From positions 19,840,001-19,904,000 of the forward strand of contig CM106585.1 in NCBI GenBank assembly GCA_048013815.1: a stretch of DNA of 64,000 nt. The letters are read 5' to 3'. Under the pieces are notes generated by a model, which had not been told where the DNA came from, searched no databases, and saw nothing but the letters and a program-made list of their open reading frames with translations. Source of the DNA: Setoptus koraiensis. Taxonomy: Eukaryota > Animalia > Arthropoda. The translations under genes and the position numbers were made by a program. Position 1 is the stretch's first letter, and each line of letters begins with the position of its first letter. Shown piece after piece: positions 1-64,000 of the stretch.

Positions 1-68
1 AAATGTTCTTTGCAGCACTAAAATTTGATAAATAAGCTTCTTTATAGACTTGTTGTTGTGGTTAGAAA

Positions 69-2288
69 CTAAATGGTGGCTTCCCATGATGTAAATTTGG
101 CTTGTGACAAATGAATCTGATTAGATTCATCAATACTATCTGATAGATTGCCCACTACACCACCTTCCATTGTCTCATTCCCATCTAGATAATTGTTTGC
201 TACTTGGGATGTATTTTGATTGTATTGTGATTGTAACAATGTTGGTTGGAACTGTGATAATTCATTACTGTTTGTATAATTAGGAGTTGATGAGGCATTG
301 GGTCGCTCTAAATACAAAACATTATCCTCTTCGGGCAGTGACATTTTCTCTGATTTGAATGATTCGAAATGCATTCTCCTCTCAGTGTTTGACCTATCTA
401 GACTCTCTATCGGTCTAGATGCCCTGAATTGATAAAAATTCAAATTTCTCCTTGTGCTCGTTTCTATATCGACACTATCATTGGATGGAGGATGTCTTCT
501 GTGATTAGACTGCTTAGTTTGTCGTGTTGCTCGAGGACTTTTTGTGAGTTTCAAAATCAAACTTTTACTATCACCAAGCTGGCCTACTTGTGGCTTCACT
601 GAACTATCATTAGCGACGTTCTCTAGGACTGGACTCTCATCACAAGTTGGAATTGAGGATCCTATATTGTCTTCAGACTCTTTGGACAAACCGTTCAATC
701 GATTCAAACTATCCGACTTGTTAGATTCACCATTGTTCAGTTTGTCTGAATCTTCCGACTTCTCTATCACCAAAGCTTCTGTGTCGTTTGCTTTTCGAGC
801 CACACAGACAACAACATCACCTTCTTGTTTTTGTATGGGCATATCGTCTGTAAAACCTGGAGGCGGCTCAAATTCTATACTGGTCTGAGTATAGGTGGTT
901 GTTTTTATCACTGGTTTGATGACAAAATTGACTGGAGGCGATTTCTTGAAGTGGCGCCTTTTCAGTTGCGATCGTCTCGTTGTTGATATCGGCGATCCAA
1001 ATTTTACTGTTTTACCAGTTGTGGTAGGTTTATTGTGGCGCTGATCGTCAATGTTTCTAGGAACTGATGAACATTTCATTGAGCTAGTTAGTGGCTGCTC
1101 TCGAGAACACGGTACACTATGACGTGAATCGGTATTTCTTGTTGATTGCTGACAATGTTGTTGGTCGGTTTTATCCGATCTTGCATTGTCGTTCAAACAG
1201 AGTAATAATAGCTCTTGTGTGGGACAGGCAATCTTATTTGGTGATGGTTCTAATTGATTATGACAACCTGGCGATGCTTGACACAATGTTGGTTCATCAT
1301 TAGCTGATATTTGCGCAGACTTGGACGATGATTTTAAGAAACTATTCAACTGAAATGATCCTTTTTTCGGTCCACTCTTCTTCTCATCATCGGCCATTTC
1401 CACTTGTGCTGTTGCTTTGCCGGTCGATTTGTCAGTAGTTAGTTTGTTGTTATCGTCAATTTGTTGTTGTTGTTTCCCCACAACAATGTTTCCAAATATG
1501 CGTTCTGTCCATGATGGCTTCCTTTCTTGAATCATGTTGTTTTGACATTGTTTCAAGTCGCTTGTTGACTTAGATTTCACAGGCTGTTGTCTATTGTTGT
1601 AAGATTGTGATGTTGTTGTTGGCACTGTTATTACATTGGATGATTTACTATTCATGATTCTATTGGCCTCTTTCTCTCGAATACATTTAGTTTTGTAACT
1701 AGGAATGCCCGAATGATTAGCATTTCGTTCAAAACCGCCAGTAGAATCTTGTGAAGAGTCACGGGTCAATGGAATAAATTTTTGGTCTAATGCTGGTGCT
1801 GTTGCTATAGTTGCAAAACTGGTAGATGGTGTAATTTTTTTATTTGGATCTGTGGCGAATATTGGCGATTGTTGCGATGGTGATTCTATCAATTGTTTTC
1901 TTTTTGGTATTTGTGTATGATTGACAGGTAGCAATTCAACATAGGGTAGTTTAGAAATGTAATTATTGGTTGGGTAATAATGGCGATTTCGTTTGCCATT
2001 GCTGCCATTGCCTGTCGAATGATTGCCTTGTTGATGCTGACAATATTTATATTTGGACCTCTTATTGCTGCAAGATGTCAGACTATCGCGTCTGGCACTA
2101 AGCTCTTTCTCGGTGATCTCCATGAGAGAATCATCAATAAGATCCGAGGCATCATCGTCTATGCTAGATTGACTGAACTGGCTAGAAGGGTAGGCCTCTG
2201 AGAAGTCGTCTAGGCTGGCGAGTGGGGCATTCTTGAGAGTATTGCGCGCATAGGATGATAGATTGGTAACTGTAGTTGATTGATTCAT
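69..2288 (-). CDS. Uncharacterised, probably intrinsically disordered S/T/N/Q/D-rich protein (about 740 aa from the first ATG)
   Basis: A 766-codon open frame begins at a TTG; its first ATG is at 2288 (MNQSTTV). Composition is low-complexity and I recognise no domain. An upstream exon cannot be excluded. Confidence 0.7.
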   Translation of the reverse strand: MNQSTTVTNLSSYARNTLKNAPLASLDDFSEAYPSSQFSQSSIDDDASDLIDDSLMEITEKELSARRDSLTSCSNKRSKYKYCQHQQGNHSTGNGSNGKRNRHYYPTNNYISKLPYVELLPVNHTQIPKRKQLIESPSQQSPIFATDPNKKITPSTSFATIATAPALDQKFIPLTRDSSQDSTGGFERNANHSGIPSYKTKCIREKEANRIMNSKSSNVITVPTTTSQSYNNRQQPVKSKSTSDLKQCQNNMIQERKPSWTERIFGNIVVGKQQQQIDDNNKLTTDKSTGKATAQVEMADDEKKSGPKKGSFQLNSFLKSSSKSAQISANDEPTLCQASPGCHNQLEPSPNKIACPTQELLLLCLNDNARSDKTDQQHCQQSTRNTDSRHSVPCSREQPLTSSMKCSSVPRNIDDQRHNKPTTTGKTVKFGSPISTTRRSQLKRRHFKKSPPVNFVIKPVIKTTTYTQTSIEFEPPPGFTDDMPIQKQEGDVVVCVARKANDTEALVIEKSEDSDKLNNGESNKSDSLNRLNGLSKESEDNIGSSIPTCDESPVLENVANDSSVKPQVGQLGDSKSLILKLTKSPRATRQTKQSNHRRHPPSNDSVDIETSTRRNLNFYQFRASRPIESLDRSNTERRMHFESFKSEKMSLPEEDNVLYLERPNASSTPNYTNSNELSQFQPTLLQSQYNQNTSQVANNYLDGNETMEGGVVGNLSDSIDESNQIHLSQAKFTSWEATI

Positions 2289-4943
2289 CCTTGATCGACT
2301 TATAAGTTGATTACAATGATGATAATGATACTTGAGTGTGCCTCGTGTGTGTGTGTGTGTGTTGATCAACTAATTTGTGATTGCCGACACACGGTCATTT
2401 GTCTAGATTGATTAGAATGTTATACTATACTGTATCAATTTGTATGCATTACGCTACTTGGCTACTTCTAATTAAGTAACTGGGAGATTTTGTGGATTAT
2501 GCACTAATCATAATGGTGTGTATTGAGAGATAAAGTTGAATGAGCACACTGTTGGTAATCCAATTTCACCAACGCACCACTCGCATCTAACGGATGCGAG
2601 TGAACAAGAGATGATATTATGACATAATGTAGAGTTTCATATCTGGAGTCAGGTTGATTTGCAAGATCATTTGAGACGTTCACGTCGTGTGAGTTGTTTG
2701 TTCTATGCTGGGCCCGATAAGAGCTCAAGAGTTCATTGCATATTGGTGTCAGAAAGAATATAGTAAGGTGCCTGGTATAGTAACATAATACCAACTAACT
2801 ACCACACTAACACTCGCTAGATACAGTACAAACATAAATATGTTTGCGCATCTATTATTATGTAACATGCAACTTTGCAGCTATTTAGCGACGTATATGA
2901 TGATTATGGTAACGATGACGATGGTTATGGCGACGCTATACGACGAGCTCAGCGATCTGACAGGAGTAAATCGAATGCTCAATATGGACCAATTTCTGTC
3001 TGCTGCTAGAGAACATTATTGGTTTTTGATGTTGCATAATTCACACAGACTCTTCTTCTATGTGTGCTAGTATTTGATCGAATAAACAACAACAATAACA
3101 ACAACGGCAACAACAACAACAAACTCTATATATACTTGTATACATACTCATGTCATGACATGAGGCGGCAATGATCTCGCACTTTGTTTTTCGCCATTGC
3201 ATGCCATAGGTGTTAACTAGTCTACACCCCAACTATACTAAATTACGTATTCTAGTTTATATTCTAGTTTCCTCGTCTTGTTTCCTCATTTTACTTATTT
3301 TATGCAACAACATTAACCTATTAGTAGGCGCTCTAGCAGTAGTAGTTGGTCCTCTAGCAACCAACTAACTATAGCAAACTATATTGCGCATTCACTACAA
3401 ATGTACTGCTGCTGTTATATAGTGGCGTTATACTGTACCGTACAACGCGACATAGTAGAAAGCGAGCTGACAAAGGCAAATTTAGCCTTTTCTATCATAT
3501 CTAATCTGCTCTTTCATTCTATACACACATTTCTATTACACAACAAATATAATTATACATGGCGGCGTCGTCGTCGTCGTCGTCGTGGGCGCCGCCTCAC
3601 GTCAGCTCGCTAGTAGTTCCTATGGCGACTGTTGTTGGTTCGCTTCGATTAAAATTGAACCACCACTCTATCGGTCACGTGGTGTGCATAGGTGAGGAGA
3701 TGTGGCCTGGAATCTTTGGGAGTAGACCAGAAACCATCAGCTATTGCTCTCTCTAATTACTATACTAAAATAGATGTGAATGGCGTTCGTGTGTGTATGC
3801 TCGCTTTGGTTACGCGACCTATCTGGGCTATCTGGGCTACGGCCATCCGGAATATAGTGGCAATATAGTCGCAATATAGTCGCAATATAGTAGTCGTAGT
3901 AGTTTGTGCTTGCCCACCAATCTACTGATGATTCGGAACAATATTGCGTGCACGGTATTGCGCTGACTTTAATCTACGGCTATTGGGCCCCAAAAGGACC
4001 CATTTTCTCTTTTTGCTGCTCTCGCTATCCATCTCTGCTGGCCACGCTATTTGCCGTCGCTTATGCCAGTTGTAGCCTGTATTCGTTCGTTTCCTCTTGA
4101 CGCCACTTTCGGACACTGGAGCTGTATACTTGCGGGCACTGCGTGTATTAGTGAGTATTATTGGCGGTAAGTATTGGCAGCGAATATTGGTACATGCTGA
4201 ATATCATCAGAGTAAAACAGCAACAACAAACGAATGTGCGGCCAGCAGCGCTGTGCAAATTTCGATCATATGTTGTTACGTAATATATTACATGTTTGAT
4301 ATTACATAAGATAGGAGCAGATTACAGAGATAATGTTGTTGTTATTTCACACAAGTTTTATTTGAATCGTTGGTCTATATGCTGCTGGCCGCAGCCTGCG
4401 TGTTGTGCGCCGCACAGCAAAGAAAGTCGCTCGCTGTGGACCAGTCCAAGTGCGATGCTGCTCGTTTGTAAGTTCACGCAAGTTAGTTTGGAATCTTCTC
4501 TCACGAGGTCGCTTTGTGTGCACATGAGCAATAATATTCGCGTGTGTACAACAACACAATGGCCTTCTATACACATTGTTTGTGTACTACAACTGGCCAT
4601 TTATATTTGGTGCATGCCAGCTGCAGTGCTCGCGTGAAAAGAATCGCGCCATCACGCCCACCGGCATAACTAAAATCATCACAACACGTACTTTTGTACG
4701 CAGTATGGCTTATCCATTGGCATACCTCACGCTATATTCTCTCCATGTGTTTATCATCATCATCATCATCATCATCTCCATCCCAATTGGAACACAACTA
4801 ATTATTCATTAACATTATTATGCAATGTGATTATTGCCACCAATATCTTGTACATTTATACTGCGATTTGGCCATCATTTATTCTCTATAACAAACACCA
4901 CAGCCACTGACAATACAATCAAGCAAATGTTGGCACCATCAAC

Positions 4944-7268
4944 ATGGACACATCGTTGAACACATCTGCGAATTTGGTTCCATTAACGACACTATCAGAG
5001 CAAGACACCAACAGCCAAGCAGCACCGGCGTTGCCCGTCAATGTTTTTCATCACAATTCCACTCTGCTAGGCTCGGATAATTCACTTATTATTAGGGAGC
5101 TCCCAAGGGATGTGGTCAACAAGATAGCTGCTGGCGAGGTCATACATAGACCGGTCAACGCCATAAAAGAACTATTGGAGAACAGCTTGGACGCCGGGGC
5201 CACAAATGTACAAATAATTGTCCAGGATGGGGGTCTCACAAGTATTCAAATTATTGACAATGGCCATGGTATTGCCAGATACAATCATGAACTCCTTTGC
5301 CAGCGACATTCCACCTCGAAGCTCACTATGAGCCAAGATCTCGCCAGAGTAACAACGTTTGGTTTTAGAGGCGAGGCATTGGCCTCTATAAGCGCCATTT
5401 CTAATGTTAATGTGACCACTTACAACAAAACAACCGACACCATAGGCTGGAATGCCTCTTATAAAGACGGCAAGATTGTCGAGGGCACTCTCAAGAACTC
5501 CGCTGTGCCACAAGGCACCAAGATATTTATTGATAAAATCTTCGATGGTATCCCAATAAGGAAACGGGCTCTTAAATCGGCCAGCGAGGAACGTAAACTA
5601 ATAGTGAATTTAGTGACTAGATATGCCATCCATAATTGTGATAAAGTAACCATTAGTCTAAGAGAGGCTCTCTCATCAAGCGATATAGTTTGCTCAATAG
5701 CTCCCAAAGAACTCAAATATTGCGTTGGTTCGTTTTTTGGGCCAGAAATAGAAAGAGAATCTTTGGAGTTCGACATGAAAAATGAAAATTTCAGATTTGA
5801 AGGTCACATTCTTCTAAGTCAAGCCACATCTAACGTGAAAAAATTCAATCTTATACTTTTCGTAAACAATCGCCTTGTTGAATGTCCTGAACTGAAAAAA
5901 GACGTGGATGCGCTGATGACCGAGTTCAGTGATAACAAAGCATCCAACATGTTTGTATACATCAGTTTGCGCGTGAACCCTGCAGATATTGATGTGAATG
6001 TCCATCCTGCGAAAACATGCGTTACATTGCATTATCAGAGTGAATTGATTGAATTCATCATGACGTCATTAAAAGAAAAATTAAGTAACAATCGGTATAC
6101 AAAAACTATTGACATAAACAATAGCTATTCCCAACCAACTCTTTCAGAATTTACAAAATCTCAGTTGACGCGCAAACGACCTTACAACTCGTCTCCTTGC
6201 ATAGGAGATAATGATCGCCTAAAATTGTTGGCCCCCAATGCTTTACTGCCAACTCCTTCCAAGAGGCCTTCAAACCTTATCCATAATCATCATTCGGACA
6301 GAAAATTGACGGAACTTTACAACAAAGACTCTGAACCTGTGGTATTGAGTCAAAGTCCAATGAACCTGAATCATCATTCAGACAGAAAATTAACGGAACT
6401 TTACAACAAAGACTCCGAACCTGTGGTATTAAGTCGGAGTCCAATGAACCCGAGACGTACCAACGACGACTTGTCACTAGCTCACAAAGATTCGCAAAGC
6501 GAGAAAACTACTACAGCACCTCGAAGAGACCGCAAGATACCCTTAAAGTTACGTAGTTTGCAGGAGTTGCGACTCGAAGTGACACGTAACAGCGATCCCG
6601 TCATGACTAATTTTCTTAAACAGTCAATTTTTGTTGGCAGTTTCAATGGTAATCATGCTCTTGTTCAAAATTCAACCAAACTTTATGTCCTGAAACTACA
6701 TAGTTTGCTCAAGGAATTGTACTATCAGCTATATTTATACGATTTTGGACGATTTTCTGTCATTTGTTTGACAGGCGAAAATGATTTATATGATTTGATA
6801 GACGCATACTTTACAAAATTACCAGAACATTTGTCCGCTAATCTTAAATACTCCACTGCCATTTCAGTTATTGAAAAACTCAAGGAACATTGCGAGATGC
6901 TGGAAGATTATTTCTCGATATCGATTAACTCATCTACAGTAAGCACACTGCCCAGCTTGGTACCAGGAGAGGAACCCGATGGCAATTACATTGGCAAATT
7001 TCTTGTCGAGTTAGCAAACTATGTCAATTGGGACGATGAGCTAGAATGTTTCAGGTCAATTGGTCAAACAATAGCCGATTATTATGCTACACCTCCAGCG
7101 GATTTAGTCAAGGAGAATGTTCAGAGAGCTTACAATGTTGCTTTAGAACGGAAATTGTATCCACTAATGAAACAGTATCTTTTCGTTCCAAAGTTGACAT
7201 CACAAGATGGTAATTTCTACCAAATAAGTGATACAACTGAACTTTACAAGGTTTTTGAGAGATGTTAG
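4944..7268 (+). CDS. MLH1: DNA mismatch repair protein MLH1, single exon
   Basis: GHKL ATPase motifs KIAAGEVIHRPVNAIKELLENSLDAGAT, DNGHGI and GFRGEALASIS; DVNVHPAK; and the diagnostic MLH1 C-terminus YKVFERC. Confidence 0.98.
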   Translation: MDTSLNTSANLVPLTTLSEQDTNSQAAPALPVNVFHHNSTLLGSDNSLIIRELPRDVVNKIAAGEVIHRPVNAIKELLENSLDAGATNVQIIVQDGGLTSIQIIDNGHGIARYNHELLCQRHSTSKLTMSQDLARVTTFGFRGEALASISAISNVNVTTYNKTTDTIGWNASYKDGKIVEGTLKNSAVPQGTKIFIDKIFDGIPIRKRALKSASEERKLIVNLVTRYAIHNCDKVTISLREALSSSDIVCSIAPKELKYCVGSFFGPEIERESLEFDMKNENFRFEGHILLSQATSNVKKFNLILFVNNRLVECPELKKDVDALMTEFSDNKASNMFVYISLRVNPADIDVNVHPAKTCVTLHYQSELIEFIMTSLKEKLSNNRYTKTIDINNSYSQPTLSEFTKSQLTRKRPYNSSPCIGDNDRLKLLAPNALLPTPSKRPSNLIHNHHSDRKLTELYNKDSEPVVLSQSPMNLNHHSDRKLTELYNKDSEPVVLSRSPMNPRRTNDDLSLAHKDSQSEKTTTAPRRDRKIPLKLRSLQELRLEVTRNSDPVMTNFLKQSIFVGSFNGNHALVQNSTKLYVLKLHSLLKELYYQLYLYDFGRFSVICLTGENDLYDLIDAYFTKLPEHLSANLKYSTAISVIEKLKEHCEMLEDYFSISINSSTVSTLPSLVPGEEPDGNYIGKFLVELANYVNWDDELECFRSIGQTIADYYATPPADLVKENVQRAYNVALERKLYPLMKQYLFVPKLTSQDGNFYQISDTTELYKVFERC
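6285..6452 (+). repeat. 84-bp (28-aa) tandem duplication in the MLH1 linker
   Basis: Two copies, 6285-6368 and 6369-6452, encode NHHSDRKLTELYNKDSEPVVLS(Q/R)SPMN. Confidence 0.95.
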
Positions 7269-8598
7269 GTTAGAGAGAAAATGTTTGCCTAATTGTAATA
7301 GAGTATTATTTACAATAGATCATAATGCAATACTATAGAGTATACATTTCACATGAATATTTGACTCACTTCCAATTTGCTTAATAGCTCGGACAACTGA
7401 GCCACTTATTACTTCCAGAATATCGTGCTTATCGTTGAATCTCCGCATCGTCAGTACAAATAGTTGCTTGATCTCAAGTTGCAAACTTGCGATAATTTTG
7501 ACTAGTGACACTCCTTGACCTGAAAAGAGATAACCTGGTACATAGAATAAGAGTGCCATAAAAGATAGTAGTGACAAAGAGATAGAGTTTTGAACTTGTT
7601 AGTTAACATCGGTTAAAATCAGGCATCAAGTTTCTTTTTTTTTCTTTTCAACTACAGTCGCATTATTATTGGGATGTGATTTATGTCACCTAGCAAGATC
7701 AAGCTGATGTACAAGTATGATTATTATCATCTTTTTTGTTGTTTTAATGCCCTTACCCTGATTGAGTTATAGCTGTTGCTGTAAGTAGCAGCGCTAACGC
7801 TACTACTACTACTACTACTTCGATAAATGAATGATAAGATTTCAAGTTTTTTACCCATCGATGAATGAAAGGTATAGGCGTTTCATTTTTTATTTGATTC
7901 GTATAAATATCTACTCAGGGCAAATAGTGTCTTGATGAACGTGCCTTACATCACACACTAGGTTCGCTATGCCTCTACTCTACTGTCCAAAGCATACAGA
8001 CAGTGTTGATGTGCAATGTTACGTAAGGTGGTCGAGGGCTCAACTCCGCTCAGAACCCGCTGAGTCCATTCATTCATCTGTCTCTCTCTAATTCAGCTAG
8101 ATATTAAGCCAGTCTCTTATAGTAACAGACTAGTATAGTAAATGTCGGGATGATGTAATTGTAAATTAAATAATGATGAAGCAGGATGATATTTTTCAAG
8201 TATCAACTGTGATGTGATTGAGTGTATATATAGAATCTAAAAGTGTCTTATCTAACTTGTATCTCAACAACAACAACATTCGCTAGAGAGAATTCAACTA
8301 TAATCTTTCATGATGTAGTTGGTAGACTGAATAAACTACCTCAGATGTCAATACTCGTTATAGTTACAAGAGACAAGAAAAGACTTTTTATTAGAAAATT
8401 ATTTTCTGACCATTAATAGTACGTCTTAAAAAACCATCATCTGTCCAAGTAGAGACATTTGTCGTGTCATGAATTGCGACTAGTTACCACAAGAAACTAC
8501 TCAACAATTATATCGATAACAGCAAACGAGCAGAGCAAACACTACGAACAATAAGTGTTAATCAATCGAACAACTCTAGCAAATCAATCGTGTTCAGT

Positions 8599-11188
<2,590 letters not shown>

Positions 11189-11262
11189 ACAATCATAATG
11201 CATAAGCAGATTCAGTATTTGAAGCGAAATGAACGAAAAATTTTTCATCATGATCTGATTTA

Positions 11263-12267
11263 TTATTGATCTATTCTCTTTTTAGATCTCGTGTTTCGAG
11301 CCGGAGTGTCAGAAAAGTCAAACTTTTTACTCGAACGTTTTGCGCGAGATCTTCTTGTTGATTGTTGCGATGATGATTTTTGTGTTGTAGGAGTGACACT
11401 CCTGCACTCTGGTACGAGAAATCTGTTGTTGTATTCGGTTTCCTCTTCTTCTGTCAAACAGAGTTGCCCAAGAGCTTTGCCAGCATTGTTTTTCTCACAT
11501 AATTCTAAGAAACTATTCAGTATTTCTTTGTATTCTCTTGTGTATTTGAATTTCCGCTGATACTCTAGAGCCTCAACTAATTGATCACATAAAACTAGCA
11601 GCTTGACATAAATAGGTTCATAGACAGTACTGGACCCATATTGATTATGGATGTAACGAATAAAGAGAGCCTTCTTCGCTTGGCGTTGCATTCTCGAGGC
11701 ATCTATTGTTTGAGAATCTACTGTTAATGCATCTACCATCAGAGCATCTACTACAATAGTGACAAGTTCTTGCGACGAACCAAAAATTGTTGATATATCA
11801 ACTGATGGACATGACAGGGACCTCATCGCCTGATCGAATTCCCTGTTATCTATGGCCCACAGACCTCGAGCCAAGTGAGTAATATCCAATGGGTGTCCAA
11901 AAATTTTAGGCAATTTCTGTAGTTCTTTGTAGGTACTGGTTAGAGATTGTATATTTTCACTGCATTCATTTAAAACATTTTCATCCTCGTTGTACAGGTA
12001 CAGTTGAATGTCCAAGATCAAGTAATTGATGAGCACAATTTCAATTTGTTTCGATATCTCAGAATCTAAAAGTTTGAGCCAGCCCCTGGCGGTTTTCGGA
12101 GGGTAGAGATAGTTTTCTTCTACATGATGTCTTGTAATGAAGTCGATGGCTAGCCCCGCACATCTATCGTTCAAAGAATTCCTCCTATCCTCGTAATTGG
12201 CGCTGTTCTGGTGAAAGAACCAGTCTGTAGATTCATCCAGGAATCTAGTTACTATTAAATGATCCAT
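11263..12267 (-). CDS. AHCTF1: ELYS/MEL-28-like nucleoporin, alpha-helical ELYS domain only (334 aa)
   Basis: GLAIDFI..LYPPKT..INYLILD and LARGLWAIDNREFDQAMRSL match the ELYS helical-domain pattern (YPP..YhLLD..GhWxLD..f..A...L). The tail is basic. First ATG is at 12267. Confidence 0.75.
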   Translation of the reverse strand: MDHLIVTRFLDESTDWFFHQNSANYEDRRNSLNDRCAGLAIDFITRHHVEENYLYPPKTARGWLKLLDSEISKQIEIVLINYLILDIQLYLYNEDENVLNECSENIQSLTSTYKELQKLPKIFGHPLDITHLARGLWAIDNREFDQAMRSLSCPSVDISTIFGSSQELVTIVVDALMVDALTVDSQTIDASRMQRQAKKALFIRYIHNQYGSSTVYEPIYVKLLVLCDQLVEALEYQRKFKYTREYKEILNSFLELCEKNNAGKALGQLCLTEEEETEYNNRFLVPECRSVTPTTQKSSSQQSTRRSRAKRSSKKFDFSDTPARNTRSKKRIDQ

Positions 12268-12535
12268 CACAAGGCATTGAAATTTTATAATTAGACCTGA
12301 CAGTTATAGTGAAATTTGGCTCCATGCAACATGATGTCTGACGTGCATGACAACGCTTACTCTTTGGGATAGTTGAAAAAGATTGTTTATTTGAGCGCGC
12401 CAAAATTTAAAATTGCTTGGAAGCCACTTCTTAGAAGCGCAGAAATAGGAAGACCATTTCTCCAGAAACCATAACAATGTCTTTAGCGAATAAGTGAGTA
12501 AATGAAATTCTTTGTTCGGATAATGTATATTTATT

Positions 12536-13597
12536 TCAATCTTGTGGAATTTCGTACATTTTCAAAATGGCTAGAGATTTGTATGCTGGCCCGGCTTTGA
12601 TTTCCATAGTTTTCACGAGAAAATCTAGCGCCTTTGGATCGTCTATTAAGTGAAGGAGGGCCTCACCGTCCATATCATTATCCCTGAATCTACTGAGTAC
12701 TTGTTGGCTAATATCCTTGTGTGTCGTTTCGAGGAAATCACACAAATCTTCTGGCTTTAGAGTTTTAATAAAAGATCGTTTCTCCCCATTAGTCAACTCC
12801 TTACAAGGTTTTTCAATACAAGGTTTTTCTTCTTGTACCTTCTCCTTTTCTTTCTCCTCTTTCACCTTTTCCTTTTCTTTCTCTTCTTTGACCTTCTCAG
12901 GTTCTGAACTTAGCGGCGGTGTGACAGCTTTTGGTTTCCTTTTTCCTTTCCTTTCTTCTTTCCTCCTTCTGAGCTTAGGTTGAGTAAGGAAGGGACCAGA
13001 GCTCTCATAGATAACAAGATCATCGATTAGGTGCGTTATGACTTTACGCGGAGTAGGTTGTACGGGTCGAGCTTGATTTGGCTGTAGTGGTTGATTTGTA
13101 GCTGGCTGTATATTGTTAGCTGGCTTCATATTTGTGGCTGGCTGTATATTGGTAGCTTGCTGCATATTGGTAGCTGGCTGTATATTGGTAGCTTGCTGCA
13201 TATTGGTAGTTTGCTGCATATTGGTAGCTTGCTGCATATTGGTAGTTTGCTGAATATTGGTAGCTCGCTGAATAGTGGTAGCAGCCTGCATATGGGTGGC
13301 CGGTTGTATATTGTTAGTTGGCTGTACATGGGTGGCCGGCTGTATGTTGGTACCAGGCTGTATATTGGTAGCCATAGATGGCATACCTTGCACCATTGGG
13401 ATCTGTTGATGGCCGAAAGCTTGTTGCATGGGAATACCTGAGATGACATTGGTCATTGCTTGTGATGGCTGTCCCATTATGGTCGACTGAATCTGGTGTT
13501 GGTGTTGTTGTTGGAGTTGCGCCTGCTGAGGTGTCAAGATACAATAAAATAACGACATTGTCCTAGGTACAATTGGCGTGGGCCTTTGTGGCTGCAT
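12536..13597 (-). CDS. ph: Polyhomeotic-like PRC1 subunit (Q-rich N-terminus, HD1, SAM; no FCS finger), 353 aa
   Basis: KVITHLIDDLVIYESSGPF matches Ph homology domain 1 (LTHxIEGFVIQE..EPF). The C-terminal SAM domain has FRDNDMDGEALLHL..MEIKAGPAYK. Confidence 0.8.
   Translation of the reverse strand: MQPQRPTPIVPRTMSLFYCILTPQQAQLQQQHQHQIQSTIMGQPSQAMTNVISGIPMQQAFGHQQIPMVQGMPSMATNIQPGTNIQPATHVQPTNNIQPATHMQAATTIQRATNIQQTTNMQQATNMQQTTNMQQATNIQPATNMQQATNIQPATNMKPANNIQPATNQPLQPNQARPVQPTPRKVITHLIDDLVIYESSGPFLTQPKLRRRKEERKGKRKPKAVTPPLSSEPEKVKEEKEKEKVKEEKEKEKVQEEKPCIEKPCKELTNGEKRSFIKTLKPEDLCDFLETTHKDISQQVLSRFRDNDMDGEALLHLIDDPKALDFLVKTMEIKAGPAYKSLAILKMYEIPQD
13095..13372 (-). repeat. 18-bp coding minisatellite (about 15 units of Q[QP][AT]TN[IM]) in the Ph-like gene
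   Basis: Plus-strand units of ATATTGGTAGCTTGCTGC and variants translate on the minus strand as QPATNI/QQATNM. Confidence 0.95.
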
Positions 13598-13609
13598 CCT
13601 CTGGCTATA

Positions 13610-14300
13610 TTTTGATAGATATATTTATATTCTGATCAATTTATATATATTTCGATAAATATATTATGTAGTCGAATTATCTACAATAGCATTGTGTGTG
13701 ATCTCACTTCTACCCAACTTTCTGTGCGAGTTTTTGTGCACACAAAGCTCGAATTCGTGTTTGTGCTTACATTGATCAATATTGTGCGAGTGGCTGCCCT
13801 GGCTGCGCTTATGCATTGTTAAAGCATCTGAGTGGCCAGATTCAGACGCATCGCGCGAATATTTAAAAAGTGCACAATCGATTCTATGAATAGTAAAATA
13901 ATATCCACAGTAGAAGGATACGAACTCATACAAATCAGCGCTAATCCAAGGATTATACCCCCCTGTACGGACATTATGGCAAGATAGTTTCAGTGTTCTG
14001 TCAAAGTGCACAAGCAGAAAAAGACCAGTGTTCGTAACCATATTCATGTATGGATATCATTTTACTATTCACATAATTCAAATTCTCGCGCGATGTGACT
14101 AAGTCTGGCCATTCAGCCCGCTTTCACAATGCATTTTCATTATAAAACACAAGCGCAACCAGAGTAACAGCTCGCACAAGACCGATCAAAATATACGCAC
14201 ATACACGATTTTTAGCCTTGCGTGTACAACAACTCGCACAGAAAGTTGGAAAGAAGTGAGATTACACCCAGTTATATTATTATTATAAATATCTCTATCA
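13610..14300. promoter_or_regulatory. Bidirectional promoter formed by a degenerate inverted repeat (arms about 13610-13907 and 14051-14300)
   Basis: The region lies between divergent ATGs at 13597 (-) and 14374 (+). The reverse complement of the right arm aligns collinearly with the left arm through blocks such as ACTCGCACAGAAAGTTGG, TGGCCAGA, CATCGCGCGA and TGAATAGTAAAAT.ATATCCA. Confidence 0.8.
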
Positions 14301-14373
14301 CTACAATTACCTCACTAGAAAACATGTTTCATTGAAAGAAAAAAAAAATAGGCCAAACGAAATGTTATAGGAA

Positions 14374-15036
14374 ATGGCGAAAAAGAAATATAGATTCCAA
14401 GTTCATATTGAAATAGTTGAACTATCAAATGTTGCGCTCAAAAATGAATATATATTTATTAAGATTCGCCAAAAAAAAGGAAAATTTAACTACTTAACAT
14501 CCAAAGAAGAAGTTCAAGACCATAAAGTTGTATGGAGAGAAAAATTCAGTTTTGAATGTAAGACCACCGCTCCAGCATCGACAGGAGTCCTTGACGGATG
14601 TTACTTGAGATTCTCTATTAGGAAGGAAACACGTCATGGATTACAGAAGCTAGGTTATGTAGATATAAATTTAAGCGAATTTGCCGGTTGTGGCAAACAA
14701 AACTGCAAATACCTATTAGAAGGATATACCTCCTCAACAAGACTTGATAATTCGATTCTCAAATTCTTTATCGATATGCAATTAATTTCTGGTGATCCAC
14801 TATTCAAAAGGCACACGATCTCTAATGAGGATATAACTAATGAACAAATGATGGTCAATCAAACGTATCATCGGCCATGTCAGGATGGCATCAGGAACTC
14901 TCTGACACTGAACACACACACTGATTCGACGCGAGTAAACAATGATGTTGCTATCAATGAGATTATCGAACAAAATCTCAGATTTGCCTCAACCCAACCT
15001 CAGTCTCATAAGGGTCTAAGTCTACATGATATTTAG
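14374..15036 (+). CDS. FAM102A: EEIG1/FAM102-family NT-C2 domain protein, single exon
   Basis: KKKYRFQVHIEIVELSNV, KVVWREKFSFECK, LRFSIRKE, KLGYVDINLSEFAG, RLDNSILK and LISGDPLFKR, plus C-terminal TRVNNDVAINEII. Confidence 0.9.
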   Translation: MAKKKYRFQVHIEIVELSNVALKNEYIFIKIRQKKGKFNYLTSKEEVQDHKVVWREKFSFECKTTAPASTGVLDGCYLRFSIRKETRHGLQKLGYVDINLSEFAGCGKQNCKYLLEGYTSSTRLDNSILKFFIDMQLISGDPLFKRHTISNEDITNEQMMVNQTYHRPCQDGIRNSLTLNTHTDSTRVNNDVAINEIIEQNLRFASTQPQSHKGLSLHDI

Positions 15037-15700
15037 CCAACTTTAAGATACAAAAACAAATTTGAAAATGAACAAATATAAAGATGCCTGTGTTGTTGAA
15101 CTGTTGTATTTATTATTTCTCACCTCTTAGTTGTCCATGATTGAAATCGCATACTTTTTATCTTTACTAGGAAAATTTTTTTGCCTTAGCACGATCGAAA
15201 ATGATTCAATGTCAACTCCGAATAGGCACGCCTTTATGATTTACACGAAGTACACGCGACGCGTGTTGTGCGACACGCCAGACTCTGGCGGCTAGAGTAG
15301 CAAAAAGGCGCCCCTCGATCGCGCACAGAGGGGTCCTATTCCTCTCCCCCCTTTCTCAGTTTACACATGAACGTACGCTTGGGGGTCGCAAGTATAACAT
15401 AAGTGATGTTATGCGATATAATTGCAGCTATATGACCTTGCAATTTATCCCCGCTATAAGATTCGCTACTGTGTAGTGCTTGTTCAGATTGTATCAAGCT
15501 GTGGTAGTAATGGTCGGCATCATCGCATTTTATATTATCGACCATTCATTATAGAAGAACGACAATAATCTCTTAGGAACTCCGCTGAAAGTCAAAGGAA
15601 AGAAGGGATAATCTCAAGGCTCAGAGCACCTTCACCATATAATCATATTGGAGGATAGATATCTCATAGGCACAATATTACAACCAAAATATCAAATTTA

Positions 15701-17040
15701 ATGTCTCGATCACTAATTAATTTTGCTCTGAAGAGCTTCCGTTCATGTAGGAATGGACATCGTTCATTATCTACCCATCAGAGAATTTGTAATCCTTTAA
15801 TGCAACAAGAATCCTCATCAGAGACTAGTCAAGTGTCGAGCAAACTAAGATGCACCCTCATACCAGGCGATGGGGTTGGCCCTGAGCTATGCCTAGCTGT
15901 AAAGAATGTCTTATCAGCCATCAGCGTGCCTATAGAGTTTGACGAATACTTTCTGAGGCGAGTTGACAGTACCTCTTCATGCCGTTTCTCATAAACCTTT
16001 CTTGCACATTCATATGATGTACTAACAAAAAATTACCTTCTACTATCTTGCAGCGAAATCAATCCATCTATGAGTGTGCCCTTGGAAACAGTTGTAGATT
16101 CCATCAAAGCTAACGGTATAGCTCTGAAGGGTATCCTGTCTTCACCAGCTACAAACCAGATCGGCGATATACAGACATTGAATATGCGGATACGAAAAGA
16201 ATTGGATCTTTTTGCCAATGTAGTGCATATAAGAAGTCTGCAAGGGTTTAAAACAAGGCATCCAAACTTGGACTTTTACGTCATCAGAGAACAAACGGAA
16301 GGTGAATATAGCTCACTGGAGCACGAAAGCGTGCCGGGAGTTGTGGAATGTCTAAAGATTATAACGGAACAAAAATCGCGCAGAATCGCCAAATTCGCTT
16401 TCGATTATGCGACAAAACACGGAAGGAAGAAGGTGACCGCGGTTCACAAAGCCAATATCATGAAACTGGGTGACGGTCTATTCTTAAGATGTTGCCAAGA
16501 GACTGCCAAGTTATATCCTCAAATAGAGTTCGAGTCCATGATTATAGATAATACATGCATGCAATTGGTTTCTAACCCCCAACAATTCGATGTTATGGTG
16601 ATGCCCAACTTATATGGAAGTATCATTGACAATCTATCAGCCGGTCTAGTTGGAGGTGCTGGTGTTGTTCCCGGAGCTAGCTATTCGTCAGAGTGTGTCA
16701 TCCACGAGCCAGTGAGTATCCACAGAAGCTAATTCTTACATATTAATTTGATTGTTTGCTAATCATTTTCAAACACTTTATTGAATGAACGCTTAAATAT
16801 CTATCATTACAGGGAGCGAGACACACTTATGGTCAAGCAGTGGGAAAGAATATAGCTAATCCAACAGCCATGTTCTTTTGTGCATCGAAAATGTTGCGCC
16901 ACGTCAATCTTCACGATTACGCAAAACTAGTCCAGACGGCTGTTGAAAAGGTTCTGTCTCACGGAAAAGTGAAAACAAGAGATTTGGGTGGATATGCTAG
17001 CACCACAGATTTCACCAAGGCTGTCATAGAGCAACTCTAA
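15701..17040 (+). CDS. IDH3B: NAD-dependent isocitrate dehydrogenase 3 subunit beta, 3 exons, 380 aa
   Basis: Exons 15701-15957, 16054-16711 and 16813-17040 total 1143 nt. The protein has a mitochondrial presequence, [45 protein letters not shown] and [16 protein letters not shown]. Intron 1 is GC-AG. Confidence 0.93.
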
Positions 17041-17084
17041 TTACAATGGTAAAGCTTTATTATATTTAACGATTTACAAAAAAA

Positions 17085-18122
17085 TTAGCCCATACCTCCT
17101 TGGGCTCTTATTTGCTCTCTCAATATTAAAACCTTCTGTTGCTGATCATATGGCAATAAGGATATCTGTTCATTGGTCATTTGTAGAACCTGCATTAGCA
17201 ACTCCGCTTTCTGTTGATCGGATATCTGTTGGCTTGTAGAGGGTGCCGCTCTGCCTCTTGCCAGCCGAGGATCAGTTGTTGTAGGTTGTTGTGGGTTGGT
17301 ATGAACTGGCTGTACAGTGGTGGGCATAGTGTTGTACATGAAATTGGGAGCAATGTGTTGGGCAGGCATAGGCACCTGCATAGGCATAGTTTGAGGGGCG
17401 ATAGGTTGTTGCATTGGAATACTCGTGATGACATTTGCTGGTTGCATGATGGTTCCAGCTTGTATAAATGTTGCTACAGGTATTTGTTGGGCCATTTGCT
17501 TGTGCAATATATTCATGGCGGTTTGAGGGTCTATAGATCTCATGACAACAAGGGCCTGCAGCAGTGCATAAACCAATTGCGGATTTTGCACAAGCATTGC
17601 TCTGGCTTCATTTGGATTATTCTGAATTGATTCCTTCATTTGTTTGGCCAGCTCGAACATTTGCTCTGGTGGCAAACTGGCAACAACCTTACTTATGGCC
17701 TCGGGAGCTTTATCTGGCTCTACCTCGTTGCTGTGGGGTGTTTCATGAAATGGTGCAGGCCCAGGGTTTGTGTTCATCGTGATTGATCCACCACTACCAG
17801 TTGGTTGGCTTACATTAGGTATTGTATTTTTTAGCTCTTCCTCGCGACCACGCACATCGGATGCACTATCAACTCTTAGTTGTCTGCCATTGATATCGTA
17901 CCCGTTTAAATTCCTGATTGCGCTAGCTGCCGTTTCTTGGTCTTTATATTCACAAAAACCATAGCCTTTTGGTTTGCCGGTTTCGCGATCATAGACCAAT
18001 CTGAAGCTCACGACCGGTCCCACGGTGGTGAAGATTTCTCTTAGTTTCTCCTCTGTGGCATCATATGGAATATTTCCGACAAATACATTCCTGAGAGGTC
18101 GATCAGCTTGCTGTTGAGCCAT
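17085..18122 (-). CDS. CSTF2: Cleavage stimulation factor 64-kDa subunit (RRM, hinge, C-terminal domain), single exon
   Basis: VFVGNIPYDATEE..RLVYDRETGKPKGYGFCEYKD; hinge PEAISKVVASLPPEQMFEL..NPQLVYALLQA; C-terminal QKAELLMQVLQMTNEQISLLP. Confidence 0.97.
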   Translation of the reverse strand: MAQQQADRPLRNVFVGNIPYDATEEKLREIFTTVGPVVSFRLVYDRETGKPKGYGFCEYKDQETAASAIRNLNGYDINGRQLRVDSASDVRGREEELKNTIPNVSQPTGSGGSITMNTNPGPAPFHETPHSNEVEPDKAPEAISKVVASLPPEQMFELAKQMKESIQNNPNEARAMLVQNPQLVYALLQALVVMRSIDPQTAMNILHKQMAQQIPVATFIQAGTIMQPANVITSIPMQQPIAPQTMPMQVPMPAQHIAPNFMYNTMPTTVQPVHTNPQQPTTTDPRLARGRAAPSTSQQISDQQKAELLMQVLQMTNEQISLLPYDQQQKVLILREQIRAQGGMG

Positions 18123-18560
18123 GATAGAATAGATATGGTGATAAATAATAGTAATAATAATAATGATGATAGTGAATGTAAATTATTTTAGGTGAAAGGC
18201 AAATGCTCATGGACAACGCTGCTATTTTGTCGCGTTTCTGGATGCTCCATACAAAGTGTAGCGGGGTACTTTTGAATTCTGTGCGGCAATAACCATTTTT
18301 CGGCACAGGATTGTTCATCGGACGGAGTCAGCGCCGATTCGCACCTTTCGGAGCGCCAAAATCTTCTCGTTGTGGCGAGAACTTGAACTATTTTTGTGTT
18401 GACACGGTGCATAATAAATAAATTATGTAACCTTGTTATCGTGCATTGCTGACACTAGAGACCCACCTGTATACCTTGCTATTGGATAAAACACATAGCC
18501 ACATCTTGATGCAAATATGAATCCACCCGTCGCAGCGAGAGAAGAAAAATCTCAGCTTCA

Positions 18561-19163
18561 CTGAACAGAGCTACGGGCGGTTTTTCGAAACAGCAGCGAG
18601 AGAAACACGACAAGGCGAGGAATAAACTTTTTGTAAAAGAAGATTTGTCTACAGTTCTCGCGGTGATGGGGAGAACGTGCTCGAAATCTAATCGAAAGCA
18701 TGAGAAGTTTTCAGAGTCATGCAAGCACTCGTTTTCGAAAATTCTGATTTGTCAGGCGATCGGCTGTCAGCTAATCTTCCAACACCGAACTTATCAATCC
18801 TAATCCTGTTGCAATCCGGCGCGAAAACTGTGAAAACTTGTATGCAATTTGTAGCTATCACGCAATACAAATCATTCCAACAATGATGAGAGATCGATTA
18901 CTCGTTAAGTGTTCCTGCGTTTCATCAACAAGGCGAATAGGAGTTTCGGATGAGAAATGTTGGTCGTTCTTTGTGTGTGTCGTCCCACTGAAACCTAGAA
19001 AATCTAACAATTGATTTTCAGTGCGTTACAGAAACAACCCACTTAGCAATGGCGCATGATTCAAGTGAATCCGCAAGGCAAACGATCTTCACTGGAGAAG
19101 ATGTTTCAGCATCAAACCTTAGCTGATTCAATTATGCGTGGCTCACCAACTCAAGTACATCAA
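18561..19163 (+). repeat. Receptor-less copy of the upstream module of the GR array units
   Basis: Highly similar to 21426-22231 apart from an internal deletion of about 200 bp. Similarity stops abruptly at AAGTACATCAA, 127 bp short of where the receptor ATG would be. Confidence 0.9.
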
Positions 19164-19667
19164 ATTTCCCCTGGAGCTGGACTCGATAGTAGAAAATATC
19201 TCTAAGCGACATTCAAATGACTAATCTATAATTGTCAGCTTATTAATAGATGAATAGCAACCGCAATCTAATAACAATAGCCAGGGAATCGCCAAGGAAC
19301 GCACCTAGGCTCAGGCTTCGCGAATGACATATGTGACGTCATATGTGACAGCTCTCCGTATGTCGCTCTAGCTCGAGCTACATACGAAGCTTGCGTTGAG
19401 CTCATTGCTGTTTAAATCGTTTGTTTACATCCGCGCGCCGTGTCTATCCATCTGCGCCTATGTGTATCCGCCGTCCATATAGTAGCCTGATGCACGAGCT
19501 GCATGCATAAGATGACGTTTATCTACACGAAAACTAGTGATTGTTTGCTCGGTCTGTGAGTCTGGCCAGGTGAGAAAACAGTGTGTGTATTGTTCAGCCA
19601 GAGTAGCAAGTCCAGTTGCTATTGATTGATAGAAACCATCCATAAACCGAAGACATCGCGGTGAGCC

Positions 19668-20827
19668 ATGAGCCTCATACAACAATTGGCCAGATTGCGT
19701 CTAACTAGCGGCGCTTTACGTAACCAGGTTGGCAGACAGTGCCTGTCTACTAGCAATCAACGTTTGCGCGCTAGAAATCGCGATGACAGCGATAACACTT
19801 GTAATACTGACAGGCCTCACACGACAAAAGCCAGAGATGAGCGTGTCACCAAGAGAAAAGAATCACCGAAAACGAACGACAGTGCTCTGAAGAAAAAACA
19901 AAATTCTTCGCCGAATAAATCCAAGTCGAGCCATATCTTCAAGCCTACCAACTATCAAGCTGGCTCTGGCCCCGCCAGGGCACTTCATTCGGCCGGAGAC
20001 ATAACGAAAAGTTTCGACAATATCAAAGCCTCCGATACTGAGGGTGGAATAGTATCTGGTCGCAGACAGGCACCACCAGAGGGCCATTTAGCTGGCAGTG
20101 GCAGTTCAGTTTTAGATGCTGTCAAACTAACTGGACATAATATTATGGATAAAATGAGTAAGGCGAGCGAAAAAACAATCGAGGCCGGCCACAATTTAGC
20201 AGATCAAGCCAAAAATGCTATGGGCATGCACTCAACCAGGAGGCCATTCGACATAGCAGCATTGGAGGCAAAACACGAGCCCCAACTGAACAGATTCTCG
20301 ATAAGATTAAACGATAACAACAACGAAGAGGCCGTGTTGCAATACAGAAAAACAGGCGACCACAGCATTGATTATTATCACACTGAGGTGCCCTCGAATT
20401 ATCGTGGCAATGGCATAGGTTCAATCTTGGCAAGAGTAGGTACACCACAGTCCATCGTTTATGACAACAGTATCTTCAAACAACAATGTCAACACCATAG
20501 TTAGATAATATTATCCTCTTACTTTCCCATTCCTTTTCTATCGTGTTTAGGCTGCCTTCGATCACGCGGCTGATAATCATCTGAGAATGAGGCTGTCGTG
20601 CTCGTATCTTCAGGTTAGTATCTACTGTATTTTTGTTTCAAACCTATTCCATAACAGCTGATCAACGTTATCAATTTGCCCTTATTCCTGTGAAAATATA
20701 CGCTGAATTCATGCACAATCCATTTCGTCTCTTTTATGCCATATTATCCTGACAAATTTCGTTTCGTTAGGATTATTTGAACAAGAATCCGTCAGAAAAA
20801 TACAATAGAATTGTTTTGGACCGCTAG
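19668..20827 (+). CDS. NATD1: NATD1-like small GNAT protein with a long N-terminal extension, 3 exons, 295 aa
   Basis: Exons 19668-20435, 20551-20613 and 20771-20827. HEPQLNRFSI..AVLQY..IDYYHTEVPSNYRGNGIGSILARAAFDHA..MRLSCSYLQDYL matches the NATD1/YjdJ pattern. Confidence 0.85.
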
Positions 20828-20978
20828 ACAAGTACACATTCTGCATTAGAACGTTGGGCCTTCGAAAGACTGTTTGACTCTCGACATCACTGGTGATGTT
20901 TGTGATTTTTTTTTTGTATTAAGAAAAATATCTCACGTTGAAAATAAATTCGATCTTACCGATCAGAATTATGACGTC

Positions 20979-21230
20979 TCAACCAGCATCACGATTGGCT
21001 TGCCTCTTTAGTATTTCGAGCATCTTTCCCTTGGCATTTTTGTCTGCATTCATATTCCTCAATTCATCCTCGACACAATCCTTGTAGAATGACTCGGTAC
21101 AACCAGAATGGGCCTGCTTTTTGTAACAATCCAACGAACAGTATCTCCTATTACATCTGGGACACTGATATTTGGCTGGGTTCTTTGGTTCATCACAAAA
21201 AGCGCATTTGTTGCTGGTGGCTAGATCCAT
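20979..21230 (-). CDS. ZNHIT2: HIT-type zinc finger protein, ZNHIT2-like, only 83 aa
   Basis: CAFC..KYQCPRCNRRYCSLDCYKKQAHSGCTESFYKDCVEDEL..KMLEILKR resembles the ZNHIT2 N-terminus. First ATG is at 21230. It may be truncated or a pseudogene. Confidence 0.7.
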   Translation of the reverse strand: MDLATSNKCAFCDEPKNPAKYQCPRCNRRYCSLDCYKKQAHSGCTESFYKDCVEDELRNMNADKNAKGKMLEILKRQANRDAG

Positions 21231-22357
21231 CAAATTATGTCCACTACACGTGTTGTCTCTCTGTATGTCCAAAAGCTAAATCTACAGGTCCGTCGATTGT
21301 TAGGCATGTAATATAATTATCGGCTCGTGGTAGGATAATAAAAGGATTAATGCATGTAGAATGTGTTCAGCTCACGGGACGTTTCACTTGACATTTTGGT
21401 AGACAGACTATTTGGATCAGCTGGACTGAATAGAGCTACGGGCGGTTTTTCGAAACAGCAGCGAGAGAAACACGACAAGGCGAGGAATAAAATTTTTGTA
21501 AAAGAAGATTTGTCTACAGTTCTCGCCGTGATGGGGAGAACGTGCTCAAAATCGATTCGAAAGCATGAGAAGCTTTCGAAGTCATGCAAGCACTCGTTTT
21601 CGAAAATTCTGATTTGTCAGGCGATCGGCTGTCAGCAATCGTCCAGCAATCGAACACTTATCAATCGTAATCCTGTTGCTATTCGGCGCGAAAATTGTGA
21701 AAACTTGTATGCAGTCTGTAGCTATCACGCAATGCAAAAGCTAATCATTCCAACATTCGCATAAATGTGACGGAAAAGTGGTCCATGATTTGCGGAGCGA
21801 AAATAGCCATATCGACGCAGTACGAATGGAGCTGATCAAAAACATCTCTGTTTTATGCCGTTTATGACACAATCCTACCACAGAGCAAACAATAATATGT
21901 TGAGTTTGGTTCCCTATGAAGTTTCGTGCCACGATTAAACGGAATGTGTGGTATGAGAGATCGATTACTCGAAAAAAGGGGTTCCCGCGTTTCATCAACA
22001 AGGCGAATAGGAGTTTCGGATGAGAAAAGTTGGTTGTTCTTTGTGTGTGTCGTCCCACTAAAACCTAGAAATTCTAAAAATTGACTTTCAGTGCGTTACA
22101 AAAACAACCCACTTAGCAATGACGCATGATTCAGGTAAACCCGCTAGGCAAACGATCTTCACTAAAGATGTTTCAGTATCAAACCCTTAGCTAATTCAAT
22201 TATGCGTGGCTCACCAACTCAAGTACATCAACTCAAGCGCGAACCAAAACAACAACAACTTCGAGTAAACAATAGAGTTGCAAAATAAGCATACTAGTAC
22301 ACTCTTGTTAGAAGCAATCAATGAACAGCAACATTTGATCACCATTTAAACTATAAG

Positions 22358-24630
22358 ATGGACTCTATCAAAATAAATATCTTTTGCCATTTCCTTTTTG
22401 TTATGACTTTCATCAACGGATCGATCTATTTAATGTTTGATGCAAATGACAAGCAAGCAGCAATAAGAAATTCACACAGTCCGATGAGGTCAGAGAGAAG
22501 ATCATTCGAAAGAACGCAAGATTTAGTGAAGTTCTATCTCAGTGCCAGACAAGGACGAGCTTTTTTAACCTGGTTCATAGTCGATCTCGTGTTTGGAGTT
22601 TGCATAGTGACCTATCTACTATTATACGGGTTCGCTAATGAAAGACTTGTTTTGCAATTGAGATTGCCGAACTGGTTGAGCGATATGTTTCTATATTATA
22701 GTTACACTCGCATGATCAACAAAGTGGCTGTGCTACTATTGCTTGAACTTTATTTGTTCCGCTCGAGAAATGTTGGAAAAGCTATATTCGCGAAAGAAGG
22801 CCATGGTTGCGAGCACCTTGTGGACGCTATTTCCTACGTGAGATCCCTGGAATTGACACCACGAGCCTGGATGTATGTTCTCGGTCTGACCGATACAGTC
22901 AAATGTAAAGATCGAGTGCATCCTGAGAAGGTTGAACGTCACAGTCAATTTGAATTTAAAGTTTTAATAAGTATGGCAGCAGATGAAATGAGTGAACAGA
23001 TAAAAACTCGAGGCGAAAATGCAAATGGCCAATCTATGTGCCACCCAATTAAGACTGACAAAGTGGGCTTCGGTCTAGAGTCAACCAATTTATATCCAGA
23101 CGATTTAGAAAAAACACAAAATGGAGGTGAATTCTTCGATTTCGATAATGAGTTTCGCGAAATTCACTATCAAATCGACACTTCGAAGACATCCTGCAAG
23201 AGAGGCACTTTTCATAAAATGGATCTAAGGACATTGAGAGTGCTAAGCTACCTCAATGTTATCGTCACTCTGTCCTTTGTCGCCGGGATGATTTTATACA
23301 CAATAGCTTCGCTGACGGTTGAATTCACTCACTGTCATTACTCTGTGACGTTGTTCCTCAGCCAGCGTCTTTTTCCATACATCATGCTTTTATTGATCAT
23401 TTGCCAATGCATAGCTGGAAATATGGATATTGGCAAGTTTGTTTTGGAGAGTTTGATCTTCCATAGCAAGGCGAAGCGCACAGTAACTTTCTCCTCGCAA
23501 CTAGTGAAATTATTCCGGCATCATAGTAAACAGGTCAGAACTTCATTGGTCATACCAAGCACGCTTGAAACAAACGCCGGAACAAGAAATCATTTGGGAT
23601 ACAATCATAAGACCATTCAAGGGGTGAGAATGACGACGGATGACAACAGTGTATTCTGCAAACATGAGTCTATGATAAACTTCCCCAGCAAAAAGTACCT
23701 GGGCCCCAGACCGCCTGCTGTAATGCTGAATGACGAAAACGAACAAAATTTGGTCGCATTGTCGGAAAAAATCGATCAATTCGTCAAAATGGTGATGGAA
23801 TTACGTGGAGATTTGGATCAATTGAAACTCTTTTATACCTCCTATTTGCATATAGAACTTGTTTTCAGATTGCCTTGTGTCGTGCTGACTCTGGCCTCAC
23901 TTATGAAGATGACAGACTTGGACGCTCTCCAACTTCAAGTGCTAGGTATTCTTTTCTTGAATTATTTGTTATCCTTGGTTGTGATCAGTTTCACTACCGC
24001 TCTTATCCATGTAAAAGTGAGTATTGGTTATCAACAGTTTATTGATAGCATCACAGGTCTCTTAGAAAGTTCTCGATTATATTTGAATGCTTGGAAATAG
24101 AGAATTAGCGCATTTCAGAAGACAGATATTGACCGGCCCAACTCTCTATCGGATGTCTGGATCGAACATCAAGCTGAAAAAAAAAACACTCTGTCACGTC
24201 TACGACTACAATCTGGCTGAGAGCTAGGGGGATATTTCACAATTAATTCATCATTAGTTAATCGTTATCCTTTCCTATTCGCTTCTCTCCCACGTCGATA
24301 CATATCTCTTTTTATCTAGTTTGGAACACTCAATCGGGATATGCAGAATCTATTTATTCATCAATCGCTTATGAGTGAATTCAATTTGCAACGATTGCTC
24401 GGTATATCTGAAGATTTGATGAGAGTCGAGAATATTTCGTTTGTTATCGCAGGTATTTACCCCGTGACACCGGGAAAATTACCTTTGGTAAGTGCAAGCC
24501 ATGCTCAAATCATATCGTGTTTATCAAATCTTCTACCTACAATTAACTCTCCTCAAATCCTCATTTTTTCCTGTAGATCTTAGGATGGATCGTATCTGGC
24601 ATGATAGTACTGTTGCAGTTCATCTTGTAG
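22358..24630 (+). CDS. Gustatory-receptor-superfamily 7TM chemoreceptor, copy 1 (626 aa)
   Basis: Exons 22358-24016, 24320-24487 and 24577-24630, with phase-0 GT-AG introns near the 3' end as is typical of GR genes. There are multiple hydrophobic helices and the C-terminus is FVIAGIYPVTPGKLPLILGWIVSGMIVLLQFIL. Confidence 0.85.
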
Positions 24631-25587
24631 AAAGGCACACCTTGCATCATTTTCATTCTTATTGATGAGCTTGGGAGTTCATGAAACGAACGCGATGTCC
24701 GCACTCATTTTGAAGAGTTCATTGACGACGCCGCAATCGTGGCACAATTCTAAATCTACTCATCATCACACAAACTGTCGCATCTAGATGGAGCATCCAT
24801 GTTTTTTCAATTCAATGAATGAATGAATATCCTTTGGCTCTGACAATTTTGAAATCGAATCGCAAAGCCTCAATCATGAGAAGTTTTCACGAGGTCCGGC
24901 AACTGATCGTTGCAAGAATTTCCGATTTGTGAGGCAATCTGCAGTGCCGTTCAGGCTGTCAGCAATCGTCCACCAACCGATCTTTTCGAACGTAATCCAA
25001 ATGCGATACAGCGAAAAATTGTGAAAACCTTCATATACTTTGTAGCAATCACGCAATACAAATCTAATCATCAGCCAGTCGCGGGAATATAGCGGAAAAG
25101 TAGTACATAATTTGCGTACATATGGACCGTAAAGAGCCATATCGACGCAGTACGAATGGAGCTTAACAGAAACATTTCTGTCTCATGCCGTATATGACAC
25201 GATCCTACTGCAGAGTAAACATTGAGATGGTTTCATTTTCGTCTAAACGTTGTTTCCCATTGATTTCCATGCTTTATGGAGTTTCGTGCCTCGATTACAC
25301 GAACACTACGTGGTATGAGGGAACAATTAATCATTAGGTGCTCTCGTGTTTCACTAGCAAGGCGTGCAGTTTCGGATGCGAAAAGTTTGTCATTCTTTGT
25401 TTGCCGTTCTTTGCTTCCTGTAAAATCCAGAAATCGATTTCCAGTGTGTTATAGAAACAAGCTACTCAACTATATATAGACACCAACTGTATCAACTCAA
25501 GCGCAACCCAAAACATTAATTTCTTCAACAATATAATAGAGTTGCAATATAAACATAGCAACATTTGATAGCCGCTCATACTGTACG

Positions 25588-27711
25588 ATGGACTCTATCA
25601 AAATTAATATCTTTGGTCATCTCATTTTCGTCATGATCTTCATTAATAGTACGATCTATTTAATATCCAATGTAAATGACAAGCAAGCAGCTAGAAGAAA
25701 ATCCGACTGTTCAATCAGATCGGAGAAAAAATTATTCAAAAGAATGCGAGATCTAGTGAAGTTATATCTCAGTGCCAGACAAGGACGAGCTTTTTTAACC
25801 TGGTTCATAGTCGATCTCACCTTGGGGGTATGCATATTGACCTATCTAATATTATACGGGTTCGCTAACGATAGCCTTGTTTTGCAATTGAGATTGCCGA
25901 ATTGGTTGAGCGATATGTTTCTATGGTATAGATACTCTCGGATGATGAATAAAGTGACTGCGCTACTGATACTTGAAGTTTATTTGCTCCGCTGCAGAAA
26001 TGTTGGAAAAGCTATATTAGCGAGTGAAGGCCATGGTCGCAGGCACCTTGCGGACTCTATTTCCTACTTGAAATCACTGCAATTAACACCACGAGCCTGG
26101 ATGTATATTCTCGGTCTGACCGATACAGTCAAATGTAAAGATCGAATGCATCCTGAGAAGATTCCACATTACAGTCAGTTTGATATGAAAGTTTTAATAG
26201 ATATAACGACAGATAGAAGAAGTGTGCAGAGAAGAAACTCGTGCCCAGATGAAAACGGGAATAGTCCATTTGAGGTTCACCAGATCGAGAACGGTAGAGT
26301 GAGTTTAAGTCGAAAGTTAAGCAATTCGTATTCAGGCGATTTAGAAAAAATACAACACGAAGGCGAATTGTTCGATTTCGATAATGAGTTCCGTGAAATT
26401 CACTATCAATTCGACACTTCGAAGACATCCTGCAAGAGAGGCACTTTTCATAAAATGGATCTGAAGACATTGCGAGAGATTACCTACATCAATGTTATCG
26501 TCTCTCTGGTCACTGGTTTCGGTTACATTTTCTACGCAAAAGTTTCGTTGATCGTTGAATTTATCCACTGTCATTATTCGGTGACGTTGTTCCTCAGTCG
26601 ACGTCTTTTTCCGTACACCATGCTTTTAATGACCGTTTTCCATTGCGTAGCAGGAAATATGGATATCGGCAAGTTTGTGTTGGAAAGTTTTATTCTTCGT
26701 AGCAAGGCGAGGCGCACAGTAATTTTCATCTCGCAACTAGTAAAACTGTACTGGTACCATAGGAAACAAGTAGCAAGTTCACTTGTTGATGCCAACAGTG
26801 CATATCGCAAGCATGAATCTATGAGAAACTTCCCCGGCAGAATGTACCTGAGCCGCAGGCCGGTTGCTGTAATGAATGACAAAAAAGAACATTTGGTCGC
26901 ATTGTCGAAGAAAATCGATCAATTCATCAAAATGGTGACGGAATTGCGTGGAGATTTGGATCAATTGAAACGATTTTATATCTCCTTTTTGCATATAGAA
27001 CTTATCTTTAGATTGCCCTGTGTCATGTTGACTTTGGCCACATTCGTGAAAATGACAGACTTGGACACACGTCAATTTCAAGTGTTGGTTGTTCTTTTCG
27101 CCAGTCATTGGATTGCCTTGGTTGTAATCAGTTTCAGTGCTGCTCTTATTCATGTAAAAGTGCGTATCTTGATGCACTATCACGAGTCTCTTAGAGAGTT
27201 TGAGAAAATATTCGAATGCCCGAAAATAACCCTTAGAGAATAAGCGAAAATAATCGTCAGAAAACTGGCCCGATTCTCTATCGATTTCTGGATCGAGCTA
27301 CGATATGGCTAAGAGACAGGGATGTTCCACAGTTATTTAATTGTTTTTCACCTTTCCTGTTCATTTCCTCTCCACATAAATACGCATTTTCTGTATCTAG
27401 TTCGGGACCATCAACCGTGAGATACAGAACCTGATTGTCCATCAATCGCTGATGAGTGAACTCAATCTGCATCAATTGCTCGCAATATCCGAAGATTTGA
27501 TGATCGACGAGAATATTTCGTTTGTTATCGCAGGCATTTACCCCGTGACACCAGGAAATTTACCTTTGGTAAGTGCAAGCCATGCTCAAATCATATCGTG
27601 TTTATCAAATCTTCTACCTACAATTAACTCTCCTCAAATCCTCATTTTTTCCTGTAGATCTTAGGATGGATCCTTACTGGCATGGTAATACTGTTGCAGT
27701 TCATCTTGTAG
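25588..27711 (+). CDS. GR-superfamily chemoreceptor, copy 2 (597 aa, 29-aa in-frame deletion)
   Basis: Exons 25588-27159, 27401-27568 and 27658-27711. C-terminus ILGWILTGMVILLQFIL. Confidence 0.85.
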
Positions 27712-29203
27712 AAAGGCACACCTTGCATCATTTTCATTCTTATTGATGAGCTTGGGAGTTCATGAAACGAACGCGATGTCCGCACTCATTTTGAAGAGTT
27801 CATTGACGACGTCGCAATCGTGGCACGATTTGGAATCTACTCATCATCAAATAAACTGTCGCATCGAGACAAGGCAAAACCGATATGTATTGCTACCAAT
27901 ACAAATCGAAACGAAATATCCGGAGGCTCAGGCTTCAGATTTGAATGAACGCATTTACGAAAAAATATTAGTCTCGGTACCTTAGGTTTTACGTGATTCT
28001 AACCAAGACTGCGCGACTTTTCTCACTATTTTTTATTTCATCTTATAGTGACGTCGTTTAGAGCCAGAATTAGCCTTGTATCTCAGCCCTCTCTGGGTTA
28101 AACGGGGCATCAAAGTTGAAATTCTGAGAAAAGTGGGCTTGCCTGGTGAACGAAACACCCGAAACAGAAATAAACCAGATTTATAGCTACACCCGAGAGA
28201 GATCTTTCCAACCATACTCTACTTTCAAAAATCGAAGACCAAAAATAAAAACACCCTAAAATGGGACAACCCCTTAATTCAGCATTAGTTAATCGTTCCG
28301 AACAAAGCTTACAGTTTCACAGAGCCTCAAATTTCAATGCAATCTATATGTTGCTTCTTTTCAATTGAATGAATGAATGAATTTCCGATGGCTCTGATAA
28401 TTTTGGAATCGAATCGCAAAGCCTCACTCATGAGAAGTTTCCACAAAGTCCGGCAGCTAACCGTTACTAGAAATTATGATTTGTCAGGCAATCTGCACTG
28501 CCGTTTCGGCTGTCAGCAATCGTCCAGCAATCGAACACTTTTCAATATTAATCCTGTTGTAATCCGGCGCGAAAATTGTGAAAACTTGTATATAGTCTGT
28601 AGCTATCACGCAATATTGAAGCTAATCATTCGACAATCCAGGAAATATGAAGGAGAGGACGTCTATAATTTTCGTAGCGAAAATAGGCACATCGAAGCAG
28701 CACGAATAGAGCTTCCCAAAGATATTTCTGTTTGACACCGTAAAAAACTCAGCCCAACCATTGAGTAAACATTGATATGTTAAAATCGATTCTTCGGGGT
28801 GTCGTGCTCGATTATAAGATATGCGTTGCATGAGGGATCACTTATTCGTTACGTGTTCTTGTGTTTCACGAAAATGGCATGGAGAAGCTCTGGATGCAGA
28901 AAGTTACTCGTACTTGTGTACTGAATCCTAGAGAATCGAAAGATTAATTTTCAATGTGCCACAGGAGTGAGTTACCAGGTAACTAATTCAGGGAAATGTT
29001 CAATGCGAACTATCTTTACTGAAGATGTTTCAGTATCAAATCCTTCGCTGCCTCGATTATGTAGAGCTCACCGACTGTATCAACTCAAGCGCGAACCGAA
29101 ACACCAACTTCTTCAGACGCATGATGGAGATGCAATGTAAACATACAATCTTGTTGGAAGCAATAGATGAACAGCAACATTTAATGGCCATTTAAATTGT
29201 AAG

Positions 29204-31352
29204 ATGGACTCTATCAAAATTAATATCTTTCGTCATCTCATTTTTATTATGACTTTCATCAACGGATCGATTTATTTAGTGCCCGATACAAAAAGCGACA
29301 TGCAAGCACCAATGAGAACATCAGACAGTTCGATCAAGTCAGAGAGAAGATCATTCCAGAGGATGCGAGATCGAGCGAAGTATCACCTTAGTGGCAGACA
29401 AGGAAAAGCTTATTTAATCTGGCTAATACTCGATGTCGCAATGGGATTGTGCATACTGACCTATCTACTAGTATACGGGTTCGCTAATGAAAGACTTGTT
29501 TTGCAATTGGGATTACCGGACTGGTTGAGCGATATGTTTCTATGCTATAGATACGCTCGCATGCTCAACAAAGTGGCTATGCTCCTAATGCTCGAAGTTT
29601 ATTTGCTTCGCTCGAGAAATATTGGAAAAGCTATGGTCGCGTATGAGGGCCGTGGTTGCAGGCACCTTGTGGACGCTGTTTCCTACTTGAGATCACTGCA
29701 ATTAACACCACGAGCTTGGATGTATATTCTCGGTCTGACCGAAACAGTCAGATGTAAAGATCGAATGCATCGTGATAAAATTCCACATTACAGTCAGTTC
29801 GATCTGGAAGTTTCAGTAGATACAACGACAGATGACAGAAGTGAACATAGAAGGAACACGTGTCCAGTCGGAAATGCGAATGATCGATTTAAGGGACATA
29901 CGATCGAGACAGGTAGAGTGAGCTTAGGTCGAGAGCCAACCAATTTATATCCAGACGATTTAGAAAAAACACAAAATAGAGGCAAATTGTTCGATTTCGA
30001 TAATGAGTTTCGCGAAATTCACTATCAAATCGACACTTCGAAAACATCCTGCAAGAGAGGCACTTTTCATAAAATGGATCTGAGGACATTGAGAATGCTG
30101 AGCTACATTAATATTTTCTCCACTTTGATCGCTGTTGGCGGGCTCATTTCTTACACAATAGCTTCGCTGACGGTTGAATTCGCCCACTGTCATTACTCGG
30201 TGACATTGTTCCTCAGCCAGCGTCTTTTTTCATACACCATGCTTTTATTGACCGTTTTCAAAGGCGTAGCTGGAAATACGGATATAAGCAAGTTTGTTTT
30301 GGAGAGTATGATTCTCCAAAGCAAGGCAAAGCGCACAGTGATTTTCTCCTCGCAACTAGAAAAATTATTCCGGCATCATAGTAAACAGGTCAGAACTACA
30401 TTGGTCATACCAAGCACCCTCGAAACAAACGCCGCAGGAAGAAATCAGTTAAATTACTATCGTAGTAGTATTCAAGAGGCAAGAATGATGGCTGATGCCA
30501 ACAGTGTGTATCGCAAACATGAATCTATGGGAAACTTTCCCGGCAAAATGTACCTGAGCCGCAGGCCGGTTGCTGTAATGAATGACGAAAGAGAACATTT
30601 AGTCGCATTGTCGAAGAAAATCGATCAATTCATCAAAATGGTGATGGAATTGCGTGAAGATTTGGATCAATTGAAAAGATTTTATACCTTCTATTTGCAT
30701 ATAGAACTTGTTTGTAGATTGCCCTGTATCGTGATGACTCTGGCTACATTCGTGGAAATGACAGACTTGGACACCCATCAATTTCAAGTATTGGTGATTG
30801 TTTTCATGGGTTACTGGTTTGCCTTGGTTGTGGTCAGTTTCTCTGCTGCTCTCATCCATGTACAAGTGAGTAGCTTGATCCGCATTGATTATCAACAGTT
30901 TATTGATAGCATCATAGGTCTCTCATCACTACAATCTGACTAAGGAGCAGGGATATTCCACAATTAAGTCATCATTAGTTAATCGTTATCACCTTTGCAA
31001 TTCATTTCTCGCCCACCTTGATACATATCTCTTGTATGTAGTTTGAAACACTCAATCGGGAGATGCAGAATCTATTTGTTCATCAATCGCTCATAAGTGA
31101 ATTCAATTTACAACGACTGCTCGGTATATCTGAAGATTTAATGAAATTCGAGAATATTTCGTTCGTTATGGCAGGTATTTACCCCGTTACACCAGGAAAT
31201 TTACCTTTGGTAAGTGCAAGCCATGCTTAGATCATGTCGTGCTTATCAAATCTTCCAGCTAGAATTAACTCGCCTCAAATCCTCATTCTTTCCTGTAGAT
31301 TCTAGGATGGATCGTATCTGGCTTGATAATACTATTGCAGTTCATGTTGTAA
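29204..31352 (+). CDS. GR-superfamily chemoreceptor, copy 3 (627 aa)
   Basis: Exons 29204-30865, 31042-31209 and 31299-31352. C-terminus ILGWIVSGLIILLQFML. Confidence 0.85.
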
Positions 31353-32016
31353 AAAGTCTGAACGTGCATTACTTTTACTCTTATTTAGAAGCTTAGAAGT
31401 TCATCGAAAGAACTCGATGTCGGCACACTTATTAGGGACTTCCGATTGTCGCAATCGTGGCACGATTTCGAATCTCTTCATCATTACACAAACTTTTTGC
31501 GTCACTCCAAGATTGCAAAGCGGTGTGTATCACTGCCCTACTGCAGCCAAGACAGCAGTGCCACAAGTGTAAACTGTCTAACAACAATGTGGGACAGGTC
31601 AGCTGCTCTAGTAGCACCTCTGTTGCCGGATGACATATCCAATGGATAGAAATCCGAACGAAATCCCGAGCTTCAAGTTTCACGGAGCTTGAAATTTCCA
31701 TGCAATCTATGTGTAAATTCTTTTCAACTGAATGAATTTTCCATCACGACTGGCCCTGGTAATTTTGAAATCGAATCGCAAAGCCTTAATCATGAAGTTT
31801 TCCAAGCCATGCAACCACTCGTTCTTAGAAATTCTGATTTCCAGGCAATTTTCCAGTGAAACTTGTATCAAATCTGCACTATCACGCGATACAAAATCTT
31901 ATCATTCGCCAATCACGGAAGAGAGAGAAGTAGATCATAATTTGCGGGGTAAAAAGGGGCCCCATCGCAGCAGTTCGAATGGTGCTTACCGAGAACTTTT
32001 ATGTTTTATGTCGTAT

Positions 32017-32230
32017 TAAAATCAAATTTCACCGAAAAAAACTCGAACCTTGTGCCATTTTTGTGTAAAAAAGTGGCAAAAAGTATGGATTAAATACCTA
32101 ATTAATAAAATACATTTGTATTCAATTCATACTTTTTGTCACTTTTTTACATTTTTGCCATTTTGGCAAAAAAAGGGCAAAAACTTTATTACATTTTTTA
32201 CATAGACAAAAAACGTTTTTTCCAGCACAC
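32017..32230. mobile_element. AT-rich foldback insertion (possible MITE remnant) in the upstream module of copy 4
   Basis: The segment is absent from the paralogous modules. It has an internal inverted repeat, 32064-32086 versus 32128-32151. No TIR or TSD was identified and the boundaries are approximate. Confidence 0.4.
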
Positions 32231-32639
32231 TACTGAAGATTAATTGATGAAGTTTCATGCCTCGATTGCACGAAATGCGTGGTATGAGAGATCGATCACT
32301 TTCTATGTCTTCTTTCCTGATGAAAAATATGGTTGTGCAAGTCGTCCTACTTTTACCTACACTCTACCCTAGAAAATATAAACTAAAATTTCCAGTTGGA
32401 TACAGAAATGAGTCACTAAGCTATGACTTATTCTAGCATATTTGCATAATACACTATCTTCGCGGAAGATCGTCAAGTATCATAACCTCCGTTGACTCTA
32501 ATATCTATAGCTCACCTACATCAACTCAAGCATAAACCAATGCAGCTATTTCTTCCGAAACACACGAGAAATATGAAAATACACTCTTGTTGCGAGGTAG
32601 TGATGAACAACAACGTTTGATATCCATTTAAACTGTAAG

Positions 32640-34852
32640 ATGGACTCTATCAAGATTAATATCTTTTGTCATTTCATTTTCGCTCTAACCTTCATAAACG
32701 GCTCAATCTATTTAATGTCCGATGTAAAAGACATGCAAGCAGCTAGAAGAAAATCAGACTGTTCAAACAGATCGGAGAAAAAATTATCCAAAAGAATGCG
32801 AGATCGAATAAAGTTTTATCTCAGTGGCATAAAAGGACAAGCATTTCTAACCTGGTTGATAGTCGATCTCGCATTGGGAGCGTGCATACTGACCAATGTA
32901 CTAGCCTACGGTTTCGCAGACGAAAACATTGTTTCGCATCTAGGACTGCCAGACTGGATAGGCGATATGTTTCGATACTATAGATACAATCGCACGATCA
33001 ACAAAGAGGCTGTGCTACTATTGCTTGAACTTTATTTGCTCCGCTGCAGAAATATTGGAGAAGCTATATTCGCGAAAGAAGGCCATGGTTGTAGGCACCT
33101 TGCGGACGCTATTTCCTACTTGAGATCTCTGAAATTGACACCACGAGCCTGGATGTATCTTCTTGGTCTGACTGATGCAGTCAAATGTAAAGATCGAGTG
33201 CATCGTGAAAAGATAAAACGTAACAGTCAATTTGACACGAACGTTCTGATAAGTATGACGACAGGTGAAAGAAGTGAACAGAGAAGAAACTCCAGTCCAG
33301 CCGAAAAGGCGAATAGACGATTTACAGGTCACCCGATCGAGAGTGGCAAAGTGAGCTCATGTCGAGAGCCAACCGATTGGTTTCCAGACGATTTAGAAAA
33401 AGCACAGCACGAAGGCGAATTGTTCGATTTTGATAATGAGTTTCGCGAAATTCACTATCAAATCGACACTTCGAAAACATCCTACAAGAGAGGCACTTTT
33501 CATAAAGTGGATCTGAGGACATTGAGAGTGCTAAGCTACCTTAGTGTCTTCTTCACATTGTTCGCTGTTTGCGGGTTCACCTTGTTCGCAAAAGCTTCGC
33601 TGACGGTTGAATTTACTCACTGTCATTACTCGGTGACATTGTTCCTCAGCCAACGTCTTTTTCCATACACCATGCTTTTATTATTCATTTTCCAATTCAT
33701 CGCTCTCAATGGCGATATTGGCAAATTTGTTTTGGAGAGTTTCATCTTCCATAGCAAGGCGAAGCGCACAGTGATCTTCTCCTCGCAACTAGTGAAACAA
33801 TGCTGCCATCAGAGGCAAAAAGTAAGAAATCTTGTTGTCATACCGACCACCTTCGAAACAAGCTCAGGACTAAGAAATAATTTGAAATACAATCCTATGA
33901 CTGTTCAAGATGTGACAATGATAGTGGATGCCAGCAATGTATTTTGCAAACATGAGTCGATGAGATATTTTTGCAGAGAAAATTACCTGAGCTGCGAGCC
34001 GGTTGCTCCAATGAGCTACAAGAAAGAGCAAAATCCGGTCGAATTGTCGGAGAAAATCGATCAATTCATCAGAATGGTGATGGAATTGCGTGAAGATTTG
34101 GATCAATTGAAACGCTCTTATACCTCCTATTTGCATATAGAACTTGTTTTTAGATTGCCCTGTATCATGTTGACTCTGGCCACATTCATGAAAATGACGT
34201 CAGATCTGGACACCCATCAACTTCAAGTGTTAGTGATTGTTTTCGCCAGTTTATGGGGTACCTCGGTTGTGATTAGTTTCAGTGCCGCTCTTATCCATGT
34301 AAAAGTGAGTATGCGCATTGGTCATCAAAAGTTTCTCTTAGAGGGTTTGCGAGTATATTTGAATGCTCGAAAATACGTTTCTGTATTCATCACTAAAAGA
34401 ACGAGTATGTCACTTCTATAGCCATAATAGCTTGACTGAGGGTAAGGGATATTTCACAATTAATTCATCATTAATTTATCGCTACCCTACCTTTCCTATT
34501 CATTGCCTTCCCCATCCCAATACATATTTTTTTGCATCTAGTTTGGGACCATCAATCGAGCAGTGCAGAATCTATTTGTTCATCAATCGCTTGTAAGTGA
34601 ATTCAATTTGCAACGATTGCTCGCTATATCTGAAGATTTAATGAAAGTCGAGAATATTACGTTTGTTATCGCAGGTATTTACCCCGCTACACCTGGAAAA
34701 TTACCTCTGGTAAGTGCCAGTCATGCTTAGATCATGTCGTGTTTATCGTATCTTCTAAATACAATTAACTGTCCCCAAATCTATATTATTTTCTGTAGAT
34801 CCTAGGATGGATCGTATCTGGCATGATAATGCTGTTACAGTTCGTTTTGTAA
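32640..34852 (+). CDS. GR-superfamily chemoreceptor, copy 4 (628 aa)
   Basis: Exons 32640-34304, 34542-34709 and 34799-34852. C-terminus ILGWIVSGMIMLLQFVL. Confidence 0.85.
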
Positions 34853-35696
34853 AAATACTTAACCATGTGATACTTTCATTCATACCGATTAGCTTGGGAG
34901 TCTATCCCGAGGGCTCAATGTCGGCCATTATAATCAACAGGCAATCGCAACTTTCTGTCAAAAGCTCTATGTGAGCATAGGTTCTATTTATGATGGGCAC
35001 ACGAGCGCACTAGTGTTTAAAAATTTTACTATATTGGGCGCCATTACGGAAAAAAATGGTGCATGAGATTTTGAGAAGGCACGAAATAAAAGCACCGCAA
35101 TATGGGACAACCCTCATTGGTTTCATCGGAACAGCTTTCCAATGAAGGCTTGATGAGTGACCTGGTGCGAACCCAACAAAGCGAAACATTCGAAATAATA
35201 CTCAACGCACAGTCGAAGCTAGACAGTCTTCATCATTTTTTTTGTGAAAACCCTTACAACTCGATAATATTGGCCGAAACGGTAAAAATAAATGGCCTCG
35301 TAAGAGCTTCAAATGATCAGAAAAGTAACGTTACAATGCGGTAATTACAGAGTTTGGTTAGCCGTATTCATCAGTAAGCTGAGTCTATGGGTGTACCTGC
35401 CTCATGAACTGACAGTTATCAAGTCTTGAGCAATTGGGGCTTGCGACTATTGAGACAAGAAAGATTTGGAGTCTAAAAAAAGCCAAAATTGGGAAGCTCT
35501 GCTGCGCCGGATCACGTCAAATGTGTCGAACACTCAGTCAATTAATGGGTGAGTCTAATCGCCCCTAACTAATAAATCTTTCTGTTCATATGGCGCAGGC
35601 TTGAATTTGTAGCGAACCATCGCCAGAAGAGGCTGTCTGAGTATTGTCAAGACCATCATTTTTCAACGAATTAATTGAAAATAAAATCCCATATCG

Positions 35697-36070
35697 ATTA
35701 CATCGAGATCTAAAGCTCGGTGAAAGTCGAGGCTTTGGATATTTTTTGTTCTGATTTCTATCGTCAACATTTACCTTTTAGCCCCTCGCCGGGCCCTGAA
35801 AATTTCGGCGCCCTCCTGTGGACGATTCTTGAGATATATCAAGAATGAGATTTATATTTCAATGTGGGAAGCCCTGTATCTGTTGCTAATCAGGGCTTGA
35901 TCTCAAGCTAACAAAGGGACACTCGCCACATTGTTGTTAGACAGTGTACGTTACAGTGTCTTAGTGCTGTCTAGGCTGCAGTAGGACATCATCGTGTCTT
36001 GCTGAAATGAATTTGCGCCCTGTCCGAGAGTTTTTTAGAACTTTAATTGAAAATATATGTATGAAAACAG
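35697..36070 (+). repeat. Duplicated non-coding block, paralogous to 40101-40591
   Basis: Shared tracts include GTCAACATTTAC, CCCTGAAAATTTC.GCGCCCTCC.GTGGACGATTC.TGAGATATATCAAGAATGAGATTT and TTACAGTGTCTTAGTGCTGTCTAGGCTGC. Confidence 0.9.
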
Positions 36071-36982
36071 GGGAAGAAAGTGAGATGAAGCATTGAACAA
36101 GCGATGAAATCTGAATTGAATCAATACACGGTTTCGAAAAATTCGTAGCGAGAGAAAAAATCTTTACCGCTCCTCCGGAGGTTTTTTGAACGAACAGAAA
36201 CATCGAAAGGCCAGGGATGAAACAAGATTTGTTTACTGTTCTCGTCCCGATTGAGAGAACCCGTGAGAAATAGATTTGAAAAACCTCAATCATGAGTGGT
36301 CATGCAACAACTCTTTTTCATGCAGTCGGCAGTCAGTGAATCCTCCACCAGCCGAACTTTTCAATCGTAATCTTATTGCAATTTGGCGCGAAGATTGTGA
36401 AAACTTGTGTCCAATCTGCGCTATCACGCAATGCAAAAACTTATCATCAGCCAATTGCAGAAACTTCGAAAAGTAGACCATGATTCGCGGGGTGAAAATG
36501 GCCATATCAAAGCAGTTCGAATGGGGCCTACCATAAGCTTTTCTACCTTACGCTAAAGTCCGTATAAAACTCAATCCTACTGCACATTAAACATCTTGAT
36601 GTTAAGTGCGTCCATTACACGAAATGCGTGGTATAAGAGATTAATCAATTTTTATCTGTACTTGAGTTTCACGGATGAGAATAGTTGGTTGCTCTTTGTG
36701 TGGTTCGAACTGAAACCCACACTAGACTCAAGAAAATCTAAAATTAATTATGGTCAATCACACAAAGCGATTACTAATTTAGGTGAATGTGCAACGCGAA
36801 CCACCTTCAATGAAGATCGTTCATTATCAAATCCTTCGCTGACTAAATTATGTATAGCTCACTAACTGTATCAACAAAAACAACAAATTCTTCAAGGACA
36901 TTATAGAGATGCAATATAAACGTACACTCTTGTTGGGAGGTAGTGATGAACAACAACGTTTGATATTCATTTAAACTGTAAG

Positions 36983-39263
36983 ATGGACTCTATCAAAATT
37001 AATATCTTTTGTCATTTCCTCTTCATTATAACCTTCATCAACGGCTCAATCTATTTACTGTTCGATGTAAACGACATGCAAGCAGCTAGAAGAAAATCCG
37101 ACGATTCAATCAGATCGGAGAAAAAATTATTCAAAAGAATGCGAGATCGAATAAAGTTTTATCTCAGTGTCAGAAAAGGACGAGCATTTCTAACCTGGCT
37201 GATAGTCGATCTCGCATCGGGAGCGTGCATATTGACCTATACGGTATTATACGGGTTCGCTAGCGATAACCTTGTTTTGCAATTGGGACTACCAGAATGG
37301 ATAGGCGATATGTTTCTATGTTACAGGTACTCTCGCATGATCAACAAGGTGGGTGCGCTACTAATAATTCAACTTTATTTGGTACGTTGGGCAAATATTG
37401 GAGAAGCTATATTCGCGAAAGAAGGCCATGGTTGTAGGCACCTTGCGGACGCTATTTCCTACTTGAGATCTCTGAAATTGACACCACGAGCCTGGATGTA
37501 TCTTCTTGGTCTGACTGATGCAGTCAAATGTAAAGATCGAGTGCATCGTGAAAAGATAAAACGTAACAGTCAATTTGACACGAACGTTCTGATAAGTATG
37601 ACGACAGGTGAAAGAAGTGAACAGAGAAGAAACTCCAGTCCAGCCGAAAAGGCGAATAGACGATTTACAGGTCACCCGATCGAGAGTGGCAAAGTGAGCT
37701 CATGTCGAGAGCCAACCGATTGGTTTCCAGACGATTTAGAAAAAGCACAGCACGAAGGCGAATTGTTCGATTTTGATAATGAGTTTCGCGAAATTCACTA
37801 TCAAATCGACACTTCGAAAACATCCTACAAGAGACGCTCTTTTCATAAAGTGGATCTGAGGACATTGAGAGTGCTGTGCTACATCAATGTTATCGTCACA
37901 TTGTTCATTATGTGCTGGTTAAGTTTCTACATACAAGCTTCGTCGATGGTTGAATTTATCCACTGTCATTATTCGGTGACATTGTTCCTCAGTCGACGTC
38001 TTTTTCCGTACACCATGCTGCTGCTGACTATTACCCAATGCTTATTTGGAAATATAGATATTGCTAAATTTGTTCTCGAAAGTTTGATTCTTTATAGCAA
38101 GGCGAGGCGCACAGTAATCTTCTCCTCGCAACTGGTGAAACTTTATTGGCACCATAGAAAACATGTCGTAACTTCAATTGTCACACCAAGCAATCTTGGA
38201 ACAAGAGCCGGAACAAGAAATCATTTGAAATACAATCGAAATATGAATATTCAAGGGGTGAGAATGATGGCGGACAGTGTATTTCGCAAACATGAATCTA
38301 TGAGAAACTTCCCCAGTAAAATGTACATGAGCTGCAGGCCGGCTGCTGTAATGAATGACAAAAAAGGACTCAATTTGGTTACATTGTCGAAGAAAATCGA
38401 TCAATTCATCAGAATGGTGACGGAGGTTCGCGGAGATTTAGATCAATTAAAACGCTTATATACTTCTCATTTGCACATGGAGCTTGTTTTTAGATTGCCC
38501 TGTGTCATGTTGACTCTGGCCACATTCATGAAAATGACAGACTTGGACAATCGTCAGCTTCAAGTGCTGGTGTTCGTTTTCGGTGGTTATTGGATTGCTC
38601 TGGTTGTGATCAGTTTGAGTGCCGCTGTTTTACATGTAAAAGTGGGTATCTTTCTAAACATTGACGATTAGCAGTATAGTGATGCCATCAAGAATTTCTG
38701 AGAGAGTTTGAGAGCCGTTAGAGTATACTTAGATGTTCGAAAACAACTCCTAAAAATTAACGTTTCGTAGAAAACAGAGATTGGCCGGCCTGGCTCTCAA
38801 TCGGTGTCTGGATTGAGCGCCAATCTAAAAAAAAAATGCGTCTATAACTTCAATCTGGGACAGAGATATTTTACAATTATTTAATCCATTATTGGCTAAT
38901 TGTCATTTCACTTTTCGTACTCATTTTTTCTCCACACAAATACACATTTCCTCTATATCTAGTTTCTAACGATCAATCGTGAGATGCAGAATCTATTTGT
39001 CCAGCAGCCGCTAATGAGCAAATTTAATTTGCGAAAATTGCTAGCTATATCTGAGGATTTGTTGAGCGTCGAGAATATCTCGTTTGTTATTGCTGGTATT
39101 TACCCCTTGACACCTGGAAAATTACCTTTGGTAAGTGTCAGTCAGATCATGTCGTGTTCATCTTATCTAGCCGCAAGTAACTGTCCCAAATCATCATTTA
39201 TTTCTGTAGATCCTAGGATGGGTCCTAACCGGAATGATAATACTGTTGCAGTTCGTGCTGTAA
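36983..39263 (+). CDS. GR-superfamily chemoreceptor, copy 5 (626 aa)
   Basis: Exons 36983-38641, 38963-39130 and 39210-39263. C-terminus ILGWVLTGMIILLQFVL. Confidence 0.85.
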
Positions 39264-40100
39264 AAATACTTATTTGTGCATTATTTTCATTCTTGCTGAG
39301 AAACTCGGAAGTTTATCAAAAGAACTCGATGTCAGCACCCATATTGATGGGTTCTGATTGAAGTGGTAACGAGGATCGAATCGTTCGAATCAATCCTTAC
39401 GACCAAAATTAGTTCGCAAGAACTAAATCTGTAAAGAATTTCAGAGGAGACAAAAGGGTGATCAATGGGCCTCGTTTGTCATCATTTCGATCAATTCATA
39501 GGAAACCTCAATAGAACGATTCGAAGAATACGAGTCGGAACTAGTTACATAGGGCGTGAAGTGAAGCCAACCCAAGGCCCTCACATTGAGTGATTCTTCA
39601 AGCGATCATCATAGTTTATTAGCGAGGTAAGTCCAAAGATGTGCCTGTATCATGTGACGCGCGCCATAAACGGACAGTTATCAAATTTCGGTTTATTGAG
39701 GCTTGTGGTCAATGAGATAATCAAGATTTGGAGTTGGCTGATATCTCCGAAAAAGCCGAACTTCAATAGATCGAATGCGCCGATCACGTCGAATGTGTCA
39801 TCACGCAAGGAGATTTGGTCCAGAAATCCATTATGCGCTCGCTCAAGTGCATATTTCAAGCAATATCTCTACGATATTGAATAATGTAATTAATGAGCGA
39901 GCCGAATCGACCTGAACGGATTTCGTGTGTGTGTTAATGCGACGCTCGCACGAATTTTCAACGAACCATTTTAACGGCATAGCCAGCGAATGCCGTTAAA
40001 ATCTAAGACGGTCTCAGAACATGGAACTGAGGTGCATTGCCGCGACCAATCTTATTGGAAAATTCATTCATTGATTGAGTTAAGATTAAATTCCATACTG

Positions 40101-40591
40101 ATTACATCGAGAATCTCGATTCGAGATGTGAAGGTTGCCATTTAAGGCCTACAGTGTTATAACTTTGTTTCGATTTCTTTCGTCAACATTTACTTTTCAG
40201 CCCCTCGCCAAGCCCTGAAAATTTCAGCGCCCTCCCGTGGACGATTCCTGAGATATATCAAGAATGAGATTTTTATTTCAATGTGGGACGCCCTGTATCT
40301 GTTGCTAATTGTATCTGCTGCTAATCAAGCTTGCTGATCTCAAGCTAGCACAGTTTCAGACTGAACGATAAACTTGTGCCCATATACAGATATATCCATT
40401 AAATGTATCATTTGACAACATCCGTGCTTATAAAGCAGTTGAGCTGTGCCACATTATTGTTAGATAGTTTGCATTACAGTGTCTTAGTGCTGTCTAGGCT
40501 GCTGTAGGACATCGTGGTGTCTTGCTGAAATGATTTTGCGCCCTGTCCGGGAGTTTATAAGAACTTCAATTGAAAATATATATACGAAAAC
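40101..40591 (+). repeat. Second copy of the duplicated block; right-hand end of the GR array
   Basis: Aligns to 35697-36070 with an internal insertion. Each copy lies about 840 bp after a receptor stop codon. Confidence 0.9.
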
Positions 40592-41036
40592 AGACTCACA
40601 TGATCGGCACTCGGTGCACCAGTGTGAGTAACATATCTCAGCATACAGATGATAATCAGTCAAGAAAAATGTTTGTTGCTAGATTGGCACAATAGGGCTA
40701 TCAACTTGTGTGAGTCAAGAGAGCGAGAGATAAACCAACATTAGCTAGACATTTTTCGCTTCTCATATAAAAATACAACAAATATGAGTAATAATGCAAC
40801 CGCAGCAACAATAACACTATTGACTAAATGACTGTATAAGTGGAGCGATTGTACTGTATAATCGCAGTACAACAACCAATTGCAGTATACAACGCCGTTG
40901 TGATAGACAACAGTATCAGAGACGGACCGACGGACGTCTTAAGATGATTCCATTCACGGACGAGGACACTGTTCAATCAATTCTTGCCGATCGTCACCAC
41001 TAGTCAGCCCACAATCGCCTACCTAATTAGACACAC

Positions 41037-41128
41037 ACACTTTGCGACGCCAATTGGACACTTCGCGACGCCAATCGGACACTTTGCGACGCCAATTGGA
41101 CACTTCGCGACGCCAATCGGACACTTCG
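41037..41128 (+). repeat. 21-bp tandem repeat, 4.4 copies, alternating A/B variants (42-bp higher-order unit)
   Basis: ACACTTTGCGACGCCAATTGG and ACACTTCGCGACGCCAATCGG in the order A-B-A-B. Confidence 0.95.
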
Positions 41129-41304
41129 AGGCCCGACTGCCCAATGCACAAACAGTCGAAATTATCCGCTCCAATCAGACTGTTACTAGCCGAACGACAA
41201 CTGTTGAAATTAACACACTCATACATTTAAATTGCGCTCAACATCGATCAACGGAATCATCGGAGGACACGCCGTCGGAAAGCACCGAAAAAAACACGAC
41301 CACC

Positions 41305-43030
41305 ATGCATTTGGCTAGCGCTCAATACCGGCTGACGGCCATGCTGGCACTGATTGCCATGTTCTTCTTTGTCGAAATAATCGTTGGTTACATCACAAAC
41401 TCTATGGCATTAGTGGCGGATTCGTTTCACATGTTCAGCGATGTTGTGGCTCTATTGATTGCCTTCATTAGTGTCAGGATGTCACCAAAGAAATGGTCCA
41501 AGAACACCTTCGGTTGGGCCAGAGCAGAGATTTTGGGCGCGCTCGTCAATGCCGTCTTCTTGTGTGCATTGTGTTTCTTATTTATAATTGAATCTATTAA
41601 ACGCTTCATAGACCCACAACAAATACACGATCCCGTTCTCCTTTTGATCGTTGGCAGTCTCGGCCTGCTCATCAACCTGATAGGATTGTTATTATTTAAG
41701 AGTAGCGGCACTCATCATTGTCACCATCATCATCATCATCATCATGCCCATCAAGCGCACCACCATCACCGTTCGTTAGCGCAATCGGAGATTATTATAA
41801 CGGACATCATTCATCGGGCCTCCGACGAGGACCATCACAAAGGCAGCAACCAGGATTTGTTGTACAACGCAACTCAAAAGGCCAATCAATTGCAACCGTC
41901 CGCTCTCATCGACAACGACAATGTTTCATTAAGCCCCAAAAAATTAATCAACAGGTTAGCCGATGGAAATTTGGAGCCCAAACTTAGCGGGGCCAGTGAT
42001 ATAGTGACAGGCAAACACAGCAGCAACAACAACAACAACAGTAACCAAAACAAATCCCACCAATCGCTTATCATGACAGATGGCTCTATGAATAATCTTT
42101 CGGCCATCATTGATACAAGTCAATGTGATCAATTCAAGTCAAATCATCATAATCATGTAAATAGTAATGATAACAAAAACAATCAAAGTCACGAGCATAA
42201 ACACCAGCACTCGAGCACTCAAATGAACATGAGGGGCGTCTTTTTACACGCCATGGCCGACGCCATCAGTAGTGTCATAGTGATGATATCCGCCGTCATC
42301 CAGATCTTCTATACCGAATGGACATTTCGATTGTACGTGGACCCAGCGCTTAGCGTCATAATGGTATGCCTGATATTAAAGCATACCTTGCCCCTCCGTA
42401 AGTACTCGACCTGACTTGTTACATCATACTGTGTTGTATCATCATATCTAGCGAGCCATTACACAGCAACTACTAATTACAGTTATCTCGTCGTTTGAAT
42501 TTATAATTAATTTTATTTACAGTGACCGAGTCTGCCATGATACTTCTGCAGGCAGTGCCGAAGCACATTCAGGTTGATTCGTTGCAACGGCGCCTACTAG
42601 AAGAGGTTTGTACAACATTGTCACAAATGGTGACATAGTTGAGGATAATTCAATATAATCCGCAATAAGCTCTCAATAACTCTAACAAAAATCCATTCAA
42701 TCCACGACAAACAATATACGTGTTTATCTTTAGGTCCCAGGTATCGTGAGTGTGCACGAAATGCACGTTTGGCAACTCACCGGCGACAGGATAATTGCAA
42801 CGGCTCACATCAGATGCCACAAACTACAGGACTATATGCGTGTAGCTAGAAAAGTGAAAGAATTCTTCCACAACGAGGGCATACATTCTACCACCATACA
42901 GCCCGAATTTTTGGACTCGGACAACCAAGTGTTTCCGCCACAATATGACAATTGCCTGCTCGATTGTCCCCCTCTCCAGCGAACCATTTGTGCGCCCCGA
43001 ACCTGCTGCTGGGTTAAATATCTGGTTTAG
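41305..43030 (+). CDS. SLC30A1: Cation diffusion facilitator zinc exporter, ZnT1/ZnT63C-like, 3 exons, 490 aa
   Basis: Exons 41305-42397, 42523-42605 and 42734-43030, starting at CACCATG. Motifs are SMALVADSFHMFSD, NTFGWARAEILGALVNAVFL, a His-rich loop, NMRGVFLHAMAD, SVHEMHVWQL..ATAHI, GIHSTTIQPEF and a Cys-rich tail. The H/D-H/D site indicates zinc. The 3' end could include a further exon. Confidence 0.92.
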
Positions 43031-43411
43031 CACGCTGGATAGTTTTCTACATTCCCAATATCAATCGGTATTTTTCACTTATTCGTGGGCCCATCGAGCC
43101 CACGACAAAGCAACCTCAACCTAAATCCTTGATCAATTTAAATTTGAGATAAACGATGTACGAATTGACAAAAATCAAATCATCGAATTCATCGCCATGA
43201 CAGCCCAGTAAACGCGCGTCTGATTGCAGCAACGCAAGGCAAAGTTTAATTAGAGAAAATATACTCGTTGTACACATGACTCAGTATATCTAGAATTGTG
43301 CCGTGCAACAACACGTGCATTACAGGACATTTTAATGATAAATTAAAGCTGACAGATTGATCAAACAGATTGATTGGTGCGCCGAGGTGACTCATAATCT
43401 TAACTCATAAT

Positions 43412-43460
43412 CGGATTTATTGGCGGATCTATTGGCGGATTTATCGGCGGATTTACCGCC
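43412..43460. repeat. 12-bp tandem repeat (GGCGGATTTATT, about 4 copies) between the convergent ZnT and iGluR genes
   Basis: Seen directly in the sequence. Confidence 0.85.
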
Positions 43461-43500
43461 AAGTGGTCGCTGCTCGCAAGTGGCCGTGATTCTCGTCTGA

Positions 43501-46500
43501 TCAGTCTCGGGTGACCAATTCTGTGTCACTCTCGAACGTCGAGTACTGCTGCTGAAGGGCCCTGAGAATGTCGTGATAATTGTTCAGCTGATCATATCTG
43601 TTTGTCGTTGCGTTTCTCGCAATTTTTCGGCTGGCATGAGGATAGTGATTGGGCGCCGACTCGATCATTGTGTCTTGCTGCTCTCTTTGGTTTTGCTGCT
43701 CTTGGCGCAATTGTTGCTGATGCTGCTGTTGTCGCTGTTGTTGTTGTTGTTGCTGGTGCTGCAGCGACGAGCCGCTACGCGGTTTCATCGCGGGCGCCGG
43801 CGGTTTCTTGATTGCGGGCTTAGTGGAACTCTGGCACGACAGGGCAAACTTGAGATCTTTTATCATTTCTTCGCACATTGAGTCGCGATTTGCGCTCGTC
43901 TTGCGCGATTTCCACATAAATTCCGCAATGGCAAACAGGAAGCTGAGCCCGAGGCCGCCCAGCAGCACGACAAATACGCCGCCCACATTGCCCAAACTGA
44001 GCTCGGTGACAACGCCCCCCTTGACGTCGTCAGTACAGGTTCCGCCGCCCCGTCGCTCCTTCCACCAGCGATTTTTCAGTATGTGTAGCACGCCGTTCTC
44101 TTGCAAATGCAAAATGCCCTCGCTCAACAGGGTCCGATAGGGCCGCTTCCGGGTTGGCTTTTTGCTGGTGGCAACGCCGTAGCCCTTGCTGTCGAGCAGG
44201 CCGCCTATCTGGGTGAGATTGCAATTGCGCTCCGTGATGTACTCTATGGAGGTGGACTCCATGAAGAAGGCAAATTTGCCCTCTTCGACGCGCTCTTGGC
44301 CCTCGTCGTTGCTCTTCACGTAGGTCTTGTATTTTTCCATTGTCTGACCAATTCGTTTATAAGTGTCAATGTGCGAATCGCTGAAGAAGGTGCACGTTGT
44401 TCCCGACTCGACGCACCCGTACCTAATCTCTTGTTGAACGCTCAAATCTTTGGCATTCTCAATGGGATAAACCACCTTTTCCACTGTGAGAAAAGCGGCC
44501 AAATTGGCCGTGTAAGACGATATCATAATCAGCGTGAAAAAATACCAAATGCCCGCAATAGTTCGGGTAGACATGGACCGGGGCGTTAAATCGCTGCCCT
44601 GTTGCATGAGCGAGCCAGTTGTAAACCAAAATGAGTTCATTAGCGAGAAATTGTTTCGCATTACAATCTCGTTGCTGTCGTGCAAATCTTGCCTACACGG
44701 ATGCGGATTGGCCCATTCGTAGGGCGACAAGCGGCCCACAAAAAACAGCAACGTACTAATGCTTGCGTAGGCGGCCACCACGTAGGCCCACACGTCGCTG
44801 GAGAAGGGCGACAAAAACGAGAACAGGGTATTCTGTTTGGTGGTTGGCTTCTTGAACAGTATGGATATGCCCGTGTTCATAAACGGCAACGTAAAATCGA
44901 CAGCTTCCTCGCGTTGCGACGTTATGGTCAAATCTACGATGGCCAAATCGGCCTTGCCCGATATTATTTCGCCTATCATGCCGTTCCACGATTGGGTGCC
45001 GTTCTTGTGCTTGATTTTGGCCCCGTACTTGCCGTCGTCCACCTCCTTGAAGCGATACTTGAAGCCCACCAATTTCGACAATTCGTGTATGAGGTCTACC
45101 GCAAAGCCCTCGTACTGATTGTTGCCCTCTTGCTTGTTTGGGGTCTCCTTGAGCATGAAATAAGGCTGCGTCCGTCTGGTGGTCACTATGAGTGTCTCCA
45201 TGTCGTCGCTAGAATCGAGAAAGATCCTCTGAAATAGCTGCTCGTTCACCATGAGCGCCCCAGAACCAGATTTGGCCTTGTCGAATTTTGGATGCAGCAG
45301 CGCCACAACTTCCGGTGTAGCGGCTGGCCGATTTTCGATGTTGAGTTGTGCATTGGACAAAGATGGCGCTAGCATCACTGGACCACTTGTTGCCATTGTG
45401 TCGTCTTGCAATACTCTCGAACTCCTAACACTCGACGAATTGATGCGAACGCCGACAGCCTGACCAGTCTGGCCAGCCACGGAAAAATTGTACTGCTGAT
45501 AGTTGAAATTTTTCCTTGTCGATCCCTGTTGCTGTTGTTGCTGCTGCTGCGGCGGTTCGAATTGAGGCGCCCTATTGAAGGTCGACCAATTAATGTTGCT
45601 GCTGGCGCCGCCGCCGCTGCGCAAACTTCGCATATACGCCTCCGAATTCCACTGGCCCACCTTTATCAGGCCGATTGAGGGCGCCACAGTCATGAGGTCC
45701 AGAGTGAAGCCGGTGCGCAGGCCCCGCTCGTCGAAACTCACCAAACCGCTCAGGCCCGAAAACGTAATCCGGCGCATATAGTTAACGATTGAGCTGCCAT
45801 AGGGCCACGGATCGCCGTCTTTTGAGCACGATATTGGCTGAACGTCTATCGATTGGCCCGTGTCTAAATCGTTGAGGCCCAGCATCAACAGGAGCAGCCC
45901 GTCGTGAATGAGCGCACTTTTTGTTGATAATTTCAATTGAGCATTTCGCGCCATTTTATCCTGTTGCTCTAACAAATACGCATCTACGGCCCGCCGAGCC
46001 GGCCCGTTGTCATCGACACTGTCAGCTCCGTGCTTATTCTTGGTCTTTGAGGTCACGTCATCGTAGGCATGCGACGGCTCCAGGTAGCCGCTTGGGGTGT
46101 CAGAGTGAGGCGCGAAGTTGGCCTCTTTTCTTTGGGTGGACTTGAGACTTTTTTCGTTGTCGTTGTCGTCGTCGCACGCACTCGTACACAGTCCCAGGCT
46201 CCTCAGATAGGCCTCATCAAATTGCCTGGCAACACTAAAACCGTTGCCTGTATTGTCCGGTGGCCCGTTCGACGTGCTGGCCTCATTTGGGCTCACAGCG
46301 GCTTTGTTTCTGGCGCCTAAATCGAGATCACGAACCAGCTTGAACGACGTTATCAGGGTCTTGCTGTATTTGAAATCCTCTAAATCAATCATATGTAAAT
46401 CAAGCGATGCTATTAAATAACTGTATTTCTCTGTCATGCAACCCACTTGTTGAGCATGCTTCAAGGCCGTGTATAAATTCTCGTCTCTGACATCTAGCAA

Positions 46501-47635
46501 TACGTTTGTTTCGCCGGATAGTTTTAATTTCCAGAAGAGCTCTCTGAACGATGTGGTTTTTTCCCTCTTTTGAACATTGGCTAATTTTATAATTTTTTCA
46601 TCTGTTTCGCTTGTGTTGCCCGTTGCGCTGACAAGCCTTTCAGTTGCCATATTTGCGTCGTTGTAACTGGTGGCGTCCTCTTCGGCCAAAACTGTTTCGT
46701 CTTCGTAGGCTCCCAGTACTTGCTGGCTCGAGCGTGGCTTCGAACCAACCATATTGGCAGCGGAGAGCTTCTTTCCTGCCGAGGACGAAGACGACGAACT
46801 CAGCGTCGGCGAGTATTGAAACAGTCGAATTGACCATTTGCTTGTCCAAGTGCCCGACGATTCCCTAAACAGACTCTGCAACCTGATCATCGAGTCCGAA
46901 TCTTCGTACACTATGGCAAACGAGGTCCAATTCCAGGCGTTGAACAATTCTATGTAGGCGGCAGTCAACAATTGCGCTGGCGGATACAAATTGACCGTTA
47001 AGTCCTGGCGTTTTGGCGCGAAATCCGCGTGCATCTCTATATGGGGCACCTCTAGTGTATCACAGATTGATTGAACGTGTTGTATGCTTCTGCCGTTACT
47101 GGGACCGAAAATGGCCACCACTCCGGACAACAACAACTTGCAAACCCTGTCGTCGGCCTCAAACGAGCTGTCTCTATTGACCAATCGCTCTATCAGGGGC
47201 TCTATCAGTGGTCCACTATTAACTGGCTGGCTATTTTCGTTTGTGTCCCGCTGAAATCTTTCGTCAGGACCAAGCACCTCCGAATGGTGGCTGTTGTTTG
47301 CGATCAGCACCTCAGCTGCTTGCTGCGAATGGCCAGCGGAAAAAATTGATCTATCGTTCATCATTTGTATTGTCTTGATAAAAATATCCTCTTGTTCCAC
47401 ATTGGACTTCTCAAACAGGGCACCTGACAGATCGAATACAACAAGCATATTTGCGTCAGAATACACTCAAACTCAGCAATTTGCCATTATTGTTTGATAC
47501 TGATGTCGCCATGATGTTTCATTTTTCTATCGCTGCCCACTCACCTATGCGAATCAGATCCGGCATACCATGAACGTGCTGAAAACAATTTAATTCAAAA
47601 ATAACAATTATGGTGAATAGTAATAAATATTGCAT
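43501..47635 (-). CDS. Ionotropic glutamate receptor, kainate-type, 2 exons, about 1337 aa
   Basis: Exon 1 (47635-47545) encodes a signal peptide and MPDLIRIG; intron 47544-47424 is GT-AG; exon 2 is 47423-43501. It has an ATD, S1 DLAIVDLTITSQREEAVDF, pore FWFTTGSLMQQG, SYTANLAAFLT and S2 GTT..FFMESTSIEY. The start may lie further upstream, up to 47791. Confidence 0.95.
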
Positions 47636-50600
47636 GTAATTACTAACAGACTGGCTACTCTTTTTTTGATTCATTAAACTAATCACTTTATAATTTGACA
47701 ATTGCATGGAATCAATCAGCACATCCACACGGCCACGTCCATTGTCGATAGTTGAATAAATATGACTTTTTTCTCTCCGCCCCATGTTCACTGAATACTG
47801 TTGTTCGAAGCAATGACCTCGTTATTGAGCATAGCGGCGAATTCGTCGTGGCCTCCTATTAATGATTGTTATTTCCAGCTGAACATTATCTAACTTGATA
47901 CCATTATGTATAGAATTGGTGCTATAAAATTGGCTGGATTGTTGCTAATGGAACTTGGCACGCACAATAGTTTGAATGGGGAGAAAATTTTTAATGTTAT
48001 TATTATCATCGTCGACGAGTGAGCTATTTTCAGACGGCTGAACTTTGGATACTTTGATCTTTCATGGAAGATTGACGATTTTCGATGGAAAGGAAATTTT
48101 TCGAGTGAAGCTAGCTTTCAGTTTTTCAGAAAATCTTTTTTCTAGGCATGTCAACACTGAAAAAGTGGAGAAATTCTCCCAGATTGCTGCATCTTTTATA
48201 AGTTTCTCAACTTTTGAAGCTTTCGACACAAGTGGCTTCGCCCTTCGGAGAGTAGCCACTTGTGTCATGACACCATGTGTGCTTCGCCTTGAAAAAAGAA
48301 ACAATTTTCGCTCACTTTTTTCGATACTTTTTGAACTATTATTTTTTTTTCCAAAATCACGTCAATGTTTTTCGGAGAACGTTCGGAGGAATCTTGAGAG
48401 TCGCTGAATTTCTCAGATTATTCGAGTCGCTTAAATCTTTAATTTAGGAGTTTTCGGTGGAGAAAAAAATGAACGGGTATCAGCTTGACTCTCCTTTTTT
48501 GACCTCAAAGATAATTAATATTTCTGAGCGCGGATCAGCGTATCCACAGGACTCTCCCTCCCTATAGAAGCTCACACTAAACTAAATAATCTGAAAAGCT
48601 GGTTGCGGTTCTATGTTCTGAACTATCTATTTAGCGCTCTCTTACTATATTTCGGATGACTCTTCTGGCACATATAAATTGTTAGCTCGCCTCGATAGAC
48701 ATCTCGACAATTTCCGGTGATGATAATGTGAAAATTGTTGACAGTCGCCGTGAGTATTGCATCAACGCTTGTGTTTAGACTGTTATTAGCATGTAATTTG
48801 CATGCGACAATGCGCGAATGCGGTCGCCCCCGCGCTGACGGCTCAATTTCGTGCACGAGTTCAGAGCAAAGAATGTTGTATTGTATTGCATAATGGCATC
48901 TAGCGCTTTGTTCGCATGGAAAATTTGCTTCGTGCGACATATATCATACAAAGAGAACCGAATCAATCAAATAACTCGATCATTGTGCGACTAACGCGGC
49001 GACAAGATGATTGAAAATATCTTGTGTCGCTGCTGGCTTGTGATTGTGAGGCCACGATGATTCAGTGAGAATCATCGGTCAAATAAGCAGTCAGACAAGC
49101 AGTCAAGTGAGTAGCGGTGTCGAGTGATCCTCACAAACAACCACACGTGCCAGATCAATTGAAGTGCTTCCTGAAAGTCTCAGATGGTAGCGAATTGTGG
49201 ATATATCGAATTCCATTGGCGGATTGGCAAATTCCGATGGCGCTACTTACAGGATTATCGGTGCCAGTCGAAAACGACAAACAAGACTATATGATGAGCT
49301 GGCTGGCCTCGTGTATAATAATGATGGTGCGTGGTTCATCTAATTGACGAGACTTGAAGTAACGGCACTTTCATCTGTGTAGCTGCACTTGCGATGCCAC
49401 TGATCAGGCCTCATCGTCGGCCATGCTATTTATAACACTGTACACAAGTTGTTTAGCTGGCGCTTCCGACGATTTGCTGGTACTCGTTAAAACTGATAAA
49501 CTCTCTGGGTGTTGCGCTCTGGTCAGTTTATATCACTGACATCACTGGTCGCCTTGTCGACTTGTGTGCAAATCAGTCGCGTAATAATAAAGTTTTGCTG
49601 GGGGCCCGTTATATTGACGTTATATTGCTCGTATCGAGTCGATCTGCGTCTCTGGTCTGAGCAGATTCGACCGAGCCACGCGAGCGAGGGGCCACCGAAG
49701 ATTTCGGCCAGATAATGCGTGCGTTTTTCGCTCTGCGCCGCTGTATTTATTATGTATTTTATTTCCGAAAATCTCTTCTCTTTTTTTTTTCGCTGGCGCA
49801 ATGATTTTTATGTGTGTTGAACGCTAATGGCAATTTTTCGCGCTCGCACCAATTGCACTTTTGTAGCTTTGTTGGCGCTGTGGCCGCTTGTCGAGTGTTA
49901 ATTTGCTTGTCTCGTTTCGTTATCTCTATCTCTAGACTGGTTTGATTCGCTTGCTCCATTTATTCACTTGTTTGCTGGTGACGGAGGCGGCGGTGTAGCT
50001 GGCACAAATTCATTTGATTATCTGCATTTGGTGGGTGCTAGCCAACTCAACTCTAGCGTGGCTGGCCTCATTGTGGGCGCTGGCCTGCTCGGTTTTGCCG
50101 GCACTGTGCGTTGCATTTTGGGGCTCGCCGGCTGGCAGTCGGCTGATCCGAGGAGTTGCGCGCCATCTCATACGCGCTGTGAGTGTGCGTGCGCGCCCCC
50201 TCCGAGAATATAATGTAATTTCGATCCGTTCACGAAACCGTTCCAACAAACAAAACTTTTGTGCTAACCTCATGCAAACAGAATCGGGCCCCAGTCTATG
50301 GTTGAACGCGGGCACTTTGTCGCCGAAACAGCCTGCCAGCGCTCGAACGAACGCGGAACCGAATTCATCCGAGCCGCGCTGAGACGATTCGACTTTAGAC
50401 TTTAACCGTTCGAGTCGAACGGTTCGAGGCAACCCGAGTCGCGCCAAAGCAAACAGTCGGCGAGGTGACTATTTGTGTTTGCGCTCGCTGTTGAGAGCGC
50501 CACGAGAGTGTCGTTGCGGCGCCCCGCTCGCCGTTATTTGTGCTGATGAGCTGACGCGAGTCATGCACCGGTCACGGGGGACGAAATTGAGGCCCGCCAA

Positions 50601-51775
50601 GCGGTGTTAAACTGTTGCGGGCGAATTTAATTTGTTTGCCGATTGGGGGCACGCTTGAGACTTGAGACGGCGCTGTTAGAACACAATTGGCAGTTTACGC
50701 CGCGCGCCAAACAACAATTGGCCCCACACACAGCATGTGGAGTGGAGAGTCTAGAGGCCGCAAACAACTAACCTAAACGCATATTGTAATGATCGTCGAT
50801 TTTGTCTGGGTGTGTGTCGCCGCCTTGCCAAGTACCTTTCGAGGGGGCCCCAGTATCTACTTAAGTTAAACGGAGGAAAGTTAAACTGTCCACTCGTCTG
50901 ATTAATCTGGCCGGCTGGCCAGCCTGCCAGTCAGGCCGCCAGTTGGCGTCATTAATCTGTCTCCTTGGCTGGCTGGCTGGCTGGCTGGCGGGCCGCTAAT
51001 GAGCCCGCCAGACACACACTGACACATCGCCGGCCGGGCATAATGGGGCCCGATTGGGTGCAGCGCCGTTATCTGGCGGTCGTATCAGCGCAAACAAGTG
51101 TTGTACACACAACCGAGCTAATGTTACATGGCGCGATACAAGGGCGCTGATATGGCCGTGATACAAGTTATTATATAACTTGCGACGCTCGCTTGTTGCG
51201 AGTTGCATGGGGGCGCTGGGCCAATTGGCGCCCTACGAAAGACGCACGGCAGACAAATTGGCCGACGCAGACACTAACATGTGTTGTGCGTATATAATAA
51301 TTACATAACTGGGCCGCTATTGTGCCCGCGCCGTTATATCATAGCACTCATATGAGCAATTTCACTCACTATTCAGCATTTCGATTGCGAGTGCCGGGCG
51401 CCAGGTGAGCCACGTCTTGGCGATATCATCACGTGCTGCAGCGGCTAATGTGAGCGAGGTGTACATCACTAGTCCATTATGATCACCATTAATTGTTGTT
51501 ATTGTCCGACGCGCGGCGCCATTGTGGTGGCTCGTTGTGGAGTGTTTGTGTGTGTGTGTCGCCGCAAACTAACTGCCAGTCACTCGCTAAATAAGTTACA
51601 AAAGCCAGTTGTGATGTAATAATCGTAATTTGTTGTTGTTACCTGTGTGTTATGCTGCAACTGTGTTGTAGTTTTGCCCAGGTAAGTGTCAGCGGCAGCA
51701 GCTCGATGCAAATGGCAGATAGAGATGCCATTGGCCGCAATGTTTGTAGCCGTTTGAGGCCCCCCGACTCAGAAG

Positions 51776-51815
51776 TTGTGAGGCCTTGTGAGGCCTTGTG
51801 AGGCCTTGCGAGGCC
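51776..51815. repeat. 10-bp tandem repeat TTGTGAGGCC x4
   Basis: Seen directly in the sequence. Confidence 0.9.
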
Positions 51816-52151
51816 GTTTGTGGCGCCACAAGCGGCCACTTGACTCGGCTCGCAAGTCCGCATGTGTTGGCAACTGCGTTTAATCAAGAAAAACATCATC
51901 ATGTGACACGCGACACCCGAGATTGGCTGACATTGAGAGCCGCTTGTGCCGCCAGACAAGCTTGCATTGGGTGTCTCTGCCAGCCAATGCAAGCCGATTC
52001 GGCCAGCGCGGGGCCCCAGCTAATGACGCAACATAAATAACCACCGCAAGCAGTTAAGTTGAGCATCAAGCCCGCGCGCTGTGTCAGCAGCGGTCGTCCG
52101 CTGCCAGTGCCAAACTAACATTTGCGCCCCTAAACACACATCTCTACCTCT

Positions 52152-52196
52152 ACCTTTTATACCTTTTATACCTTTTATACCTTTCATACCTTTCAT
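52152..52196. repeat. 9-bp tandem repeat ACCTTT(T/C)AT x5
   Basis: Seen directly in the sequence. Confidence 0.9.
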
Positions 52197-55100
52197 ATAT
52201 GCGCATTCGAGACACCGCCGATATGTCGCGAGATGCATCGCGCCAAAGTGCCCAGCACCCCCTTATTGCCTAGCTTACCTTTTGCTTTCAACTCTGTCCG
52301 CTGTCCGCGCTGCCGCTCACGGCTCACAAAATGTGACTCGCAACAACATGACACTTGAGCTATTGTAGTCGGGCCCACCCCCGGACCCGTGGGCCCCATC
52401 GCGGCCGTTTGCGCGGTCCGGTCGGTCTCGAGTTTGCAGCTTGTCGTGTGAGCTCGCAGCTCGTCCGGTCGGCCGAATTGCGACGCGGTGACGGCCCGCG
52501 CGCGCATTTCACTCCAACGGCGACGAACATCACCAAAATCGCCACCAGCGTCCGCCCCCACCGACCACACACACGCACACACACACGCACACACACAACA
52601 TTGTTTGCACAAAGGAGGGGCGGAACTGGGCCCGGGCGAGCCGGTGGCTTCATTTGGGGGTCGTCGACATTGATGCCCGAGCCACCAAGATGATCTATTG
52701 CGGGCCGCAACGACGCGCGCCGCACGCCACACAACAAATCAAATGGCGCGGTCCCCGCGGACCGGGCCACGGGCCTGACATGGGGCCTCGCGCGCGCGCC
52801 CCATTTTACTCATTTCACCTGACGAGAGGCGTCAATTTGTCTGCCAGCCGCGTCGTTTGTTGTCGTTTGTCGGCGAACCGGGTCGCTTGGCCTCTCGCGG
52901 CGCCCCTGCCCGGCAGCGCCCCTACCTCGCAGCGCCCCTGCAGATGTACAATAGTGAGCGAGAGGGGGGGTTCTCACGGTGCAATAATAAATTATTATAT
53001 TGGCATTGTTTGTTTTTGCGGCGCCGCCAACCGGTAGAAAAACAAACCGATGGCACGAAATCGCTAACAACCCACGAATCGACCGAACCGTCGCGCAACC
53101 ATTCGAAGCGTCGCGCAAACGATCGAAACTCCATGACTGTCCGCCAGTTATCCAGTCGTCGAATTGTGTTGCTCGATCGTTGCGAGCAACACAATTGCAG
53201 AAAAATAGTTTTCCAGTGCAAAACATGAAAAATGAGCAGCGATGGCGAAATTGCGTATCAATACAAAATGAGTAGATATGAATTGAGCGCCGGCAATGAA
53301 TACCAACTTGGCATTAGCGAGATGCTCGCCGCTTTTATTGTGTCGATACCGAACTTACATAATAATACTTATATAATAATGCGAATGTCACATTATTGCA
53401 TTATACACTATTATACAACAGTGACGTTTATATTGACTCACAGACCCTTGTCCGAAATTTTGGCCCATTACGCCGACAACAACAACGGTGTCCAGTTGTT
53501 CGATCGCCGGCTCGATCGGTCGATGCAAACAATGTTGGCTGGTGAGATAAGAAGACGAAGAAGAATCAAATATCGCCAAATAATTTCGTCATTACCAGCT
53601 ACTCACTACAACTAACGCTATAATAGCTGAACGTTGCTATTGCGTCATCAATAGTTGCAGCGATTGGTCGAGAGTAGCAACTTGCTGTAATGCTGTGCAT
53701 TTCCCATACACCAGCTTGCGGTCAATCAAATTGGTGGCTAGATCTGGCAAGCTAGCTGTTTCGGGCTTGGCCAGTGCAACGGGGGCCTTGTTTGGTAGCG
53801 GAGATGGTATCTCTCGGTGATGGATAGCGCTGTTAACGACAGCAAATAAATATTGTTGTCTCTCTGTTGTTGCTGTTGTTGCTGTTGTTGTTGTTGCTGT
53901 TGTTGCCGCTGTTGTTGTTGTTGTTGTTATTGCTGTGTTACGTAATAACATTGTTATAACCGCCAATTGTGTATGTATGTACATTTTGGGCAACACACAC
54001 ACACACACACTTGCACGCGATTACACCATCGCGCCACACCAATAAAGCTGTAGCTTTAAATCAAACTGGCGGCCCGCCGGTGCGCCCTCTTAGCGGCCCG
54101 CCGGTCAGACATCCGCCGGTCGGACATCCGCCCGTCGCCAGCACAAACCACAAAATCTGCCCGCACACGCCTTCCGGTCGGCCGGTTCACCCGGCCACGA
54201 CACACCTCCAACTTCCTGGCCGACCTGGCCGATTGCGACTGGCGTCGTGTGGCTCGACCTTGCGAGCAACGCTCACGCTCTCGGGGCCAGACAACACGAG
54301 CTGTACAAACAATTCAAGGTGGATCGGGTTAATCGGGCACCTCGAAGGGCCCGCGGCTGTCCCGCTGACCGAGCCTCCCGCTTGCGCCCCCATCCGGTTG
54401 CTGGATTCGCGTCGCCGGCCTGCGTTATAAAAGGAAAAAAGCACACATTCAGTCAATACTCACAGCCAGTGGCGTAATCACCGTCATCATCAATCACCGG
54501 CCAACTTGTGATTTATTGGCCTCATAAATTCATCATAATAGCCGCCAGTGGGCTCAAGTTTCCCAATTGCTGCCACTAACTGTTACACTCCGACGCATAT
54601 TACACACATCGGCGCCAGTCGCCGACAGCAAGCGCGTCTCGTCGTGCTCGATCCGAGTCACATGATACGCGCAATCACATCGGCCGCTTGACGATCGGCC
54701 GCTGGCGAGCTCAGGTCAGACGGCGGCCGATTTCGCGAGATATAGATTGATTTGGCGAGATTCGCCGGCGCTGATTGCAACCCCCAATTCGATCAACAAC
54801 AGACCAGACAAACGACGCCGACTGCCGTTGGCGGGCGGAAGGGGCGCTGGCAGCGTTAATTAGCTATTCAGTGATTCAATTAGCGGCGTTCATTACGCGC
54901 AAACATATGCAATCAGACACAATAAATCTTTTGTGCAACAGAGGCCCGCCGCAACGACTCGCGCCGGCTCCGGGGTCGCGTCCGAACGTGAAAGGGGGCC
55001 ACAGCGACGGCCACCGGTCTGTTGCGGCTTCGACGCGGGCCCCGTCGGTGGACCGCTCGTCGAGCCATTTTTTTCGTCTTCTTTTTGTTTACATCGTGTT

Positions 55101-58100
55101 CTTCGGGGCGATTTCTTTGGCGCACCGAAGAAATTTCTTTGGCACAGCGTGCCGAAGACCGGCACGCTGTGCGCCGTTTTGCGAGCCACTGCGCCGGCTC
55201 GCAAAAATTACACAACTGGCAATCGGCAATTTCAATTGAACAATTAGAAAGGCACACACACAATTAGACAATGGCCCCCAGACGACGACGCCGACGCCGA
55301 CTTATCGGCGGCGATATTATCGACATGTGGGCCACGTCGCGGGCGTGGGCGGCCTCGGCAAGCGCTCGGGGCGCCGTTTCTGGGCGCAGCCGGCCAGGGC
55401 CCCAGGTTCGGCGAGCTGGATTTTGTGTGCCATTGTGTCAGCTATTTGACAGCGGCCAGACAGGCCAACAAAATTTATTGTGCGCCCCTTGTTGGCCTGG
55501 GCACGCGCGGGCCTAGGCCAACAAGACGCCGGAGCGGACCTAGGCGCGCACCAGCGCCTAGGTCCGTTCGCGCACTTCCACCATCGGCCGCATACTGTCT
55601 AATTTGCTCTGGCGCTGCTCTTGCTCGCTGCTATGTGGCGTGTGCGTGTTTGCGCCGACACAATGGCGGCCGGTTAATATCGATTATTTACATTTCAATT
55701 TAGCCCTGGCCGGCCAATGAATTAGCCGCGAACGGGTCCCATCTTTCGGCCGACATATTTCCTCTCGGGCCGACATATTTTCTCTCGGGCCCGCATCGGC
55801 TCGCGCACTGTCTCTCTAACTTGTATCATGCGGGTTGTCTGTCTCCAACAATCATCGGCAATCATCCTGCAGGATCCAGATTAAATTGGCGCCTGTCACT
55901 CGTTGCATTGACCGTTCACTACGTTTCTGCTAATAATATTAATTCTCAACTGCAACCTCTCGCCGCGCGCTCAACCTGTCCTGCCAATTGGCAGGGTCTG
56001 TCCGAACGGGGCCCCATTGGCCAATCTGGCTCACTGGCCGCCAGACACATTTGCCTGGCGCAAAGGCCGTTGCGGCCGTGTCTAGTTAGCGGCACACCAA
56101 TAAAAAGGGCGAGCGAGATGTTTTTAGTGGGGCGCCGAGACGCGCGCGCGTGATCCAATTTCTAGGCCCATTTCACACACAACACTCTTGTGTCCGTGGT
56201 GGTGTTCGGTTTGTTATATTCTATCAACTCGTGCAGTGTATCCCAATTGATTTGGCCGGCACTCAGAAAACTTTTTCTCTTTCCTCTCCATTTGCTGTTG
56301 TGTGTTTCCTGGTTTCGTTTGACCCTATAGCCGTCGACAGACTGCAACTTACAGTGCAGCGGCCGCCAACAAAAATGAGCGGCCAGCCGAACTCTTGGAA
56401 ATCTTGGAAATCTTCGAGTCGCCCCACAAAACCATCACAAAACCACTATCGACCATTTTTAGCATAGAGCGCAAACCTGAGCCAGACAGCCAGCGCAGTG
56501 GACAGAAAAACTCAAGACTCATGGATAGAATCGTTTCTTTCGCGTGTTTTATCCTTCATTTGTGGCCATAATGACTTTTTTCTATTTTCAGTTATTTTCA
56601 CATGCGCACCCACGATAGTGAAACTATGCCTACGTGCATTGGTTTGGCGCCACAACCAGTGCGCCGATTGATTTTATAGGAACCATTAGCGATGATGTCA
56701 CATCATCAATAAGGCGCAAAAGTGAGATCTGTCTCGTTAACTGACCAACCATACATACACGTGAGACACGCGATTGGACGGAATTCGGCCAAGGATTCGC
56801 CGGATTGGTTTTGGTTTGGTTGTTGACTGTTCTCCGAATAAGCAGAGTGAAAAGAATCACTTGAAGCCATTTTCTTTTCGCCGGGCCATCTTGATATTGT
56901 TTGAGCCGGCACTGTCTGGTTATTATGATAAATGATTGGCAGGCGCAATTATTTCGCTAGCTGTCACAGCAACACTTGCACTCTCGTCCCACCGATTTCC
57001 GACCTTCCTGTCACCACGATATTGGCATTCGGTTGGCATCCAACACTGCGGCTGTTTATATTTTATCTGGGACAAATCTTCCAGTCCATAAGACGGGTCA
57101 CCAGCGCCGAGATCGACAGCTTCATTGAGGCGGCACTATTTGTCCGTGGAAGTCTTTTTTCCGACTCGGAAAAATTCGTTCGCCAAATTGTCGCTCTCTA
57201 TTTTGCGTATTGCAACAACCCACGACAAGCGAGTCGCCTGTGACTGCTTATCGTGCCTGTCCTATCAGCATCTCTGGCGATTTCTCCATAGTGAGCTGCC
57301 GTAAATTCTCGCCAAGCACCGCGCTTTCAGAGGCCATGGCGCAAGGAGAAAACTCGTGCTTGTTTCAGCGAATTTCGCCGCTCTATTTCGCCAACAAAAG
57401 AAAAATATGAGCCAAACTCGAGTTGGCGAATCTCATTAATTATCCATTTTTGTCAAACATCTCCGTCGCCGTATCTCGTTTGTTTATACGTATTCGGACA
57501 AATGGATATTGCCTGCTGTTCACACTATCCGTGCCGATTATCATGGCCTTTACACCTGTACTACGTGCCACTGTCGTCATCGCTTGTGGCGTGGCATCGC
57601 GTCGCCCCACAACTACTTGTGGGGGCCCAAATAAATAGTTAACTGGGCCCAAATAAAAGGGGCCCCACTAATCCGACATCGTGGGCACGTGCATGTTCTG
57701 TTGGCGATGCCGGTGACACTTATTGTCGTCATTCTTTCTCGAGTCTCGAAGTCTTTTGATAAACTTCTTTTTGTACATTATTTATATTCGTGTGTATGGC
57801 AAGTTGTTTCAATGTAGCACAATGTAGCAGCGACCTTCAGCGACAATCAATCATCGCAGTGCGAGTATGCACTTGCCACTTGCCAGCTCTTGAGAAAGTT
57901 TCGCCGAATTGGTTTGGCCCATGCCGAACAACAGAAGAAAAATTATAATAACTGAACGGGGGGGAGATCGGATGCGAAATAACGCGGAATAATAATTTTC
58001 TCATTTACATCCCGTTTGTGTCTCTGTCACGTTCGCTCGCTCCGTTATTTAACCATTATTGCATGTGTGCAGACGATAAAAAATGAGCATCGCCAGGCGA

Positions 58101-60033
58101 CGACTGACCATGAGCTGCATGAAAAAAAAAGGCACGAGGTATCAACGGCACCGAAACAGCGTCTGTATCATTATCATTATTTCTTTTATTTCTAGCTCAA
58201 AATGCACGAAGAAAAAAAACTGGACCCGCTTTGGCTGACGCTTTTCGAAAAGCCTCGCAAAACTCACGAAAATTCTTTTTCGCCAACTTCTTTTTGGTGC
58301 ACCAGTGCCCACTAACAAGACTTGAGATGCCTCGGGCTGACTTGAGCCGTTTGCCTGCTTTCCTTCCGGGCGACAGTGATTTTTTCTCTTCGGTCTGTGT
58401 GTGTGTGTGACGCGCAACACAACGAACGTGCCTCTGGCCCAAATATCGTCGTAGGCACGACATTTGGCCCGACGAGATCCCCTTTGGCCGATAGAGCTGG
58501 CCTCTTTTGCTGTATTTACCTCTCGACTCGACAGTCTCGAGGCTTAAATTTATGTAAAGTCACGCCACTGTTTGAATTGTCAACTTTATAACGGTCAAAC
58601 CGGCAACCGGGTCGCCTTGTCGCCGGGCGATTGTTTGCGTGCGCATCGAGCCAGCCGGCCGGCTATCCCAGATAGACTGATATCCGAGCGGCTCGCAAGC
58701 GTAGGCGCCCTTGTCGGGGGTGTCTCTAGGATAGGGAAAGTGTCACGATGGGGGCCGGTCATGCCGACATGGGCCCAACCGATATCAATGGCAAGTGCGG
58801 CGGCGGCAGTGACGGCAGTGACGGCAGCAAACCAATCAAGCATAATGAGAGCTACTTGTCTCCATCAAAATCCGCTCTTCTCGTTGGGAACCGTCGTGCA
58901 TTTTGGCCCACAACACACGACGGGCCCACAACTTGTGGGCCCGTTAGTTTGCTCGTATTCGCTCGCTCGGCCAATGATTGTTTTTTATTGTTTGTCGTGC
59001 AGCCTCCTCTGTCCGATTCATTGATCCAACAAGCAGCGAATCTAATCCAATTGCGATTGTCCGATTGTCGAGCCACAATGCAGCGTCCACTAAACACCGG
59101 CCAGCCTAAACACTATGCAACCGAGCGCGCTTGCACGACCTTGCACGAACAGAGAGCCAAAAGTGCTTTTGGGTGCCCGAAAAACCACCTTTCGTCTGCG
59201 CCCACGTTTTGGGGCCCCAGCGATCCGTGGCTCCCGAAAAACAACTAATATCAGATGCCGGCACTGGCTGAAGTTGGGCTAGGGTCATTTATTACTTTGT
59301 TGCATTGGGCCGTCACGGTTGCTGCAACGGTGAGCAGGCCGGCTTACGCTTATCGCGCTTGCTTTTTCTCGAAATCGCTCTTGGCTCGCTTTTGTGCACC
59401 GTCAACGGGCGCTTATGGAGCCCCCGCCCACGAGTTTAAACGGGATTTGTTGTGCAAAGTTTAGACTGGATTGGTTGGCAGACGGGATTTTCAGTTGGCG
59501 GCAGTTCGGCCGAATGGCGCTGTTTCAAGTGAGCGTTGGCCACTTTTTCTAAAGTCAAAAATCGGTTTAGTTGTGCGCTCAATAATTGAATCGGTGAACG
59601 GCTTTGTCGCTGCTTTATTAGTCCGCTGTCTACTCGGTTTCGGTCGGCCGCGGGCTTGACCGTCCGGCACCGACTGACCGTTATCAAACGGGCAACAATG
59701 TCAACAATGTCGGGCTGGCTAGCCGAGGCTGAGCCGACAATTACATGGATAGATGTCGCTCTACAATTTGGTGCAATTTTTCAGCCTAGATTCGTCCATT
59801 TCAGTTGGTCGCTCGATTTCTTTTTCTTGCGACCATTTGCGGTTAAGTGGCGCCACGGTAATGTAATTGCATTATAATAGTTTCTCTATTACATAAGACA
59901 TCAGCGGACATTGTTGGCATCAACAAGCTACAGCGACAGACAGTCGGTGAGCGAGCGAGCGATCGTCGGACACAAACGATGGCCCAAATGACGCCAGCCG
60001 AGATGCTGCCGCTCTGGCTCGGCTCGCCTGGCT

Positions 60034-60136
60034 GGGGCCCCAGCACAGGGGCCCAACATAGAGGCCCAACATAGAGGCCCAACACAGAGGCCCAACACGG
60101 GGGCCCGACACAGAGGCCCAACACGGGGGCCCGACA
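60034..60136. repeat. 13-bp tandem repeat G(A/G)GGCCC(A/G)ACA(T/C)(A/G), about 8 copies
   Basis: Seen directly in the sequence. Confidence 0.95.
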
Positions 60137-61830
60137 ATGAGAGTAAACGAACGCGTTTCTTTGCGCTTGTTCGGCGGCACAATGTGCCCGGCCGACAACG
60201 ATGTTCCTGACAACTGGCTCTCATTCAACTCGTTTGGGGGCCCAGTTTGTCGCAATTGCGCCAGCGCAGCACCTATCAAAACCATAAGGCACGGCCGCAC
60301 TCGCTGCACCGGTTCCAGAAAAGTTCGGCATCCCAACCATGGATTGCAAAGTGGCCCAAAGTGGCCCAAAGTTGTGACGCTCGGAATTTCTGAGCAGCAG
60401 TTTCCAAGTGTCATGCTAGCGGGCGCCTTGCATTGGCATTGTAATTGAATGTCGCTCATTAGCGCCCGCCCGCCCGCCGGCCCCCACCGCCGCCACGTGT
60501 TCATTAGTTTTCGTTGCGCGTTACGCAATCAATCCGGCCGAAGACAAGCCAATTATCCGCAATTTTGTGTTAGCGCGCTAATTCGCGAGCAGCCGCGCCG
60601 CTCGCCAGATCATATCAATCCAATATCGTATGTCTCTGTTTTGTTTCTTTTTTGTTTTCATACCAGCAGCGACGATATAATCATGCAAACATAGTGGCCA
60701 ACTGTCAAGATGATACTGGCTGCTGGTGGCTGACGCGCACTCGAACACGAGCCGCTAAAGTATCTCAACCTATTGGAGCGTATAATTCGTGTTCGAGCGA
60801 CCAAGCCAACGAAAATTGATTCTCGAACACCAAGTGGGCCCTTGTGTAATTCGCAACATGCATTGCAGCGCATTCCACAACAAAGGACCACGAAGCCACC
60901 AAGATTGGGCGCCCCTCGCCCTATCGATCCCGTTGCAGATGCGCTTGTCCGACTTGTCGGCGCGCCCGCTCTTGCGGTGGCCCGACCATTGGCAGTTCAA
61001 GCCAAACTGCCAATCGTGGGTTGGTTGCCCCACGGTGGGGGCCCCATAGCGAGGCTCACAGAGCGGGGCCCACAGAGCAGCACTGAGAGCAGCACTGTGG
61101 GCAGCGTAATGAAGACAATCAGCGGCGGGCGATCTTTGCGATTTTTTCAATGGCGCGGCTCGGAAATGAGGCCCGATAATGTGCTATTTGTGCGCGGATT
61201 AGCAGAGGCGCGCCCAACGGCCCCACGGATGCCCCACTAACCCAGTGTGATCAGCCGCTGTTTACTGGCCTAACTGGTGGATGGGGGCCAGGCAGCGCAT
61301 AAACGAAGGATGAATTGATTTCTAATGTTCAAATTGCCGATGATTGTGCCGTGCAATGGCGCTGGCAAAACAACTGTATTTAGTTGTGTGTCCGATGGAC
61401 GGATGGACGCTAGCACACATTGGCCGTGCGATATGGGCCAACCAAACAAACCTCAAACACTGTCCTGTCAGACTCAGCGGCAAATGGCTGGCGGCCATTT
61501 GCTGTCCGTTCGCTCTGACAAGACGGGTCGGCGACTCAATCTAAAAGTAGTGAGGCCACGCTAAAATGCACTGGCCACTGGCTAATCGGACGATGAGTCA
61601 TAGATTTGATTAGTTACTGATTTGGGCCCCCATGAAACGCTGGCCTGCACTGGCCGAACGGCCGAACTGGGCAACTGGACAAAGAAAACGAAAAAGCCCC
61701 CCGCCCTTTGGGCCCGGCAGCACATATAAGCGCGTTTATGAGCGCCGACGATAAACAAAACGATAAGAGAATGATATTGTGTCCTTTATTTTGTGCCCCC
61801 TTTTATTTCTGCACTCTTTTCCGCTGCTCT

Positions 61831-61886
61831 CGTTCCGTTAGTCGCGTTCCGTCGGTCGCGTTCTGTCGGTCGCGTTCCGTCGGCCG
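61831..61886. repeat. 14-bp tandem repeat CGTTCCGTCGGTCG x4
   Basis: Seen directly in the sequence. Confidence 0.9.
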
Positions 61887-62374
61887 CGCCTTGCTGGCTT
61901 CGCTTATGCGAGGCCCCCTCGCTCGGCAGCCCAAGTGGCCAGCACAACTCGGTGCGCGCCGGGAGGCCGTACAACGAGCGAGCGAAATGGCAAATATATC
62001 ACCGAAAAGAACAAATATTCAATTGTTAGGTTATTGGTTATTCATTTGTTGTGTCAATTGCCCCGAAGCGCGTCGCTTATCAGCGACGGCGGCCGCGGCC
62101 GCGACATGTCGGGCAGGCGGCCTCAGCTAATAATGAAACAGAGTAACTCAACTCGGGGCCCTTATCGGGCCACTGGGGCCCGGCGGAGACAAAAAGGCTT
62201 GGCGAGCGAGTGACGAGTATTAAGTTTGGGTGCGAGTCGCGCCGGCCCGAGCGGCCAGCAAATAAGTGGCTGCAAACAAATAAATAACCAAGCAACAAAT
62301 GACAAACAAACTGTCACCGCTCACGAGAACGTCACGAGAAATTCTCGGCCGCCGACGACCGCGATAATCCGCCG

Positions 62375-62429
62375 ACGAATATCCAGCGAATATCCAACGA
62401 ACATCCGACGAACATCCAACGAATGTCCG
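62375..62429. repeat. 11-bp tandem repeat ACGAA(T/C)ATCC(A/G) x5
   Basis: Seen directly in the sequence. Confidence 0.85.
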
Positions 62430-63551
62430 TTGTCGCGCCGCGGTGATCTGGGCAACCCGCAACGGCCGGGCGCCACGTATCACTGTTGACTGTCGCTCAT
62501 TAGGTAGGCGACCGGGCAAGCCGGCCCGAATCGCTGTTTGCAAGTTGGAAGAAGCCAGTGATACAGCAGCGGCAGCACTGATACAAACACACGCCCATAA
62601 GCTAATTTCGGGCCCCGCTGGCCTGCATAAAATTATTGTTATTGGCGCAACATTCATTCGCAAATATCGGCATACATAATGTAACAGCGAGCAAGCTGGC
62701 GATGTAATGGCGAGCGCCATATAATAGAAATAATGATAATCTATTTGCGAATAAATAATCATGTGTTAAGGACGCGCGCACCAACAAACAAAAAGATGAA
62801 TGCCCAGTTTATCGGGCCATTCGGCTGCGGGCCCCAATAAATCGTGGCCAGGGCCGCATCATCGCGAGCTGCCGACTTGAAACACACGCCGGGCGGCCAC
62901 TGGCGACAATTTTTCTGGCGGGACTGTATTGGCTGACTGTATTGGGCCGCGGGAGGCGCCGAAACGGGCGCGACAATAATTCAGCTCTCGTCAGAGGCTC
63001 GGACAAGGCCCCCGCCCCGCCCGCCACTGCCCAGACAGGGGCCGGAGGGCACCGCGGCGACTTACGTGGCAGCCTTGTGTAAGCCGTGCGGTCTAATCTG
63101 GGGCCCCTCGCGACTGGCAACTGGCGAGTCCCCAGTTGCCAGTCGTTGAGAGGGGCCAATCCGAAAATTATTCCTCGGCCTCTTATGGGGCCAAACGGCC
63201 ACTTCGGCCACGTCGGCCACTCGGTTGGGCCAGGGTTGGGCGAAACTGCCCTGTGTTCGGGGCAAGACGAGAATTCTGCGTCCATGTCCGCTGCCATAGA
63301 CACGGAATCTTTGTTTGGCTCGCCTCTTCTTTTCTGGCCTCTTTGCCAGAAACTTTTTATTCCTTCTTCTGGGCCCATTTATGTGAGTGTCGACCGTTTA
63401 TTTGTTTGTTGCTATCTTGTGTACATGGCACATTATTCACTTGTTTGTCTGTTTGCTTATAACGTTGCTTGTTGTCGCTGGTGTTTGCGCCGTTAGCCAC
63501 TCGTGAGATGATACCTTGCGTCTTTGATCACTTGAGATGGGCACAAGTGTA

Positions 63552-63576
63552 TGTGTGTGTGTGTGTGTGTGTGTGT
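63552..63576. repeat. (TG)n microsatellite
   Basis: Seen directly. Other simple repeats occur at about 2345, 7800, 52565 and 53850-53930. Confidence 0.9.
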
Positions 63577-64000
63577 CTCGGTCTGGTCGTATCAACGCGG
63601 AAATATCCAAAAAGAGCAACGGGCCAACATTAGTGCGAGACTTTGTTGTTGCGTTGCGACTTTATCTGTTTGCGAACGCGGAACACAATTGTTGGGGCCA
63701 GAAACTTTTTTTTTCGCCGTTTTTTTTTTCACTTCGATTCGTTCGCCCGGCGGACTTTGTTTTCAAGCTCTCGTCGTTGCTTGTTCACTTGTCCGCTGGC
63801 CCTCGTGTCCGTGTTGCTTGGCTGCAGTTTTGACGGCCTCGAGCACCTCCACTATCTATCCGCAGGAAGGAAATGAACTGTTGGCCGACGTTTTTATTTA
63901 ACACTAGCCGCGGCGTTAATATAATTGCCGCTGAGTGACATGTGGATTTTGCCGTCTTTTAGACCTTGGCCCTGCACAACTTTGCGCCTGCACAAAAATC

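Follow-up and report, generated by a model that had tools for sequence, protein, structure and literature searches.

Arthropod gustatory receptors (GRs), the 7tm_7 proteins of which BmGr9, DmGr43a and DmGr64a have been solved, carry a conserved motif in TM7, and in BmGr9 the Tyr of this motif touches the head group of a pore-penetrating lipid. A hallmark of GR genes is a phase-0 intron located exactly six codons before the TM7 motif (PMC2680840). The Tyr is present in 80.7% of insect GRs (PMC11100771); in Drosophila Gr36 and Gr59c/d it is replaced by H or N, and these proteins, together with Grl36a/Grl43a, display a TM7 of the form T(H/N)(S/A)hhhhQ(Y/F/W) and retain the intron ahead of the TM7 exon (PMC9998090). 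The entire motif is missing from most TuGRs (PMC5203786). In eriophyoid mites, almost all GRs have reportedly been lost, with two found in Aculops lycopersici (PMC7738191), and receptors are unmentioned in the Floracarus preprint.

We analyzed a window of 64,000 nucleotides from the eriophyoid mite Setoptus koraiensis (contig CM106585.1), which contains, between positions 22358 and 39263, five intact genes in the same (+) orientation, each with three exons and coding for 626, 597, 627, 628 and 626 aa, respectively, in agreement with the initial annotation (Table 1). This array probably represents a tandem expansion of a highly divergent, oversized GR/7TMIC branch, most likely encoding subunits of tetrameric ligand-gated cation channels. 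Each gene has two predicted phase-0 introns bounded by GT..AG: a canonical donor follows ..(I/L)HV(K/Q) at the end of exon 1, exon 2 consists of 56 codons flanked by AG and GT, and the last exon, preceded by a CTGTAG acceptor in all five cases, has the 17 codons previously assigned to it and reads ILGW..(S/T)G-h5-QF..stop.

Table 1. Predicted exons of the five array genes and the tract shared by genes 4 and 5 (positions are those of the window; segment names follow the predicted topology).
Feature	Position	Strand	Content	Signals
Gene 1 exon 1	22358..24016	+	553 codons; S0, S1-S6, loops IL1 and IL2	ORF; donor GTGAGT
Gene 1 exon 2	24320..24487	+	56 codons; end of S6 and S7a	ATCTAG acceptor, GTAAGT donor, phase 0
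Gene 1 exon 3	24577..24630	+	17 codons + stop; S7b, ILGWIVSGMIVLLQFIL	CTGTAG acceptor
Gene 2 exon 1	25588..27159	+	524 codons; 30-codon deletion in IL2	ORF; donor GTGCGT
Gene 2 exon 2	27401..27568	+		
Gene 2 exon 3	27658..27711	+	ILGWILTGMVILLQFIL	
Gene 3 exon 1	29204..30865	+	554 codons	ORF
Gene 3 exon 2	31042..31209	+		
Gene 3 exon 3	31299..31352	+	ILGWIVSGLIILLQFML	
Gene 4 exon 1	32640..34304	+	555 codons	ORF
Gene 4 tract	33050..33491	+	442 nt, codons 137-284, loop IL1; identical to 37393-37834 of gene 5	
Gene 4 exon 2	34542..34709	+		
Gene 4 exon 3	34799..34852	+	ILGWIVSGMIMLLQFVL	
Gene 5 exon 1	36983..38641	+	553 codons	ORF; donor GTGGGT
Gene 5 exon 2	38963..39130	+		
Gene 5 exon 3	39210..39263	+	ILGWVLTGMIILLQFVL	

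The exon 1 ORF stays open for 10-39 codons beyond the donor, and it is the only one listed by automatic gene callers, as might be expected if exon 1 were the sole real ORF, the small exons were relics, and the copies were decaying or non-functional. Such a scenario is scarcely credible, as all 15 exons are open and have canonical splice sites, and genes from another species, only 28-36% identical in exon 1, keep both the 56-codon and the 17-codon exons. Exons 2 and 3 form islands of conservation, with 83-84% nucleotide identity versus 44% in intron 1 and 52% in the 3' flank, and therefore do not occur by chance. In pairs of array genes, exon 2 shows dN of 0.06-0.15, far under dS (0.22-0.97), and pairwise dN/dS in exon 1 is 0.41-0.56; overall, the array genes are under purifying selection (dN/dS about 0.45). 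The identical tract in genes 4 and 5 reflects recent gene conversion.

In each array gene, the last intron is inserted in phase 0 exactly six codons (ILGW(I/V)(V/L)) ahead of the S/T-G pair, matching the published GR position. The (S/T)G-h5-QF motif found in all five genes has the same spacing as TY-h5-QF, and the proteins terminate two residues past QF. The same layout of exon 3 (six codons followed by the motif, in phase 0) is seen in 11 relatives, 10 of which have S/T and nine QF; the exceptions carry F in place of the Thr, or QS or QC in place of QF. Exon 2 of exactly 56 codons with AG/GT borders is found in nine genes of relatives, and in one relative exons 1 and 2 are fused into a single ORF. 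No family member could be found in the annotated proteomes reached in this analysis. Among named GFAT hits, the best were those of Fragariocoptes setiger and Aceria tosichella, which places the host among eriophyoid mites, and an exact look-up of the MLH1 in the window returned no record.

The Tyr of GRs at the second motif position is not found in this family: Gly takes its place in all 18 last exons from the array and from relatives in four other sequencing runs. Its presence in 18 of 18 exons makes Gly a family trait rather than a sign of decay, given a dN/dS of about 0.45, in line with the initial proposal that it became fixed while all copies stayed open-framed. The description of the replaced Tyr as near-invariant was, however, an overstatement, since it occurs in about four-fifths of insect GRs and is replaced, or the motif is absent, in other accepted GRs. 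Four residues ahead of Gly there is an invariant Trp. An alternative register, in which Gly-Trp is aligned to Thr-Tyr, was rejected because it would preserve neither the h5-QF spacing nor the offset of six codons from the intron.

Hydrophobic segments are located at residues 3-28, 65-95, about 117-146, 292-325, 329-363, 494-519 and 521-553, and in exon 3. The segments predicted to face inward carry 8, 18 and 18 Lys and Arg residues and those predicted to face outward 2, 0 and 0, with outer loops of 21, 4 and 5 aa. The resulting model, with seven TM helices, an intracellular N-terminus, and inner loops longer than the outer ones, fits the topology of GRs. Residues 3-28 were also considered as a signal peptide, and this reading was dropped because the K/R-rich segment that follows marks the cytoplasmic side. 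Long helices were predicted by AF2 at residues 330-396, 459-517 and 523-552; AF2 applied to the five paralogs alone yielded a pLDDT of 33, too low for use. The long loop after S2 (IL1) spans about 145-165 aa, close to the 165 aa estimated initially, and a second loop of about 125 aa, also anticipated, separates the membrane portions of S4 and S5. As to the loop blocks listed in the initial annotation, FDFDNEFREIHYQ.DTSKTS is present in all five genes; VKCKDRxH also occurs in all five, but as V(K/R)CKDR.H, with one replacement of K by R; and GHG.RHL is exact in three, with GHGCEHL in gene 1 and GRGCRHL in gene 3.

The 7tm_7 search proposed at the outset, performed exon by exon with exon 1, exon 2 and all 19 family members against Pfam 7tm_7 and Trehalose_recp, yielded no match to either up to E 10, and only chance hits in Pfam. 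Pfam also tends to miss other divergent mite GRs, with only 8.9% of accepted TuGRs matching 7tm_7 (PMC5203786). PDB sequence profiles queried with the exon 1 family and with exon 2 returned only chance matches (DP-1, SPC24, Nup54 and leptin), and a word-based protein search with exon 1 and the 19-sequence alignment was blank, though a larger library holds relatives. The Foldseek comparison, likewise proposed initially, gave nothing meaningful against PDB, nor did the Atlas fold search; the longest structural alignments of the predicted structure were with GR/OR chains. The only named ESM neighbors, obtained for two members that share about 21% identity, were 7TMIC families, with recognition scores (1682 and 1817) under the level counted as strong evidence. 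The GR-type identity put forward earlier is thus supported by intron position, motif spacing, topology and ESM neighbors, but not by any sequence-level link to GRs. A lineage-specific multi-pass membrane family unrelated to GRs, with a merely fortuitous likeness of S/T-G-h5-QF and of the intron position to the GR hallmark, is quite improbable: intron phase, six-codon offset, motif spacing and a C-terminus two residues past QF would have to coincide independently, in proteins with seven helices, long inner loops and the N-terminus inside, whose neighbors and longest alignments all point to 7TMICs.

If the array proteins are GR-like channels, a hydrophobic S0 at the N-terminus would be followed by S1 and S2, then by the cytoplasmic IL1 of about 150 aa, conserved at its ends and variable between them, by S3, and by long S4, S5 and S6 helices reaching into the cytoplasm around the variable IL2; exon 2 would contribute S7a, and exon 3 the pore helix S7b. 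S7b would retain the S/T hydroxyl and the gate pair QF at the exact GR spacing, and Gly would adjoin the S7b fulcrum residue and could serve as a hinge, while the invariant Trp, one helical turn earlier, may take over the interfacial or lipid contact. For the array proteins, we infer the fold, their assembly into tetramers, their function as channels and a role in chemosensation.

The conservation of IL1 bears on that last role. Its ends reach majority fractions of 0.58 and 0.66, compared with 0.66 in S5, one of the best core helices, and of the four columns invariant across the family, three (F260, Q272 and H286) lie in IL1b. These features would suit 7TMIC descendants acting as internal sensors or non-neuronal channels, roles suggested for Gr28b, LITE-1 and some Grls of Drosophila, with the IL1 blocks serving regulation by cell-internal signals, and eriophyoid sensilla are very few (PMC7738191). 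We nevertheless regard this alternative as fairly unlikely, as tandem arrays, gene conversion, a moderate dN/dS, and many divergent paralogs per genome constitute the usual pattern of environmental chemoreceptors. It is also unlikely, though conceivable, that the family forms a new structural class of 7TMIC channels, restricted to eriophyoids, in which an invariant Trp-x-x-(S/T)-Gly stands in for the Tyr that binds lipid, a glycine hinge operates at the S7b fulcrum, and a conserved two-block cytoplasmic S2-S3 module links gating to a partner or signal inside the cell. If so, the smallest arthropods would have kept a sizeable chemoreceptor repertoire missed by published counts of two GRs. On the main interpretation, too, a GR-like family that has expanded unnoticed and is maintained by selection would change the picture of sensory reduction in miniaturized herbivores and crop pests. 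The family also offers a natural test of the GR pore helix, with the gate pair and hydroxyl ring kept and the lipid-contacting Tyr always Gly, and extends a channel scaffold that is otherwise compact by a conserved module in a cytoplasmic loop.

Comparison with known systems shows that the mite proteins, at 597-628 aa, differ from arthropod GRs of about 400 aa by lacking an HMM match, by having an S2-S3 loop of about 150 aa with conserved blocks, and by Gly for Tyr in every member with an invariant Trp four residues earlier. Like the known GR expansion of acariform mites, which is nearly invisible to Pfam and BLAST, they form tandem clusters with gene conversion and are recognized by their topology, by phase-0 introns at the 3' end and by TM7 residues specific to the clade; in contrast to it, they keep recognizable S/T and QF and are much longer. 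The Drosophila variant-TM7 proteins have also lost the Tyr, but to His or Asn and at normal size, as opposed to Gly in the oversized mite family. Finally, the plant and protist DUF3537 proteins and animal GRLs, distant 7TMICs recognized mainly by fold, are among its ESM feature neighbors, but have no intron or TM7 signature in common with the mite family, which keeps the GR-specific intron and QF.

The window contains five long plus-strand ORFs of 551-593 codons, each starting with MDSIKINIF and carrying a donor (GTGAGT, GTGCGT or GTGGGT) immediately 3′ of ..(I/L)HV(K/Q). In all five genes, this first exon is followed by a 168-nt exon 2, with (A/C)TCTAG or ATGTAG before it and GTAAGT after it, and by an exon 3 of 51 nt plus stop, with the acceptor CTGTAG; both introns are in phase 0, intron 1 measuring 176-321 nt, and intron 2 being 79 nt long in gene 5 and 89 nt in the other four. 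The five-gene array described in the initial annotation is thus confirmed, with open exons, canonical splice sites and predicted products of 597-628 aa (626, 597, 627, 628 and 626 aa for genes 1-5), as is the exon 3 peptide, which reads ILGW(I/V)(V/L)(S/T)G(M/L)..LLQF.L in every gene.

Comparative sequence evidence for the predicted small exons 2 and 3 is good. Mean nucleotide identity among the five paralogs is 83% in exon 2 and 84% in exon 3, versus 44% in intron 1 and 52% in the 3′ flank, and exon 2 has dN of 0.06-0.15 against dS of 0.22-0.97; dN/dS in exon 1 is 0.41-0.56. On the contigs of relatives, exon 2 is exactly 56 codons long with AG/GT borders in nine cases, and the last exon is preceded by AG in eleven. 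Moreover, in relative P0013 (contig L001:60-1298, run SRR18067441) intron 1 is absent and exons 1 and 2 are fused in a single ORF, which shows that they are parts of one protein; this relative retains the last intron, and its contig stops at ..LLAWIASGVF.

The neighboring genes in the window are animal housekeeping genes, each a single long exon, and the GFAT ORF has its closest matches in Fragariocoptes setiger (78%), Aceria tosichella (88%, covering 59% of the length) and one further contig (95%). The host is therefore an intron-poor eriophyoid mite, and its own proteins are absent from the collections searched. The ionotropic glutamate receptor ORF, on the minus strand, adjoins the receptor array. 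Over the final third of the window, G+C content climbs from about 0.40 to 0.52-0.58.

Coordinates of features in the window
Feature	Position	Remarks	Domains
Putative receptor genes 1-5	22358-39263	five plus-strand ORFs	
Spurious ORF	21363-21764	upstream of gene 1	
Spurious ORF	28373-28735	between genes 2 and 3	
Intron 2, gene 1	24488-24576		
Intron 2, gene 2	27569-27657		
Identical tract, gene 4	33050-33491	codons 137-284, IL1	
Identical tract, gene 5	37393-37834	codons 137-284, IL1	
Cation-efflux (CDF, zinc-transporter-like) gene	40984-42414	fourfold HFATPIG repeat near N-terminus, loop His run	
Ionotropic glutamate receptor, 1321 aa	43501-47466	one uninterrupted ORF	ANF_receptor, Lig_chan-Glu_bd, Lig_chan
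Elevated G+C	about 44000-64000		

The repeat unit is 3.2-4.3 kb long. Genes 4 and 5 share a perfectly identical 442-nt tract flanked by sequence of 68-87% identity, the product of a recent gene conversion, and the intron 2 sequences of genes 1 and 2 are 100% identical; taken together, these tracts would indicate that conversion in the array is ongoing. Across the five genes, the mean identity of intron 2 (81%) is on par with the exons and well over that of intron 1, which might be due either to a tract of gene conversion or to an element that serves splicing of the micro-exon. The two spurious ORFs have in common the segment ..GCQQSSSNRTL.N.NPV.IRRENCENLY.VCSYHA.., so the duplicated unit takes in intergenic or promoter DNA.

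Only 17 relatives, 12 of them at E < 1e-30, emerged when 1.84 billion representatives were searched with a profile. All ten that were looked up are Logan-only ORF calls, none of them in named or annotated protein sets; one paper treating eriophyoid GRs reports two genes (PMC7738191). Run SRR33593474 contains at least eleven family members in tandem arrays; the array in the window is thus one instance of a wider family and not unique. On its contig L008, a second copy 3′ of P0012 (about 10300-11200) is spread over several frames with stops (fragment P0017) and is likely a pseudogene or an assembly error. The shortest relative, L002:1569-1890 (runs SRR18067513 and SRR18067596), has a 427-aa exon 1 with short loops; its last exon, ..VWILSGAVKLVCYVYDSI, retains Trp and Ser-Gly and has lost QF.

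Similarity and fold searches were made exon by exon. Pfam and PDB profile searches gave no sequence-level tie to known families, the 7tm_7 HMM proposed in the initial annotation included, and neither Foldseek nor an Atlas fold search of the AF2 model returned a fold match. Exon 3 of the five genes and their relatives opens in phase 0 with six codons ahead of (S/T)G-h5-QF, an intron position published for GR genes (PMC2680840); the S/T-to-QF spacing is exact, and the protein ends two residues past QF. Hydropathy and AF2 place a hydrophobic N-terminal S0 at 3-28, S1 at 65-95, S2 at about 117-146, S3 at 290-325, S4 at 330-396, S5 at 459-517 and S6 at 523-552, with S7 encoded by exons 2-3; the predicted cytoplasmic parts have K+R counts of 8, 18 and 18, versus 2, 0 and 0 for the short outer loops (21, 4 and 5 aa). 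For gene 1 exon 1 and P0014, a distant relative 21% identical to it, the only named families among language-model neighbors were 7tm_7, odorant receptor, DUF3537, DUF267 and Trehalose_recp, at recognition scores (1682 and 1817) that the tool itself grades as weak evidence. An AF2 model built from 19 sequences reached a mean pLDDT of 48, and 57-73 in the helices. Intron offset, motif spacing, topology, language-model neighbors and predicted structure combine to make membership in the GR/7TMIC superfamily quite probable.

The loop IL1, between S2 and S3, is about 150 aa long and contains the conserved blocks noted earlier, with slight departures from the motifs given for them. Its ends have majority fractions of 0.58 (147-189) and 0.66 (256-289), the latter equal to S5, versus 0.30 in the middle (190-255), and of the four columns invariant across the family, three (F260, Q272 and H286) fall within the second block, so that a conserved cytoplasmic module is likely.

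Because QF spacing and intron offset both fix the register, S/T corresponds to Thr and Gly to Tyr of the TM7 motif. Gly occupies this position in 18/18 last exons (five from the window, eleven from SRR33593474, plus those of the L001 and L002 variants). QF is less constant, changing to QS or QC or, on L002, being lost; the Trp four residues before Gly is as constant as Gly itself. Gly is a family signature under constraint, a real fixed trait and not decay, as had been claimed. The near-invariance ascribed to the GR Tyr, however, was overstated: Tyr is found in 80.7% of insect GRs (PMC11100771), Drosophila Gr36 and Gr59c/d have H or N (PMC9998090), and the motif is unrecognizable in nearly all spider mite TuGR-A/B (PMC5203786). 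Its loss is therefore less exceptional than first held.

In the solved structure of BmGr9, the motif Thr, besides forming a hydroxyl ring, serves as the fulcrum on which S7b moves; Tyr touches the head group of a pore-penetrating lipid, and the gate consists of Q and F (PMC11100771). Loss of Tyr would remove the lipid contact, Gly next to the S7b fulcrum might act as a hinge, and the invariant Trp one turn earlier may offer a substitute interfacial contact. Compared with BmGr9, the array proteins lack Tyr but retain the hydroxyl ring and gate residues, which by analogy makes a cation-channel pore plausible.
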